Notes: generated by a model not told the origin, from the letters alone. A stretch of DNA of 64,000 bases from an uncultured Verrucomicrobiae bacterium (GCA_963837955.1 CAWIPH010000002.1:3392001-3456000), one strand, 5' to 3'; shown: positions 1-64,000, counted from the stretch's first letter. Made by a program: numbers and translations.

Positions 1-314
1 AGCATTCTTGGCGAGGAGCGTGGACATATGATATAATTCTGCCCTCTGGTGATCCGCTTGATGTTTTCCGGGCGGTGAGGATAAATCCCTTTCCCGATCT
101 TGCTCATGGCCCCTGAAAAAGGGTTGTGCGCCTGGGTTGGCGTCAACGCGAGCTGCCGCGTCGCGGCATGCAGCGCGCCGTAAACCGGTAATTCAGTGGA
201 CCGGAAACGGGCAATAATTCCGAAAGCCCACTCGGCATAATTGCCGGCACTCAAACCGGGTCTGGACTCCAGAACGGCCGCGCTGAATGCTTTCAAATCG
301 CGATTGGGGGGCAT
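1..314 (-). CDS. partial ORF running off the left edge, hypothetical (possibly the N-terminus of a regulator)
   Basis: Hand translation from ATG at 314 gives MPPNRDLKAFSAAVLESRPGLSAGNYAEWAFGIIARF..., with no stop before position 1. No diagnostic motif is visible. Confidence 0.3.
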   Translation of the reverse strand, partial: MPPNRDLKAFSAAVLESRPGLSAGNYAEWAFGIIARFRSTELPVYGALHAATRQLALTPTQAHNPFSGAMSKIGKGIYPHRPENIKRITRGQNYIICPRSSPRM

Positions 315-544
315 GAACAGCCTCAACTACCATAAATACAATAAAATAAAGAACAGAGGACCGTCAATAAAAGACGCGTCCCCTCGCCTGCCGCTCATTT
401 TCTGACATTGCGTTGCGTGTGATTTCCCTGAGGCCTCGGCGTTTCCGACCGTCTGAAGTGACAAGGCAACGACCTTCCTCGAGATCGCGATCTTCGCGCT
501 GCACTCTACCGCGACGCTCGAGGCAATGGCCCGTCTCTTACTTA

Positions 545-860
545 GAGAAACATTCCGCCCGGAAGCCTTCAGGCGCTGAGCGTTAACCCACCTTCCCTCC
601 TCCGAACAAAGAAAGGCGACGACGCATTCAACTGCCAAGGGAGAATCCGGGCCTGCCGCCATCCAGCTTTTCCCCAACAAACGGGCGTTCGAAGTCTGAT
701 CGCTAGCCGAAAACTCTTCCTTCGAAAGAGCGATACGACGGTAGTCACATTGGCAGCGCCAAAGTCTGCTCACCTGATCAATAGCGAGCGATCGTGCGGG
801 AGGACATGCTCTTTCCCATGGCGAATAGCGGTCTATCACTTCAGGAACGAAGCCCATCAG
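545..860 (-). pseudogene. fragment of a short-chain dehydrogenase/reductase (C-terminal part)
   Basis: VVAFLCSEEGRWVNAQRLKASG matches the typical SDR C-terminus (VAFLAS..GRWVNAQRIEASGG). No intact N-terminal Rossmann motif. Confidence 0.45.
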
Positions 861-960
861 CAGGCCTTAGCATCTTCGCTGTGCGCTTCCGGAGCAAAGT
901 GCAATCCGCCGCCGTGGTCAGTAAAAACTCGACCTACTAAATCCCGAGCCCTCCCCTGCC

Positions 961-1152
961 ATGCACGACGCAATCCGGACCTACGCAGAACTCCAACAGC
1001 ACATGCACGACGCCCTACGCGAGCAAAATCCGGAGTGGGTCGCGCCGAACGGCGACAGTCCTACCTGCCATTCCTATGAGAGGCGATTCGCCGACCTGCT
1101 AGCCCTTTTTGCCGAGAGCGGAACACGCCGGGCCCAAACCCTAAACGGTTAA
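961..1152 (+). CDS. small hypothetical protein (63 aa)
   Basis: ATG-started ORF with protein-like helical composition (MHDALREQNPEWVAPNGDSPTCHSYERRFADLL). Confidence 0.55.
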   Translation: MHDAIRTYAELQQHMHDALREQNPEWVAPNGDSPTCHSYERRFADLLALFAESGTRRAQTLNG

Positions 1153-1396
1153 CTATCGCTCGCTATGTCTGATACTCTCTGCCGGCAAGCCGTCTACACT
1201 AGCGGCTTTTCTCTCATGCGCGTCATGATGCATGCGGTATGCCTGCTTCGCCGTCCTGGCAAAGCGGCCTTTTTCTTTGCTGGCATGCGCCGAGAATTCT
1301 CTATCCTGTGCCACCGATGTTAGCCTTCTCTCAAGAAAGAGGTGCTACCTCGGCCTTCAAGTCCGATGCAGTGCCGCTTTGCGGCGTCCACAGATC

Positions 1397-2080
1397 TCAT
1401 TTGTCCCCAAGATTGACAGGCTCCTTACTTGAACCGAAGTGGTCCACTTCAAACAGGCGCTGCATGTTCTGTTGGGCGGGTTCGTAATTTTTGTCGAGCT
1501 TGATCGCCCGGCCGTAGTACTTTTTCGCTTTGACGTAGTCCTCAAGTATCTCGGCCAAGACGCCAGCTAGATTGAATGCTTCGACCGACTTCGGGTTCAG
1601 CTCCGACGCCTTCACTAAGTGCAGCCGAGCCTTGGCAAACGCGCGCAGATTGAGGCAGCGCTTCGCCGCGGCTATGTGGGCGCTGAAAGTCTCGGCTGGT
1701 GTGTCGTCCTGTCGACCGTGCCGCTTTATAATTTCAGCCACAATGCTTCGAAATTCCTCGGGGCGAAGCGGTTTTTGCAGGAAGTCGATTGCGCCGAGTT
1801 TCATGGCCTTGACCGCATGGGTGACATCGCTGTACGCGGTAACGATCATCGCCGGGACTCCAATTCCGCTTTCGCGTATCTTTGCGAGCAGTTCTAATCC
1901 GTCCATCCCAGGCATCCGCATGGCGAGGATCGCAAGGGCGAATGAATGCGTAGCAAGCAACTGTACCGCCTGCTCTCCTGAACGGGCTTCAAAAATTTCG
2001 TAGCCTTCCGTTTCAAGCGTAATCCGAAAGTTCAGACGCACATTCGGCTCGTCATCGACAATGAGAAGCCGTTCATTCAT
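1397..2080 (-). CDS. response regulator receiver domain plus C-terminal TPR; phosphoacceptor Asp replaced by Ala
   Basis: LLIVDDE, MPGMDG, IVTAY and FLQKP receiver motifs. The beta-3 strand reads LAILAMRMP (Ala53). TPR-like C-terminus (VEAFNLAGVLAE...AKKYYGRAIKLD). Confidence 0.85.
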   Translation of the reverse strand: MNERLLIVDDEPNVRLNFRITLETEGYEIFEARSGEQAVQLLATHSFALAILAMRMPGMDGLELLAKIRESGIGVPAMIVTAYSDVTHAVKAMKLGAIDFLQKPLRPEEFRSIVAEIIKRHGRQDDTPAETFSAHIAAAKRCLNLRAFAKARLHLVKASELNPKSVEAFNLAGVLAEILEDYVKAKKYYGRAIKLDKNYEPAQQNMQRLFEVDHFGSSKEPVNLGDK

Positions 2081-2297
2081 GCGGTAACTCCGTTATTAGT
2101 CGTTGGAAGGTCAAAATAGAACTCGTTCCCCGCGTACTCTGCGGAGCCGATGTTTCCTCCGTGCGAAACGGCCATTTCTCCAGCGGTTGCGAGTCCAAGT
2201 CCCGTGCCTGTCGAGTCTTAGATGCCTGGAACGCGGAAGAGGCGCGAAAAAATGCGTGGTTGAAATTCTTTGGGGATACGGGCCCATGATCGAGCAT
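2077..2297 (-). pseudogene. remnant of a sensor histidine kinase (HATPase_c C-terminus)
   Basis: Hand translation: LDHGP / frameshift / IPKEFQPRIFSRLFRVPGI*DSTGTGLGLATAGEMAVSHGGNIG...EFYFDLP, i.e. G1, F and G2 boxes. Internal TAA at 2218-2220. Its stop overlaps the response regulator ATG (ATGA). Confidence 0.8.
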
Positions 2298-2778
2298 GCT
2301 ATTCTTCGGTCGAAACAAGAACCTGAGCTAACCGCATGCCCGACCGGGTAGTTTCTCACAGGAATCTGGTTTTCCGCGAGTCCACCCAATGCTACTAACC
2401 AAAATACAGCGACTGAATTAGCATATCGCGAGCTTCGACTACCGAAACACTAGCAATCTGCGAGTCCCCAACATTTAAAAAGCGATTACTGCCGGCTTCA
2501 TTCTATGCTCTGAAGCAGCGCATCTTACTGGGGGCTTACTCTGATCTTTATCCCTCTTGTTGAATCGGATTATACTCGGTTTGGCGGAAGAGTAATCCTG
2601 AGTGAACTTCGCAGTCTGCGAGTGCTTACGATACTAGCTGTTAATGTAATCTGCCGCGCCCCTCGCAAAACAGTTTTATAAGGCGCAAATCAGCTTGGCA
2701 CGAGTAAAGCTCTGTGCCAAGTGTGGCGATGTCGGGTCGCCTCTAGCAATAAGTTGTCCGCTAGAAAGGGTTGAGCGT

Positions 2779-2948
2779 CAGCTCGATCGGGACGACACCA
2801 AGCGTGATGCAGCCGATAAACGTAAAGAGATAGACCAAACCTTGCGGGCGAACGCTTCGGCCCCGTTTGAGGGGCTGGTTGGTGACAAGTTTGTTAACGT
2901 GCTGGAATTAACCTCGAACTTTGTAAACGGTACGGAGTACCAAAATAA
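2779..2948 (+). pseudogene. kdpC: 3' fragment of a kdpC paralog
   Basis: QLDR-DDTKRDAADKRKEIDQTLRANASAPFEGLVGDKFVNVLE / frameshift / NLELCKRYGVPK* aligns to the C-terminus of the intact KdpC (9327-10343), with VASKWA deleted. Confidence 0.85.
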
Positions 2949-2954
2949 TTTGAA

Positions 2955-3941
2955 ATGAGCGATCGACAACCACCAGAATTTATTTTGCAGCGTCAAGGGC
3001 AACCGATCTTTCGCCGATCATTCCTGTTTAGCCTGGTTGTTGGCATCGTCGTTGTGATCCTCATTGCCCTCTTCGCTCTCGATTCATACTTCGTCGTCGA
3101 ACCCACAGAGATGGCGGGTGTGCGACGCCTTGGACAAGTTATTACCACCAACCCCCTCGGACCGGGCCTGCATTTCAAGCTGCCGTTCATCGACCAGGTC
3201 GATCGGTTACAGGTGTCTTTGGACACGTTTAAGCTCGACAGGCTTACCGTGAACACAATCGATAACCAGCCGATAGCAGTGACTGTCGGTCTTACCTATC
3301 GCATTCCTCCCAAGGCGGTGCTGCCGCTTCTCTATGAGGTTGGCCGCGCGGGTAATTTTGATATTACAGAGAATTTCGAGCGGATCGTCGCCGATCGAAC
3401 CGCGAAAATTTTCGCCCAGCAGAATACGACTCGAATCAGTGAAAACCGCGACCAAATTTTAAACGCCCTCAAAACCCTTCTATCGAATGATCTCGGTACC
3501 CTCTACCACATAGAAGTGGTGGATTTCCAGATCGCCGGCATCATCTATTCAGATAGTTTCCGTGCTTCGGTTGAAGCTGCAGTTAAGGCTAAGAACGAGG
3601 CGGTTGCCGCCGAGAATACTGTGAATCGGATCCGATTCGAAGCTCAGCAAGCAGTCGAGCGGGCGAACGGCGAGGCCGCGGCGAAACTCAAATTGGCTGA
3701 TGCAGACCGCCAATCGACGATTTTGAGCGCTCAGGGCAGGGCCGAAGGAATACGGCTTGAGGGTGAATCACGTGCAGCAGTACTCCGCATGAATGCTGAA
3801 ATCCTGAAAACCAGCCCTCTCGTGATCGACCTCGCCAAAGCAGACCGTTGGAATGGTGCGTTACCACTGACTTTGCTCCAGGGTACTGGTACTATGCCAC
3901 TTTTGTCATTGCCGCCGCTCGAAACAACCGAAAAGAAGTGA
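2955..3941 (+). CDS. SPFH/Band 7/prohibitin (HflC-like) membrane protein
   Basis: N-terminal TM helix, VVEPTEMAGVRRLG, PGLHFKLPFID, and an Ala/Glu-rich coiled coil. Confidence 0.9.
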   Translation: MSDRQPPEFILQRQGQPIFRRSFLFSLVVGIVVVILIALFALDSYFVVEPTEMAGVRRLGQVITTNPLGPGLHFKLPFIDQVDRLQVSLDTFKLDRLTVNTIDNQPIAVTVGLTYRIPPKAVLPLLYEVGRAGNFDITENFERIVADRTAKIFAQQNTTRISENRDQILNALKTLLSNDLGTLYHIEVVDFQIAGIIYSDSFRASVEAAVKAKNEAVAAENTVNRIRFEAQQAVERANGEAAAKLKLADADRQSTILSAQGRAEGIRLEGESRAAVLRMNAEILKTSPLVIDLAKADRWNGALPLTLLQGTGTMPLLSLPPLETTEKK

Positions 3942-4398
3942 CGCGATCTTCGAGGGCTTGACGCCCTGTGATCTTCTTGCAAGCCAAGAGCAGCTTGAGA
4001 AAAAGCCTGGATTTCGCTCCGAATCGTCGTTGTGCCTGAGTCGTTCAACTTCGATCTCTTTATCAACTATTGCTGCGAGCACAACGGGCCGGGGTATATC
4101 TCGAAGCTCGTAGCCCCGCATCCGGAAAAAATACCGTGACTTCACTGGCGGTGAGAAACTCCGCGTCTTCTTCGTGGAAGACGAGGCCGGCGATAGGAAC
4201 GACTGGCAGCAAAGGACTCTAGACGGCATTCGTTCGAGCCGTCTCCTGTCCGCAACCGCAGACCCCAAGGAGATCTCACTCTCGCGATCTTCGGAGAAAG
4301 TCGCAAAGTCAGGTTGATTCGGAATGGCCGAGCATGCAGATAGGAAGGGCCTTGGGAACTTAGCCCATAAGGGGGAAGAGATGTGCTCCGCGACAATC

Positions 4399-4612
4399 GT
4401 CCCGGAGGGACCCTATGAAAGTAGCCCAGTACGAAGTGCTGGGTTGGTGTCCAAAAAAAGCGGCCCGTCCCGGATGGGACGATCGACTCCTCCTCACGCT
4501 TGTGAAACCACACCCGAGAGACCAGGAGCCAAACGTTTCGATCGTCCCGGACGGACATCTCTTTTGCATCATGTCCCACCACTCGTACTGGGTTGGTCTT
4601 CAAACGGCGGAC
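4399..4612. repeat. palindromic REP/MITE-like element, copy 1 (right end degenerate)
   Basis: Begins GTCCCGGAGGGACC..ATGAAAGTAGCCCAGTACGAAGTGCTGGG and is colinear with 15773-15999. Confidence 0.8.
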
Positions 4613-5022
4613 CACTGAGCGTCGCTCTTAAAGCTATCGCAGTTTGCGAGCCTCCTTTTATGCACACCTCGCACGATGCCAGAATGAGAGCCTTCCCAGA
4701 AATCTTCGTCCAGGTCGCGGCTCGATAAAAACAGCTGGGCGATCCGCTGAGAAGTATCGCTCAGAGAAACTTGGCATGAGTAAAGCTAACTTCTCGTCGG
4801 CAGAGAAAGCCAATTAGTGAAACTGTTTTCAGCAATCCTCTTAGCTGAACGCAGTTAGTAGTTAACAGTTCGCGTTCTGGTGCTCCTCCTGCCCCAAGCG
4901 CGATACGTTGTTGGTAGTTCTGGCATACCCCCCTCTTGCTAGGACCAGACTTACGTCGTGGATGCTCGTGCTGCGATTGAGGGCAGCGGGGCCAGTCATT
5001 CTATCGGAAAGTATAAAATAGT

Positions 5023-5118
5023 ATGCAGCTCGAAATTTGGTTGCCAGCAATGTTTTTGCTGGGTCTGGTGTCAATGGGTGGGTGCTTTCTTTTCATGAAG
5101 GCATGCGAAGAAATCTAA
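5023..5118 (+). CDS. small single-TM peptide upstream of kdpF (31 aa)
   Basis: Hand translation MQLEIWLPAMFLLGLVSMGGCFLFMKACEEI; ends 12 bp before kdpF. Not in the ORF track. Confidence 0.7.
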   Translation: MQLEIWLPAMFLLGLVSMGGCFLFMKACEEI

Positions 5119-5130
5119 GGCAAAACGAAC

Positions 5131-5211
5131 ATGATCTTCCTAACGGCTCTTATAGCGCTCCTGCTCTTCATTTACTTGTTTGTTGCTCTGGTTCGTCCGG
5201 AATGGTTTTGA
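5131..5211 (+). CDS. kdpF: K+-transporting ATPase subunit F
   Basis: MIFLTALIALLLFIYLFVALVRPEWF carries the KdpF signature YL..AL.RPE.F and lies just upstream of kdpA. Confidence 0.92.
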   Translation: MIFLTALIALLLFIYLFVALVRPEWF

Positions 5212-5257
5212 ACCAGGCTGTTTGGTAACCACCTAACAATGGAAAGAGTTTAGAACC

Positions 5258-7075
5258 ATGTGGCTTCTACCGATTTCAATTCTTGTCGTAACGACATTAT
5301 TAGCAATCCCCCTGAGCAAATACTTAGCCTGGATAATGGACGGAAAGTATCGGCCATTACCATTTTTCCGTTCGATCGAGACCCGGCTAAATAGCGGTCC
5401 GCAAAATTGGAAACAGTATACCGTTTCCTTACTGCTGTTTAATACCGTTCTGTTCGTGTTCGGATTTATAGTGCTCTTTCTCCAGCCTTGGATGCCTTTG
5501 AATGGTCTAGGCAGAGGTATGCTGGCGCCGACTACGATCTTTCACAGCGTCGTGTCGTTCATGACCAATACCGATTTACAGCATTATTCGGGGGATCAAC
5601 ATTTTTCGAATTTCAGCCAGATCTTTTTCTGCCTGACCAACTTCTTTCTATCCGCTTCAATCGGTTTCTGTGGACTTTCGGCGATAATCAGGGCACTGCG
5701 GGGCGACTCCAAAATTGGAAACTTCTTCGTCGATATGTGGAGGGTGGTCATCTACACCTTCCTGCCGATCTCGTTTATATTAGCAATAGTCTTTCTGCAG
5801 CAAGGGAGCCCGATGACATTCGATAGCGCTCATCAGGTTTCCACTCTCGAGCCAGCCGCCATGGGCACTGGTGACAATGGACAGGTGAAGCAACAAACGA
5901 TTGTAGTAGGTCCTCTGGCTGCCTTTGTACCGATGAAACAGCTCGGCACGAATGGGGGCGGATTTTACGGCATGAATTCCGCCCATCCGTTCGAGAACCC
6001 GACGGACGTTACTAACTTTCTGTCCTGTATCGCGATGATGCTCTTCCCGTTCTCTCTCGTGCTGATGTACGGGCGAATGTTGAAGAGGATACGACACTCC
6101 GTGGTGATATTCGGCGTGATGGCCGTGCTGATGATCGGTACGGTGGCCTGGGCTATTTGGTTTGACACGCTACAGCCCAACCCAGGTCTGACCGGGCGCT
6201 CAACGGCTCAGACATATCAGATGCCAAGTCCAAACGCACCCGGAGGTAAACGGGATGTCACCCTACCGGCGGTAGCATCTTTGCCGGTGGATCAACACCT
6301 CGGTAATCTCGAAGGCAAGGAGATACGGTTCGGGACTTCAGCAGGTGCGACTTTTGCCGCTCTCACTGTCGATGTCACTGACGGGGCGGTAAATTGTGAG
6401 CACGATAGTCTCAATCCCATAGCTGCCTTGTCGCCGATGGTTGGCATGTGGCTAAACTGTATCTTTGGGGGCAAGGGCGTCGGCATGATTAACCTATTGC
6501 TCTTTTTGATAGTCGGCGTTTTCGTTGCCGGCCAGATGGTCGGGCGAACTCCCGAATATCTAGGTAGGAAAATCGGCGGCCGCGAGATGAAGCTGGCAAT
6601 GATTGCACTCCTCATTCACCCAATCATGATTCTTTGGCCGACTGGACTTTTTTCGGCAACTGACTGGGGTACCAAAGCAGAGAACAATCCAGGACCCCAC
6701 GGCTTCTCTGAGATCATGTACCAGTTTTCTTCTGCCTCGGCCAATAACGGTTCAGCCTTTGACGGACTCGGAGTCACCTATGGACTTAATAACAATCCGA
6801 ATCCTTCCCCGACGGCTGTGCCATGGGATATTGCTACCGGCCTGGTGATAATCATCAGTCGTTTTCTGCCGATCATTGCACCGATCGCAATGGCAGCAAG
6901 TCTTGGCGCGAAGAAGGCGGTTCCGTTTGGACTAGGCACCTTGCGTGACGACACAACGACGTTTGGGTTCCTACTATGCGCAACTATTCTAATTATCGGT
7001 TCCTTGTTATTCCTGCCGGTCGCCGCCCTCGGGCCGCTCGCGGAGCATTTGGGACCTATCCCGTTCGGGGGCTGA
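5258..7075 (+). CDS. kdpA: K+-transporting ATPase subunit A
   Basis: SFMTNTDLQHYSG, KQLGTNGGGF, NSAHPFENP, GGKGVG and SASANNGSAF pore-loop motifs. Confidence 0.97.
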   Translation: MWLLPISILVVTTLLAIPLSKYLAWIMDGKYRPLPFFRSIETRLNSGPQNWKQYTVSLLLFNTVLFVFGFIVLFLQPWMPLNGLGRGMLAPTTIFHSVVSFMTNTDLQHYSGDQHFSNFSQIFFCLTNFFLSASIGFCGLSAIIRALRGDSKIGNFFVDMWRVVIYTFLPISFILAIVFLQQGSPMTFDSAHQVSTLEPAAMGTGDNGQVKQQTIVVGPLAAFVPMKQLGTNGGGFYGMNSAHPFENPTDVTNFLSCIAMMLFPFSLVLMYGRMLKRIRHSVVIFGVMAVLMIGTVAWAIWFDTLQPNPGLTGRSTAQTYQMPSPNAPGGKRDVTLPAVASLPVDQHLGNLEGKEIRFGTSAGATFAALTVDVTDGAVNCEHDSLNPIAALSPMVGMWLNCIFGGKGVGMINLLLFLIVGVFVAGQMVGRTPEYLGRKIGGREMKLAMIALLIHPIMILWPTGLFSATDWGTKAENNPGPHGFSEIMYQFSSASANNGSAFDGLGVTYGLNNNPNPSPTAVPWDIATGLVIIISRFLPIIAPIAMAASLGAKKAVPFGLGTLRDDTTTFGFLLCATILIIGSLLFLPVAALGPLAEHLGPIPFGG

Positions 7076-7132
7076 ATATAACCCTGACTAACTGGAACGC
7101 ATTTAACATTCCCTAAGAGAAAACTCACTCAG

Positions 7133-9295
7133 ATGGCAAAGGTATTGAATCCAGCTCAGGCTTCACGCGAGCTCACTACGCCGCCGGGACGACTCCCTTT
7201 CCGGCGGAAGAATCCCTTACTGGCACCGGGTACGGTAGGACCGGCCATAAAGCAGGCGTTTATCATGTTGCGCCCTGACATCCAGTGGAAGAACCCCGTG
7301 ATGTTTGTGGTGGAAGTAGGCGCTTTTCTAACCCTGTTTTACTTAATTCAAGCGTGTCTCGGGAAATCCGAGAGCCAGGTTTCGATTGGCTACTTCGTAG
7401 CGCTTGATATCTGGCTTTTTCTAACGGTGCTATTCGCAAATTTTGCGACGGCGGTAGCGGAAGCACGCGGCAAGGCGCAGGCGGAGTCGCTGAGGCGGGT
7501 ACGTCACGACACGATTGCGCATCGGCTGACGTCCCGCAACGGCATCGAGGAAGTTTCCTCGGCGGTTTTGCTGCCAGGCGATCAGGTTGTCGTAAAGGCA
7601 GGACAGTTTGTTCCCGGCGACGGCGAAATCGTCAAAGGCATTGCGTCGATCGATGAATCGGCCATAACCGGCGAGTCGGCCCCGGTCATTCGCGAGTCGG
7701 GAGGGGACCGGTCCGGGGTGACTGGAGGCACGCTGGTAGTCTCTGATCAAATAGTGATCAAGATCACCTCTGGTGCCGGGGAATCGTTTCTCGATCGGAT
7801 GATCGGGTTAGTTGAGGGAGCGATTCGGCAGCGCACACCGAACGAGATTGCGTTGACTTTGGTGCTGAGCGCTTTCTCACTCATCTTCCTCATCGTGGTG
7901 ATACCACTTTGGCCGATGGCGTTCAATGCCGAGCAGTACATGAAGAGCTATCTCGGCTTAACAGACCAATTGAAAAGTCTCGGTACCGACGTGCCAACTC
8001 TCATCGCGCTCCTGGTCTGTTTGATCCCGACAACTATTGGTGCTCTCTTAGCAGCAATCGGGATCGCCGGTATGGACCGCGCCCTTCGAGCCAACGTTCT
8101 CGCGAAAAGCGGGAAGGCGGTCGAGACCGCTGGTGACATTGACGTGGTATTACTCGATAAGACCGGAACTATCACAGTCGGAAATCGGCACGCTACCGCG
8201 TTTCTTCCAGTCGGGCAGTACGCCGCTGCCGACGTTGGTCGCCTGGCGTTCCTGGCCTCGGCCGCTGACGAAACGCCGGAGGGGAAGACGATTGTCACTA
8301 AAGCCAAAGAGCTGCAACCGCCTAGACAGGCGGCCATGAGCGTGCCAGACGGTTCCAAGTTCATACCTTTTACCGCTCAAACTCGCATGAGCGGAGTCGA
8401 TCTTCCGGACGGAAGTAAAATCCGCAAAGGGGCAGCAGACGCTATCGTCGACTTTGTCGAGGAGCAGCACGGCAGTATCCCAGCAGAGCTTGATGGGTTA
8501 GTTACCCGAGTCGCTTCGGAGGGCGCCACACCGCTCGTTGTTGCTGAAAATAATCAGATGGTGGGCGTCGTAGTGCTCGAAGACGTCTTGAAACCTGCGA
8601 TGAACGAGCGTTTTGAACGGCTTCGCAGAATGGGTTTACGCACGGTCATGATCACCGGAGATAACCCTTTGACGGCTGCGACCATTGCGAAGAAAGCGGG
8701 CATCGATGACTTCCTGGCGCAAGCAACCCCGGAGGCAAAGCTAGCTTACATCCGCAAAGAGCAAGCAGAAGGCAAGCTAGTTGCCATGATGGGCGATGGC
8801 ACTAACGACGCGCCGGCCCTCGCGCAAGCCGATGTCGCCCTGGCCATGAACGCCGGAACGCAGGCCGCCAAAGAAGCCGCCAACATGGTCGACCTGGATA
8901 GCGATCCGACCAAGCTGATCGAAGTGGTCGAAATCGGCAAACAACTCTTAATGACTCGAGGAGCGTTAACCACCTTTTCCGTCGCCAATGATGTAGCGAA
9001 ATATTTCGCGATCATTCCGGCGCTCTTCGCCGGCACCTTGCCGTGGCTGAAAGCGGTTGATGTCATGCAGTTGCATTCGCCGACGTCAGCAATTCTATCG
9101 GCGGTCATTTTCAACGCTCTCATTATTCCAGCATTGATTCCGGTAGCCCTTAGAGGGGTTAGTTACAAGCCTTTGGGAGCAGACGCGTTGCTGCGAAGAA
9201 ACTTATTAGTCTGGGGACTAGGGGGCGTCATCCTTCCGTTCCTAGGCATTAAACTCATCGATCTGATAATGGTCGCCTTCCATTTGGTTGCTTGA
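7133..9295 (+). CDS. kdpB: K+-transporting ATPase subunit B (P-type ATPase)
   Basis: TGES, CLIPTTIG, DKTGT phosphorylation site, GDGTNDAPAL and TRGALTTFS. Confidence 0.98.
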   Translation: MAKVLNPAQASRELTTPPGRLPFRRKNPLLAPGTVGPAIKQAFIMLRPDIQWKNPVMFVVEVGAFLTLFYLIQACLGKSESQVSIGYFVALDIWLFLTVLFANFATAVAEARGKAQAESLRRVRHDTIAHRLTSRNGIEEVSSAVLLPGDQVVVKAGQFVPGDGEIVKGIASIDESAITGESAPVIRESGGDRSGVTGGTLVVSDQIVIKITSGAGESFLDRMIGLVEGAIRQRTPNEIALTLVLSAFSLIFLIVVIPLWPMAFNAEQYMKSYLGLTDQLKSLGTDVPTLIALLVCLIPTTIGALLAAIGIAGMDRALRANVLAKSGKAVETAGDIDVVLLDKTGTITVGNRHATAFLPVGQYAAADVGRLAFLASAADETPEGKTIVTKAKELQPPRQAAMSVPDGSKFIPFTAQTRMSGVDLPDGSKIRKGAADAIVDFVEEQHGSIPAELDGLVTRVASEGATPLVVAENNQMVGVVVLEDVLKPAMNERFERLRRMGLRTVMITGDNPLTAATIAKKAGIDDFLAQATPEAKLAYIRKEQAEGKLVAMMGDGTNDAPALAQADVALAMNAGTQAAKEAANMVDLDSDPTKLIEVVEIGKQLLMTRGALTTFSVANDVAKYFAIIPALFAGTLPWLKAVDVMQLHSPTSAILSAVIFNALIIPALIPVALRGVSYKPLGADALLRRNLLVWGLGGVILPFLGIKLIDLIMVAFHLVA

Positions 9296-9326
9296 ACTTT
9301 CACTATTTACTCTTGGGGATATTTAT

Positions 9327-10343
9327 ATGTTTCGTTATCTGACAAAGAGCATCTTGTTATTAGGACTAACTATTGTTATTTGCTGTGTTATCTATCCGCT
9401 GGCAGTCTGGGGCATCGGACAAGTCTTTTTTCCGTTCCAGGCCAACGGTAGTTTGTTGAAGGGTCCGGATGGATCGGTCGTTGGTTCGAAGTTGATCGCT
9501 CAACCATTCACCAAGGACGAGTATTTCCAACCACGTCCTTCAGCCGCGTCCTATGACGCGTCTGCGTCGGCCTCGTCCACCTATGCAGCTTCCAACTATC
9601 TGTTGCGCAACCGCGTTGCTACCGTGCTAGGACCGATTGTGAAGTACCGAAGTGGTCCGAAAACGGGGCAACTAGTTGCACCCGACATCGAGGCTTGGTT
9701 CCAGCAGGACAAATTCGCGGGTAACCAACAAATTGTCGCGCAATGGGCTGACCTGCACAACGCCGTGGCCCTGGCTTGGGTGAATGCGGACCCAACGCAC
9801 GCCCAATATGTAGACGCGTGGGCAAAGGCCCATCCCGATTTAGTCGCCCAGTGGGTCAAGGATAACCCGAGCACGCCGCAACCGAAGGCAACGGATCTCG
9901 CAGTCGTTTTCTTCGAGAACTTCTCCAAGGATCATCCTGGGATGTTCCCTTCAGCCGTGACCCAAACGGGTACTGACGGTAAGGCCCAGACCTCCATCCA
10001 ACCGGTAAAGGACGGAACCGATGTGCAAAGCAACTTTTTCGAAATGTGGCGGCAAGATCATCCGGATGCTGACCTGCAAGAAGTTCCCGCTGATCTGGTA
10101 ACAGCATCTGGCTCCGGTCTCGATCCTCATATCACGTTACAAAACGCCGAGTTCCAACTGGATCGCGTTGCATCCAAATGGGCGGACGATACCAAACGGG
10201 ATGGTGCGGAGGTTCGCAAGGAGATCGATCAAATTTTGCAATCCAACGCTTCCGCGGCTTTTTCGGGTCTAGCCGGAGAGAAGTTTGTGAACGTATTGGA
10301 AGTAAACTTGGAGCTTTGTAGTCGGTACGGTGTACCGAAATAA
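9327..10343 (+). CDS. kdpC: K+-transporting ATPase subunit C, long form
   Basis: FPFQANGSL, YFQPRPSA, VPADLVTASGSGLDPHI and VNVLEVNL. ATG at 9327 preferred. Contains a large central insertion. Confidence 0.93.
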   Translation: MFRYLTKSILLLGLTIVICCVIYPLAVWGIGQVFFPFQANGSLLKGPDGSVVGSKLIAQPFTKDEYFQPRPSAASYDASASASSTYAASNYLLRNRVATVLGPIVKYRSGPKTGQLVAPDIEAWFQQDKFAGNQQIVAQWADLHNAVALAWVNADPTHAQYVDAWAKAHPDLVAQWVKDNPSTPQPKATDLAVVFFENFSKDHPGMFPSAVTQTGTDGKAQTSIQPVKDGTDVQSNFFEMWRQDHPDADLQEVPADLVTASGSGLDPHITLQNAEFQLDRVASKWADDTKRDGAEVRKEIDQILQSNASAAFSGLAGEKFVNVLEVNLELCSRYGVPK

Positions 10344-10502
10344 GTGGTAGAGAAAAAGTAGCGGAAATCAGATAGGAAATCAGCGTTCCGCGGGGCGACT
10401 CAGATTGATCTCGATCTGGGTTTGCCCTGCGGCGTGCTTTTCGGCGGTCGCAAGCGCGTGGTCTTTAGGTGCGCCGCTACCACTTTGAATTGCCGACGCG
10501 AC

Positions 10503-11393
10503 CTAACTGTGCGTTTGAACGTCCATACCACTCACTACCCGCACAAAATTCAAAGTGACGGCTTTGGCCGTCCCCTTTTTCCAGCCCAGTCCGACGGAAA
10601 GATCCAGGGTGCTGTCGGCGATCTCACGATAGACCAGACCGGGCGGCCCACATTCTCGATAACTGGAAGGAATCAAGGCTATGCCAAGACCAGAAGCAGC
10701 CATCAGTAACAAGGTAGTTAGATCGGACGCTCCTCGAACGAGATTGACGGAAATCCTCCGCTTCTTGAGATATGGCAAGATGACGGCGTAAAGATTGTCA
10801 GAGTCGTCTTGCAGCGCAACAACCGATTGATGACGTAAATCCCGGAGTTGAAGTCTCTCTTTTCCGGCCAGCGGCAGGTTGGCCGCGAAGGCCGCAATCA
10901 TCGCGCAGCTACCCAATTTTATCACTTCCAGGTTCGGATCGTTCAGCGGCAGCGGCAGAATGCCGGCGTCCAAATCGCCGGCGCGAAGAGCCGCGATTTG
11001 GTCGGTCATGGATTGGGTGACGATCGAACAGCGGACGGCCGGGTACTGCTTTTGGAAATTCTGCAGGAGGTGCGGCAGTATCGTAAACGTCGTCCCGTCC
11101 TCACAGCCAATCCGTAGCAACCCTTTCTCGCCGGTGCCATGTCGCTTGACCTCGATCCGGGCAGTCTCTAGTTCCCGAAAAATTCTTTCGGATTGCTCGA
11201 GGAGGGCCTGACCGGCCGGCGTTAGCTCGACATGACGCCGGGTTCGCACCAAGAGCGGGGTTCCCAATTCGTCCTCCAGATTTTTGATGCTCTTGCTCAG
11301 AGGCGGTTGGGAAACGCCCAACAAGGCAGCCGCTCGCCGAAAATGCAGAGTTTGCGCAACCGTTCGAAAATACCGGAGCTTCACTAGATCCAC
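10503..11393 (-). CDS. LysR family transcriptional regulator
   Basis: LRYFRTVAQTLHFRRAAALLGVSQPPLS HTH plus substrate-binding domain; divergent from the NmrA-like gene. Confidence 0.95.
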   Translation of the reverse strand: MDLVKLRYFRTVAQTLHFRRAAALLGVSQPPLSKSIKNLEDELGTPLLVRTRRHVELTPAGQALLEQSERIFRELETARIEVKRHGTGEKGLLRIGCEDGTTFTILPHLLQNFQKQYPAVRCSIVTQSMTDQIAALRAGDLDAGILPLPLNDPNLEVIKLGSCAMIAAFAANLPLAGKERLQLRDLRHQSVVALQDDSDNLYAVILPYLKKRRISVNLVRGASDLTTLLLMAASGLGIALIPSSYRECGPPGLVYREIADSTLDLSVGLGWKKGTAKAVTLNFVRVVSGMDVQTHS

Positions 11394-11398
11394 GTCTG

Positions 11399-11413
11399 AT
11401 ACTTTTGCGGAAT
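11399..11413. promoter_or_regulatory. putative LysR recognition box (ATAC-N7-GAAT, T-N11-A)
   Basis: ATACTTTTGCGGAAT in the short divergent gap between the LysR and NmrA-like genes. Confidence 0.5.
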
Positions 11414-11470
11414 CAATCGAGGTTGTAAAGAGTCTTGGAGAGATCAGCCCGTGGTCAGCAGGTTGCCCTC

Positions 11471-12340
11471 ATGAATCCTTCTATCTCTACCTCAGTACTG
11501 TTTCTCGGAGCTCCAGGACTTATTGGAAACCATGTGATTCCAGCTCTTGCCGCGGGCGATTTTTCGGTGATGGCCGGCAGTCGACGCGGGCTGGCGATCG
11601 GCGGTGCGACTGGCGTCGCTGTCGATATGCGAGACCCCGAAACTCTGGCGCGGACGATGCAGGGGATCGCCACGGTTGCGTTCGTTATTCCGGACGTCAT
11701 CGATATGGAGGCTCTCGGCCTGAACGTCGTTGCCGCGGCTCAATCCGCCGGGGTGAAACGGCTTCTCTGGTTCTCCAGCTTTGGCGCAAGCCCGAAAAAT
11801 GAAGCTCGTTTCAGTCGCCGCCACCCCGTGATTGATGAAGCAGTCCGCTCCTCTAGCATTCCGTACACGATATTGCGTCCGAACTTTTTCATGCAGGATT
11901 TCACGGCCTTCTACGGGGACACTATCCGGACGACCGGAACAATTTTCCTGCCGCTGGGGGATGCCCGGATCAGTCATCTCGATCTGCGCGACCTCGGCGC
12001 AGCAGCCGTCGCGGTGCTGCGGGAGGATCGGCATCTCGGCAACACTTACGATCTGAGCGGGCCGGAAGCGTTACATACCTCCGAGGTGGCAGAACAGATC
12101 GGATCAGCGATTGGTCGACCGATTCGCTACGAATCGATCTCCGCTGCCGCGCTGGAAGCTGAGTTGCGCGCTGGCGGTGCTGATCCTTACTTTGCTGCAG
12201 GCTTGGCGGAATTGTACGCCTGGATCCGGGACTCCGGACTAGGTAGTGAGGTTACAGGAGCAACGGAGCAGTTGCTCGGTCGCAAGCCAACTCCTTTCCG
12301 AAAATTCGCCGTCGATCATCGATCGGCGTGGCTGGGTTAG
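11471..12340 (+). CDS. NmrA-like NAD(P)H-binding protein (atypical SDR)
   Basis: LGAPGLIG Rossmann motif, YTILRPNFFMQ and YDLSGPEAL. ATG at 11471 preferred. Confidence 0.9.
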   Translation: MNPSISTSVLFLGAPGLIGNHVIPALAAGDFSVMAGSRRGLAIGGATGVAVDMRDPETLARTMQGIATVAFVIPDVIDMEALGLNVVAAAQSAGVKRLLWFSSFGASPKNEARFSRRHPVIDEAVRSSSIPYTILRPNFFMQDFTAFYGDTIRTTGTIFLPLGDARISHLDLRDLGAAAVAVLREDRHLGNTYDLSGPEALHTSEVAEQIGSAIGRPIRYESISAAALEAELRAGGADPYFAAGLAELYAWIRDSGLGSEVTGATEQLLGRKPTPFRKFAVDHRSAWLG

Positions 12341-12375
12341 TTCCGGGACTTAGCAAGTTTTTCAAGGGGCGCCAA

Positions 12376-12879
12376 ATGATCAACAGCCTACTCTTTGCTT
12401 TGACCTTTATCTCGGCACTCAGCTGCGGGCTGATGGCCGGTGTCTTTTTCGCTTTTTCGGCGTTCGTCATGAATGGCCTTAGCCGCCTGCCAGCCACGCA
12501 GAGCATTGCTGCCATGCAATTCATAAATGCCGCGGCGTTCAATCCTTTGTTTGGGGCGGCGTTTTGCGGAACGACTGCTGCGTGCGTTCTTCTGGGTGTT
12601 GCTTCGCTGTTCATGTGGCACAAACCCGCTGGGATCTTCCATCTTGCCGGGAGCCTGCTCTATCTCGTCGGCGCGATTCTGGTAACACTCGTATTCAATC
12701 TACCGTTGAACGGGGGGCTAGCAGCCGTCGACGCGACGAGCGCCGATGGCGCCAACCTATGGGCTGGCTACTTCACCAACTGGATGGTGTGGAATCACGT
12801 GCGAACAGCCGGGGCCCTTGCGGCCGCGGCATCGCTCACCATCGCGCTCTTTTTATCACACAACGAGAGAGCAGCGTGA
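12376..12879 (+). CDS. DUF1772 / anthrone oxygenase family membrane protein
   Basis: GLMAGVFFAFSAFVM, AMQFIN, FNLPLN and W..WNHVRT motifs. Confidence 0.9.
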   Translation: MINSLLFALTFISALSCGLMAGVFFAFSAFVMNGLSRLPATQSIAAMQFINAAAFNPLFGAAFCGTTAACVLLGVASLFMWHKPAGIFHLAGSLLYLVGAILVTLVFNLPLNGGLAAVDATSADGANLWAGYFTNWMVWNHVRTAGALAAAASLTIALFLSHNERAA

Positions 12880-13021
12880 TTCGGCTGTAGATGGATTTGA
12901 TGGATGAGTCCGCGGATGGACCCGGTCCGTTGCTCGAACCGGGTCCTGATGCGGGATGTAATCCCGCTCGCTCCAATCGGCGCTCGCATGTCCCCTCCAG
13001 GTCGGGCACATTATCAACAGC

Positions 13022-13648
13022 ATGCGCGAAATTCTTCCCGGCATCTTCACGTGGGGTTCGACCTACGCCGACAGGCCGTGGGACTTAAACGGTTACGCGA
13101 TCAGGCTCGAAGAATGCACGATACTCGTTGACCCACCGGCACCCGAAGATGACTGGTCGAGCTTCAACCTGATTAAGCCAATCACGAAGATCGTCCTCAC
13201 CAACCGTGACCATGTCCGGGACGCCGAGCTGTTTCGGACACGCTTCGGCGCTCAGCTCGTCGTGGGGGCGGATGAGGTGGCTCAACTCGCCCCCATTGCG
13301 GTCGACGAAGCGGTTAGCGAAGGAGACCTGATTGCTGGTGCTCTCCGCGTGATTCATCTCCCCGGCAAATCGGCCGGCGAGATCGGGCTGTACTTTAGTC
13401 AAGCACACCATGCGCTCTCGCGGGAGATGGGCGGCATCTTGCTCCTCGGCGATGCGATCATCGGGAACCCGCCGGGCGCACTGGGTCTGATTCCGGAGCC
13501 CAAGCTCGATGACTCCTCGAAGCTCAAACGCTCGCTACGCAAACTGCTCGATTACGACTTTGATGTATTACTGCTCTGCGATGGCCAACCTCTACTGAGC
13601 GGGGGCAAACGGAAAGTCGTCGAGTTTTTGAACACGCTGGCTGGATAG
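13022..13648 (+). CDS. metallo-beta-lactamase fold protein
   Basis: ILVDPP, LTNRDHVRD (degenerate HxHxDH), HLPGKSAGE, LLGDA and FDVLLLCDG. Confidence 0.8.
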   Translation: MREILPGIFTWGSTYADRPWDLNGYAIRLEECTILVDPPAPEDDWSSFNLIKPITKIVLTNRDHVRDAELFRTRFGAQLVVGADEVAQLAPIAVDEAVSEGDLIAGALRVIHLPGKSAGEIGLYFSQAHHALSREMGGILLLGDAIIGNPPGALGLIPEPKLDDSSKLKRSLRKLLDYDFDVLLLCDGQPLLSGGKRKVVEFLNTLAG

Positions 13649-13807
13649 ATCACATACGAGGCGCCATCTCGGAAGTCTTAACCCGCGAAGCGCTCGTGTC
13701 TCGAACTCCGATGTTTCCCGTTCAACGAATGCCCGATTGCTGGACCGACCGGGAAATCCCAAGGGCTGACCTGCACAACGCCGCGGGAATTGTAGGACTG
13801 CTCCGAC

Positions 13808-15253
13808 TTAGCTGGCGCCGTGGCGTCGCTTGATCCGCTTGTTTTGTACTTTGCGTTGGGGGAACTCTCGTTTGTCCTTATGGAAGTAACAAATCTCGAC
13901 CAGCGTCGGCCAGATTTCCAGGGTAGCATGAATTTGGCTCACCACGTCATCAACGATCCGCGACACATTTTGTTGAAAAAAATCCGGTTCGAAACCATAG
14001 AAGGAGCGCGCCAGATTTTCGGCAAATAACAGCAACGCCTCTTTTCGCTCGGGGATTTTCGTCGAAGCTGCAGCGTTCAGGACACGAGTATGAACTGCCG
14101 TGATGCTTTGCAGAATTTCTTCGCTATCCTGCAGCGTTACTTCACCCTCGTACTCGAATCGGATCGATAAATCATCAACCGATACCAGTGACGACTTAAT
14201 TTTTTTCTTCAACAACGTACAGATCTCTTCGTTGAAGACGTCCGTTGCCAACGGACTTCGCATATAGTTGTTCTTGATGTGAGTCTGCACGGCGTCGGTA
14301 TGAGCTGCCACAATCCCGTCCTGCTGTATCCACAATCGATAGATATAATCCTCAAAGCGGAGCCGGGTGGGAAAAAAAGGAGGCAGGCCGAGCCGGTTAT
14401 CGTAACCAGCAACTCCGCAATCGATTCGCCAATTCTTGTTGGTGACAACTGGCCGGAAATTTTCCAGCACGTAGACCTCATTGATCTCGTGCAAATCTTT
14501 TTGCCGTTGATCTTCGTCATGCAGATACATCTCCACGTAGTCGAGGGCGTCGATGTCGTTGGTGCCGGTTCGAAAACTCTGCGCTATTTTAACGATTGCA
14601 TTTTTCGAGACTGGCCCATCCTCGAGTAGGAGCGAGTTCTCTATAACAAATTCTTTGGTCACGTTTGTCTCGAGGTCCATCGACGTGTCGACCAGAAGGT
14701 TCCCGGATTCGAAATTAGCCGGCAACTCGCTCACCTTTTTTCCCAGCACATCTTTGAATGATGTAAGAATGTCGAACGACTTGTCGATGTATCCGTTTTC
14801 GCCCGGTTTTTTTAAACGGCCGCGACTGACCTCCTCCGGTTTCAACGATTCGGGACTGCTCTCGACCAGCGCATACGGACGCATATCATCATCCGCGCTG
14901 ACCAGGAATGCGCCCAAGGTGTAGATCAGCGAGAAATTGCGGTTGCCTCCATAACTCGGCCGAAAAATGGTGCGCACGAGCGACTCGAGCTTTCTGTCGC
15001 GGAGTTTCCTGTTCAAGAACTTGAGGAATTGCTCCTTCTCCTGAGGACCGACGTAGTAGAGGTCGTTGACCGTTCTGGTCTTCTCCAGCTTTGAATAATA
15101 CTTCTCGTGATTGGCTAAGCTTGAATCGTCGAAGACAACGATCTTCACCGAGTGACCGTTGCTCCAAAAATTTGCGTCGTATTCCTCAATTGTCTCGGCC
15201 ACATCACGCAAGCGATAGGTGGGGATGGCGAATATCGTATCTGCGGTTTTCAT
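13808..15253 (-). CDS. uncharacterised GT-A fold (nucleotide-sugar transferase/mutase-like) protein, 481 aa
   Basis: IPTYR, VVFDDSS, SYGGNRN, LVSADDDMRP (DxD) and RFEDY motifs. ATG at 15253 preferred. Confidence 0.7.
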   Translation of the reverse strand: MKTADTIFAIPTYRLRDVAETIEEYDANFWSNGHSVKIVVFDDSSLANHEKYYSKLEKTRTVNDLYYVGPQEKEQFLKFLNRKLRDRKLESLVRTIFRPSYGGNRNFSLIYTLGAFLVSADDDMRPYALVESSPESLKPEEVSRGRLKKPGENGYIDKSFDILTSFKDVLGKKVSELPANFESGNLLVDTSMDLETNVTKEFVIENSLLLEDGPVSKNAIVKIAQSFRTGTNDIDALDYVEMYLHDEDQRQKDLHEINEVYVLENFRPVVTNKNWRIDCGVAGYDNRLGLPPFFPTRLRFEDYIYRLWIQQDGIVAAHTDAVQTHIKNNYMRSPLATDVFNEEICTLLKKKIKSSLVSVDDLSIRFEYEGEVTLQDSEEILQSITAVHTRVLNAAASTKIPERKEALLLFAENLARSFYGFEPDFFQQNVSRIVDDVVSQIHATLEIWPTLVEICYFHKDKREFPQRKVQNKRIKRRHGAS

Positions 15254-15772
15254 TAAGTAAAAGCGTCGGATCGTTCGGAAGCGCCGGGGGTCCGTCAGGA
15301 CTGGATGAGCCGGGTGCAAAACCCGATTCGTTAAGCGCACCATCGACTTTCACGTCGAGGAGAAAGGAGGGACTGATAGTCTCTCTTGGTTCCGCATCGC
15401 GCGGGTTAGTTTGAGCGGACTCATTCCAAGAGTCATGCGCTCGTTCATTGCGCCAGAAATATTTGAGCTTTCCACGAATAAGGCGGTCTGGTGTAAAAAG
15501 CGTTTAGCGTGCCAAATCCGGCCTAGCACTCCTAATCACTTCGTTTCCAGGGAGATAAGACCGAGTTATCGCCATCATAAGTCTTGGCGAGATTTGCAAC
15601 CTGCGAGCCGCAGCCGAGGTCGATGTCGCAAAGAGCAAGGATTCTTCTGGCGAGTAAGCATGCTCTGATTGAAACAGAGACGGTCCCATCCCGACAGGGA
15701 CATCGGATAGGGCCCAGTCCAGCGGCTGCACATCTGCCTCAACTTAAGGCGCAGAAACATGCGCAGAGACTC

Positions 15773-15999
15773 GTCCCGGAGGGACCGAATGAAAGAAGCC
15801 CAGTACGAAGTGCTGGGTGGCGTTCAAAAAAGCGGCCCGTCCCGGACGGGACGATCGACGGCTGCTTACGCTGGTGAAGCCGCGTACGAGAGGACTAGGA
15901 GCCAAAACGCTTCGATCGTCCCGGACGGGACGGACGTCTCTTTTTGCATTATTTCCCAGCACTTCGTACTGGGCTACTTTCATCGGGTCCCTCCGGGAC
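15773..15999. repeat. palindromic REP/MITE-like element, copy 2 (227 bp, about 45-bp terminal inverted repeats)
   Basis: GTCCCGGAGGGACCGAATGAAAGAAGCCCAGTACGAAGTGCTGGG ... CCCAGCACTTCGTACTGGGCTACTTTCATCGGGTCCCTCCGGGAC, with two internal CGTCCCGGACGGGACG hairpins. Confidence 0.9.
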
Positions 16000-16518
16000 C
16001 AATCCACTCGCACATATCTCCTCCTTTTATGTCTGCCGCACATCCGCGACCGCGGGCCGTGGCAAACAGGCAGAGAATCGCTCTCAGGGAACGGCTCCAG
16101 AATGACAAGGGCCCCTGGCAATCTGACGGTCTTTAGGCCTCCGGGACTAAGAAGAAGTAATCCCTCCGGGTAGGGAATAAAAGACCCCTTCCGCTAATAG
16201 CGGCAGAACGTGCTCACCATTACTATCCATACAGTAGTTTCGGTTAGTCCGAATATCATTAGAGGATCGACGAATTGAAAAATGGTGCAGGTGGAGCGGT
16301 TATGGATAAACGAGTTGCTTTTCAACAAACTAAAACAATATCCGATCACCCCTTACTAATCGGGGAGATTCTCCGAAGAGCCGCAACGCGGAATACTCGG
16401 AAGGCGAAATGGCGAGCATTCTTTAGCAGGATAAGAATCTTCTGATAGATCGTCGCAAATTGAAAGTTGGCCCAAGACGACCTCACTGCGTTATCGATAT
16501 GCCTCATTTACCAAAGAT

Positions 16519-16686
16519 ATGAAGGCGAGTCTGACAAACTGGATGATCCTGAAATTACTCGCACTCTTTACGACCTCTTGCCTTATCCTTTTGGCAGCCT
16601 TTTCAATGATTGTCCAAATGGATACGGAAATGAATGCGCTAGAATTGAATGCCTCTACTCCTGAGTGGCCACCGCCACAATACTAG
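16519..16686 (+). CDS. possible small membrane protein (55 aa)
   Basis: Hand translation MKASLTNWMILKLLALFTTSCLILLAAFSMIVQMD...WPPPQY, with one hydrophobic segment. Confidence 0.3.
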   Translation: MKASLTNWMILKLLALFTTSCLILLAAFSMIVQMDTEMNALELNASTPEWPPPQY

Positions 16687-16724
16687 CGGGATCTTAATCT
16701 CTGGGTCGGTGCAACCCGGCAGGA

Positions 16725-17114
16725 ATGAGAGCGGGCAAAATGTGGTCAAATTTCTGGAAGGACTTTAATAGCGAGAATGATTGGCGATTTCCCGACACGG
16801 CTCCGTCGCAACTCCAAGAATTGCTAGATGATCCAACCGGAAATCATCCGGAGCACGTGCGCGCTGAATGGATGTGGCGACGTAGACCGAAACTGGTTTT
16901 GGGAGAAGGATTTCTCGGCTATTGCCTGGTACTCACAGTCGGCGTGTCATTACCGCTTGTTCATCCCTATGGGATCGTTCTCGATCTGATCTGGCTGTTT
17001 ATCAGTTCTCTGCTGATCGCTTCAGACACGGTACGCGCTATCCGCTGGAGGCGGAATTATGAGGCCAGTCTGTGCCGGCTGATTCGCAGCACGCGACGAA
17101 GAGAAACGATTTAG
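16725..17114 (+). CDS. hypothetical membrane protein
   Basis: 129-aa ORF with two hydrophobic segments and a basic C-terminus. Confidence 0.5.
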   Translation: MRAGKMWSNFWKDFNSENDWRFPDTAPSQLQELLDDPTGNHPEHVRAEWMWRRRPKLVLGEGFLGYCLVLTVGVSLPLVHPYGIVLDLIWLFISSLLIASDTVRAIRWRRNYEASLCRLIRSTRRRETI

Positions 17115-17142
17115 CCGGTTCTGCGTTGCGCCCTCAAAAAGC

Positions 17143-17364
17143 GTAGCCTGATGCTTCCTCCTTCGTTCTCCCACACCCCCCATAACTTCGGCGGACAAGC
17201 CAGCCTCAGGAAGCATATCAGTGATCGGTGATTATTGACTGGTGAGAAGGCAGCGAGAGATTTCTACCGAGGTTTTGCCAATAGGCATCGACCAATCACC
17301 AATCACCAATCACCTATCACATTCGCAGCTGCCCTCGGTTCCTGAGCCAGGAGGATCAGGCTAC
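17143..17364. repeat. composite palindromic element with heptamer arms
   Basis: Outer inverted repeat GTAGCCTGATGCTTCCT / AGGAGGATCAGGCTAC; inner CTCAGGAA / TTCCTGAG; heptamer arms around GAGAGATTTCTACCGAG. Partial copy at 59231-59390. Confidence 0.75.
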
Positions 17365-18069
17365 TTCGCGAGGTCCTCCGGTGGCTTAAACTTTTTTTAA
17401 CGTCCAAACTGCCGCCGTCTTAACGCTGGGAAGGTTTACTTACTAAGCGGCTCCTCCACAAGAAATGTCGAGGTAAGTCCACTTGGAAGTTCATCATGAC
17501 CAGCCAGTGCTTCAAGAGTCCGGCGCAGCAATTTCCTCAAAGCTTTGAATGTCTCGCTCGAGCTATGAAGAAGAACTTTGTCCGGCAATACGAGTTTGCC
17601 GTTCTGCTCCGTCTCCTCTCGTCTCAATTCACTCCCCTATCCAGCGAAAGCCAAACGCTCCGTATCGCCTCCCGCACCGCCCGAAACAAGGGATCAAAGC
17701 TAAAGAATCTACTCACCAGTCTAGGCTGGAGCCTAGCCAAACCGAAACATACACACCCGGCGTTTTTGATCTGGTTTCGTTTGGTAAAATCAAGTCCACC
17801 CCGTCTGACGATTCTGCTGCTGAGTCTTGTTGCCGGAAAACGACTGCGCGCTCGGCTCCTTGACGATTTCTATCCGTGGAACTCGATACGTCGAGACGAG
17901 CTCAAGCGTCCGACGCGGATCGCAAAATCGAAAACGTAAATCGCCTCAGTGCGGGCTTCCGCGATTAAAGAAAAGTAATCCATCGGAGGGGCTACAAAAC
18001 ACTCTTTCGGCCAGTAGCGATGGAAATTGTCAAATGTTAGCCTACCAAGAGTAGGTTCCGTCAGTCCGA

Positions 18070-18705
18070 ATGGAGTTTGGGGAACCGCGGCGGAGGATAT
18101 CAGTCAAGCGGGTCAGCGCAGAGTCGCTCGCAGGTGGGATTGTGTTAGCAAAGGGTGAAATGAAGATTCATATGGAAATTAATAATGCAGGGATTATGCC
18201 AAAAAAGAGAGAAAATATGACGGCGGATCCGTTTCCGCCCGACACCATTCCTGTCAGAAGAGGCTCGAGACCTAAAACATTGATTGGGCCGTTGCACATT
18301 CAATGCAACGGACACGGTGATCCAAAATATCTGAACCAGTTAGTCGACGACGTGCTGACCTGGCCTCACGTTGAGTCTACGCCACCTGCTAGCCGTTTGG
18401 ATACTATTCCCATACGTTTGGAGGAAGCGGCTACCACCAGTAACTCTTCAGCATTTATCAGCACGAGGGAGTTTGCTCGGGTGCTTCTGGGAGCTCCGAC
18501 GATATATTTGGCGTTACCCTTGGTATCCGCTCACTGGGCAATCGTGCGCGGATGGGCCGAGCCACACTACCTTCGATCGTTCGGGTTGATGCCGGCCGGC
18601 GCCGTGCTCGTGTATACGCCAAAGGATCCAGCGGAACTGGCGGTCTGCTATTCTCTCTTCGCTGAGGCTTACAATTTTGCCTGCAGATTCGGCAAAGACG
18701 AATAA
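18070..18705 (+). CDS. luciferase-domain (DUF5519-like) protein; true start probably downstream
   Basis: RRGSRPKT..PLHIQ, REFARV, AIVRGWAEPH and VLVYTPKDPAEL motifs. Confidence 0.7.
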   Translation: MEFGEPRRRISVKRVSAESLAGGIVLAKGEMKIHMEINNAGIMPKKRENMTADPFPPDTIPVRRGSRPKTLIGPLHIQCNGHGDPKYLNQLVDDVLTWPHVESTPPASRLDTIPIRLEEAATTSNSSAFISTREFARVLLGAPTIYLALPLVSAHWAIVRGWAEPHYLRSFGLMPAGAVLVYTPKDPAELAVCYSLFAEAYNFACRFGKDE

Positions 18706-19016
18706 TTTTTATCCATCCTTCGGGTAACCGATAACCACTCTTTTGGCTAATAGCGAGCCGCTGGGTATATCAGTACACTATATTGCCGATTCGGCAGGAA
18801 GGAATGGTTCTCAAATGGTTATTTGCAAGAGTACAACCGATGCTTACTATCCGATGTCGGGTAGGCTGCCGGACCTGATCCGCGGAAGTGGAAGGATTCG
18901 ATATTTTCGCGGCTTTCTTCTCATGAATCCGAAGCAGTCCGACCCAGCCGTCGGCTCGCGTAGAGGAAGAGAGAGAGCAAAGTCTCACTAAACAAAGAGC
19001 GGGAATATCCAGCGAG

Positions 19017-19658
19017 CTAACCTCCTGGAATTAGTCCCCGCTTCGTAGCAACAGCAATCGCTTCCGTGCGGCCCATGGCATCTAACTTTGTCAGAATAGA
19101 TTTCACGTGGGCCTTTACTGTGTGCTCCGTAATGTAGAGTTGTTGTCCTATTTCTTTGTTGCTTTTGCCCATCGCTATCTGCCGCAAAACCTGAAGCTCA
19201 CGCGTCGAGAGCTCGGGATGGGCCAACGATTCCGTGAGTTTGGAGGCGATCTTCGGCGAGACCAAAGATTCTCCTAGGGCAACTCTCCGAACAGTCTCAA
19301 GAATCTGTTCCGATAAGGCTCCTTTCACCAGGTAACCCTTGACGCCGGCCCGGAGAGCTCGGCGAACATCCTCTTCTGTCTCGTAGGTTGTCATCACGAT
19401 AATCCGCGGTTTGGGTCGTCTGCTGGACATCAGTTCGGTGACAACCTGCAGCCCGTCTTTCTTCGGCATCCGAAGGTCGAGGATAAGAACATCGGGAGAA
19501 TGCCGATCATACAGCTTACAGGCTTCCTCGCCATCAGTGGCTTCGGCTACGACCTCTATATCTTTCTCCGATCGGAGAATGGCAGCCAGACCTTCGCGAA
19601 CGACCGGATGATCATCCGCAATCAAAACGCGAATGGTGTTTGTTGCGGACGATTTCAT
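19017..19658 (-). CDS. NarL/LuxR family response regulator (orphan)
   Basis: IRVLIADDHPVVREG, LDLRMP and LSTRELQVL...KSNKEI...TVKAHV HTH. Confidence 0.95.
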   Translation of the reverse strand: MKSSATNTIRVLIADDHPVVREGLAAILRSEKDIEVVAEATDGEEACKLYDRHSPDVLILDLRMPKKDGLQVVTELMSSRRPKPRIIVMTTYETEEDVRRALRAGVKGYLVKGALSEQILETVRRVALGESLVSPKIASKLTESLAHPELSTRELQVLRQIAMGKSNKEIGQQLYITEHTVKAHVKSILTKLDAMGRTEAIAVATKRGLIPGG

Positions 19659-19850
19659 GATATTAACAAGCAATGAAAACTTAAGCGCTGCGTCTTGGAT
19701 GAGAAAGTTGTTTTGCGCTACTCGTTAGAGTGGGGGTGAAAACCAGTCGGCCGGCTAGCCTGTATGTCCCCAAATCTCTCAGGATTTCTAACGCATGCAA
19801 GTGATCAGTAATCGAACGACGACACTACCGATCGCCGGAAATTGGCCGAG

Positions 19851-19988
19851 ATGGTGAGTGACGTTTGGGATGGCCGCTCACCACTGCGCCTCGATTCCCT
19901 GCGCACTTTCCCGGTCGTAAGCGACCTGGTCGTCGATGTCTCTGATTTTTTTCAACGCATGTCGGCCACCGATATGTCGATCACCTGA
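19851..19988 (+). pseudogene. fragment resembling a succinate dehydrogenase/fumarate reductase Fe-S subunit
   Basis: Hand translation LRLDSLRTFPVVSDLVVDVSDFFQRM matches the SdhB/FrdB EPL..FPVI.DLVVD...FF segment. Cys clusters are absent. Confidence 0.55.
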
Positions 19989-20169
19989 CCTACCTGGTCA
20001 TCCGATGAGGCAAAACTACGCGAGTTTTTGACCCGGCGGAACTCGCACTGCGCAGACCTACCTCAACACGGCCATCGCCATGAGAAGCAGAAAGAGACTG
20101 GAAAGAAAAATGAACGCTTCCATACGTCTTGTTTTTCCATCGACGGCAGGGACTACCTTCTCACGCGGC

Positions 20170-20622
20170 TCAAAAATAACTTAGATGGTTGAGACCGTTC
20201 TCCAGTTCCACATCAACCGGGGCAGACTGGTCGTCACTTAGTAGAAAGACGAGCTGCATAGGGCTAGCCTCTCTCGGGACTTTCTTCGGATAGGGGATTT
20301 CGTTGTCTACGATCCATTCGCTGTCGTCCGGTAAACGATACACAACAAAAACGTGACTACCCTCAACTGCCGTATTGCGAATATGCCATCGGTAGAATAT
20401 CAGTTGGCCGTGAATCCCGTCAGCTGCCAGCCTCGAAGAAAGCGCTAAGGCATAATCCATACACGCGCCATCTTTGCCTTTTCCTTTCAGAGTCGGATCG
20501 CCAGCAAGTCCGTAGTGTGGTGGCTGACTTAAGCAGAAAGCAGTTAGTAGGAAGTAGACAACTACGCACCCTAATATGATTGTAATGCAATAGCGTTTTG
20601 ACATGTTCTTGTGAAATACCAA
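20170..20622 (-). CDS. secreted transglutaminase-like (Cys-His-Asp) protein
   Basis: N-terminal hydrophobic segment; GACMDYALAL, SHVFVVY and WIVDN have the spacing of transglutaminase-like cysteine proteinases. Confidence 0.6.
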   Translation of the reverse strand: MVFHKNMSKRYCITIILGCVVVYFLLTAFCLSQPPHYGLAGDPTLKGKGKDGACMDYALALSSRLAADGIHGQLIFYRWHIRNTAVEGSHVFVVYRLPDDSEWIVDNEIPYPKKVPREASPMQLVFLLSDDQSAPVDVELENGLNHLSYF

Positions 20623-20928
20623 AACTTACCACTCGATTATTGTTAGCTCGATTGTTCCAAAGGACTGTTTTCAATGACCCGATCGAGCACCTGGGACATC
20701 AATCGATTGAGTCTCCATCATGGTTTTGCCGGCGTAGGACGAGGCCCGTCGGACTCATGGGATCTGGTTCCTAGGGCTTCACCCTAGGCTATCTTGAGAC
20801 GCGCCTTCCGCCTTCGCAAAGCTTCCGCACGATTGGTCATTGCAACGAATGCTTCGGCGGACAAGTCGGCGCTGCCGGCGATTCGCAGAGTAAAACCTCC
20901 ATCACGCCCCTAAAGCAGCCATCGACCA

Positions 20929-20968
20929 GTTCTCGGCGCACCCGGCGTTCTCGGCGTTCTCGGCGTTT
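20929..20968. repeat. 9-mer tandem repeat (GTTCTCGGC-like, four copies) downstream of the sugar porter
   Basis: gttctcggc gcacccggc gttctcggc gttctcggc gttt. Confidence 0.6.
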
Positions 20969-22362
20969 CAGTCAACTCCCAATTCTCGCAACGGACGTCC
21001 TGCACGCAGATCCCGTTCGATCCGCTCGAGGGGCACTCCTTTGGTTTCAGGAACGAAGCGGAAGCAGAACCAGAGGCCGGCCAACGAAAGGACGGCGTAC
21101 AAGAGAAATGTCGAAACACTGCCTAGTTTATTCAGCAGGCTCAAAAACGTGAGTGACACCAGAAAATTGCTAAGCCAGTTAGCCATTGTAGCGACGCTGG
21201 CCGCCTGACCCCGAATGTTGAGTGGGAAAATTTCTGAGATCAACAGCCAGAAAACCGGTCCAAGCCCGATAGCGAAGGAGGCGATGTAGAGAGCCAGGCT
21301 GAGCACCCCAATCCACTTCAGGGCTACTCCGCCGATCGCGAATCCCAGACCGAGGGCCGCAAGGGACAAAGACATCCCACCTAGACTCGCTAACAGTAAA
21401 GGCCGGCGACCTACCCGATCGAGGAGAGGAATTGAAATCACGGTCACTAGCACGTTCACTAGTCCTACCCCTGCGGTGGCAATGATGGAGCCTGCGGCGG
21501 ACTGAAAGCCGGCTTGTTGGAAGATCGTCGGAGCGTAGTAGATAACAGTGTTGATCCCGGTAATTTGCTGAATGATGGCTAGTGCGACGCCCAAGAAGAG
21601 TACCCGCATGACAAACGGCGAAAACAAATCCGCCAGCTTGCCTCGGCCGGACTCTGCGTGCTCAAGAATGTCGTTTACTTCCGGCATGATTTCTTTGGGT
21701 TCGCGGATCCGGGACAGAACCTTGAGCGCCTCTTGTTTGTGCTGGTGCAGCAATAACCAACGCGGACTTTCCGGCAGCACAGCAATTCCCAGCCCGAGTG
21801 CCAAAGCCGGGAAAACGCCAAAGCCAAACATCCACCGCCAGTTCCCGCTCGAAGCGAACCCGGCGTCAACGATATAGGCAACGAGGATGCCCACGGTAAT
21901 GGCCAGTTGGTTCAGCGTGACGAGGCCGCCGCGCAGCTTGGGCGGTGCCATTTCGCCGATGTAGAGTGGAGCGGTATAGGAAGCGACACCGATCGCGAGA
22001 CCGATCGCGATTCGCCCCACGATCAATATCCCGGTGCTCGTGGCTATGGCGCACAGAATTGATCCGACGGCAAAAATGCCTGCAGTGATAAGGATCGCCC
22101 ATTTGCGTCCAATGCGGTCGGTCAAGCGTCCGCTCAGAACAGAGCCGCAAACGGCTCCAACCAGAGCCGCGCTCACTAAGACTTCTTCAGCAAATGGCGT
22201 TAATCCGAATTCTCCCTTGATAAAGAGAATTGCGCCAGAGATAACTCCGGTATCAAAGCCGAACAGAAGCCCGGCCAGCGCGGCGGTCGCCGCCACTATT
22301 TTAACAAAATGAGGAGAGTGTTTGGCCCCTGACGAGGTAGTAATCTGAGCTATTGAATCCAT
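20968..22362 (-). CDS. sugar porter family MFS transporter (GalP/XylE-like)
   Basis: GLLFGFDTGVISGA, DRIGRK, PESPRWL, QQITGINTVIYYAP and PETKG. Confidence 0.97.
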   Translation of the reverse strand: MDSIAQITTSSGAKHSPHFVKIVAATAALAGLLFGFDTGVISGAILFIKGEFGLTPFAEEVLVSAALVGAVCGSVLSGRLTDRIGRKWAILITAGIFAVGSILCAIATSTGILIVGRIAIGLAIGVASYTAPLYIGEMAPPKLRGGLVTLNQLAITVGILVAYIVDAGFASSGNWRWMFGFGVFPALALGLGIAVLPESPRWLLLHQHKQEALKVLSRIREPKEIMPEVNDILEHAESGRGKLADLFSPFVMRVLFLGVALAIIQQITGINTVIYYAPTIFQQAGFQSAAGSIIATAGVGLVNVLVTVISIPLLDRVGRRPLLLASLGGMSLSLAALGLGFAIGGVALKWIGVLSLALYIASFAIGLGPVFWLLISEIFPLNIRGQAASVATMANWLSNFLVSLTFLSLLNKLGSVSTFLLYAVLSLAGLWFCFRFVPETKGVPLERIERDLRAGRPLRELGVD

Positions 22363-22489
22363 AAGCGCACCTTGGAAAAAGAAATAGTAATTACTGGCTC
22401 CGGGAAGTTTTTTTACCCAATTTCGGCAAACCTATTGCTGATCATCATCACCGATAGCGATCAGCCTCCGTTCCGGTGGGGTTGCCGCG

Positions 22490-23341
22490 TTAGGCAGGAG
22501 ACGGACCCGAGGAAATGCCGGTTTGATTCAGGACAAAACGCTCAATCGCGTGAGCGAACCCTTCCTCTTCATTTGAATCAGTAACGAAGTTAGCTTCCGC
22601 TTGGACTTCCTTGCTGGCGTTACCCATAGCGATGCTCATCCCGCTCTTGTTGAACATCAATACGTCATTGGGCATATCGCCAATGGTGGCGATGCTGCTC
22701 TTCGGTATAAGGTAAACGCACGCCAGAAAATCAACCACGCTCCCCTTATTCGCAGCGGGGTGGGTAACATCTAGATAGTACGGCTGCGATCGCGCCGCCG
22801 AAACGTGGTTGCCCAGCTCTTCCTGTACTTTTTTTTCGCACTCTGCCACTGCTTCGAGGTCATCGCTGACACCGACAATTTTTGCCGCTTGCGCGAGATA
22901 TTGGGAATAGTTCGAAGTTACCTCCGGCCCAAACCCGACGGTCTTACTCTCCCGATCGACATGCGGCCCTTTTGGATCTTGGACGTACCATGCTGTATCG
23001 GTGTAAAGCCATGCAACCAGCCCGTGCTCCCCGATCAACTCGATCGTGCGGGCCGTAGCATCCTTCGGTAAATCACGCATCACAATGGGATCCAGTCTGG
23101 GAGTAATAAAAACGCCTCCGTTGAATCCTGCCACTACCGTTGTGATGCTGAGATCTCTGATCAAGGTTTGCATGCCGCGCGGCGGCCGCCCGCTGGTAAT
23201 AGCAAATGCGATTCCCGCTTCGCCCAATTTGGCCACCGACTCCCGAGCCTTGGCAGTGAGCACCTTCTCCTGAGTGACTAGTGTTCCGTCCACGTCGGCT
23301 AGGACCAGCTGTATACGATTTTCGTTTTTGTATGGTTTCAT
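22490..23341 (-). CDS. Cof-type HAD-IIB family hydrolase (sugar phosphatase-like)
   Basis: DVDGTL, TSGRP, NKG, IGDMPND and AMGNA. Confidence 0.95.
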   Translation of the reverse strand: MKPYKNENRIQLVLADVDGTLVTQEKVLTAKARESVAKLGEAGIAFAITSGRPPRGMQTLIRDLSITTVVAGFNGGVFITPRLDPIVMRDLPKDATARTIELIGEHGLVAWLYTDTAWYVQDPKGPHVDRESKTVGFGPEVTSNYSQYLAQAAKIVGVSDDLEAVAECEKKVQEELGNHVSAARSQPYYLDVTHPAANKGSVVDFLACVYLIPKSSIATIGDMPNDVLMFNKSGMSIAMGNASKEVQAEANFVTDSNEEEGFAHAIERFVLNQTGISSGPSPA

Positions 23342-23375
23342 GATTAATGGATTCTTTCCTTCGCCAGGAGTTCAC

Positions 23376-23498
23376 TCACCACGCGCTCCGCTCGAAACCG
23401 AACCTTTTCTGAAACTCTTTGAGCGGGAGAGCCTTGGCGGTCGTCAGACCGCCGAAACCACCGCCTACGATCCTGATACATGGGACGCGCTCTCGCAT
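23376..23498 (-). pseudogene. chimeric deletion scar: NADH dehydrogenase-like 5' end fused to a transketolase 3' end
   Basis: Hand translation MRERVPCIRIVGGGFGGLTTAKAL-PLKEFQKRFGFE. The second half matches the tkt C-terminus APLKELQKKFGFE at 26975-27013. Confidence 0.8.
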
Positions 23499-23532
23499 GG
23501 CGTCTCCATCCTATACCCAGGAAAGTCCCCTA

Positions 23533-23589
23533 GCTATGACTCGAAAGAAGGTTTTGCTGTCTAGCCGTTTGGTTAGTCAAGACTCCATT
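23533..23589 (-). promoter_or_regulatory. 57-bp conserved upstream element, copy A
   Basis: 52/57 identical by hand count to 38247-38303. Contains TTGACT on the minus strand. Lies upstream of the scar-HAD-sugar porter genes. Confidence 0.7.
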
Positions 23590-23637
23590 CGGGCTGCCGT
23601 CGAAGGTTCGACGGCCACGTTTCGCTCAGCCGAGCGA

Positions 23638-25425
23638 TTAGAAGAACCACTCAACCTGAGTACCAAACAACCAGCCGTCGTTGGATTTGGCGCTGGCGTA
23701 GGGCGCAGTCGAAAACCCGCCAATGTTGCCACCTTCTCCAATTGACGTGGTAGCGCCGCGCAGAGAGTCGGTCCAGATGGCGTAAGTTGCGAAGACGCGA
23801 AGCTCCGGACGGGTAAAATATCCACCCTTCGGCTTAATCGTCGGAGCGATAGTGAAAACTCCCATCGATCCGCTGCGACCGTAGGCAGTGGTTCCTTGAA
23901 AACCGCGGACGTTATCCTGGTAGCTCCCGAAAGCTTGTCCCCCGATCGCGATGTTATCGGCAATCCAGTAGTAAGGTCTGATACCGGCCTCGAACAGGTT
24001 ACGCGTGCCAGGAGCTTCCCGGAAGGATGTACCTGGGCCCTGGTTGCCAAATGTGCGAAAACCGGCCGAATCCTGTTGCCAGAATCCCCAGTTGGCAACG
24101 GTGAAACAAGGGTTGGGATTCCAGACAAAGAACCAACCGGCTCGAAAGGCACGCTGCTTCTGGATTGCGTTTCCGGCATCGATTCGGACCCCAGCCGGGG
24201 TCAAAGGATTCTTAGCCAGGAACGCGCCTTCGAATCCTGTGATTGTGGCGGTGTCAGTCCCGGCGCTGAAGTTGGTCGCTCCAAAGCCGAACAAAGCCCA
24301 GAACTCGAGGAGGCTCTTAGGGCCGATGGCGCTGAGATCGATCGCGTAGGCCGCGCCGCCACCGAGGCCCCAGGCGTCGGAAGTGTGAAGCGGATTGGTC
24401 AATTTGATTACATTCCCTTCCGCATCGTAACCCTGGGTGAACGTTGTGCCCTTCTCGTAGTTGGCAATACCGAACAGCATTAATTTCCCGGGACCAACCG
24501 AGACATCCTTCAACCGGACATCGAGACTATGCTTGTAGAACGTACCCGTAGCGGTGGAGAAAAGCGTGTCATTCAGGCCGCCGATATAGGCCACCCAGAG
24601 TTTACCGATGCCGACATCGATGTTCTTGACCCCGGCGCCATACCCGGACATGTCGAGCCAATAATAATCCATCGGCTCGACCTGCTGGCGGTCATAGAAC
24701 CGCTCACCTGCCCAAAAGGTAATTTCCGAAGCGCCCTTGAACACATTGCTCATTTCGAGGAACGCTTCGCGCAAGACGAAACGAAAATCGTTGCCAGCTT
24801 CCTCGACTCCAGTAGAAGGCGCGACGGTGAAGGTGTTGCGGTTCTGCTGGTAAACAATTGCGGGCGTGAATCGCATAGAGACATCCATCACGTCCGGGTT
24901 ATCACCCAACATATGGACTTGTTGCCAGGTTAACTCCATGTAGGTGTCGTTTTCGTTGCCGAGACGCGGACGGCCGCCCTCGTTGTCGGGCGGTTCGAAG
25001 TTGAAGTTACCGCCGCCACCATTGCCATTAAATTGGACACCCACGCGAACATAAGCCGAAAAGGTGAAATTCCGGGTCAGCGACTTGAGGAACGATTCGT
25101 CAAGCGCCGGGCCTTTGCCTTCATACTGCTTGCCGTCTGCATCAGTCAGAACGTGCGTATTCAGAATCGATCCGGAATCCGCTTTGGATTTGAGCGACTG
25201 GACCTCGGCTTCCATGTTCGAGATACGGTCCTCGTACTGTCTCTGCATTTTTTCCATTCGGGCCTCGGATTCCCGCTGCATTTTCTCCATCTGCGCCTTC
25301 AAAGCAGCAACATCACTCGAGTCAGAGTCCTGGGCGTGAACTGTCGCTGCGGCCAAAAGCGGCAAGCTCGCGACAAATAAAGCTCTAAGACCCAGCCGGA
25401 GGTAGGAGCCAATCGGAAAACACAT
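23638..25425 (-). CDS. carbohydrate porin, LamB/ScrY family, with N-terminal coiled coil
   Basis: Signal peptide, coiled coil, RLGNENDTYMEL, FWAGERFY, DYYWLDMSGYGAG, RPELRVFATY and terminal FGTQVEWFF. Confidence 0.92.
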   Translation of the reverse strand: MCFPIGSYLRLGLRALFVASLPLLAAATVHAQDSDSSDVAALKAQMEKMQRESEARMEKMQRQYEDRISNMEAEVQSLKSKADSGSILNTHVLTDADGKQYEGKGPALDESFLKSLTRNFTFSAYVRVGVQFNGNGGGGNFNFEPPDNEGGRPRLGNENDTYMELTWQQVHMLGDNPDVMDVSMRFTPAIVYQQNRNTFTVAPSTGVEEAGNDFRFVLREAFLEMSNVFKGASEITFWAGERFYDRQQVEPMDYYWLDMSGYGAGVKNIDVGIGKLWVAYIGGLNDTLFSTATGTFYKHSLDVRLKDVSVGPGKLMLFGIANYEKGTTFTQGYDAEGNVIKLTNPLHTSDAWGLGGGAAYAIDLSAIGPKSLLEFWALFGFGATNFSAGTDTATITGFEGAFLAKNPLTPAGVRIDAGNAIQKQRAFRAGWFFVWNPNPCFTVANWGFWQQDSAGFRTFGNQGPGTSFREAPGTRNLFEAGIRPYYWIADNIAIGGQAFGSYQDNVRGFQGTTAYGRSGSMGVFTIAPTIKPKGGYFTRPELRVFATYAIWTDSLRGATTSIGEGGNIGGFSTAPYASAKSNDGWLFGTQVEWFF

Positions 25426-25757
25426 TTTATCTTCCTTGATTGCGCGAGGTTACCGCCGCGCCTCGCGACGTTGACTAGAAAAGCGCTCACAAGCGATAAC
25501 GAAACGGCGAACAGTTCGTCAAGAGAAAATCAAAAAAATCCTGACCCGCTTCCCAACAGGCAGAAAGGCTCAAGATAGTTGGCCTAGAGACGGCGTCGAG
25601 CGACAGCGAGATGAGTTGTACAAGTCAAACAACACGCGGTAGCACAGGGCTCACCGGGCATTCTGCTAATTCTCAAAAGGGCGCGCCACATCCTGGTGGG
25701 AATCCCTTCCCATCAGGATCATCACAAGCCCCACGCGGTAATTATCTCGGAGACTTT

Positions 25758-25946
25758 TCAACACCCAAACAGCTGACGCCAAAGATCATATGTTTCGGTT
25801 TCGTTGCACGAATTTCTTACTTGGCCCTGGTAGTGAGCGGCCTTTACTGGTTTAGGAGAGTCCGGCTGTGCCTTGGTATCGGCCACGCTCGCCGCAAACG
25901 TCAACGCAATAACTGGAAGAGCCGCTTTTTTCACTAATTTCCTCAT
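25758..25946 (-). pseudogene. internally deleted paralog of the YHS-domain gene
   Basis: Signal peptide followed by KPVK..YQG..ETYDLWRQLFGC, compared with KPVK..YQG..ETYNRWRQLFGS in 26323-26769. Confidence 0.65.
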
Positions 25947-26322
25947 TACTTTCATTCCCTTCAATTCTATTTCTCTTACTCTAGATACTAACGGGCAGCT
26001 CTTTGCATCGCCATTGGTAGACCGGGCCAGGTTTCTCCACCCGAAAGACCTACCCATTCATCATCCGCAAGGGGGTCAATGAAACCGATCGCCTGATTGC
26101 CAAGCCTCGCCTGCCGGGCCGTCAGTTTCCTACCCCCCGCGGCGCGGTAGCATTTTTCGATGCTGGCCAACTGGCGTTACTGCTGCTTTTTAAGATACAA
26201 CTCGAGTCGAGTCAGTTGGAGCAAGCCGGAGATGATGAGTAAACCGTCTGAACATCTGCTTGAGAGATCTGTTACTCAGGAGAATGATGGATACCGGATG
26301 AACTACGAAAAATCGCAAAATA

Positions 26323-26769
26323 ATGAAAACTATCTCAACTCTCCTGGTAACTCTCATTGCAACGGCTTGTGTTTTTGCTGACGCAAAGAAATCTAGGTTT
26401 GCTCTAGACTCGCAGGGCGTAGCGATCCAAGGCTACGACCCTATCGCTTATTTTAAGCAAAACAAACCGGTAAAAGGTTCGCCAGCTAACCAAAGCGTTT
26501 ATCAAGGAGCGAAGTTCTACTTTGCCTCTGCCGCCGACAAAAATGAATTCGACAAAAACCCCGACAAATACGCGCCAGCTTACGGCGGCTATTGCGTCAA
26601 TAACCTAAGAAAAGGCAAGTTAGTGAACGGCGATCCTAACGTGTTCTTTCTCTACAAGGGAAAACTCTACTTTTGCAGCGAAAAGAAAGGCGTAGAAGAG
26701 TTCCAGAAAAATATGTCCCAGAATTTGGACGAAACCTATAATCGCTGGCGTCAGCTGTTTGGGTCATAG
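26323..26769 (+). CDS. secreted YHS domain protein
   Basis: Signal peptide, AIQGYDPIAYF, YQGAKFYFAS and PDKYAPAYGGYC. Confidence 0.92.
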   Translation: MKTISTLLVTLIATACVFADAKKSRFALDSQGVAIQGYDPIAYFKQNKPVKGSPANQSVYQGAKFYFASAADKNEFDKNPDKYAPAYGGYCVNNLRKGKLVNGDPNVFFLYKGKLYFCSEKKGVEEFQKNMSQNLDETYNRWRQLFGS

Positions 26770-26925
26770 CCAGTCCCCAGGCTAGAGACGCTAACCCGAC
26801 TCTCAGCGAGGCTGTACATGAAGCGGCCGGCGCCGCATTCAGCTAGAGCGATCCATATTTGATTGGTGGGCCCGTCGGACTCATGGGACTCATGGGTCGT
26901 ATAGGACTCATAGGTCCCATGTGAC

Positions 26926-28995
26926 TTATGAGTTTTTCCCTACGAGTTCTCTTGCCGCGGTCACAACGTGGTCAGGCTCAAAGCCGAATTTTTTCTGAAG
27001 CTCTTTGAGCGGCGCTGAAGCACCAAAGGTGTGCATGCCGACAACACGGCCATCTTGACCGACGTAGCGCTCCCACCCCAAAGTGGAAGCTTGCTCGATC
27101 GCGACTCGCGCCTTGACGTTTGGCGGAAACACGCTGTTCCGATACTCCGGCGTCTGGTGTTCGAAGATGTCCCAAGACGGCATCGAAACCACGCGGGCGC
27201 GGATGCCTTCGGCCAACAGCTTCTCATGGGCTTCTACAGCGAGACTGACCTCGCTGCCCGACGCGATAAGAATCACTTCAGGATTTCCGTCTGGGGCATC
27301 AGCAAGTACATAGGCGCCACGCGCGACGCCGGATGCCGGTGCGTATCTGTTCCGATCCAACGTTGGCAAAGGCTGGCGCGACAGTGTCAGGACAGCCGGC
27401 TGGTGGCGTAACTGCATGATGTAGCGGTAAGCCTCAACCACCTCGTTAGCGTCGCCCGGCCGCAGCGTGACCAGTCCGGGGATGGCCCGCAACGAGAGAA
27501 GTTGCTCCACCGGTTGGTGCGTCGGGCCGTCCTCTCCGTCACCCATAGCGTCGTGCGTGAAGACAAACAGGGTCGGCAACTCCATCAAGGCAGATAGTCG
27601 GATGGCAGGTCGCGCGTAATCGCTAAAGATAAAAAATGTCGCACCAAAGGCTCGAATCTTAGACAGAGAAAGCCCGTTCACGGTCGCCGCCATTGCGTGT
27701 TCCCGAATGCCGAAATGCAGATTCTTCCCACCTGGGCTGTCAGCCTGGAAATCTCCCGCACCCTCGTAGGTCAGGGTGGTCTTGTTCGAAGGTCCCAGAT
27801 CCGCGGAGCCCCCGAGTAACCAGGGAATATTCTGCGCGAGTACGTTAAGCACCTTGCCGGAGGCATCTCGCCCCGCTAAGCCCTTCTGGTCGCTTGGAAA
27901 AACGGGTAAATTGCGGTCCCAATCGACGGGGAGCTCCCGTCGCTGCATCAGGTCAATCTCGTTAGCAAGTCCAGGGTGCTTGACTGCGTAGGCGGCGAAG
28001 AGGTCCGTCCATTGATGTCTGGCTTCTGCCCCGCGCACACCCACTCCAGCCGCAAAGTGTTCCCGGACGCCATCGGGGACCAGAAACTTCGCGTCCTCAG
28101 GCCACCCATAGCTGCGTTTACACAGGCGGATTTCTTCGTCGCCGAGTGGCTCCCCATGGGCTGCGGCAGTGTCTTGCTTATGTGGGGAACCGTAGCCGAT
28201 GTGGCTGTCCAGAATGAGGAAGGTGGGACGGCCCTTCGTCTGGCGAAAGACCTGCAGGGCATCCTCGATCCGATCGATGTCGTTAGCGTCGCCGACCCGA
28301 AGAACGTTCCACCCGTAACCCAGGAATCGGGTCGCGATGTCCTCCGTGAAGGCGATTCGCGTATTTCCTTCGATAGTGATGTGGTTGTTGTCGTAGATCC
28401 AGCAGAGGTTATCGAGACCCAGATGGCCGGCCAGTGACGCCGCTTCCGAAGCGATGCCCTCCATCATGCAACCGTCTCCACAAACGGCATAGATATGGTA
28501 GTCGAAAACATCGAAGCCAGGCTGGTTGTAGCGGCTGGCGAGCCACTTCTGGCCGATCGCCATACCTACGCTGGTGGCAACGCCCTGCCCGAGTGGGCCG
28601 CTGGTGGTCTCGACGCCCGACACCCAGTGGTACTCGGGGTGCCCTGGCGCCTTGCTGTCGAGCTGCCGGAAACGGCGTATGTCGTCGAGCGAGACCGAGG
28701 GTTGTCCCAGCCGCTCGTAATCGGCGTTCACCGCTTTGGTCCCGGTTAGGTGTAGCACGGACCAGAGCAGCATCGAAGCGTGACCGTTCGAGAGTACGAA
28801 CCGATCGCGGTTAGGCCAAATCGGGTCCTCCGGGTCGAACCGCATGACGCGATTCCAGATCGTATAGACCAACGGCGCCAGCGCCATCGGCGTGCCGGGA
28901 TGTCCGGACTTGGCCTGTTGCACCGCGTCTATCGAGAGGGTGCGGATTGTGTTAATCGACAATTGATCTAATTCCTGGTTGGTCATGGGATTCAT
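26926..28995 (-). CDS. tkt: transketolase
   Basis: SGHPG, RDRFVLSNGH, GDGCMMEG TPP motif, FGIREHAM and GEDGPTHQPVE. Confidence 0.98.
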   Translation of the reverse strand: MNPMTNQELDQLSINTIRTLSIDAVQQAKSGHPGTPMALAPLVYTIWNRVMRFDPEDPIWPNRDRFVLSNGHASMLLWSVLHLTGTKAVNADYERLGQPSVSLDDIRRFRQLDSKAPGHPEYHWVSGVETTSGPLGQGVATSVGMAIGQKWLASRYNQPGFDVFDYHIYAVCGDGCMMEGIASEAASLAGHLGLDNLCWIYDNNHITIEGNTRIAFTEDIATRFLGYGWNVLRVGDANDIDRIEDALQVFRQTKGRPTFLILDSHIGYGSPHKQDTAAAHGEPLGDEEIRLCKRSYGWPEDAKFLVPDGVREHFAAGVGVRGAEARHQWTDLFAAYAVKHPGLANEIDLMQRRELPVDWDRNLPVFPSDQKGLAGRDASGKVLNVLAQNIPWLLGGSADLGPSNKTTLTYEGAGDFQADSPGGKNLHFGIREHAMAATVNGLSLSKIRAFGATFFIFSDYARPAIRLSALMELPTLFVFTHDAMGDGEDGPTHQPVEQLLSLRAIPGLVTLRPGDANEVVEAYRYIMQLRHQPAVLTLSRQPLPTLDRNRYAPASGVARGAYVLADAPDGNPEVILIASGSEVSLAVEAHEKLLAEGIRARVVSMPSWDIFEHQTPEYRNSVFPPNVKARVAIEQASTLGWERYVGQDGRVVGMHTFGASAPLKELQKKFGFEPDHVVTAARELVGKNS

Positions 28996-29032
28996 ATCCT
29001 GGGCGTTAGCCTATTTTTGCGTTCCAAGCGTC

Positions 29033-31105
29033 TTATCGAACAGCCAGCTGCCTCGCCGAAGAATCGGCTACATTCGCGAGAACCAGATCTAACAGCGCCA
29101 GGGTGCCAATCAGTTGGCCGCCACTGTTTTCGACGGCGAATTCGCGATCGGCGGTTTGAGCAAAACGGAGCAAGACTTGGTCAACGAGCTCATCCGGTTT
29201 GGTGCCGATAAAAGGTAATATCAACAAATCTTGCACGGCCGATTCCCCGCGAACCTTTCCCTGTTGCAACAGATCAAAGACGAACTCCATGCGTAACCAT
29301 CCTTTGCACTGTTGATCTTGATTCACCACCGGCAGCATCGATGCTGCAGCCTGCTGGAATGTTTTCAGCGCTGACATCACAGAATCAGTCTCGTGAATCA
29401 CGATCGGGTTGGCCCGCATGAAATCCGCGACTCGCTTCTGACGAATTCCTGGAGAGGCTCGATTAACAATGGCCTTGCGTTCATCCAGCGTCAGGTATTG
29501 GACTGAAGTTCGGCGGAAGAGGTAGCCCAGCGTCAGACTATTTTGAGCCAAAGCGTCAAAAGTAGCTTTGTCCAGGGCGAGCAGCGTCGTGGGCTCCAAG
29601 GCCGTCGCGTTAAACTGTCGCCTCAGGTTTTGGAGAAGTTCCCTTTCGCCGAAATGGTGGCCAGGCGTTAGTGCGCGAACCGGCCCGTTCTCGTCGGAGA
29701 GTTCCACCTTTCCTTTTTCGATGATATAGAAAGAGAAAGCTGGATCGCCGATATGAAAGACCGGGTCGCCTTTCTCTAAATGGACGCGGCCGACCACCTC
29801 GGTCATTTTGATATCCAGAAGACTGATGTCCCGAGGGAACAAGAGCTCCAGACTCCACTCCATGAACACTTTCAATTTCCGCTCCAATCCCGGCAGTTTG
29901 GATAGGTATACGGCTCGCCACATCAGCCAACCTAACAACCCAGAGACTTTGAACCCGAAAACCTTGCCTACAGCGTTCAAATGCCCAAGAGAAGCCATTT
30001 CTCCCAGGGCTTTGAAGCCGAAAGGCTGCAGCGGGCTCTTGCTTCGCAGAGCGACAATGTTCTTCCCCAGGATCGTGCCTTGGCGAATCGCGAATTGCGC
30101 AGTCGCCGGCGAGACACTTCCATCGGTCAGCGGCACCGCAGCGCAATCGCCAGCCGCCCAGAGATTTTGGTGCCCTTTCAATCGCATCGTCGGTTCGGTG
30201 ACCAGTCGCCCTTTGGAGTTGGCTAACTGATATCGATCGATCAATTTTTGGATCACCGGGTGAGTCGCATTCCCGACCGTTGTCACCACCGTGTTGGTTT
30301 CGATCACATCGCCCGTGCTCAGAATAGCTCGCTCGGCGGTGATGGCGTTTACTCGAGTGTCTAGCCGCACCTCAATTCCACGCTTCGCCAGGTGCTCACC
30401 ACAATAACGCCCCAACTCCTCGCCGATTTGCGGCAATAGATAAGGACCGCTGTGAACCAAAACTAAGCGAAAATCTTTGCGGTCGAGTCTCGGATAAAAT
30501 TTGCGTACATCCCGAAGCAGGTCGTAAATCTGGCCGGCGGTCTCCACACCGGAATATCCGCCGCCAACGACAACGAAGGTGAGAAGTTTTTGGCGCAATG
30601 CCTTGGTCCTGGTCACGCTCGCTTCTTCCAACCGTTGGATCACTTCTGCGCGCAGCCGGATAGCGTCCCCGACAGTTTTCATCAGATACCCGTGCTCCGG
30701 CATTCCCGGAACGCGGCTCACGTCCACTACGCTGCCAATGGCAAATACGAGATGTTCAAACTTCAAGGTGGCATCGCGAACAAAGGGCCCCGGAGAAAAG
30801 CGAACGGTCTGAGCATCAAGGTCAACTTCCTCCACGGATCCCATAAAAATGGAGCTGCCTCGGCAGAATTCGCGGAGTGGATTGACGACGTGGAGCGGTG
30901 AAATCGACGACCCACTTACCTCAGCCAACATCGGGTGGAAGAGCATTGCGTTTTGGTCCGCTAAAAGGGCCACGTTTTCAGCGGCATCAGGCAGGCCTGC
31001 GGTCAACGCTCGCGCGCAGTAAGTACCCGCGAATCCCCCGCCCAGGATGACGACTGGAAAAGAATAGGTTTCGGAAGCTAAGGACGAAGGCTGGTTGTCG
31101 GTCAT
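29033..31105 (-). CDS. type II NADH dehydrogenase-like flavoprotein fused to cNMP-binding and tandem CBS domains
   Basis: GGGFAG and GGGYSGVE dinucleotide motifs, WAAGDCA, TAQFA and WRAVYLSKLPG; then FYIIEKGKV...HFGERELL (cNMP) and VADFM...LPVV (CBS). Confidence 0.88.
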   Translation of the reverse strand: MTDNQPSSLASETYSFPVVILGGGFAGTYCARALTAGLPDAAENVALLADQNAMLFHPMLAEVSGSSISPLHVVNPLREFCRGSSIFMGSVEEVDLDAQTVRFSPGPFVRDATLKFEHLVFAIGSVVDVSRVPGMPEHGYLMKTVGDAIRLRAEVIQRLEEASVTRTKALRQKLLTFVVVGGGYSGVETAGQIYDLLRDVRKFYPRLDRKDFRLVLVHSGPYLLPQIGEELGRYCGEHLAKRGIEVRLDTRVNAITAERAILSTGDVIETNTVVTTVGNATHPVIQKLIDRYQLANSKGRLVTEPTMRLKGHQNLWAAGDCAAVPLTDGSVSPATAQFAIRQGTILGKNIVALRSKSPLQPFGFKALGEMASLGHLNAVGKVFGFKVSGLLGWLMWRAVYLSKLPGLERKLKVFMEWSLELLFPRDISLLDIKMTEVVGRVHLEKGDPVFHIGDPAFSFYIIEKGKVELSDENGPVRALTPGHHFGERELLQNLRRQFNATALEPTTLLALDKATFDALAQNSLTLGYLFRRTSVQYLTLDERKAIVNRASPGIRQKRVADFMRANPIVIHETDSVMSALKTFQQAAASMLPVVNQDQQCKGWLRMEFVFDLLQQGKVRGESAVQDLLILPFIGTKPDELVDQVLLRFAQTADREFAVENSGGQLIGTLALLDLVLANVADSSARQLAVR

Positions 31106-31218
31106 GGTTTTATACTTCTATGAGAGCCACATTTTGCAGGGGCGCAGAGCCGCTCAGCGCGACTGAATTTCAGCGACCAAGAAGGAGGAGATCAAAGCAT
31201 GTGTCTTCCTTTTTGATC

Positions 31219-31911
31219 TCATTTGAGCTGTGTTGTCGCTGCGCGATCTGCGAGCACCAAAGCTCTTTCCTGATTTACGCGTCCGGCTGGAATTGACGGA
31301 TCGCCTTCCCGGAGGCGGACAAGCATTCCAGCTTTCTCACTCCCAGTGACCAACCAAAGGATGCGTCGAGCGCGATTGAGAATCGGGTATGTCAACGTCA
31401 TCCGGCGCCTCCCTTGATAGATCCCGGTCACGGCAACGTCTGCGTCGCTCACTTGGAGGACGGCGTCGCCGGGCACCAGCGAAGCGGTGTGCCCATCCGG
31501 TCCGAGTCCCAGGTGGATGAGATCGAGCACCGGCGGCGAGCCGGCGATCTTCGCGAGCACCTCAGCATACTGCTTCGCGGCCGCTTCCAGATCGGTCGAT
31601 TCCACTGGCATGGCGTAGACTTGTTCGGGAGGTAACGGCGCATGCTTCAGCAGGCTTTCGCGCAAGTGAGTGAGGTTGCGGTCGGGGTCTCCCGCCGGAG
31701 CCACCCGTTCGTCGACCTGTGCCAAATGCACGCTCTCCCAAGGAACCTGCTCTCCGGCCAGAGCACGGAGCATAATCCAAGGGGTGTGCCCGCCACTGAC
31801 CGCCATGATAAAACGCTCGCGCTCGGCAACTGCTGTTCGCGCCTCTGCGGCGATAATCTTGGCGGCCTCTCGGGCCACCGAATCGGCATCTGCGAATATT
31901 TCAATCTTCAT
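31219..31911 (-). CDS. pgl: 6-phosphogluconolactonase
   Basis: SGGHTP, VDERVAP, LGLGPDGHTASL and RMTLT. Confidence 0.96.
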   Translation of the reverse strand: MKIEIFADADSVAREAAKIIAAEARTAVAERERFIMAVSGGHTPWIMLRALAGEQVPWESVHLAQVDERVAPAGDPDRNLTHLRESLLKHAPLPPEQVYAMPVESTDLEAAAKQYAEVLAKIAGSPPVLDLIHLGLGPDGHTASLVPGDAVLQVSDADVAVTGIYQGRRRMTLTYPILNRARRILWLVTGSEKAGMLVRLREGDPSIPAGRVNQERALVLADRAATTQLK

Positions 31912-31933
31912 GTAAACGTCTCCAATATCGGGA

Positions 31934-33310
31934 CTACCCTTTCACAATTGGGTTCTGCCAGCCCGCGGGAGGTGAAACTTTGTGATCGACTTCGCTCGGT
32001 CCCCAGCTGTTCGGCTCGTATTCAATAACGGGGGTGCTCGAACTCAGTACCGGATCGACGATTCGCCATGCCTCTTCGACATAGTCCTCTCGGGCAAACA
32101 GGGTCGGGTCCCCCGCCATAGCGTCTCCTAAGACGCGTTCGTAAGCATCCATCTCGTCCGCGCGAGGCTGCCGGCTTATTATCATCTCGACAGACTGGCT
32201 GACTGTATCCTCTCCAGGGGCGATAACGTTCATGCCGAGGGCCAGGGTGACCTCGGGGCTGATCCGAAACCGGAAATAGTTCGGCGTCAGATTGAACTGC
32301 TCAAACATTGTCGGGGGCTGACGGAGCCGAACGACGATTTCTGCGCACGTCACGGGAAGACATTTCCCCGCCCGAATGTAGAAAGGAACGCCTTTCCATC
32401 GCCAGGAATCAATCTCCAGTTGCAGCGCGGCAAAGGTTTCCACCTGAGAGTCTGGCGCGACGCCTTTTTCGTTGCGGTAGCCACGGAACTGCCCGCGAAC
32501 CACGTCCTCGCTTTTCAGGGGCGGAATCGCTTTGAGAACTTTGACCTTTTCATCTCGGATCGACTCGCTGTCGTTTCTAGGAGGAGGCTCCATGGCCAGG
32601 TTGGCTAGAATCTGAAATAGATGATTCTGAATCACGTCGCGGATAGTGCCCGTATCGTCGTAGAAAGCGCCTCGGCCCTGGACCCCGAAGTCTTCGGCCA
32701 TCGTGATCTGCACGCTTTCGACGTAGTTGCGATTCCAAAACGGTTCCAGGAACGCGTTTGCAAAACGGAAGAAAAGCATGTTATGCACCGGCCGTTTCCC
32801 CAGGTAATGGTCGATGCGAAAGATTCTATTCTCGTCGAACGTCCCGAGTAGAATCCGGTTGAGGTGCTGGGCCGAAGCGAGGTCCCGGCCGAAGGGCTTT
32901 TCGATGATAACCCGAGCACCATCGGTGCAGCCCGACTTCGCCAACTGTTCGACGACTAGCCCGAATAAGACGGGCGGTATGGCCAGGTAATGCGCCGGTC
33001 TCTGGACCGAGCCAAGCTCTTTACGGATAGCCTGAAACGTTGCTGAATCCTTGTAATCGCCGTCTACGTAGCGCAGCAAGGCAGATAGCTTATCAAATGC
33101 CGCAGCATCGAGACCTCCGTGTTTCTCGACGCTATCCCGCGCTCTAGCCTTGAGCTGGTCGAGGTTCCAATCGGCTTTGGCCACAGCGATGACTGGCACG
33201 TTCAGGTGTCCGCGTTTGACCATCGCCTGCAGGGCAGGAAAAATCTTCTTGTAAGCCAGATCTCCGGTGGCACCGAAAAATACCAGAGCATCCGAATGGA
33301 GAGGAGTCAT
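31934..33310 (-). CDS. zwf: glucose-6-phosphate dehydrogenase
   Basis: [21 protein letters not shown] and RDVIQNHL. Confidence 0.98.
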
Positions 33311-33320
33311 GGTTTATTCC

Positions 33321-34337
33321 TTATTTCGCGGACTTTTCTAGGTGTCCGCCGAACTCGAACCGCATGGCTGAAAGGAGTTTGTCCTGGAAGTCGGCATCAC
33401 CGCGCGAGCTGAATCGTTCGTACAGGGCCGTGGTGAGTACTGGTACGGGAACGCCTTCATCGATGGCGGCCTTGATGGTCCATCGCCCCTCGCCCGAATC
33501 TGAGACTCGACCGGAGAAACCGGAGAGCACGGGGTCTTTGGCCAGGGCGATCGCCGTCAGGTCCAGCAACCACGAGGCGATCACACTTCCACGCCGCCAC
33601 ACCTCGGCGATGTTACCAAGATCGAGGTCATATTGGTAATACTCGGGATCGCGTAACGGCGTCGTCTCAGCGTCAATTGCCTGTTGCCGCTTGCCAATGT
33701 TGGCGTCGCGCAAGACGCCTAGCCCCTCGGCATACGCCGCCATGATTCCATATTCGATGCCGTTGTGGACCATTTTGACGAAGTGACCGGCGCCGTTGGA
33801 ACCGCAGTGCAGGTAACCCGACTCGGATGTGGTACCCAGTTTTTCCCGTCCTGGGGTGCGCGAAATGTCGCCGAGACCCGGCGCCAGCGTTGCGAAGATC
33901 GGATCAAGATGTTTCACCACCGCGGGTTCGCCGCCGATCATCATGCAATAGCCGCGCTCTAAACCCCAGACACCTCCGCTCGTTCCAACATCCACGTAAT
34001 GGATTTTCCTCGTCGCGAGTTCCTTGGCTCGCCGGATGTCGTCTACGTAATAGGAATTGCCACCATCGATAAGAATGTCGCCTGGCTCGAGCAACGGCAC
34101 GAGGTCAGCGATGGTTTTGTCCACGATTGCGGCCGGCACCATTAACCAGAGCGCGCGCGGCTTCGTGAGTTTCTTAACGAGATCGGCCAACGAGGAGGTG
34201 CCAACCGCTTTGTCCTGGACTAACTCCTCTACCGCCTTCGGTGATACGTCGAAGACTACACCGTCATGCCCCGCCTTTATAAGGCGTCGCACCATATTTG
34301 CGCCCATTCTTCCGAGCCCGATCATTCCGAGTTGCAT
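33321..34337 (-). CDS. gnd: 6-phosphogluconate dehydrogenase, decarboxylating (short form)
   Basis: GLGRMG, DGGNS, GTSGG and [14 protein letters not shown]. Confidence 0.97.
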
Positions 34338-34475
34338 TACAGGGTTCCTTTCTTCAGAGCTGATTGCTCTTTTTAGATGAATTTCATTACGTGGTTGTTT
34401 ACCGGCCCGCGGCAGGACCGGGCCAGATCACTTCGTCTTTTCCTATTCCCTAGCCTCTTTGCCTTATGTCTCCCC

Positions 34476-35393
34476 TCAGGAAGCGCGCGCCTTTTCAAAG
34501 ATGTCGACGAACGTTCGGTAGCGACGGGCTATCTCGGTCACGGCTTGCTCTCGCGTAATCTTTTTGTCCCGCCACCCAACGAGTGGCTCCCAGAAGACCG
34601 TCCGACCGACAGCGAAGCCGATGAACCCCGGGACTGTAGCCGCGGTCGTCAGCCATTCGTTCACCTTCTTGTCGTCCTCGCCCCGGCCGAGGATTATGCA
34701 GCCGACTTTGTCTCGATTGTTCCGGTGCGCAGCAGCTACAATCTTCTCGCAATCCTCGCGGCGGTCGAGCCCCTCGATCTTCCAGACGTCAGCCTCAACT
34801 CCTGCATCTTGGAGCTGCTCGATAGCCCGCGCCATCAATCCAGGCCGAAGCTCAAGGTCATAGGCCTTTTTGTCGCCGTTGACTCGGTCGAGTTGCGCTT
34901 TCTCCGGCGGCACAAGCAGCTCGAACATGAATAGACGGTGACTCTCCGAATGCAGGTAATCAGATAGGCGTTTGAGGCGGGCAGACTGTTGCTTGTTCAA
35001 GGTCTCGTCACCCTCAGGGTTATAGCGCACCAGCACCTTGCAGAAGGTTGGGTCGAAAGCCTCGATGTGCTTGGCGAAAGCCTCGCCATATTCGAAATCA
35101 AACTCGTCCTGCCCGCTCTTCTCGGCTGGACATGCGGTTATATAACCGTCCGCCTTCGCATCGCGGAGGATAGCTGCACCGAATTGCTCATCCACCAAAA
35201 TGCCAGCCTTCTCCTTGGGCACGCCAGCGGCGACGGCTACCTTGAATCCGTCATAGATTACCTGTTTAGCGGCAGCAATCTGTGCTGTTTGCTCTTCAGT
35301 CAGTGTTCCCTTCCAGCCAAACATTTTTGTCTGGAACGAGCCGCGGTGATCGAATGGTTGGATGTACAGAGGTTTATTATAACCAATATTCAT
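34476..35393 (-). CDS. DUF2090 family protein (class I aldolase-like TIM barrel, IolC C-terminal-like)
   Basis: [37 protein letters not shown] and GFAVGRT. Confidence 0.85.
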
Positions 35394-37042
35394 AACGTTC
35401 TGTTCCTGAGTTGACGGTAGCGGCGGATCAGGCAGTTGGTGGAGCTGTCATGTCCGAGCTCGGGTTCTGTTTTGGATTCGAGTTCCGGGATAATGCGCTG
35501 GGCCAGTACCTTGCCCAATTCGACACCCCACTGGTCGAACGAGTCGATGTTCCAGATCGTGCCCTGGGTAAAGACACTGTGCTCATAGAGTGCAACGAGC
35601 TTGCCGAGGCTCTGCGGCGTGAGCCGATCAGCGAGGATCGTGTTGGACGGACGATTGCCCTCGAAGACCCGGTGGGGCACGAGCCAATCTGGTGTGCCCT
35701 CGGCTTTTACTTGCTCGGGCGTCTTGCCGAACGCCAGCGCTTCGGTCTGGGCAAAGACGTTCGCCAGGAGCATATCGTGGTGCCGGCCCAGAGGATTGAG
35801 TGCCTCAACGAACGCGATGAAGTCGCACGGGATAAGCCGGGTCCCCTGGTGAATCAATTGATAAAACGAGTGCTGGCCGTTGGTTCCCGGTTCGCCCCAA
35901 TAGATCGGCCCGGTCGGGTAATCTACCTCGATCCCATCGAGCGTAACGTGTTTACCGTTACTCTCCATCGTCAACTGCTGCAGATAGGCGGGGAATCGCT
36001 TGAGGTACTGCTCATACGGTAGAACCGCCACAGTTTCGGCGCCGAAGAAATCGTTGTACCACACCGCCAGCAGGCCCATGAGCACAGGCAGGTTGCGCTC
36101 GAAAGGCGCGGTGCGGAAGTGCTCATCCATTTCGTGAAAACCGTCGAGCATTGCTCGGAAGTTGTCCGATCCAATGGCTAACATCGTCGAGAGCCCGATC
36201 GCGGAATCCATGGAATAACGTCCACCAACCCAATCCCAGAATTCGAACATGTTGGCCGTGTCGATACCGAACTCGGATACCTTCGCGGCATTGGTGGAGA
36301 CAGCGACGAAATGCTTGGCCACGGCGTTGACATCGCCGCCGAGCCCTTTGAGCGACCAGTCACGCGCCGAGTGGGCGTTGGTCATTGTCTCTAAGGTCGT
36401 GAAAGTTTTTGAGGAGACGATGAAAAGGGTCTCGGATGGATCTAGATCACGGACGGCTTCCGCGAAGTCGGTTCCGTCGATGTTGGATACGAATCGGAAT
36501 GTCATCGCACGGTCGCTGTAATACTTGAGTGCTTCATACGCCATCACTGGCCCGAGGTCAGAGCCCCCGATGCCGATGTTGATAACGTTGCGAATGCGCT
36601 TGCCTGTGTGGCCCTTCCACACGCCGCTCCGAACCCGATTGGAAAAATCAGTCATTTTGTCCAGCACCGCATGGACTTGGGGGACCACATTCTCGCCGTC
36701 TACGACAATGGACGTCCCTCTCGGTGCCCGGAGAGCGACATGCAAGACGGCTCGGTTTTCGGTGATATTGATCTTCTCGCCTCGAAACATGGCATCGATC
36801 CGCTCGCGCAGATCGCATTCTTGCGCCAATTGCAGGAGGAGCTTGAGGGTTTCGTCGGTAACGCGATTCTTCGAGTAATCAAAGTAGAGGCCCACTGCCT
36901 CGAGAGTCATACGTTCACCGCGTTTGGGATCATCGGCGAAGAGTTTTCGGAGATGCAATTCCCGCGCCTTGTGATAGTGGGATTCGAGCTCTTTCCACGA
37001 TGGGCGTGCGGTGACTGATTGGATACCGGTGGTCATATTCAT
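35390..37042 (-). CDS. pgi: glucose-6-phosphate isomerase
   Basis: [29 protein letters not shown] and [10 protein letters not shown]. Has its own ATG at 37042 overlapping the tal stop (ATGA). Confidence 0.96.
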
Positions 37043-38131
37043 ATTCCTTTCGCTTCCTGAAGAGCGGCGCTCTTCGAGTCGATCACTGACATGAGTTCGT
37101 TCCAGGATTTTACAAATGAATCGGCCCCTTCGTCCTGGAGCCTTGCGGCCAGCGCGTTGATGTCGACACCGGCACTGGCGAACTGGGCCAATACTGCTTC
37201 GCAATCGCCGCCATCGGCGGGCACAATTGGGCCGACCTCGCCGTGGTCGACAAAGAGTTTCAAGGTGCGCCTCCGGCATTGTGTTAACCGTGAGCGGTGC
37301 GGCCAGCGTCTTGATGTAAAGGACGTCAGAGGCTTTGGGATCTTTGGTTCCGGTGCTGGCAAACAATAGTCGCTGTGGGCGGCCGCCGGCATTGAACACA
37401 CGTTTCCAACGCGGCGAAGCGATCAGGTCGCAGTACGCTTTGTAAATGCGTTTGCCTATGGCGATGCCGAGCTGGTCGTTGAGCGTGTCGGGCGTCTTGC
37501 CCATGATCGCAGAGTCCCAGCGGCTAATGAATACCGAGGCGACCGAACCAATATCTGGCTTCAGCCCTGCTGCGATACGCCGTTCGATGCCGCGCAGGTA
37601 CGCTTCGGCTTGCGCCAAATAGTGCTCACGGGAGAACAACAGGGTCACATTGACCGGCACCCCAGCAAAAATCGCCTCTTCGATGGCGGGCAGACCTTCT
37701 TTGGTGCCAGGAATCTTGATAAAGAGATTGGGGCGCCCCGCCCGGGCGTGCAGATCGTTGGCTTCGGCCAGGGTGGTTTTAGTGTCATGAGCCAACAAGG
37801 GAGAGACTTCCAGCGAAACCCATCCGTCGACACCGCAAGTCCGATCGTAAATTGGTCGGAACAGGTCAGCGGCCTTGGTGAGATCCTCGAGAGCTAGCTC
37901 AAAGAACAGTTCCTCACCTGATTTGCCTTCCTTGAGTTTCTGACGGATGGCCACGTCATAGTCGGTGCTATTCTTGATGGCATGATCGAAGATCGTTGGG
38001 TTGGATGTCAGCCCGGTGACAGAGAACTCGTCGATGTAGCGGCGGAGCGTACCGCTGTTCAGCAGATCCCGCGTGATATTGTCTAGCCAGAGACTTTGGC
38101 CCAGATCGTGGAGCTTTTGAGTCGCCTTCAT
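37039..38131 (-). CDS. tal: transaldolase, with a +1 frameshift near 37268 (probable sequence error)
   Basis: [30 protein letters not shown] and ASTGTK. After NTMPE the transaldolase C-terminus (TLKLFVDHG...[13 protein letters not shown]) continues in another frame to TGA at 37039. Confidence 0.9.
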
Positions 38132-38246
38132 AGTGTTATTTCTCGGCAATCGCTGACCGCTCGATCGGGAACTTTTGAGCCCGATATGTATTACAAGGGG
38201 GTTTCATACGAATTGGCACCGAGTCTAAATTCAGAGCTTCTGGCTG

Positions 38247-38303
38247 GCTATGACTCCAAAGAAGGTTTTGCTATCTACCCATTTGGTTAGTCAAGATTCC
38301 ATT
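38247..38303 (-). promoter_or_regulatory. 57-bp conserved upstream element, copy B (upstream of the tal operon)
   Basis: GCTATGACTCCAAAGAAGGTTTTGCTATCTACCCATTTGGTTAGTCAAGATTCCATT; near-identical to 23533-23589. Confidence 0.7.
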
Positions 38304-38479
38304 ACTCCGGCCCGCATGGAAACGCACGCGTTTCCATGAAATCTTGGAGTTTAGGCGAAATTCATTTCTTTGAGGGTATCGTGGCGCTCTTTCGCGAACG
38401 ACCTGTTATTATGGGTCGTAGGCTGACGATTGGGCGCCAGTAGCCGGGATCATAATCGTTGGCGGAATTACGCTGTTCA

Positions 38480-38932
38480 TTACTCCTTTCCTGCTTCGAG
38501 CGAAGCCACTTTAGCCAGGCGCCGCAGGTGCCGATCGGCTTGGCTGAACTCAGCGGCTAAGAACGTCTGGACCAGATCCCAGGCCACCGCCGGCCCCACC
38601 GTTCGTCCGCCCATGCAAAGGATGTTCATGTGATCGTCCTCGACTCCTTGCTTAGCCGAGAAATGGTCATGGATCAGGCAGGCGTGGACACCTTCAATCT
38701 TGTTGGCGCACACCGACGCACCCACCCCGCTGCCGCAGATCGCCAGGCCACGATCCACTTTACGCGTTGCCACCGCTCGCGCGAGTGGAACGACGAAGTC
38801 GGGATAGTCGTCGTCGGGGGTTAACGTGTGAGCGCCGAAATCAACGACCTCGTGACCAACCGCCCGGAGTTGAGTAACCAACTCCTCCTTCAAACCAAAT
38901 CCACCGTGGTCGGTGGCAATTCCAATGCGCAT
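38480..38932 (-). CDS. rpiB: ribose-5-phosphate isomerase B
   Basis: IATDHGG, DDYPD, ICGSGVG, ANK and RHLRRL. Confidence 0.95.
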   Translation of the reverse strand: MRIGIATDHGGFGLKEELVTQLRAVGHEVVDFGAHTLTPDDDYPDFVVPLARAVATRKVDRGLAICGSGVGASVCANKIEGVHACLIHDHFSAKQGVEDDHMNILCMGGRTVGPAVAWDLVQTFLAAEFSQADRHLRRLAKVASLEAGKE

Positions 38933-39076
38933 GGCATGTCCGATTTGTTGAGGTTAGTTCACTGCCTGCGTTGTAGCGGTTAATAGCTGCAGTCGCCCGT
39001 CACTAAAGATTGCAGACCGAAGGCCAAAGTAAACAGCTAACCCCTCTCGCATCCTGCAACGGGCAGCGAGGGTTTT

Positions 39077-39434
39077 TCGTCCTCGTACTCGTCGTCCCTC
39101 GTCCTCGAAAAACGGTGCCGTTAGCCTAACGGGCCGTGCAAATAGGTCTTTTTGCTGATCAACGCCTTCGATCGAGGCCACTTCGCGGGAAATCACCCAC
39201 GAAGCGAGGCCGAGAACGACGACGAGGACGAGTTTGGATCGGGGCTATGCGTCACGGTGTTCTTCTTTGAAAATAGTTCTTCTTCGCTGTCAGCAGTGCA
39301 AAGAGCACGGACACAATCGAAGGCGGAGGGGAACGCCCGGGATCCTTTTCTTCATCGTCCTCGTACTCGTCCTCGAAATCGGTGGGGTTGGCCTAACGAT
39401 CCGCGCAAATAGGTCTTTTTGCTGATCAACGCCT
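39077..39434. repeat. intergenic direct repeats (39077-39167 and 39355-39434) with an inverted GAGGACGA-type arm
   Basis: TCGTCCTCGTACTCGTC...GCCTAACG..CCG.GCAAATAGGTCTTTTTGCTGATCAACGCCT occurs twice; GAGAACGACGACGAGGACGA lies between the copies. Confidence 0.8.
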
Positions 39435-39507
39435 CGGTTTTGACCGATCCTGGATCGACTACGGTCGGACTCGCCTTCATGAGAACTTCATTCAAGTATC
39501 TCTGTCT

Positions 39508-40995
39508 CTATTTAAGCGAGTCCTTTACATTTAGGCGAAAGAAATTCTTGATGCGCCACAAGAGATCGTGCTGTCCGATCACGGCTGGCTGAATCGCGGA
39601 TTGGTCGAACATGGTGACAAACTGTTGCAGCTTGGCGACGTAATGGCTGAGCGATTCTACCAACTCCGGGCGCGCTTCGAGGATCGGCTTAAGGTCTTCG
39701 GACTTTGATTCGAGCAAGAGGCCTGAGGTCAGAGCCGCGAATGAGCCAACCGAATGCATGCCGGTCAGAAGAGATACCTCGCCGTAGGTGTCCCCAGGTC
39801 CCAACCTCCGCACCTTCAGTATGCGCCCGTCCTGGACCTGGCGGCTAACTTGAATAACGCCTGAATCAATAAAGTAGACCGACTCAGTCTTTTCATCTTG
39901 CGCCAAAAGTTGTTCTCCGGCCTGGAAGTGGCGCCTAATGATTTTTGAGTTCAGACCGGCTTTTTCCGATGGAGTCAGTGGCTCGAGCATAGGCAGGTGA
40001 TCGAGCACCTCGTTCTCCGGGAACAGAAAAATGGGAGATGAACTGAGCGCATCGCGGACTGTCATCGACCCGGAATTCTCTCGCGGGGTGGCTGCTGGGC
40101 GCGCCCGTTTGTAAAGCTGGGCAACCAGCTGCGATCGCGCGTCTCCCGCTGAAGTAAAGAGCGAAGTACTATAACAGATCTCGTAAGAGATCCGGCCGCC
40201 CTTAAGATCCGTTGCGGAAACCATGCACGGTGGGTGCTCCAGTACAGCCGGACACGTCATAGCTGCCTGTTTAAGAATTTCCATCGTGAATTCCGGCTCG
40301 TTCCGGGCATCTACCGCCACAGTTAAGGTTCCACTATAGCGCTTGCTCCCGGCGCTATGGTTTTGAATCCGCATTTTGGCGATTGCGCTATTCGGAATGA
40401 CGACCACATCGTTTGCGGCGTTCCTAAGGTGGGTGGAACGCCAATTCACCTGCATCACCTCACCTTCGACTCCGCCCTCTAAAAGGATTTCGTCCCCGAG
40501 GCGGTATGGCCTTTCGATGGTCAGCGATATTCCAGAAAAAACGTCCCCCAAACTACTTTGCAGAGCCAAGCCGAGTACGATCGCGATAACACCGGAAGTC
40601 GCGAGCAGCCCCTGCAGCGGCCACCGAAACACAAACCCCATCATGGCCAGTGCACCGCAGACATAGATGGTCCCCGCGATGACATCGAAAAGGAGTTTGT
40701 TTTGTATTACCGCTCTGCGCAGCGTCGTCAGCAAGGCAAGGAAAGAGATAAGCTCGCGCGCGGCCATGGCCCACCAACAGCAAGCTAAAATCTGGAGCCA
40801 GAACTCTCGTGGCACGTCTTCCGGTCGATAGACAGGGTTAAGCGGCGAACCGATAAGCGCCACGATAAGTGCGGTGGCCGTCGCGAAAAAAACTGACATG
40901 CACACAAACCGGGCGACTTGCCTGCGCTGCGGAATCAATTTCAAGGTAATAGCATCCGCAACAAGCGCGCAGCCAAGAATTATAGAGAGGTCCAT
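39508..40995 (-). CDS. MscS family mechanosensitive channel with C-terminal cNMP-binding domain
   Basis: TSGVIAIVLGLALQSSLGDVFSG, RPYRLGD, VNWRST and IPNS; C-terminal YFIDSGVI...GPGDTYGEVSLL. Confidence 0.93.
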   Translation of the reverse strand: MDLSIILGCALVADAITLKLIPQRRQVARFVCMSVFFATATALIVALIGSPLNPVYRPEDVPREFWLQILACCWWAMAARELISFLALLTTLRRAVIQNKLLFDVIAGTIYVCGALAMMGFVFRWPLQGLLATSGVIAIVLGLALQSSLGDVFSGISLTIERPYRLGDEILLEGGVEGEVMQVNWRSTHLRNAANDVVVIPNSAIAKMRIQNHSAGSKRYSGTLTVAVDARNEPEFTMEILKQAAMTCPAVLEHPPCMVSATDLKGGRISYEICYSTSLFTSAGDARSQLVAQLYKRARPAATPRENSGSMTVRDALSSSPIFLFPENEVLDHLPMLEPLTPSEKAGLNSKIIRRHFQAGEQLLAQDEKTESVYFIDSGVIQVSRQVQDGRILKVRRLGPGDTYGEVSLLTGMHSVGSFAALTSGLLLESKSEDLKPILEARPELVESLSHYVAKLQQFVTMFDQSAIQPAVIGQHDLLWRIKNFFRLNVKDSLK

Positions 40996-41115
40996 GCGTT
41001 AGATGATAGAGACAGACTTGGTTTGACTTTCAATCCTCCGAAAGAATGATTAACCAATACGGCAAAAGAATGGGTAGGCTATTATGTATTCTTGAAGTTC
41101 GATTGACACGGTGGA

Positions 41116-41977
41116 TTGGAGGAACAGAATCGAGTCGTGAATTTCCCCCGACGATCTTTTGTCACCTCCGATGGCGTGCAGTTAAGCTATATTCGGCAGG
41201 GAAGTGGTCTCCCGGTCGTTCTCATCCACGGCTGGTCCCAGTGCGCCGAGGAATTCAAACATCAGATCGAGGCGCTCAGCGCGCGATATGATGTAATAGC
41301 TGTCGATCAACGCTCTCATGGCGAATCACAGAAAGTGTCTTACGGGTTAAAGATTTCGCGGTTATCCAAGGACCTGTGCGAACTATTGAATGAGCTGGAC
41401 CTCAATGATGTCGCGCTATTGGGTCACTCGATGGGAGCATCAGTAATCTGGTGCTATCTGGACCTGTTCGGTCCTGAACGCTTGTCGAAGATTATTTTAG
41501 TCGATCAGTCGCCGTTCATCACTTCGGACCCGCATTGGACGCAACAAGAATTAGAAGAATCCGGCGCTATTTGTACCGCTCAGCAAGTGTTGGATACTGT
41601 TGCCACCTTACGAAGCAAGGAAGCAGAACAGGTCACCCGACAGATCATCGATAGGATGGTGACGAAGCAAGCAACGTCAGAGATGAGAGAGTGGATCGTC
41701 CAAATGTAATTTGAAGATGCCCCGGAATTTTGCCGGGACTCTAATTTACAATCACCGGCATACGGACTGGCGAGACCTCATCCCGCGGATCAACCTTCCT
41801 ACCCTGATAATCAGTGGTCGAGCAAGCGTGATACCGTGGAAATCACAAGAATGGATTCACAGGCAAATTAAAGGCTCACGGTTCGAAGTATTCGAAGAAG
41901 CTGAGGGCGGCCGGCATTTTATGTTCATCGAAAACCCCGAAAAGTTTAATCGGCTGATCATGGAATATTTAAGCTAG
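41116..41977 (+). CDS. alpha/beta hydrolase (non-heme haloperoxidase-like), frameshifted at about 41704
   Basis: IHGWS, DQRSHGES, GHSMG and HFMFIENPEKFN. Removing one A in CAAATGT joins ORFs 41116-41709 and 41711-41977. Confidence 0.85.
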
Positions 41978-42314
41978 GTAACACCATTCATCGATGTTGG
42001 GGGATGACCCCGAATTCATTGGTTCTGGGCGGTCGACGAGTGAAAGTGCGTAGGCCACGAGCGCGCCGCACGTTGGGTGGCGACGTGCCACCTCGTTTAA
42101 GAACTCGCCAATCCTAACGGTTGGGGTCTCCGGAACGATCTACATCACGCCGATTTCGCTCAGGCGTGCTCGGTGCGCACACGCAATGTCTTCGCATCAA
42201 ATCGCCACTAACGCAATTCCATCGAAAAGCACCGGCGTCTGCGCCGCGACTGCCCGATTGAGAGCATATTGATTGCGTTTATGGCTACTACAAATTTTAA
42301 TCCTGCCGAGGTTA

Positions 42315-42749
42315 TTACTCGCTACTTGTCGCTCTTTGTTCTCGGACGATATCTTCGAGCGTGACAATGCCGATCATTCGCTTTTCACGAGTCAGCACGG
42401 GCAGTTGGCTAAGGTTTCTTGCACGCATCAAATTTTCAGCTTCAGCGATGGTTTGGTCTTCAAAGCAATAGACCGTTTCCTGATTCAGTTCCGTTTGCGC
42501 GAGTTCGATCTTCGGGTCGTGGCCGAGACCACTGACTTTGCGGTTAAGCTCACTCTCCGACACCGTTCCGAGTATATGGCCGTTCTTATCGGTCACGGGA
42601 GACGAAGTTATCCCCTCAGATCGCAGCTCTTCGCAAGCTTCCTGGACCGAAGCCTCGGGCCCCAAACTCTTTGCCTCGCGACGCACAATTTCTTTGAGCT
42701 TTCTTGGCGCAAGTTCTTCGATTTGGTCGATGGCGGATTTAGTTTTCAT
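42315..42749 (-). CDS. CBS domain protein
   Basis: SVQEACEEL...SPVTD..ILGTVSE and TIAEAENLM..QLPVL..MIGIVTLEDI. Confidence 0.9.
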   Translation of the reverse strand: MKTKSAIDQIEELAPRKLKEIVRREAKSLGPEASVQEACEELRSEGITSSPVTDKNGHILGTVSESELNRKVSGLGHDPKIELAQTELNQETVYCFEDQTIAEAENLMRARNLSQLPVLTREKRMIGIVTLEDIVREQRATSSE

Positions 42750-42797
42750 AATGGTGTGGTTTTGCCAAACCTCTTTCTGCAGCCAAGCTTCCACATC

Positions 42798-43442
42798 CTA
42801 GTCGGTTCCTCCGAAGCGGAAACGCTTGCCCTGAACCCAGGATCTTTTGGGGTAATCAAGCGTAAGCCAGGTTTTAGTGAGAGAAACACCAAAGGAGCCG
42901 CAGTAGGGATTTTTCTTGAACCTCACCCTTTCGAACGGCCCCGGAAACTCGGAAGGCACCCATTCGATAATGAGGCGATATTGTTCGCCGTATTTCTCGG
43001 TCGATAGGACCTTTGCGTGAATCGATGTCACACGGCTAGCCGGTCCAGTCTTCCCGAGACAGTTCCGGAGTAGAGTCTTTTCCGCCTGATTCGATCGATT
43101 GCGTCGGCGATTTCCTTAGCTTCCCAGGTAGGATGAACGTCGGATGTTCCGGAGGCGCTAACGAAAGCTGGCTCATTTTCATCAATTGGTTCGTTCATTG
43201 GCATTTCATCATTTAAAAAGTATGTGACCATGAGCCGGCTGATTTAGTCCGTTATCGAGGATAGAAAAGTACTCATGTTGGTGGTCTTTTTTTAGAACTA
43301 CGACTCGACTGCTTCGCGTTGGGGACGTGGTGCAGTGGTATAAAACACGGAGCGGCGCATTTCCTATCCACCTGTCAGCGGAATAAGCGGTCAAAAGCTT
43401 CATGGACATTCGCTTTCGTGCGATTGTCTTGTCTCTAGTCAT
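42798..43442 (-). other. chain of three overlapping small hypothetical ORFs (43209-43442, 43028-43231, 42798-43031)
   Basis: Consecutive ATG-started minus-strand ORFs with overlapping stop/start regions, between a regulon element (43512-43577) and the CBS gene. No recognisable motifs. Confidence 0.35.
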
Positions 43443-43511
43443 TGAGCGTTTCTTTCATCCCGGTTTAGTTCAGATTCGCCATAGTCGGAGACTCCACCAT
43501 CTGGCATTATC

Positions 43512-43577
43512 ATTCTCGCCCGGATCGTTGAGCCTCTCCCATACCTTTCTCGAAGTATTACTGTTGCTTCCGCGTAT
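43512..43577 (-). promoter_or_regulatory. regulon element copy 1
   Basis: ATAC gcggaag CAAC agtaata CTTC gagaaag GTAT GGGAGA N17 GAGAAT. Confidence 0.8.
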
Positions 43578-43619
43578 GACGACTGACAGGAAAGTGGGTA
43601 GGGAACGCTGTTGCGGATA

Positions 43620-44066
43620 CTAATTCGCCCTGGTCCAAATGTAATTTCGGCCCATTAATGCGATACCAATATACCCACGGACCTTGATCCTGTCTGGTCC
43701 CTGCAGTTCCATAAAACAGGAATAGGTTTTGCCGCTCTTCGGGTCGTAAACCGTCCCGTTCTCCCAGCGAGTGTCGCTTTTTTTTGTAAAGCCAGATATG
43801 AACACAAGCCCGATGATTGGATAGTTGCGTTTCTTTGGATCTGGATTGTAAATATCGGTCTTCTCTTTTCCCTCACTCGTCTTCGGCTCGCTCAAAGCCA
43901 CGATCCTGGCACTAAGTTTGCCTTCACTTTCGAACATCTCAAAGGTGGCGTCTTGGCCCTTCCAGAATCCAATCGGGGATGCAGGATCGGTTGCGTGAAC
44001 TGCGGTCGCTCCAAACCAGCAGGTGACCAGCACCAAGAGCGGATAGGGAAGTCGGGAGGTATTCAT
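43620..44066 (-). CDS. DUF2147 domain secreted protein
   Basis: Signal peptide, SPIGFWK, DIYNPDP, WENGTVYDPKSGKTY and VRGYIG...WTR. Confidence 0.92.
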   Translation of the reverse strand: MNTSRLPYPLLVLVTCWFGATAVHATDPASPIGFWKGQDATFEMFESEGKLSARIVALSEPKTSEGKEKTDIYNPDPKKRNYPIIGLVFISGFTKKSDTRWENGTVYDPKSGKTYSCFMELQGPDRIKVRGYIGIALMGRNYIWTRAN

Positions 44067-44196
44067 AGGTTCACGCTCCCAGTTCGGGCCGAGCAGTTCC
44101 GGATTACTCCGGCGAGTCACTGGCCCGTTGCTGGTTTCAATCTAGAGCATCCTCCCAATTTGCCGTCACGAGAGGATCGGCTAACTACCGTGACGA

Positions 44197-44262
44197 AGTC
44201 TCGTTCGGATCGATTAGTTTCTCTCATACTCTTCGCGACGCGTTACCGTTGTTTTTGAGTAT
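44197..44262 (-). promoter_or_regulatory. regulon element copy 2
   Basis: ATAC tcaaaaa CAAC ggtaacg CGTC gcgaaga GTAT GAGAGA N17 GAGACT. Confidence 0.8.
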
Positions 44263-44335
44263 GACGACTGATGTTCTTTCAACCCGCAGACTGCTCCTCG
44301 CGGCTACGAACATTTCCCTTTCATTGGTCAAGACC

Positions 44336-45178
44336 TCAACCGGCATTGTTGTGCCGCCTTCCTGATCCAACCGATGCCGTTTCGGGAATAGGTCGGATGT
44401 ATTGTTGAAACGTTAGCCAGTCAACGCGAGTCTTGTCCCATTCCTGGAGAGCGAGGCCATACGATTCAAACACCTCGCGGATCTGGGCCGAATTCAATTT
44501 CAGAATATCTTCGAGGATCGGTACCAGAACACTGAGTGCGCTATCGCTGAGCACTGTCCGTTTGGCGATGCGGCCAAGAAACTTGGCCTCGGAGACAGCG
44601 ATAGTATAGCCCTCCCGACTGTTCACATGCAGCATCACGAATAGGTCCGAACTGCCGTCGCCCATATAGATCGTATGATCTGGCGTCATCTGCAGCTTGG
44701 TTTCCAGTTCCTGCAGTACAGCAATTTTGCCATAGCCCGCGGAAACGCGTTTGACGGCAGAAATTTCGCCAGTCGAAGAATCGTATTCGAGCTGTGTGCC
44801 AAAGATGCGATCCGCTGGGACAATCCCTTCGAGAGCCGACTGAACGACATCTTGGGGGGAAGCCGAGATTACATAAAACGGAAAACTATAGCCGGCGAGA
44901 CCCTTTTCGAAGAACTCCGCCAACAGATCGACGTTATTTTTCAGACGGACATGCTTGCCAGCCTCAATCAGATGTTCTCTGCGCACGGTGCGGAATTCCG
45001 GGTCGTGCCTTAGCAGGTAGGCAAGCTCAGCGCCCTGCTGGACCAGATTGGCCTTCGCGAGTCCGGCCACCTTCTCCTGGAATGTAGAGACGCCCACAAC
45101 CTCGCTCAGCACAATCCCTGAATCGTTAAAGCTCAGCGTCTGATCAAAGTCGCTTGCCACCAGATATCGTTTCGTCAT
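44336..45178 (-). CDS. HAD superfamily hydrolase (phosphoserine phosphatase-like)
   Basis: SDFDQTLS motif I, VISASP, GK and YMGDGSSD. Confidence 0.88.
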
Positions 45179-45209
45179 CTCTGAACCGTTTATCATAACT
45201 TGTTCCGGC

Positions 45210-45276
45210 ATTCTCACCCCGGATCGATAAGCTTCTCCCATACATTGCTCGAAGAGTTACAATTGCCTTCGGGTAT
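45210..45276 (-). promoter_or_regulatory. regulon element copy 3
   Basis: ATAC ccgaagg CAAT tgtaact CTTC gagcaat GTAT GGGAGA N18 GAGAAT. Confidence 0.8.
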
Positions 45277-45394
45277 AACAAGCGAGAGAAAGGAACCAGG
45301 TGTTTTTGAGACACAGGCACTATCAAACAATATTCGTTCACGCCGGGAGCCGCTGTTTCAAAGTCTTCCTTCGTTCTTCTCGTCATGCGTCGTC

Positions 45395-45460
45395 ATACTC
45401 AAAGGCGACAGTAACGCGTCTATAAGAGTATGGGAGAACCTAATGAAGCCCAGCGAGATT
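45395..45460 (+). promoter_or_regulatory. regulon element copy 4
   Basis: ATAC tcaaagg CGAC agtaacg CGTC tataaga GTAT GGGAGA N17 GAGATT. Confidence 0.8.
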
Positions 45461-45568
45461 CCTGACGTTAGTTACATGGCTTCTTTTACGGCGACAGAAT
45501 GGCACGGCCTTTAGGGTTGAGAAGCGGCCGGTGACCTGCCGGAGCCATTAGCATAGAGACAAAGGAGC

Positions 45569-46027
45569 GTGATGCGAAAGGTTGTTACTTTAGCCATAGC
45601 GATTAATGCCGGTCTCTGCTTCGTCACGATCGCACAAGCGGATGAACTTCGATTTACTGCCTTGCCGCAGACGGTGCAAAGTACTGTACTTCGCGAGACG
45701 CGGATGCCGGATGCATCAAGTGTCACCCGAATTGTCCGGGACAGTAGCGGAATCTATGTTGTTACGGTGCGAGGCATAACGGGCGAACAGGTGGTCTACG
45801 TGAATGAGGCCGGCCTCATCGTGCAGGCACCGGCAACCATTACAACGGTTCAAAAGTCAGGCGAGACGGTTCTATCGGCGATCGAGTCCACGCTGACAGT
45901 AGTGACGTATGACCAAGTCCGACAAAACGTGTCGCGATACCAACTGCTTGAGAAAAGGGGCACGAACGAAGTGTATTGGGACAACCGGACCGGACAGCAG
46001 GTGATGGTTAAACGCGAGAACAACTAA
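45569..46027 (+). CDS. secreted protein, PepSY/BLIP-like fold suspected (paralog 1)
   Basis: Signal peptide, LPQTVQSTV and YVVTV...VYVNEAG; near-identical paralog at 52989-53447. Confidence 0.75.
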   Translation: MMRKVVTLAIAINAGLCFVTIAQADELRFTALPQTVQSTVLRETRMPDASSVTRIVRDSSGIYVVTVRGITGEQVVYVNEAGLIVQAPATITTVQKSGETVLSAIESTLTVVTYDQVRQNVSRYQLLEKRGTNEVYWDNRTGQQVMVKRENN

Positions 46028-46142
46028 GCCGTCCACGTTACGCTTCCGCCCACGCGGAGACTGTGGCTGGAGGACCCGGCGCCACCGGTTGAGATCAACC
46101 CGCTGGCCGTACATCGATGGAAACATCTTAAAGAAGGCAATT

Positions 46143-46481
46143 ATGAAGAGAACAAACGATATCCTAGAAACAGCAGACACCCTGAGCAACCACCTGATGG
46201 CTGCTGTGGAAGATAAAAAAGCGGAAGCGGATGAAATTGGTTGCGCAGCGCAAAACACGCTAAGCGACGGGCAGGGAGAGGCCGAGACCGCACAGATCGG
46301 CTCCGAATCAAAAGCAAAGACTTTGCGATCCAAGGGTGCGTATGGGCGTAGACAATCGTTATCGACAATGCTGCTGACGTTGGTGGCAGTTCTCTTGGTG
46401 GGTCTGCTCTTTTTCTTTGCGCGGGTGGTATCCTTCTTTTCAGGAAGCAGAAAATCAGGAAATCGCCAGCGGCGTCGATAG
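46143..46481 (+). CDS. hypothetical tail-anchored membrane protein
   Basis: Hydrophilic Ala/Glu-rich N-part, then a C-terminal TM helix and a basic tail. Confidence 0.55.
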   Translation: MKRTNDILETADTLSNHLMAAVEDKKAEADEIGCAAQNTLSDGQGEAETAQIGSESKAKTLRSKGAYGRRQSLSTMLLTLVAVLLVGLLFFFARVVSFFSGSRKSGNRQRRR

Positions 46482-46540
46482 CCTGATCAGGGAAGACGAA
46501 AATTGTCTCCGATCAACCCAGGCGTATACTTCCGTGCGGC

Positions 46541-46753
46541 TCATTGTATGTCCTTAGGCCTTCTCTTCAGCGACATAGTGAGAAGGATTCCAAGCGCGAA
46601 TCCGGCCGCGGAGGCGATGAAAAGCAGAACGGCGTGAGGCATGACGACTGTTGCAAATAGCAGGTGCGTTTCTACGGGCTCCCTGTTCTGGACGACGAGG
46701 ATTGCTACCAAAATGACTAAGACCGAAGTCGTGATGAGTTTAAAGTTGCGCAT
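46541..46753 (-). CDS. LapA/DUF1049-like small two-TM protein
   Basis: ILVVQNREPVETHLLF...MPHAVLLF...GFALG. Confidence 0.8.
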   Translation of the reverse strand: MRNFKLITTSVLVILVAILVVQNREPVETHLLFATVVMPHAVLLFIASAAGFALGILLTMSLKRRPKDIQ

Positions 46754-46999
46754 AAGGCTATAATTGACGATTCGAGGTTACCCCACCAAACGGAAAAAAC
46801 TGTACGCTTCTCTATTGATTCCCGTGTGGCAGATCGAACCGTCCGCTACTGACGATACTGGGCTAGCAACAAGTCGCCAGACACAAAGTTGACTTGTGGA
46901 AGCTCAAGAAACCCCGGGCGGCAGCCTGGAGGTTACCCACGGCCTTATCGATCAGTATTCAAATCTGCTAACGGCTTCCTTCCGATGCTCGACTTTGCC

Positions 47000-47065
47000 A
47001 TACGCAAAAGCGACAGCAACACTTCGGGAAGGGTATTGGAGAAGCTTACGGATCCGGGCGAGAAT
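47000..47065 (+). promoter_or_regulatory. regulon element copy 5
   Basis: ATAC gcaaaag CGAC agcaaca CTTC gggaagg GTAT TGGAGA N17 GAGAAT. Confidence 0.8.
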
Positions 47066-47137
47066 CATGGTGCCGGATAACGGATAACTCGGACAAACCC
47101 CAGGACTCACTTCAACTAATCGAAAGAATCAAAAACT

Positions 47138-47287
47138 ATGCTTTGGACAATAGCCATTGTTCTCATCGTGCTCTGGGCTTTAGGCCTATTCACTCACGTC
47201 GCAGCAGGCGGATTGATTCACTTACTCTTAGTCGTTGCCGTCATCGTGATCGTGGTCAACGTGATCCGCCGCGGTCGAATAGGGTGA
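47138..47287 (+). CDS. lmo0937/DUF5670 family small membrane protein
   Basis: Hand translation MLWTIAIVLIVLWALGLFTHVAAGGLIHLLLVVAVIVIVVNVIRRGRIG. Not in the ORF track. Confidence 0.88.
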   Translation: MLWTIAIVLIVLWALGLFTHVAAGGLIHLLLVVAVIVIVVNVIRRGRIG

Positions 47288-47483
47288 CAGATTGGAATTG
47301 CGCGCGCTTCCGGCGCTGTAAAGACTATATCCGGACCGAGATGTAGTAGATTGGATTAGGGTTGCACCCGTCGACAGCTACGATTGAAAGGCTTTTCTTT
47401 CTGAGCGATCCATGCTCTCCAACCGCCTCGCGACTTGTGAGCAACGTTTGTGTGAATTGATGACTTAGGAAAGCGGTGAGAGT

Positions 47484-47957
47484 ATGGAACCAAGCTCAGC
47501 TGAAAAGATAGTATGGCCAGCTGTCCATTTGGAAACAATTCTCGTGCCGACAGATCTGCGACCTGATTCGAGAGTCGCGCTCAGTTTTGCGCTAGCGCTT
47601 GCGCAAAAGTTCGAAGCTAATCTGGTGCTTTTGCATGTATTTGCGGAGTCCTATTCTTCCGATACAGAGATTGGTGCAGGGGCAGGTAAATTACTGGATG
47701 CAACGAGAGAAGACGCAGAGCGTGAGATTGCCCGTTTGGAAGAGCTATTGCGTGGTCAGTATTCCAAGTGCCGAACCGCCTTCAGAATTGGTAGTCCATT
47801 TGAACAGATCGTGAACGAAGCCGCAGAACTAAACGCTAGTCTGATCGTGATGGCCTCGCATTGTTACGGTTGGTTTGATCACCTAATCCACGGGAGCGAT
47901 GCCGAGCGAGTGCTTCGTCAGGCTCCCTGTCCGGTGCTGATCGCCAGGGATGCCTAG
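47484..47957 (+). CDS. universal stress protein
   Basis: ILVPTDL, LVLLHV, GSPFEQI, LIVMASH and GSDAERVLRQAPCPVL. Confidence 0.95.
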   Translation: MEPSSAEKIVWPAVHLETILVPTDLRPDSRVALSFALALAQKFEANLVLLHVFAESYSSDTEIGAGAGKLLDATREDAEREIARLEELLRGQYSKCRTAFRIGSPFEQIVNEAAELNASLIVMASHCYGWFDHLIHGSDAERVLRQAPCPVLIARDA

Positions 47958-48189
47958 TCGGAGCAGTTTTCGCTGCCAGTATCCAGCGCCGCCGATGCGC
48001 CTTCGTTACATCTGGGGTGCCCTGGCTTTGAGGATGCGCATATCCCTAACATGTGGTCCGCGACGAAGTCTCTCGCCTGCGGCGGGGCGGCGCGATGCGC
48101 AATTGGGTTTCGCCCTATCGTGATCGGTCGGGCGATCCTCCAATTTAAAACACAGATTTACTGAGCCGCGATCACTGATCATCGATTAC

Positions 48190-48771
48190 TCAGATTTTAT
48201 TCTGGATCGGCACCAACCGGTTCAACAGTTTCTTCTGAGCCAGATGTAACCGGGTTTTCACAGTGCCCACAGCAATAGATTTTTGTGCAGCGATTTCGCG
48301 CTGACTCATGCCTTTGAAAAATGTTAGCTGCACCACCTCTTGTTGCGGCTCCGGCAGCAAACGGATCATTCTGGAAAGGAGCTCGAACAAATCGAAATTG
48401 GTCGGCCTCACTCCGGGCCCTCGTATTGTATCATTAAATTCTGCCCTCATCTGCGTTTCCAATCGGTCAGTCGCGCGCCGGTAAACCAGACGGTGGCGCA
48501 AACGATCGAGCGCTCTGCGCCTCGCCAAAGTGACTAGAAATCCGTGCAATCCTTTTTCTGCAACAATTCGATCCGCACGGTTCCAGAGTTGGATAAAGAC
48601 GTCATGCAAGACATCGTCGGTCTCACCTTCTTCGTGTAGGACACTTAGAATCACTGACCGTAGCGTCGATTCGTAGCGTTGATAAATTGCTGCCATGGCA
48701 TCCGCATCTCGGCGGACGACCGCTTCCATCAACGCAACGTCTGTCGGTCTCTCTGCGTTTATTTTTTCCAT
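48190..48771 (-). CDS. ECF RNA polymerase sigma factor (SigK-like)
   Basis: Region 2 DDVLHDVFIQLW...LARRRALDRLR; region 4 LPEPQQEVV...GMSQREIA...GTVKTRL. Confidence 0.92.
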   Translation of the reverse strand: MEKINAERPTDVALMEAVVRRDADAMAAIYQRYESTLRSVILSVLHEEGETDDVLHDVFIQLWNRADRIVAEKGLHGFLVTLARRRALDRLRHRLVYRRATDRLETQMRAEFNDTIRGPGVRPTNFDLFELLSRMIRLLPEPQQEVVQLTFFKGMSQREIAAQKSIAVGTVKTRLHLAQKKLLNRLVPIQNKI

Positions 48772-49166
48772 TAAATGTTCTCCAAGTAGATTTACTTCCT
48801 AAGCCTAACCCAGGGCGGCTTTCCGAAAATCGGGTGCGTCCATGATCAAAACCGCCCAGCCTCCTTGGACTTGCGTAAACCGGTGCTCCTTCGATCCTGA
48901 TCGCTGGACATATGGAGCAAGCACGAATTGTGAAGATGAACGGAGGCTCGTTTGACGGTGAAACCAAAGAGGTTTCGATTGAACATGTGACAGAATGATT
49001 CAGTAAATATTCGGACCAAGAGGCGATCCACAGACCCAATTTGTACGGCAAGTAGCAATTCATCGAGAGTGTGTGCCGAAAAAGGCATCATAGACGGCTT
49101 GCGGAACCTTAAGTGCAAGTCGTCTCCCATTGGTTCAGAATGAAGACGCGTCCGGAGGCTTTTCGT

Positions 49167-49253
49167 TTACCTGCGTCGCGAATACCAATAACCGCCCCCA
49201 CCGCCAAATAGGACTAGCAGGACGATGATAATAACTAATGTTTCGATGCTCAT
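49167..49253 (-). CDS. DUF3309-like 28-aa membrane peptide
   Basis: Hand translation MSIETLVIIIVLLVLFGGGGGYWYSRRR, immediately downstream of regulon element copy 6. Confidence 0.8.
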   Translation of the reverse strand: MSIETLVIIIVLLVLFGGGGGYWYSRRR

Positions 49254-49261
49254 TGTTAATA

Positions 49262-49327
49262 AGTTTAGCCCTCTTTAGTCAGCTTCTCCCATACTTTTCT
49301 CCACGGATTAGCGTTGCCTTTAGGTAT
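49262..49327 (-). promoter_or_regulatory. regulon element copy 6
   Basis: ATAC ctaaagg CAAC gctaatc CGTG gagaaaa GTAT GGGAGA N17 TAAACT, then 8 nt to the ATG. Confidence 0.8.
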
Positions 49328-49614
49328 AACGAAGGATGGTCGAAGCAGAATCGCAGGCCTTCGGCGGTGCGGTCGCGGATCTCCTCACCAAGCTCACCAT
49401 ATCCGCAAGCAACTACAACGCTTCAAAAGAAGTCTTGGAGAAGTTTAAGCGTTCGTGCGAAAAGAATCCCAAGAAACGTTACTCGCGCAATTTCCTTCTC
49501 CTCTCCGAAGGGCCGATTTGTCGCCATCGCTCGGTCTAGGCTTTAGCTCGATTCTAGGGTGCAGTTTGCTGCACACGTGACTATTAAAAATCGGATCTAA
49601 CAATCTTAATTACA

Positions 49615-49842
49615 ATGAAACGCCTCTTAATTCTTAATATAGTTACTGTCGTGTTCGGCGCATTAGCTACGCTATCGTGCGAGGATACATCTGGTGGGTA
49701 CCAGCACGGTTATTACAACCGGAACTACTACGACGGGAACGCCTACAATAGCGGGGAGTACAACGGACACCCCTACAACGAAGGCCGCTACTCCCGCGGA
49801 TACATCCCGTCAGACCGCCCGTCGATCGACGTGCATCTCTAG
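49615..49842 (+). CDS. small Tyr/Gly/Asn-rich putative lipoprotein
   Basis: MKR, hydrophobic stretch and LATLSC lipobox-like site; GYY/YNG repeats. Confidence 0.65.
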   Translation: MKRLLILNIVTVVFGALATLSCEDTSGGYQHGYYNRNYYDGNAYNSGEYNGHPYNEGRYSRGYIPSDRPSIDVHL

Positions 49843-50161
49843 AGGCCTATCGGCGAGTGAGTTCCGAGCATCTGGTAGTAAAAGCTTTCTTTAGCCCGAT
49901 TCGCGGACGAGCCATAGCAATCCGTAGTTCGTTCCGGATCTTGCGCTGGGTGGACCTGCTGGCCTTATCTCTCGGCGGACTCAAGGCCGCTCGGCCTTGA
50001 CCAGCGCCAGCGCACCGGACAATTAGGTCTGATGCTGACTTTGGGCACTATAGCTACACCCTTTTTCACGCCCGAGCCCACGACCTTGATGATCTGCGTG
50101 ATGCAGCGGACGTGAAATAGTTCATATCAACTTGAATCTTAAAACGGGCGCTAAAGCCCGG

Positions 50162-50232
50162 GAAGCCATCGAATTTAATTTCGCAGATCCACTCGCCCAG
50201 AGGTAACGACTCAACTAGTTTCGTGAGGCATC
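50162..50232 (-). pseudogene. fragment of an ATP-dependent DNA ligase (LigD-like) N-terminus
   Basis: CLTKLVESLPLGEWICEIKFDGF contains the adenylation motif ExKxDG; similarity ends right after it. Confidence 0.65.
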
Positions 50233-50291
50233 TTTTTTGAACGAAAGAAAGAGCTTGAACGGATCGCAGCCCGAAAATTACGATCGCGGGT

Positions 50292-50438
50292 ATGCTTTGG
50301 ACTATTATCGTCATCTTGGTCGTATTGTGGCTTCTCGGCTTCTCGATTTTCCATGTCGCCGGGGGCTTAATCCACCTTCTTTTGGTGATCGCTGTGATTG
50401 TGCTGGTAATAAAGCTCGTGACAGGTCGAGGTCTCTAG
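50292..50438 (+). CDS. lmo0937/DUF5670 family small membrane protein (paralog 2)
   Basis: Hand translation MLWTIIVILVVLWLLGFSIFHVAGGLIHLLLVIAVIVLVIKLVTGRGL. Confidence 0.88.
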   Translation: MLWTIIVILVVLWLLGFSIFHVAGGLIHLLLVIAVIVLVIKLVTGRGL

Positions 50439-50493
50439 GCCTGGAGCCCCAGGGATCAAAAGGCACGGGATCTAGATGTACCAGTCACTATGA

Positions 50494-50661
50494 GCTTCTC
50501 GATCTCACCGAAATGTTAATGGACTGGAAAGCGGCTAGTGAGCGGCATCCAGGTGGAATGTACATTGCTCGCTCCGTGGAAATCACAGCAACCGGTTTTC
50601 GGTGGGTGAACAGCTAAGAGAGATTTTGATGAACACGGTAATGGAGATGGGCTGGAGTTGA
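50494..50661 (+). pseudogene. C-terminal fragment of a DUF5662-like protein
   Basis: LLDLTEMLMDWKAASERH...IARSVEI / frameshift / RFSVGEQLREILMNT. Confidence 0.55.
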
Positions 50662-50723
50662 TTGGTACGAAAGCAAACGGCCAAAGGCGACCGTCCAATC
50701 AGCGACCATGATCTGCGGATTTA

Positions 50724-51002
50724 TTAGCCATCGCTAAGGATGCGAACGTAAGACGCCCGCGGAATTCCTCTTGTCACATTGGCAATATCGCAGTGAAGGC
50801 GGTTGCAAATCTTGCAGAGGACCGCGAAGGTCAGGTTTCGTTCGCCCCGCTCGATTCCTCCAAGGAAACTCCTATTCAGTCCACAATCCTTGGCAAAGCC
50901 GATTTGGCTAAACCCCAGGATCTTGCGTTCGGCCTGAATCCTGCGACCCAACCTTAGGAGTTCGACGTTGTCATTTGCCATATTTGGAATCCTGCTTACC
51001 AC
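50724..51002 (-). CDS. XRE family HTH transcriptional regulator
   Basis: LGRRIQAERKILGFSQIGFAKDCGLNRSFLGGIERGERN. Confidence 0.88.
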   Translation of the reverse strand: MVSRIPNMANDNVELLRLGRRIQAERKILGFSQIGFAKDCGLNRSFLGGIERGERNLTFAVLCKICNRLHCDIANVTRGIPRASYVRILSDG

Positions 51003-51132
51003 ATAGCCTACTTAGGTCAGAAACGGTTAACCCGGCCACGAGTTTACTTTGCGGTCGCCGTCTACCCTGATTTTTGGCACAAGGGCCGACCGTCTCATAG
51101 AGCTAGATCGACCCGGTTCAGGAAGTTTCCCA

Positions 51133-51170
51133 ATACTCTTTTTGAAGCGTTCCCCATTGCTTTCCGTTAT
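51133..51170 (-). promoter_or_regulatory. regulon element copy 7 (degenerate), in the XRE/LysR divergent gap
   Basis: ATAA cggaaag CAAT ggggaacg CTTC aaaaaga GTAT TGGGAA (middle spacer is 8 nt). Confidence 0.6.
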
Positions 51171-51275
51171 GGCGAAACGTATGATCCTTAAGAGGATCTT
51201 TCTGTTGCTCGGGTGATTCAACGAATCCGGAACGAATCAATGGCCCAAACGCGGGCAGATAGACCTGAGCCGCTA

Positions 51276-52175
51276 ATGAAACTTCGCCATCTGGAATATT
51301 TTGTCGCTGCCGCTGAGGAGTTGAATTTTACCCATGCCGCCGATCGGCTGCACGTATCGCAACCCCCCTTCAGCAAACAAATCCAGGACTTGGAGGGCGA
51401 GCTAGGAGTTAACCTGTTCCAGCGAGAACGGAAAGGAGTGGCACTGACGGCAGCTGGAAAGGCGTTTTTGATTGATGCGCGAGGGATCTTGGAAGCCTGC
51501 GATCAGGCAATGAAAAAAGCCCAACGCATCAACAGAGGAGAGCTCGGAGAGTTAATTGTCGGTCATATGGCGGCGCTGACCCACGAGTTTCTAGGCCAAG
51601 CACTGGAGCTTTGGCAGAAGGTTTCGCCAGGAATCATCATCGACTGCGTAGAGATGGACCCAGAAGCGCAAGAACGCGCGTTGCTGGACGGGCGCATCGC
51701 AGTGGGCATCCTGGTGCTCAGCGATCGGCCAATCCTTGAATTGTTGAGAGTTCAGCTGCTGAAAGAGCACCCGGTCACGGTCGCGTTGCCAAAATCCCAC
51801 CCGCAAGCAGTCCGGTCGCAAATCCGTTTGCCGGTCCTCAAAGAGCAACCTTTCATTGGCTTAAATCGGATGTACCCCGCGTACGGCAATTGGCTGCAGA
51901 CCGTCTGCCAGCAATCAGGGTTCACTCCACGCATTGTAAGGGAAGCAGACGGGGCGGCAAGTGCCCTCGCTATGGTCGCGGCTGGCTTTGGCGTCGCTCT
52001 GGTCAGCCAACCGATCAAAAAGTTTCCGGCCAGACATGTTGTTTTCAGAGATTTGGTGGCACCGCAACCCGTAAGGATACCGCTCGGGGCTGTCTGGAAA
52101 AAAAACGGACTCTATTCCGGAGTCGTCTCTAAGTTCGTGGAGACCTTGACCCAAGTCTGCGCCGCGACTGTCTGA
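51276..52175 (+). CDS. LysR family transcriptional regulator (BenM/CatM/AlsR-like); alternative start at 51240
   Basis: MKLRHLEYFVAAAEELNFTHAADRLHVSQPPFSKQIQDLE, GFTPRIVREAD and VAAGFGVALV. Confidence 0.95.
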   Translation: MKLRHLEYFVAAAEELNFTHAADRLHVSQPPFSKQIQDLEGELGVNLFQRERKGVALTAAGKAFLIDARGILEACDQAMKKAQRINRGELGELIVGHMAALTHEFLGQALELWQKVSPGIIIDCVEMDPEAQERALLDGRIAVGILVLSDRPILELLRVQLLKEHPVTVALPKSHPQAVRSQIRLPVLKEQPFIGLNRMYPAYGNWLQTVCQQSGFTPRIVREADGAASALAMVAAGFGVALVSQPIKKFPARHVVFRDLVAPQPVRIPLGAVWKKNGLYSGVVSKFVETLTQVCAATV

Positions 52176-52232
52176 CTGGCGCATGTCCATTGCGGTTATG
52201 GCCGCTTGAAACTTCAAATCCCACCGAGAGCA

Positions 52233-52475
52233 TTACTGGCTACTTGTCGCTCTTTGTTCTCGGGCGACATCTTCTTTTCCCTCACTTGTCTTCGGCTCGC
52301 TCAAAGCAACGATCCTGGCACTAAGTTTGCCTTCACTTTCGAACATCTCAAAGGTGGCGTCATGGCCCTTCCAGAATCCAATCGGGGATGCAGGATCGCT
52401 TGCATGAACTGCGGTCGCACCAAACCAGCAGATGACTAGCATCAGGAGCAGATAGGGAAGTCGGGAGGGATTCAT
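52233..52475 (-). pseudogene. DUF2147::CBS chimeric remnant
   Basis: MNPSRLPY...ALSEPKTSEGKE (DUF2147 N-half) joined in frame to DVAREQRATSSQ (CBS gene C-terminus DIVREQRATSSE). Confidence 0.88.
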
Positions 52476-52608
52476 AGGTTCGTTCTACGCTCTCAGCTCC
52501 GGCGAGCAGTCTCGGATTACTCCGACAAGTGACTGGTCGGTTGCTGGTCTCAATCTATAGCATCCTCCCAATTTGCTGTCACGAGAGGATCGGCTAACTA
52601 ACATGACG

Positions 52609-52674
52609 AGTCTCGTTCGGCCCGATGAGTTTCTGTCATACAGTGCTCGAAGACTTACCTTTGCCTTCCGGTAT
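52609..52674 (-). promoter_or_regulatory. regulon element copy 8 (hybrid of copies 2 and 3)
   Basis: ATAC cggaagg CAAA ggtaagt CTTC gagcact GTAT GACAGA N17 GAGACT. Confidence 0.75.
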
Positions 52675-52788
52675 AGCAAAGCCTGGCGAGAGAGGCGTTG
52701 GGGGACACGAGCACCATCAAACAATATTCGTTCACTGCGGGAACCGCTGTTTCCAAGCCTTCCTTCGTTCTTCTCGTCACCCGTCGTC

Positions 52789-52854
52789 ATACTCAAAGGC
52801 GACAGTAACGCATCGATAAGAGTATGGGAGAAGCTAATGAAGCCGGGAGAGCTT
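52789..52854 (+). promoter_or_regulatory. regulon element copy 9 (duplicate of copy 4)
   Basis: ATAC tcaaagg CGAC agtaacg CATC gataaga GTAT GGGAGA N17 GAGCTT. Confidence 0.8.
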
Positions 52855-52988
52855 CATGATCTTAGTTAAATCGATTCTCTTACGACGACAAAATGGAGCG
52901 GCCTCTAGAGTTAGTCCAAGAATCGGCCAGTGACCCGTCGGAACCATCAGAATTCAAAGACAAGAAAATTACATAAAGACAAAGGAAC

Positions 52989-53447
52989 ATGATGCGAAAG
53001 TTTACTAATTTAGCCATAGCGATGGGTGCCGGTCTCTGCTTCGGCGCGAGCGCACAAGCAGATGATCTTCGATTTACTACCTTGCCGCAGACCGTGCAAA
53101 CTACTGTAATTCGCGAGACGCGGATTCCGGATGCATCAAGTGTCACCCGCATTGTACGGGACAGCAGCGGAATCTATGTTGTTACGGTGCGAGGCACAAC
53201 AGGCGAACAGGTGGTCTATGTGAATGAGGCCGGCCTCATTGTGCAGGCACCGGTAACCGCTACCGTAGTTCAAAAGTCGGTTGAGACGGTTCAACCGGCG
53301 ATCGAGTCTTCGCAGACGGTAGTGACGTATGACCAAGTCCAACAAAACGTGTCGCGCTACCAACTGCTCGAGAAAAAGGGCACGAAAGAAGTATATCGGG
53401 ACAACAAGACCGGACAGAAAGTGATTGTTAAACGCGAAAACAACTAA
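52989..53447 (+). CDS. secreted protein, PepSY/BLIP-like fold suspected (paralog 2)
   Basis: Same length (152 aa) and highly similar to 45569-46027. Confidence 0.75.
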   Translation: MMRKFTNLAIAMGAGLCFGASAQADDLRFTTLPQTVQTTVIRETRIPDASSVTRIVRDSSGIYVVTVRGTTGEQVVYVNEAGLIVQAPVTATVVQKSVETVQPAIESSQTVVTYDQVQQNVSRYQLLEKKGTKEVYRDNKTGQKVIVKRENN

Positions 53448-53870
53448 GCCGTCCGCGTTGTTCTTCCGTGAAAGTGGAGACTGTGGCCGGAGCACCCGGC
53501 CGCAGCCAGTTGAGTAAAGATCAACCGCTGGCGGTAGACCGCCTGATCGAGGAAGGCGAAAATGTCTCCGATCAACCTAGGCGTATACTTCCATGCGACT
53601 CATTGTATGTCCTTAGGTTTTCTCTTCAGCGAGATAGTGAGAAGGACTCCAAGTGCGAATATGCACATCCTCAAAGCCATGGCACGCTGTAGCTACTCTC
53701 CTTCAGATGACTTGAAGAGGAAAGAGCAACCGACCAGAAGTTGACTAAATTGGGGAAGGCCGCAATTAACGTGGCTGCGTGAAGTAAAGTTCAAAGTCCG
53801 GTCCCGGATGGCGTTGGTGCTCGGAGGCGGATGAATCGGCGGCAGTCTCTGGATAAAGTGCTCGGCACAG

Positions 53871-55301
53871 GTGAGGCGAACGGGATTGACAAAAGCTGAA
53901 ATTCGCCAGAAAAGCTTTTCAGATTTGGCACGCAAAAAACAGTCGGGCCGTCCTAAGGTCAACCCCGCAATCAAAGTCGCGGCTGCGGAAGGCGACACAA
54001 TAATCTCTGCCGTGCCCAGAAAAGCCGGTCCTGGCAAACGCCATTCCTGGGTACGGAATGTTCTAAAAATCTTGGGTCCGGGACTGGTTACAGGTGCAGC
54101 TGACGATGATCCGAGCGGCATAGCCACTTACTCCAGCGTCGGTGCCCAATACGGGTATTCGATGCTTTGGACGATGCTTTTTATTTATCCGTTCATGGCC
54201 GCCATTCAGGAGATCAGCGGACGTCTGGGTCGCATTACCGGTCGAGGCATCGCCGGTAACATTCACCGATTCTATCCCCGATGGGCATTGTACTCGGTCG
54301 TTGCGCTGCTATTGCTGGCAAACATCATCAACATTGGAGCGGATATCGGAGCAATGGGTGCTGCGGTCAATCTGTTGATTGGTGGCCCCGCTTTGGTTTA
54401 CTGCGTGATCTTCGCTGTCATCTCAGTACTTTTGCAGGTTTTCGTCCCCTACAAAACATACTCAGTGGTCCTCAAATGGCTCACCCTGTCTCTTTTTGCT
54501 TACGTAGGTACAGTCTTTGTCACACACATATCCTGGACGGAAGCTCTGCGCGGAACCTTCCTTCCGACGCTTTTGTTTGATCGTGAGTCTATGGCAGCCC
54601 TGATCGCTGTTTTGGGAACGACGATAAGTCCATACCTATTCTTCTGGCAGTCTGGCGAAGAGGTTGAACAAATGCACGCCACTCCGAAAGAAAGACCGCT
54701 TAGAGAAGGGTCCCGTCAGGCATCGGAGAAGCCGATGCAAAGGATCGCGATCGATACCTATCTTGGGATGGCGTTTTCCAATCTGATCGCCTACTTCATC
54801 ATTCTGACTGTCGCAGTTACTCTGCACGCCCATGGGAAGACCGATATCGGCAGCGCGGCCCAGGCTGCTGAGGCTCTTCGTCCGATTGCAGGACCCTTTG
54901 CTTCGCTGCTTTTTAGCCTAGGGATTGTGGGAACAGGTTTACTAGCGTTGCCAGTTCTCGGTGGCTCGGCAGCCTACGCCGTAGGGGAAGCCTTGCGCTG
55001 GCCAGTGGGCCTGGAACGAAAGCTCAAGGGAGCGAAAGCATTTTATGGGGTACTGGCAGTTGCGACACTGATAGGGTTAGTGATTAATTTCACAAAGCTC
55101 GATCCCATCAAAGCGCTGGTTTGGGCGGCAATTATCAACGGCGTTACGGCGGCCCCAGTCATGTGTTTTATGATGCTGATGGCCAGCAATCCAAAGATCA
55201 TTGGTCAGCTGCATCTTCCCGTCTACTTAAAAGCTGTTGGATGGGCGGCGGCCGGTATCATGGCGCTGGCCGCAATCGGAATGTTTCTTACTTCGGGGTA
55301 A
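53871..55301 (+). CDS. NRAMP family divalent metal transporter
   Basis: LGPGLVTGAADDDPSGIATYS and GTTISPYLFFWQ, with multiple TM helices. Start uncertain. Confidence 0.92.
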   Translation: MRRTGLTKAEIRQKSFSDLARKKQSGRPKVNPAIKVAAAEGDTIISAVPRKAGPGKRHSWVRNVLKILGPGLVTGAADDDPSGIATYSSVGAQYGYSMLWTMLFIYPFMAAIQEISGRLGRITGRGIAGNIHRFYPRWALYSVVALLLLANIINIGADIGAMGAAVNLLIGGPALVYCVIFAVISVLLQVFVPYKTYSVVLKWLTLSLFAYVGTVFVTHISWTEALRGTFLPTLLFDRESMAALIAVLGTTISPYLFFWQSGEEVEQMHATPKERPLREGSRQASEKPMQRIAIDTYLGMAFSNLIAYFIILTVAVTLHAHGKTDIGSAAQAAEALRPIAGPFASLLFSLGIVGTGLLALPVLGGSAAYAVGEALRWPVGLERKLKGAKAFYGVLAVATLIGLVINFTKLDPIKALVWAAIINGVTAAPVMCFMMLMASNPKIIGQLHLPVYLKAVGWAAAGIMALAAIGMFLTSG

Positions 55302-55322
55302 TAACAATTTTTATCTCTTGCC

Positions 55323-57146
55323 TTGCCGAACAACCTCATATCTGAAAAGCCGGTCGAACTCGGGAAGCTAATCCAGGTAGCATACCTCGTTGTCATTCTC
55401 TCGGCCTTTGCTTGGGCGAAGGAGCTGTTGCTCCCGCTAATTCTGGCGGTTCTGATCAGCTTTTTGTTAGCGCCCGTTGTGTCTCGCCTGGAACGTTGGA
55501 GATTTCCCCGCACGGCAGCCGTCCTTAGCGTCGTTGCGGTTGTCTTCGCCCTGATCGGAGGCCTCTGCTCGACGCTTTCACTGGAGGGTTTGGATCTAGT
55601 AAACTCTCTGCCCAAATACCGCGATAATATTCATGCCAGATGGGCGGCCATTCAGCAGGGGCCGCCCGGCCCGCTCAATCTGGCACTTAGCAACGTTGAC
55701 GCGCTGATTACCGATCTAGGAAAAGTCACGGCATCTGGAGGCGTTCGACAGCCGGAGGCAACCAAGGTCCAGATTGTTAGCGGTGCTGACAGTGTACTTG
55801 CGATTGTGAAGAATAGCTTGACGCCGGTAGCGGGTCCTATCGGGGAATTTGCCCTGGTCGTTGTGCTCGTAGTTTTTATGCTTTTAGAGCGAAACCGACT
55901 CCGCGTTCGGTTTCTTCGCCTGATTGGACACTCACGCGTTGCGACGACCAATCTTGCAGTGGACGAGGTCGGATCCAAATTAAGCCGTTTTCTATTGGGG
56001 CAGTTGCTGGTGAACACCGGATATGCACTACTGCTTGGGCTCGGGCTCTTTCTAATCGGTATCCCGAACGCGCTGCTCTGGGCAGTTCTGACCCTGCTAT
56101 TGCGGTTTTTGCCATACGTCGGCCTCTGGATATCTGCTTTCTTCCCGTTGCTATTATCTATTGCCATTTCCACAAGCTGGAAGGAGCCGATACTGACTCT
56201 GGCCCTCTACGGGTCGCTGGAAGTGTTCACCAACAATGTTGTGGAACCTTTTGTCTTAGGCCGTAGCACCGGAATGTCACCGCTGGCCATAATCGTATCC
56301 GCCCTATTCTGGACGTGGCTTTGGGGTCCGATCGGTTTGTTGCTCGCGACACCGCTCACCGCTTGCCTGGTAGTGTTGGGTCGCTATTTTCCGGCATTTA
56401 ATATTTGCAGTGTTTTGTTAGCCGCAGAGCCACCCTCCTCCTCGGAAACAAGATTCATTCTTCTCCTTACGGAAAACCGCCTTCCGGAGGCCAAAGCACT
56501 CCTGCAGACATTGGGAGGGATGCAACTTTCAGTAGGAATCGCCGAAGAACTAATTTTGCCGACTCTCCGAGCAGTCGAAAACGATCTTTATCCGGGAACT
56601 AATCCAACAAAGTCTCGGATTTATGCGGAACTGCGCGAACTGATCGAGGAAATGACTGTTGAAGGCTCAACGCAATTGGAGCCACCGCCAGAACAATCAA
56701 CACCTAAACAGCCCGGAACGGCTATCGTGCCGTTCATGGGCGAAGGCGACGAAATTGTGGGGAGAGTTATCGCGCGTTTGCTGGCTGCTAAAGGGATCGG
56801 CACGGATTTGTTATCCTGGCGAACTCTTCGCGTGGAGAAAGTGGATCGTCTGAAGGAATTAAGAGCCCCGTGGATTTTGCTCTCCGCGATCGAGTCAAGA
56901 TCGGTAATCACCGTGGGTAGAATGGCGCATTCCATTAAGCTTGAGCTCCCCGATGCTCTGATTCTGGTTGGCCTTTGGAGTGTGCCAACCGAAGGCGCCG
57001 CGCGATGGGTAAGAAGAATTAAGGAGTCTTCCGGAAGCGCTCTTTACACCAATATCGATCAGGCGGTTGAAGGGATTGCTTCTCTGGTTCCGCAAGTCGG
57101 TGATGAACTCCAGGCGCGCGCGGAAAACCCGACACAAGCGAGCTGA
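55323..57146 (+). CDS. AI-2E family transporter with C-terminal cytoplasmic extension
   Basis: LLPLILAVLISFLLAP, LRFLPYVG, VEPFVLGRSTGMSP and WTWLWGPIGLLLATPLT, plus a C-terminal alpha/beta domain of about 230 aa. Confidence 0.9.
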   Translation: MPNNLISEKPVELGKLIQVAYLVVILSAFAWAKELLLPLILAVLISFLLAPVVSRLERWRFPRTAAVLSVVAVVFALIGGLCSTLSLEGLDLVNSLPKYRDNIHARWAAIQQGPPGPLNLALSNVDALITDLGKVTASGGVRQPEATKVQIVSGADSVLAIVKNSLTPVAGPIGEFALVVVLVVFMLLERNRLRVRFLRLIGHSRVATTNLAVDEVGSKLSRFLLGQLLVNTGYALLLGLGLFLIGIPNALLWAVLTLLLRFLPYVGLWISAFFPLLLSIAISTSWKEPILTLALYGSLEVFTNNVVEPFVLGRSTGMSPLAIIVSALFWTWLWGPIGLLLATPLTACLVVLGRYFPAFNICSVLLAAEPPSSSETRFILLLTENRLPEAKALLQTLGGMQLSVGIAEELILPTLRAVENDLYPGTNPTKSRIYAELRELIEEMTVEGSTQLEPPPEQSTPKQPGTAIVPFMGEGDEIVGRVIARLLAAKGIGTDLLSWRTLRVEKVDRLKELRAPWILLSAIESRSVITVGRMAHSIKLELPDALILVGLWSVPTEGAARWVRRIKESSGSALYTNIDQAVEGIASLVPQVGDELQARAENPTQAS

Positions 57147-57161
57147 CGCAGTTAAGCATCT

Positions 57162-58262
57162 ATGAACCATCCCGTCCCCCCAAATGACAGTTCGGATGGT
57201 TCAACCCCCGAGGACCTCGGAAAGTTTGTCAATCTCTGGTTCGCAGTTGCAGTGATCGGATTGTTCGTCTTTGCCTTTTTCTACACCCTGAAGGTAGCGG
57301 TTGACCTTTTTCTCCCCATCGTGCTTGCAGGTTTTCTCGGTTTCCTGCTAACGCCTATCACCAGATGGTTAAAGAAAATCGGTTTGTCAAACTTTTGGGC
57401 ACCGCTTGTCGGCACCCTCGGCTTTTTGACCATCTTGATCTGCCTTTTTGCCGCGCTGGGTGTATCATTAGCGAGGTTCGAACCTGATTTCCCCCGCTAT
57501 CTCGATCACATTCAGGAACGTTTGACGCCAATCCTTCAAGCTGTCCAGAAAAGTTCTCCATCGATCGACCGCCTAGGCGCCTGGTTGAACCCAGGCAACA
57601 TCCTTCAGGTAAGCATCCGCGGGCCAAGCTTTGTGGAGATGGCTCTGAAGAACGCGCCGAAATTTTTGGCGATTCTGGTCATTGTTCACGTACTTGCTTT
57701 CTTCCTTCTGCTGTACGGAGGCCGGCTCCTCAAAAAGCTCGTCGATATGATCCCGGGTGTGTCAGAGAAACAAAACGTCGTCGAAATCGCGTCCGAGATT
57801 GAGCAAACCGCCGCGCGTTACTTTACTTCGGTCACGCTGATCAATGCCGGTTTAGGGGTGAGTGTTTGGATCTCCGTCGGTTTACTGGGACTACCCCATC
57901 CGTTGCTTTGGGGTGTTGCTGCGTTTTTGCTCCATTACATTCCCTTCGTGGGATCAACGGGTGGCATCGTGGCAATGACGCTTGTTTCACTGATTCATTT
58001 TGATTCGGTCTGGTACGCCCTGTTGCCACCTCTGGCCTATGTCTTTTGTGCGATGATTGAAGGAAACCTAGCGACGCCGCTGTTCCTTGGGCGCTGGTTA
58101 ACCCTGAACCCGATCGCCATCCTGCTGACTTTTCTTCTTTGGTCCTACCTCTGGGGTGTGGCCGGCACTCTGCTCGCTGTTCCCCTCCTGGCGACCTTCA
58201 AAATATTCTGCGATCGAATTGAGCCACTGAGACGGGTGGGCTCATTCCTTGGGCGACCGTAA
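57162..58262 (+). CDS. AI-2E family transporter
   Basis: PLLWGVAAFLLHYIPFVG, IEGNLATP and LWGVAGTLLAVPLL. Confidence 0.92.
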   Translation: MNHPVPPNDSSDGSTPEDLGKFVNLWFAVAVIGLFVFAFFYTLKVAVDLFLPIVLAGFLGFLLTPITRWLKKIGLSNFWAPLVGTLGFLTILICLFAALGVSLARFEPDFPRYLDHIQERLTPILQAVQKSSPSIDRLGAWLNPGNILQVSIRGPSFVEMALKNAPKFLAILVIVHVLAFFLLLYGGRLLKKLVDMIPGVSEKQNVVEIASEIEQTAARYFTSVTLINAGLGVSVWISVGLLGLPHPLLWGVAAFLLHYIPFVGSTGGIVAMTLVSLIHFDSVWYALLPPLAYVFCAMIEGNLATPLFLGRWLTLNPIAILLTFLLWSYLWGVAGTLLAVPLLATFKIFCDRIEPLRRVGSFLGRP

Positions 58263-58384
58263 ATACGGTTAAAGCCGAAAGCGACTCTTTCCAGTCCCAT
58301 TTTTTCCCGCGATTGGCGCGACTGGAAAAGTGAATTTTACAGTCTGGCCAGTCCATCCTCGATTTCCGGCGGTCGACTTTTGCC

Positions 58385-58450
58385 ATACGCAAAAGCGAGA
58401 GCAACCCTTCGGGAACGGTATTGGAGAAGCTTATGGATCCGGGCAAGAAT
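58385..58450 (+). promoter_or_regulatory. regulon element copy 10
   Basis: ATAC gcaaaag CGAG agcaacc CTTC gggaacg GTAT TGGAGA N17 AAGAAT. Confidence 0.8.
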
Positions 58451-58506
58451 CATAGGCCGTTTCAGATCTGACTACGGGGCCTTTGAAGCGGCTAAGGGAC
58501 AATTGT

Positions 58507-59227
58507 ATGAAGATCGGAATTATCGGAGCGGGGAAAGTTGGCGGTGGCCTTGGAAAGTTGTGGGTTAAAGCCGGACATCAAGTCCTCTTCAGTTCGCGTC
58601 ATCCAAAGCGCCTAAGAGTGCTAGTCGAAGAAGCGGGACCAGGAGCGTATCTCGGCGACGTTGGAGATGCGGCTCTGTTTGGCGATGTAATCTTGTTCTC
58701 GCCAAATTTCTGGGGCGTGGACGATGCATTAGCAGGCCGCGGGACCAATGAAAGGGAGGACAGTGATCGATGTCACAAACCCGGTCGAGTGGAATCCGAA
58801 CGGCAGGATGGTCCGTTCTCTGCCTCAGTCAACCTCGGCGGGCGAAGAGCTGGCTAAAAAACTTCCAAATGCTCGCGTCGTTAAAGCATTCAGCACCATT
58901 CCTGCGTCTTTCATTCCGCACGCGACTTACCGAACCGGCCCGCTTCAGCGTTTGGTCGTGTTTTACTGCGGCGATTACCAAACATCAAAAGCAATTGTTC
59001 ATCAATTAGTCACGGATAGTGGATTTGTCGGTCTTGATGCTGGCCGGCTGCGAATGGCCAAAGAACTTGAGGCTCCAGGTCGAATGAATCGAGCCGGTCT
59101 CATAGGGATCGCACAAGCTAAGCGTCTACTTAATCAGCTCACTGGTTCGGTCCAAAATGAGTCGCTAGTGTCTTACGTTTCTAACGAACCAGCATTCGTT
59201 GAGGAAGCGGGCGCGTCCGCGAATTAG
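58507..59227 (+). CDS. NADPH-dependent F420 reductase-like oxidoreductase, frameshifted at about 58732
   Basis: MKIGIIGAGKVG...SSRHP in one frame; GRTVIDVTNP, VVKAFS, CGD and LDAG in the next. Confidence 0.85.
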
Positions 59228-59230
59228 AAG

Positions 59231-59390
59231 GTCACTGATCAGTGATTACTGATTACTGATTACTGATTACTGATTAATAAAAGGGGCGGTGAGAGATTTC
59301 TACCGAGAACTTGCCGATATGCATCCACTAATCACTTCTCACCTGTCACCTCTCATGCGCTGGATCCCTGAGCCGGGAGGATCAGGCTAC
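59231..59390. repeat. heptamer/palindromic element, partial copy of 17143-17364
   Basis: GATTACT x4, GAGAGATTTCTACCGAG core and CCTGAGCCGGGAGGATCAGGCTAC end; lies between convergent genes. Confidence 0.75.
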
Positions 59391-59413
59391 GTAAGAGAAC
59401 GAAATTTGCGGCG

Positions 59414-60064
59414 TCAACGCTTCGAGGACTGCAAGTCACGCAACGGAACTGTCGGCTTGATGTTCTGCTGCGTGTGTATACTCAGCTCAGTCTGTTCCCA
59501 CGTATCGATCGTGGTCTTCAGTCGCGGCTCAAGTTTTCGCATCATACCGCTGCAGTAATCATAGTATTGCCGCAACCACTCGCGCCGGTACTCGAAATTG
59601 TCTGCTTTATTAGAATTGTCCCACATCTGGATGGCAGTAGGATCCAGTTGAGCGATGGTCTGAATCTGGCGAAATCGAACCTTGTCTTTCACATCTTGTT
59701 CAGCCAGCGGTTTGGGCTTAGGAGTCGGCGTTCCGATCGGTATGCCCTGAGGGAGTAGGTCGGCCGGATTAGGACCGGGAGTTGGTGTGGGCGGTAACTT
59801 GCCGGATTCTGGTAGGAGATCGGGGGCGGAAGGTGGCGGAGTTGGAATCGGAACACTGTCCGGGTTTGGCAAAAGATCGCGCGGTATTTTCGGGATCGGT
59901 GTCGCCGATGGCGAAGGCGAAGATGAGGCGGAGGCTGAAGGCGAAGGGGCACTTAATGGCGACGGGGAAGGTGACGGCGAGGCCGACGCGCTCGGTTGCG
60001 CGGTTTGGGCCCGCCCAGTGACCCCTGCAAAACAGAAAACTACGACCAAGAAAATCCGCACCAT
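59414..60064 (-). CDS. secreted Pro/Ser/Thr-rich protein
   Basis: Signal peptide (..GRA-Q), SP/TP linker with PDLLP repeats and a helical C-terminal domain. Confidence 0.75.
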   Translation of the reverse strand: MVRIFLVVVFCFAGVTGRAQTAQPSASASPSPSPSPLSAPSPSASASSSPSPSATPIPKIPRDLLPNPDSVPIPTPPPSAPDLLPESGKLPPTPTPGPNPADLLPQGIPIGTPTPKPKPLAEQDVKDKVRFRQIQTIAQLDPTAIQMWDNSNKADNFEYRREWLRQYYDYCSGMMRKLEPRLKTTIDTWEQTELSIHTQQNIKPTVPLRDLQSSKR

Positions 60065-60224
60065 AACTAGTTTGGGATACTAGCGCGGGTTTACTCGAAA
60101 AAAAGGGCAAACCGGACCGTCTGAAAGCAGCCTATGCTCGATAACAAGTTTGCGCATCCCCGAAGGCCAGTAGGATTGACAATTTCCACGACCGAAGCGG
60201 ATTATACCATTCAATGAACAGCCT

Positions 60225-61172
60225 ATGCGCGATTCTCTGCCTGGGTTGATTTGGGCTGGGTCAATCTTTGCGTTGTCACTCGCGCCCGCCAGCGCAGTTA
60301 CATCGACACCAGGATCGACGCCGCTCCCAACTACAGCCTCTGCGGAAGACGCCACTGCCAGCTCGGCCCAGGAGCCGAGGCACCTGCAGTCCGACGCTGT
60401 AAAAGCGTTTCGGAAGACTGCTCTACAGGTGGAGTTTCCCAGTAAAGGCTTGACTCTCCGCGGCTGGGTTTACAAGCCAGCCGGCCATGGTCCGTTCCCA
60501 GCGATCGTTTGGAATCATGGCGCGGAAAAGATCCCTTCCGCTCGGCCCGAGCTTGGTCTGTTTTGCACCCAACACGGTTACTTAGTCTTTGTGCCGGTTC
60601 GGCATGGGCATAGCCCGTCGCCCGGGGAATACTTTGGCGATACGATCCAAGAGTACATCGCGTCTGGCGAAGACCGAGCTTCTATTCAAAAAAAGGCGGT
60701 TGCACTCGAAGAGGAGTATAACGAAGACGTTGTCGCCGCTCTGGTTTGGTTGAAAAAACAGACGTTTACAAAAGCCGATTCAATCGCGATTACCGGCGTG
60801 GCGTACGGCGGTTTACAGTCGTTGCTCGCAGCAGAAAAAGGTCTCGACCTACGTGCTTGTATTGCCTTCGGCCCGGGGGCGATCTCCTGGAGCAACGGAG
60901 AAATACGACAGCGAGCAATAGCGGCAGTCCAGCGTATGAATGTGCCGGTGTTCTTAATCCAAGCCGAGAATGACTATACCCTGGGACCCTCTAACGTGCT
61001 TGGTCCGATCATCAGCAATAAAGGGGGCGCAAACCGAACAAAAATCTATCCGGCATTTGGAACGACCCATGCAGAAGGACAATTCGGATTCGCCTGCTGG
61101 GAAGAGGGTATCAAGATTTGGGGCAATGATTTTCTGGACTTTCTGAAAGCAGCTGGAATGAGCGGTGGGTGA
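60225..61172 (+). CDS. secreted dienelactone hydrolase-like alpha/beta hydrolase with degenerate catalytic residues
   Basis: Signal peptide, YKPAGHGPFPAIVWNHG, PVRHGHS, TGVAYGG elbow and PVFLIQAENDY. Confidence 0.8.
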   Translation: MRDSLPGLIWAGSIFALSLAPASAVTSTPGSTPLPTTASAEDATASSAQEPRHLQSDAVKAFRKTALQVEFPSKGLTLRGWVYKPAGHGPFPAIVWNHGAEKIPSARPELGLFCTQHGYLVFVPVRHGHSPSPGEYFGDTIQEYIASGEDRASIQKKAVALEEEYNEDVVAALVWLKKQTFTKADSIAITGVAYGGLQSLLAAEKGLDLRACIAFGPGAISWSNGEIRQRAIAAVQRMNVPVFLIQAENDYTLGPSNVLGPIISNKGGANRTKIYPAFGTTHAEGQFGFACWEEGIKIWGNDFLDFLKAAGMSGG

Positions 61173-61251
61173 TTGGTGATTGGTGATTGGTGATTGGTGA
61201 TTGGTGATTGGTGATTGGTGATTGGTGATTGGGGATTGGGGATTGGGGATT
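61168..61251. repeat. heptamer tandem array (GGTGATT x9 then GGGGATT x3)
   Basis: Read directly; starts at the hydrolase stop codon. Confidence 0.95.
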
Positions 61252-61362
61252 GGGGAGAGCAAGAGTCAGGAGCGCGGAGACAGACACGGGATATCGGATG
61301 CTGCACGGGAAGACGGGGGGCCGGAAACGGCCACTGATCCCCTTAATTAATATAGGTTTCGC

Positions 61363-61735
61363 TTACCCGCTGGCAGCTCCTAGCTGGACCGGCTTGCCGT
61401 GGGGGGTTCGTCGGTACGCCTCGGCCCAGGCCTCTTTTCGCGCGAGCAACGAAGCGGGATCGGTCAAGCCCTTGGCCGCGACCAAGTGTTCGAGAGCCGC
61501 CAGCCAATCATCATAATAATGCGAACCATCGTCGGGTTCTCCGCGGCTCGTGGCGGTCTCGAGCTCGTTGGCGAGTGCAGCCGCCCATTCCTTCCATGTG
61601 AAATGCCCTTGCTCGGAGAGCTTCACCGCGAGCGCGAACGCCTGGGCCTGCCAAGGCTCGGCAAATACCGGCCCACCCTCGTCTCGCGGCAGCGCGCTTG
61701 GAGGCGCCCGGTTTCCAATATAGAATCAGGCGACT
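61363..61735 (-). CDS. nitrile hydratase accessory protein (P14K-like), 5' end frameshifted
   Basis: LPRDEGGPVFAEPWQAQAFALAVKL...FTWKEWAAAL...YYDDWLAALE...YRRTPHGKPV. Confidence 0.85.
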
Positions 61736-62381
61736 CAAGGTACTCGTCCCACATATCGATATACACGGCATCGCGCGACGAGACTTGCTCCCCCCACAGC
61801 TCGCGCGCGGCGAACCGAACCGTGTACAGGTGTTGCGGCTGCTCGCCGAGAGAATCGGCGTTGGTGTCCGGGAAGACGTAGACGCCATGGTCCAGATGGA
61901 TTGTGCCAAGCTTACCGCGCGCATAGCGTGGCAGTCGCGTGTGACCGGTCGGATGGATGTTGCGGGCACGTACGCGCTCGCCCACCTTGAATCGAGCCGT
62001 CACCCGTACTTCTCGGCTCTTGGGTCGGCCTTTCGCGAGCATGCCGGGAACGGCACTCGAAATGAGCGCGGGCGTGGCCTTTGGTGAGCCTGCCGCCGGC
62101 CTGCCGTTCTCGACTTCCGCGCGACTGACCAGCCCGTTCTTAACCATTAGCTCGACGAGTGAGTGCAGCCATTGCTCATAGTAGCTCATCCGCAGATAAT
62201 CGGCGCGGGAATAAGCTCGACCGCGTGACGAGAAGCATCGGTGGTCCATTTGCCCAGGCCCTCATCGCGCGGTTGAGTGCGAACACCCGGGCTTCCCAAG
62301 GCTCGTGAAATACCGGTTCGTTTCTTCGTATTGGATCGGGCCCATCCCGTGCATGCCGCCCATGTCATGCACGCCATTCAT
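61726..62381 (-). CDS. nthB: nitrile hydratase beta subunit, several frameshifts
   Basis: [52 protein letters not shown] and LYTVRF...ELWG...DMWDEYL, spread over shifting frames. Confidence 0.88.
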
Positions 62382-63008
62382 GGGTTGGCTCCTGCTTTCG
62401 GCAACTTAACTTTGGCGACACCGACCATCGCATCACGTGTCACCAGTGCCGCGAGTTCGCTCCTCACTCAGCTTTTCGCTGCCCGCCGGCCGCTCGGGAA
62501 GCACCAGGTAGCGTAGTTCCGCCGTGCTGTCCCAAACACGTATTTCCACATCTTCAGGCAGCTCGAGGCCGAATTCGCGCAGCACGCCACGCGGGTCGAT
62601 CACCGCCCGCGAGCGATAAGGCGCGGACTTGTACCAGACCGGCGGCAAACCAAGAACCGGCCAGGGATAGCAGGAGCACAACGTGCAGACGATAAGGTTG
62701 TGCACCTTAGGCCCGTTCTCGACCACCACCATGTGCTCGCCCTGTTCGCCGGCGAAGCCGAGCTCCTCGATCGCAGCGGTGGCGTCGGTCAGCAGACGCT
62801 TCTTGTAAGCGGGATCGACCCAGGCTCGTGCTACCACTCGCGCGCCGTTGCGCGGGCCGATCTTGTGCTCGTAGGAATCGATCAATGCATCAAGAGCCGC
62901 CGGATCGACCAGTCCCTTTTCGACGAGCAACGATTCGAGTGCCTTGACGCGAAGGGTCAGATCCGAAGGAACCGCCTGGTGGTCGTGATCGTGCTTGGCC
63001 GCTTTCAT
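62378..63008 (-). CDS. nthA: cobalt-type nitrile hydratase alpha subunit, frameshift near 62460
   Basis: [17 protein letters not shown] metal site (Thr and Tyr indicate the Co type). C-terminal [14 protein letters not shown] is in a shifted frame. Confidence 0.92.
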
Positions 63009-63142
63009 ATTGACCAGGAATTCCATTTTGGTGTCCTGGATAGATGGGAGGAACTTATACCCTACACCGTCGATGTGGCCAGCTTTTTGCAAAAGCCAAA
63101 ACTGCATTTGGCACGCGAATCGACCGCGCGCATCAATAGCTA

Positions 63143-63216
63143 TCGGGCCGGCGGGATTCGAACCCACGACCTCTTGAACCCCATTCAAGCGCACTACCAA
63201 GCTGTGCTACGGCCCG
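63143..63216 (-). tRNA. tRNA-Pro(GGG)
   Basis: CGGGCCG acceptor stem, CTTGA-ATGGGGT-TCAAG anticodon arm and GGTTCGAATCC T arm. CCA not encoded. Confidence 0.95.
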
Positions 63217-63522
63217 ATGATGAAAGAGATCCGAAGATGCGACCTCTCTCTTAAATTGCAAGCGGGAAGTCGCCGCGGAAGCATGGAGCAATGAGAAAAA
63301 GGAATAGCCGCAAAAGATCGCAAGAGCAGAAATAGGAAAATGGAAATAAACCGCGAGCAGACGATGATCCATTTCTCGCCAATCACCTCTCACTTCTCAC
63401 CGATCACTTTCGATGCGTTACGCGCATCGTGTCGTCCTGTTCAGAAATGCTTTGTTTGGTGTTCCAATAAATCATTCGCGATTTTGCGCTTCGGCGTTAC
63501 AATAACCGCTCTTCGTAAACGA

Positions 63523-63599
<77 letters not shown>

Positions 63600-63856
63600 G
63601 TCGAGTCAAGGGTTAAAGGTTGCGGCTTACGAGGGTGGCGGTTTGCGGTCAGCGGTATACGGTTCGGGTTACTTGCCTTCTAATTCCGTTGTGCATTCAG
63701 GGTTACCCATCCCACCCAACAGGCCAGAGCATTGGGTTGTTGGCTCACACACCTTGCTTCGCTGTCGCTCGACGGTGTGTTTCGCCCTACCAGCCTGATT
63801 TCTGGCGTCCCCTTCTGTATTCTGTATTCTGTATTCCGAATTCTTGTATCACCGCC

Positions 63857-64000
63857 GTGGTCCGTTTCGACATCCTAACCTTGTTTCCTGGCCTCTGCGA
63901 AGGCGCGTTCACCGAGAGTATTCTCGGAAAGGCGCAGGAGAACCAACTGATTGCCGTCCGTTGTCTGAATATTCGCGATTGGGCGACCGGCAAGCATCGA
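63857..64000 (+). CDS. trmD: tRNA (guanine-37-N1)-methyltransferase, 5' part, truncated by the window edge
   Basis: Hand translation [48 protein letters not shown] is a typical TrmD N-terminus. Confidence 0.88.

Follow-up and report, generated by a model that had tools for sequence, protein, structure and literature searches.

In a 64,000-nucleotide stretch of DNA from an uncultured Verrucomicrobiae bacterium (hereafter, the window), one 66-base promoter-like element stands before many different genes, which raises the questions of what protein reads it and how it came to be so widely used. The original prediction listed ten copies of a four-box array followed by -35 and -10-like hexamers, and we confirmed the position, orientation, boxes and -10-like hexamer of every one, as well as the 17-bp spacer between the hexamers (18 bp in the copy at 45240). 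While all ten copies are real, an eleventh, at 49399 on the plus strand, had been missed. The copy at 51133, described as degenerate, does read ATAA and has one base more than the others from box 2 to box 3; this form is kept in relatives. The copies and the regulatory genes among them are the following.

43512..43577, minus strand: copy 1, with the four-box operator at 43541-43577, then the -35 and -10; it faces small ORFs, with a 77-aa gene of unknown family (42798-43031) and a CBS gene (42315-42794) downstream
44197..44262, minus strand: copy 2, preceding a DUF2147 gene (43620-44066)
45211..45276, minus strand: copy 3, with the 18-bp spacer and the end of the -10 at 45210; it precedes a HAD hydrolase gene (end 44336)
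45395..45460, plus strand: copy 4, divergent from copy 3 and upstream of a gene (45569-46027) whose 152-aa product fits no known family
47000..47065, plus strand: copy 5, followed by an lmo0937/DUF5670 gene (47138-47287) and then a USP gene (47484-47957)
49262..49327, minus strand: copy 6, upstream of a 28-aa DUF3309-like gene (49167-49253; so labelled from a Pfam match of its L056 homolog), with the ATG 8 nt past the -10; an ECF sigma gene (48190-48771) lies about 400 bp beyond
49399..49464, plus strand: the eleventh copy, divergent from copy 6 and upstream of a 75-aa gene (49615-49842)
50724..50981, minus strand: XRE-family HTH gene, target of copy 7 and candidate rival binder or co-regulator
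51104..51170, minus strand: copy 7, the ATAA variant with one extra base; it faces the XRE gene, and the LysR gene runs divergently from it
51157..51185, plus strand: predicted promoter of the LysR gene (TTGCTT, 17 bp, TATGAT), proposed from consensus and conservation; TTGCTT is box 2 with the A-tract before it, read on the opposite strand
51276..52175, plus strand: gene for a LysR-type regulator of 299 aa
52609..52674, minus strand: copy 8, upstream of a truncated DUF2147 gene (52233-52475)
52789..52854, plus strand: copy 9, upstream of a second 152-aa gene (52989-53447)
58385..58450, plus strand: copy 10, preceding an F420-dependent NADP oxidoreductase gene with a frameshift (58507-59227)

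The element is made of outer ATAC and GTAT boxes and A-tracts at 11-bp phase, adjoining a poor -35 (2.7 of 6 consensus matches) that lies 17 bp from a weak -10 (2.4 bits; 2.3 of 6 matches to TATAAT). A62 (81%) and T66 (62%), the A-11 and T-7 of the predicted -10, peak together in one register only (57%, against at most 13% when shifted), and in two small gene families the start codons lie 5-8 nt past the hexamer, as in leaderless mRNA. The spacer sequences had been said to vary; instead, several positions of the supposedly free N7 spacers (A8-A9, A19-A20-C21 and A28/A30-A31) keep their base in 79-98% of 47 de-duplicated sites. In these same 47 sites, the T-N11-A of the upstream (RS) site is held in 79%, and a second T-N11-A, at a -35-side site whose position fits one at or overlapping the -35, in 38%. 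In LysR-type operators the second site is usually degenerate. The geometry of the element agrees with an RS at -80 to -50 and an AS at the -35, as described for LysR-type regulators, whose AS sites can lack T-N11-A (PMC11495319). Both 15-bp units of the operator are devoid of dyad symmetry, and only the outer two boxes are perfect BenM-type boxes. Box 2 reads GTTG or ATTG on the other strand, not ATAC, and the element therefore does not hold the symmetric ATAC-N7-GTAT Site 1 of BenM/CatM. Since neither a hairpin (z -1.7 to +1.6) nor covarying pairs were found in it, we read the element as a double-stranded protein site; an Rfam scan of the window returned two tRNAs only and left the element unmatched. 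Readings as PhoB/OmpR direct repeats, LytTR, FNR/CRP, sigma54 or sigmaB sites, compared by eye, did not fit the logo.

A 45-bp matrix run over the whole genome gave 19 matches of at least 39.7 bits, the next best being at 19.4 and the maximum in the reversed genome at 18.4. A 20th, partial copy was picked up by the downstream half and by the profile, bringing the total to 20 copies clear of background. Taken by themselves, the outer boxes show no genome-wide enrichment (ATAC-N29-GTAT occurs 35 times, other spacings 10-34 times). Under our crude gene model, 15 of the 20 copies lie between genes and face a start within 320 bp; of the other five, three overlap low-scoring ORF calls, which we judged spurious, and two face remnants or tiny ORFs. 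Random positions pass this test in 11% of cases and random intergenic ones in 43%. Of 37 genomes of one Chthoniobacterales family, 30 carry the element; 130 genomes from other families of the order have none. A strict search of viral contigs with one degenerate 37-letter pattern found no exact match.

The genes downstream, on which the earlier description did not remark, make up what their family assignments indicate is a coherent set of stress/dormancy type: CsbD, DUF892, USP, CBS, HSP20, a second GroES, DUF3309, lmo0937, phosphoketolase and an alternate ATPase, together with ECF sigma and AraC genes. CsbD, DUF892, DUF3309 and lmo0937 are members of sigmaB/sigmaEcfG general-stress regulons. 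The CIRCE pattern has no match anywhere in the genome, and its absence is therefore uninformative on the control of groES. Assembled RNA contigs of relatives, from two runs of a single soil study (0.05 share of words), cover 30 of 30 and 29 of 30 island bins; at 49140-49739 they span both divergent genes, with 49360-49499 bare and adapter-like loose ends at 49228-49235 and 49516. As they come from one study without a DNA control, they are not counted as evidence of start sites or expression.

We consider it likely that the element is an activator-dependent sigma70-type promoter, placed before stress/dormancy-type genes across this family, whose four-box 37-bp operator is bound by a tetramer of the LysR-type product of 51276-52175. 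The protein carries HTH_1 and LysR_substrate domains and lies in the AlsR/HcaR/BenM/CbnR neighbourhood, below every NCBIfam cut-off shown (score/cut-off: AlsR 233/430, HcaR 170/356, BenM 124/600, CatM 111/580, OxyR 80/329). Its closest solved structures include CbnR, BenM and CatM, with CbnR/BenM alignments at about 33-35% identity (E 1e-34 to 1e-28), and a plasmid search returned relatives at no more than 40.5% identity. Residue 34 is Lys, where BenM carries a specificity-giving Arg (PMC6628147).

Among the 32 LysR genes of the genome, only the two copies of this one are preceded by a site at 400 bp or less (39.7 and 40.9 bits, against at most 8.3 for the others), and a divergent site lies about 100 bp upstream of the ortholog in 11 of 14 fetched loci with upstream DNA. 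On the other strand, box 2 reads as a predicted -35 of the LysR gene, 16-17 bp from a TATGAT-like -10; this pair is kept in 20 of 26 LysR upstream regions, two of them identical. At five loci of a second genus LysR is not divergent, and the row runs site, 156-aa gene, XRE and, third, LysR. Within the 37 family genomes, all 22 with a LysR ortholog have sites and all seven without sites lack it, a co-occurrence that is overstated because sites next to LysR loci went into making the search profile and the genomes are related rather than independent. An intact ortholog is missing from eight of the 30 assemblies with sites; three of these eight bear 12-22 sites (G013, G042 and G045; 94%, 75% and 82% complete), and in G012, G013 and G017 the gene is present only as deleted remnants.

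Under LysR control, one dimer would occupy boxes 1-2, centred near -65, and a second boxes 3-4, near -43, where it would touch the poor -35; upon a signal, the dimers would recruit RNA polymerase. At copy 7, binding would cover the -35 of the LysR gene itself, resulting in negative autoregulation, and would at the same time turn on the C-protein-like XRE gene, which may feed back. The original proposal of a LysR tetramer activating the sigma70-type promoters of a single regulon thus gains support and a named candidate regulator, although we still infer it, and the -10 is weak.

We regard it as unlikely that a C.AhdI-like XRE protein, alone or with LysR, is the binder, its two dimers on adjacent operators activating a weak promoter while LysR is a mere member of the island. 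The XRE gene is the commonest target of the element (16 sites in 12 genomes) and follows a site away from any LysR in L105, L107 and L108. It is present in 24 of the 37 family genomes, all 24 with sites. Each of the 18 genomes that have at least nine sites carries it, and 15 of the 18 carry LysR; six site-bearing genomes, on the other hand, are without it. Moreover, its match in G013 is fused to a transposase-like frame and that in G042 spans residues 25-75 only, so that its better tally is partly made of remnants. Its closest solved relatives are C.AhdI and C.BclI, and controller proteins sit as two dimers next to the -35, but their C-box consensus, GACT-N3-AGTC-N4-GACT-N3-AGTC, differs from the element in both sequence and period (PMC2504287). 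The outer boxes are instead the ATAC/GTAT half-site of BenM/CatM (PMC11495319, PMC6628147). The Atlas clusters matched by the XRE product were generic HTH_3 ones, of which the best two are found most often in Verrucomicrobiota.

Rather improbable, too, is a promoter read by some other factor, an alternative sigma or an activator encoded elsewhere, with LysR and XRE as passengers of the island. In G013, 20-22 strong sites persist beside nothing more than a broken LysR and a fused XRE; however, this assembly is in about 700 contigs, the site-bearing ones being 2-49 kb, and an intact LysR copy could therefore be unassembled. The poor fit of the -35 and -10 to sigma70 and the ECF sigma and AraC genes among the targets would suit such a factor, whereas no site occurs in any family genome that has neither gene, nor in the other families of the order, and box 2 overlaps the predicted -35 of LysR itself.

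How the element spread can be read from the copies themselves. Its core holds about 40 bits of information, while about 19 would be enough to locate 20 sites. The copies, some seven of which had been taken as independent, all look homologous, as is also indicated by near-identical and recombinant copies. The copy-9 type recurs with 58-65 of 67 bases identical before groES, USP, a His-rich protein and other unrelated genes, against a between-genus background of 39 +/- 5 of 66, and the near-identical units measure about 70-130 bp. Copy 9 matches the groES copy at 63 of 67 bases and copy 5 matches copy 10 at 62 of 67, both pairs before unrelated genes of one genome, as in putative mobile promoters, a class set at 80% identity or more across 50 nt or more (PMC3575422). 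Copy 8 is a hybrid of the left half of copy 3, which matches the DUF2147 promoter of relatives, and the right half of copy 2. Three hybrids, reflecting few events, have junctions at three places (positions about 34-45, 22-32 and just before box 1) and not at the fixed crossover position of site-specific recombination; of seven hybrid trios listed, two were the same LysR/XRE arrangement and were discarded, and the other five represent two events.

A mobile repeat or a site for site-specific recombination (MITE, REP or cassette site) whose promoter look is secondary is a very unlikely reading of the element: the excess information, the near-identical copies before unrelated genes and the gene-order breakpoints inside or beside copies would fit, but it has neither hairpin nor Rfam match, homology ends at variable points (about 4-78 bp upstream and 0-69 bp downstream), junctions differ, the aligned flanks inspected show no evident fixed terminal repeat or target duplication, and copies face the starts of functionally coherent genes. 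From the near-identical promoters and the hybrids we rather infer a regulon that acquires and reshuffles genes as whole promoters are copied and recombine with one another. A weak promoter before stress genes, activated by a LysR-type protein whose gene lies mid-cluster, would make this a general-stress regulon growing by promoter copying.

General-stress or dormancy control elsewhere is exerted by sigmaB, sigmaEcfG, DosR or FixK. Here, LysR and XRE, with four conserved cysteines each, may possibly form a two-gene redox/low-oxygen switch that runs the general-stress/dormancy programme of the family and recruits genes (e.g., a second groESL) by copying a complete activator-dependent promoter and recombining the copies, a reading we put forward tentatively and find somewhat doubtful. 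The cysteines are C75, C124, C211 and C295 in LysR and the invariant C33, C56, C59 and C64 in XRE; related HTH families often have Cys where C59 and C64 lie, and no comparable XRE protein of the genome was found to serve as a control. The AlphaFold model of LysR is poor in the effector domain (mean pLDDT 68.6, pTM 0.46), and no inference on the cysteines was drawn from it. The nearest named LysR families respond to small organic acids, which are our first guess for the signal; the second, prompted by the conserved cysteines, is thiol oxidation.

We found no prior description of this regulon, nor any described regulon for Chthoniobacterales, in the largely open-access literature searched. The analysis yields a candidate regulator, a precise predicted operator and dozens of targets for uncultured soil bacteria, and may bear on how uncultured soil Chthoniobacterales turn on stress or dormancy genes. 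It also puts families of unknown function into one putative programme (the 75-78-aa family, the 152-aa and 156-aa proteins, DUF3309 and DUF5662). While the regulatory mechanism, if it is LysR activation, would be textbook, the regulon would offer a clean natural case of one built by reuse of whole promoters rather than from independently arising sites.

OxyR-type tetramer sites also consist of four boxes repeating every 11 bp beside the -35, and stress genes are likewise their targets, but the box sequences of the element differ and the LysR product scores far below the OxyR cut-off. BenM/CatM and CbnR operator-promoters (PMC11495319, PMC6628147) are alike in half-sites, in having two dimer sites of which the second lies at the -35, and in a divergent regulator gene with an overlapped promoter. 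Unlike these, however, the system described here has no symmetric ATAC-N7-GTAT, Lys34 instead of Arg34, no third, repressing site evident in the logo, and about 20-35 dispersed stress-type targets with a conserved XRE partner in place of a catabolic operon.

The controller proteins C.AhdI, C.BclI and C.Esp1396I (PMC2504287) are the closest solved relatives of the XRE product, whose gene, like theirs, follows a four-box operator in what would be an autoregulated position; here there is no C-box, no restriction-modification genes were seen beside XRE in the window, and the protein has four invariant cysteines. Putative mobile promoters (PMC3575422) and the PeSL cassettes of T4-type phages, in which a terminator stem-loop accompanies promoter repeats whose recombination shuffles small genes (PMC2839356), similarly place highly similar promoters before unrelated genes. 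Here, by contrast, the promoter is of a regulated, activator type, lies in a chromosomal island with a candidate regulator and has no PeSL stem-loop. Finally, the lxa low-oxygen locus of Burkholderia cenocepacia, a clustered island with an upstream motif at 17 places, has been compared with the DosR regulon (PMC3721108). Both share with our set one repeated upstream motif and USP, alpha-crystallin and cation-transporting ATPase genes; whereas the lxa motif is the Anr/Fnr-like TGA-N6-TCA, ours is LysR-like, and the set adds CsbD, DUF892, DUF3309 and lmo0937.

All ten copies of the 66-bp operator-promoter element advanced in the original prediction were present as stated, and the matrix scan that it had proposed added an eleventh window copy, 49399(+), plus eight outside the window in a genome of 5.62 Mb. 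With the retrained matrix, 19 copies in the source genome scored at least 39.7 bits, against 19.4 for the next match and a maximum of 18.4 bits in the reversed genome. A 20th, partial copy lies at C2:3517530, and a calibrated profile likewise gave 20 copies. The outer boxes on their own were not enriched genome-wide (35 vs 10-34 at other spacings), so the signal is the complete array. Eleven of the 20 copies are clustered in a 15-kb part of the window and the others are spread over five further regions; 15 of the 20 are intergenic and point at a gene start, vs 11% for positions drawn at random from those regions, both figures being based on a crude gene model. GC content of the island is slightly below that of the genome (0.51-0.53 in window 40001-60000 vs 0.54), and two tRNA genes, at 63143-63216 (-) and 63523-63596 (+), lie about 4 kb from its end.

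By profile search, sites occur in 30 of 37 genomes of the Chthoniobacterales family concerned, each at least 75% complete, with 1-35 per genome. None of 130 genomes from 15 other families of the order carried a site under the profile with stricter filters.

The 189 sites taken from fetched stretches, part of all those found, left 154 in register and 47 after removal of near-duplicates, among which the following positions are conserved.

Positions 1-14: ATAC (1-4), AA (8-9), CAA (12-14)
Positions 19-37: AAC (19-21), C and T (23, 25), A-AA (28-31), GTAT (34-37)
Positions 39-66: GG (39-40), A62 (81%), T66 (62%)

The conserved spacer columns indicate A-tracts at 11-bp phase inside the spacers. The T2-A14 pair is present in 79% of the de-duplicated sites and T24-A36 in 38%. 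Information content is about 40 bits for the core, 4.9 for the -35 and 2.4 for the -10; about 19 bits would be enough to locate 20 sites in the source genome, so the core holds about twice what is needed, to which ascertainment adds some. Neither hairpin nor covariation was found among element copies, and the element had no Rfam match. In a single register A62 and T66 occur together in 57% of sites, and shifting it lowers this to 13% or less, a partly circular contrast since the profile contained both columns. Two small gene families, DUF3309 (seven sites in six genomes, plus one further site) and a small protein in the relative G033, have their start codon 5-8 nt after the -10 hexamer, which gives independent support for the predicted -10 register. 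With +1 at the predicted start, the operator halves would centre near -65 and -43. A TTAGT-containing stretch opens a shared leader after the -10 in copies 2, 4, 8 and 9 and at loci L089, L097 and L098, another genus included.

Genes downstream of the element are listed here; for relatives, they are candidate ORFs at most 500 bp downstream of a site.

Window: CBS, DUF2147, HAD, lmo0937/DUF5670, USP, DUF3309, F420-dependent oxidoreductase, small proteins without known family
Elsewhere in the source genome: DUF5662, short-chain dehydrogenase, YkuD-like gene, second of two groES genes
Relatives: CsbD, DUF892, HSP20, PRC-barrel, Band 7, DUF899, phosphoketolase
Relatives, continued: alternate F1F0 beta subunit, Mg-type P-ATPase, desaturase, glycosyltransferase, transglutaminase-like, MalK-type ATPase
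Relatives, end of list: ECF sigma, AraC, ferritin-like gene

CsbD, DUF892 and lmo0937 are linked to sigmaB/sigmaEcfG responses. By gene content, we read the target set as one of putative general stress genes. A 75-78-aa family without match in Pfam or NCBIfam follows a site in several genomes from at least three genera (window 42798-43031 (-); L028, L029, L068, L090, L091). At 50292-50617 the window also holds another lmo0937-like gene, one that lacks a site, together with what is left of the 3' end of a DUF5662 gene; the paralogous locus L029 has the DUF5662 gene entire and with a site to itself. The truncated DUF2147 gene at 52233-52475 (-) ends in a peptide resembling the C-terminal end of the CBS protein (42315-42794), suggesting that the two genes were fused by a deletion in the duplicated block. 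Window genes at 35390-38149, 41116-41977, 58483-59227 and 61363-63200 look frameshifted or fused, whether through assembly error or through decay: transaldolase-like and glucose-6-phosphate-isomerase-like sequences read as a single ORF, an alpha/beta hydrolase and an F420 oxidoreductase are each split in two, and nitrile-hydratase-like genes are also affected; all these names were given at least partly by eye. A short tandem repeat array at about 61190-61260, after the hydrolase gene, shows up in translated ORFs as a recurring peptide unit.

The candidate binder is the LysR-type protein encoded at 51276-52175, which is nearest to AlsR, HcaR, CbnR and BenM, scores under every named cut-off shown and falls in no named LysR equivalog. 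Only 2 of the 32 LysR genes in the source genome have an upstream site, namely the candidate and its 94% paralog. Of 14 ortholog loci for which upstream DNA was at hand, 11 keep the divergent site at about 100 bp upstream; in one of the others it lies 335 bp away, and the remaining two lack it. In 20 of 26 regions upstream of LysR genes, box 2 and its A-tract read TTGCTT on the opposite strand, and a TATGAT-like hexamer follows after 16-17 bp. Box 2 would thereby lie over the predicted -35 of the LysR gene itself, matching the overlap between regulatory site and own promoter that is the usual LysR autoregulatory layout (PMC11495319). Across 118 homologs there is almost no variation in the recognition helix, S28-Q29-P30-P31-F32-S33-K34, whose K34 differs from the Arg34 given for BenM in PMC6628147. 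Conserved cysteines are C75, C124, C211 and C295, of which C211 is also common in other LysRs.

Among the 37 family genomes, all 22 with a LysR ortholog have sites and all seven without sites lack the ortholog, a co-occurrence inflated by kinship and by how the profile was built. The main doubt on the LysR reading comes from eight site-bearing assemblies with no intact ortholog, though these are incomplete or fragmented; they include G013, G042 and G045, with 12-22 sites. In G012, G013 and G017 the gene survives only as remnants cut after about residue 30. These remnants, from three genera (L045/L100 in G013, L051/L101 in G012, L056 in G017), resume at residues 119, 169 and 184, and that of G016 (L050) keeps residues 3-58 and resumes at 209, an internal deletion of repeated kind with differing resumption points.

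The rival candidate is the 85-aa XRE protein, an HTH_3 fold by Pfam, whose gene (50724-50981 (-)) is the target of copy 7; among proteins of solved structure it is nearest to C.AhdI and C.BclI. Its gene is present in 24 of 37 family genomes, every one of which has sites. Of the 18 genomes with nine or more sites, all 18 have the XRE gene and 15 the LysR gene; two of the three extra XRE matches look damaged. It is also the commonest target (16 sites, 12 genomes), and five loci of a second genus have, on a single strand, the order site, 156-aa gene, XRE, LysR. The 156-aa protein (L079-L083, five genomes of one genus) had no NCBIfam match. All 17 homologs compared, 58-92% identical, keep cysteines C33, C56, C59 and C64, and their C-x22-C-x2-C-x4-C spacing recalls WhiB proteins. 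Since the C-box of C-protein operators, as published in PMC2504287, is unlike the element, we ranked XRE as a target that may also act in feedback.

The promoters themselves appear to have been copied. The copy-9 type, 58-65 of 67 positions identical, precedes groES and USP (two genomes each), a His-rich protein and 111-, 152- and 160-aa genes, and the homology often stops 4-16 bp ahead of box 1 on one side and 15-54 bp past the -10 on the other. Background identity between two genera averages 39 +/- 5 of 66; near-identical pairs ahead of unrelated genes number 83 among 11,026, events that are not independent. Copy-9-type promoters stand ahead of the second groES of the source genome (G000:C2:4806456, L032), with groEL next, and of groES in G003 (L068). 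Three hybrids were found: copy 8 and the DUF2147 promoter of relatives join a copy-3 left half to a copy-2 right half (junction about 34-45), a promoter of G004 has the upstream region of copy 5 linked to the gene of copy 10 (about 22-32), and a G003 promoter switches directly ahead of box 1. A dedicated recombinase or MITE could be invoked for such hybrids, and is less favoured because junctions are scattered and homology ends variable; the few events would favour ordinary recombination between repeats. One promoter type moves together with a 45-55-aa ORF, a unit some 230-300 bp long that was found twice in an apparently mobile region of the source genome (L031 3168(+), 15834(+)) and in two relatives (L061, L064, L069).

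No prior description was found in the open-access literature; we regard this as a putative, hitherto undescribed regulon whose mechanism would be of a known kind, textbook at its core. Two traits would be unusual, to judge from sequence: targets of general-stress type combined with an XRE partner rich in cysteines, and regulon growth through promoter copying. The element probably acts in the manner of a BenM/CbnR-type activator promoter; it has no counterpart of the symmetric Site 1 of the BenM operator, and so does not qualify as a BenM operator. Several of its target gene types are shared with the lxa locus and DosR regulon as described in PMC3721108. The element qualifies as a putative mobile promoter as defined in PMC3575422, and the promoter reuse seen here resembles the PeSL shuffling described in PMC2839356.
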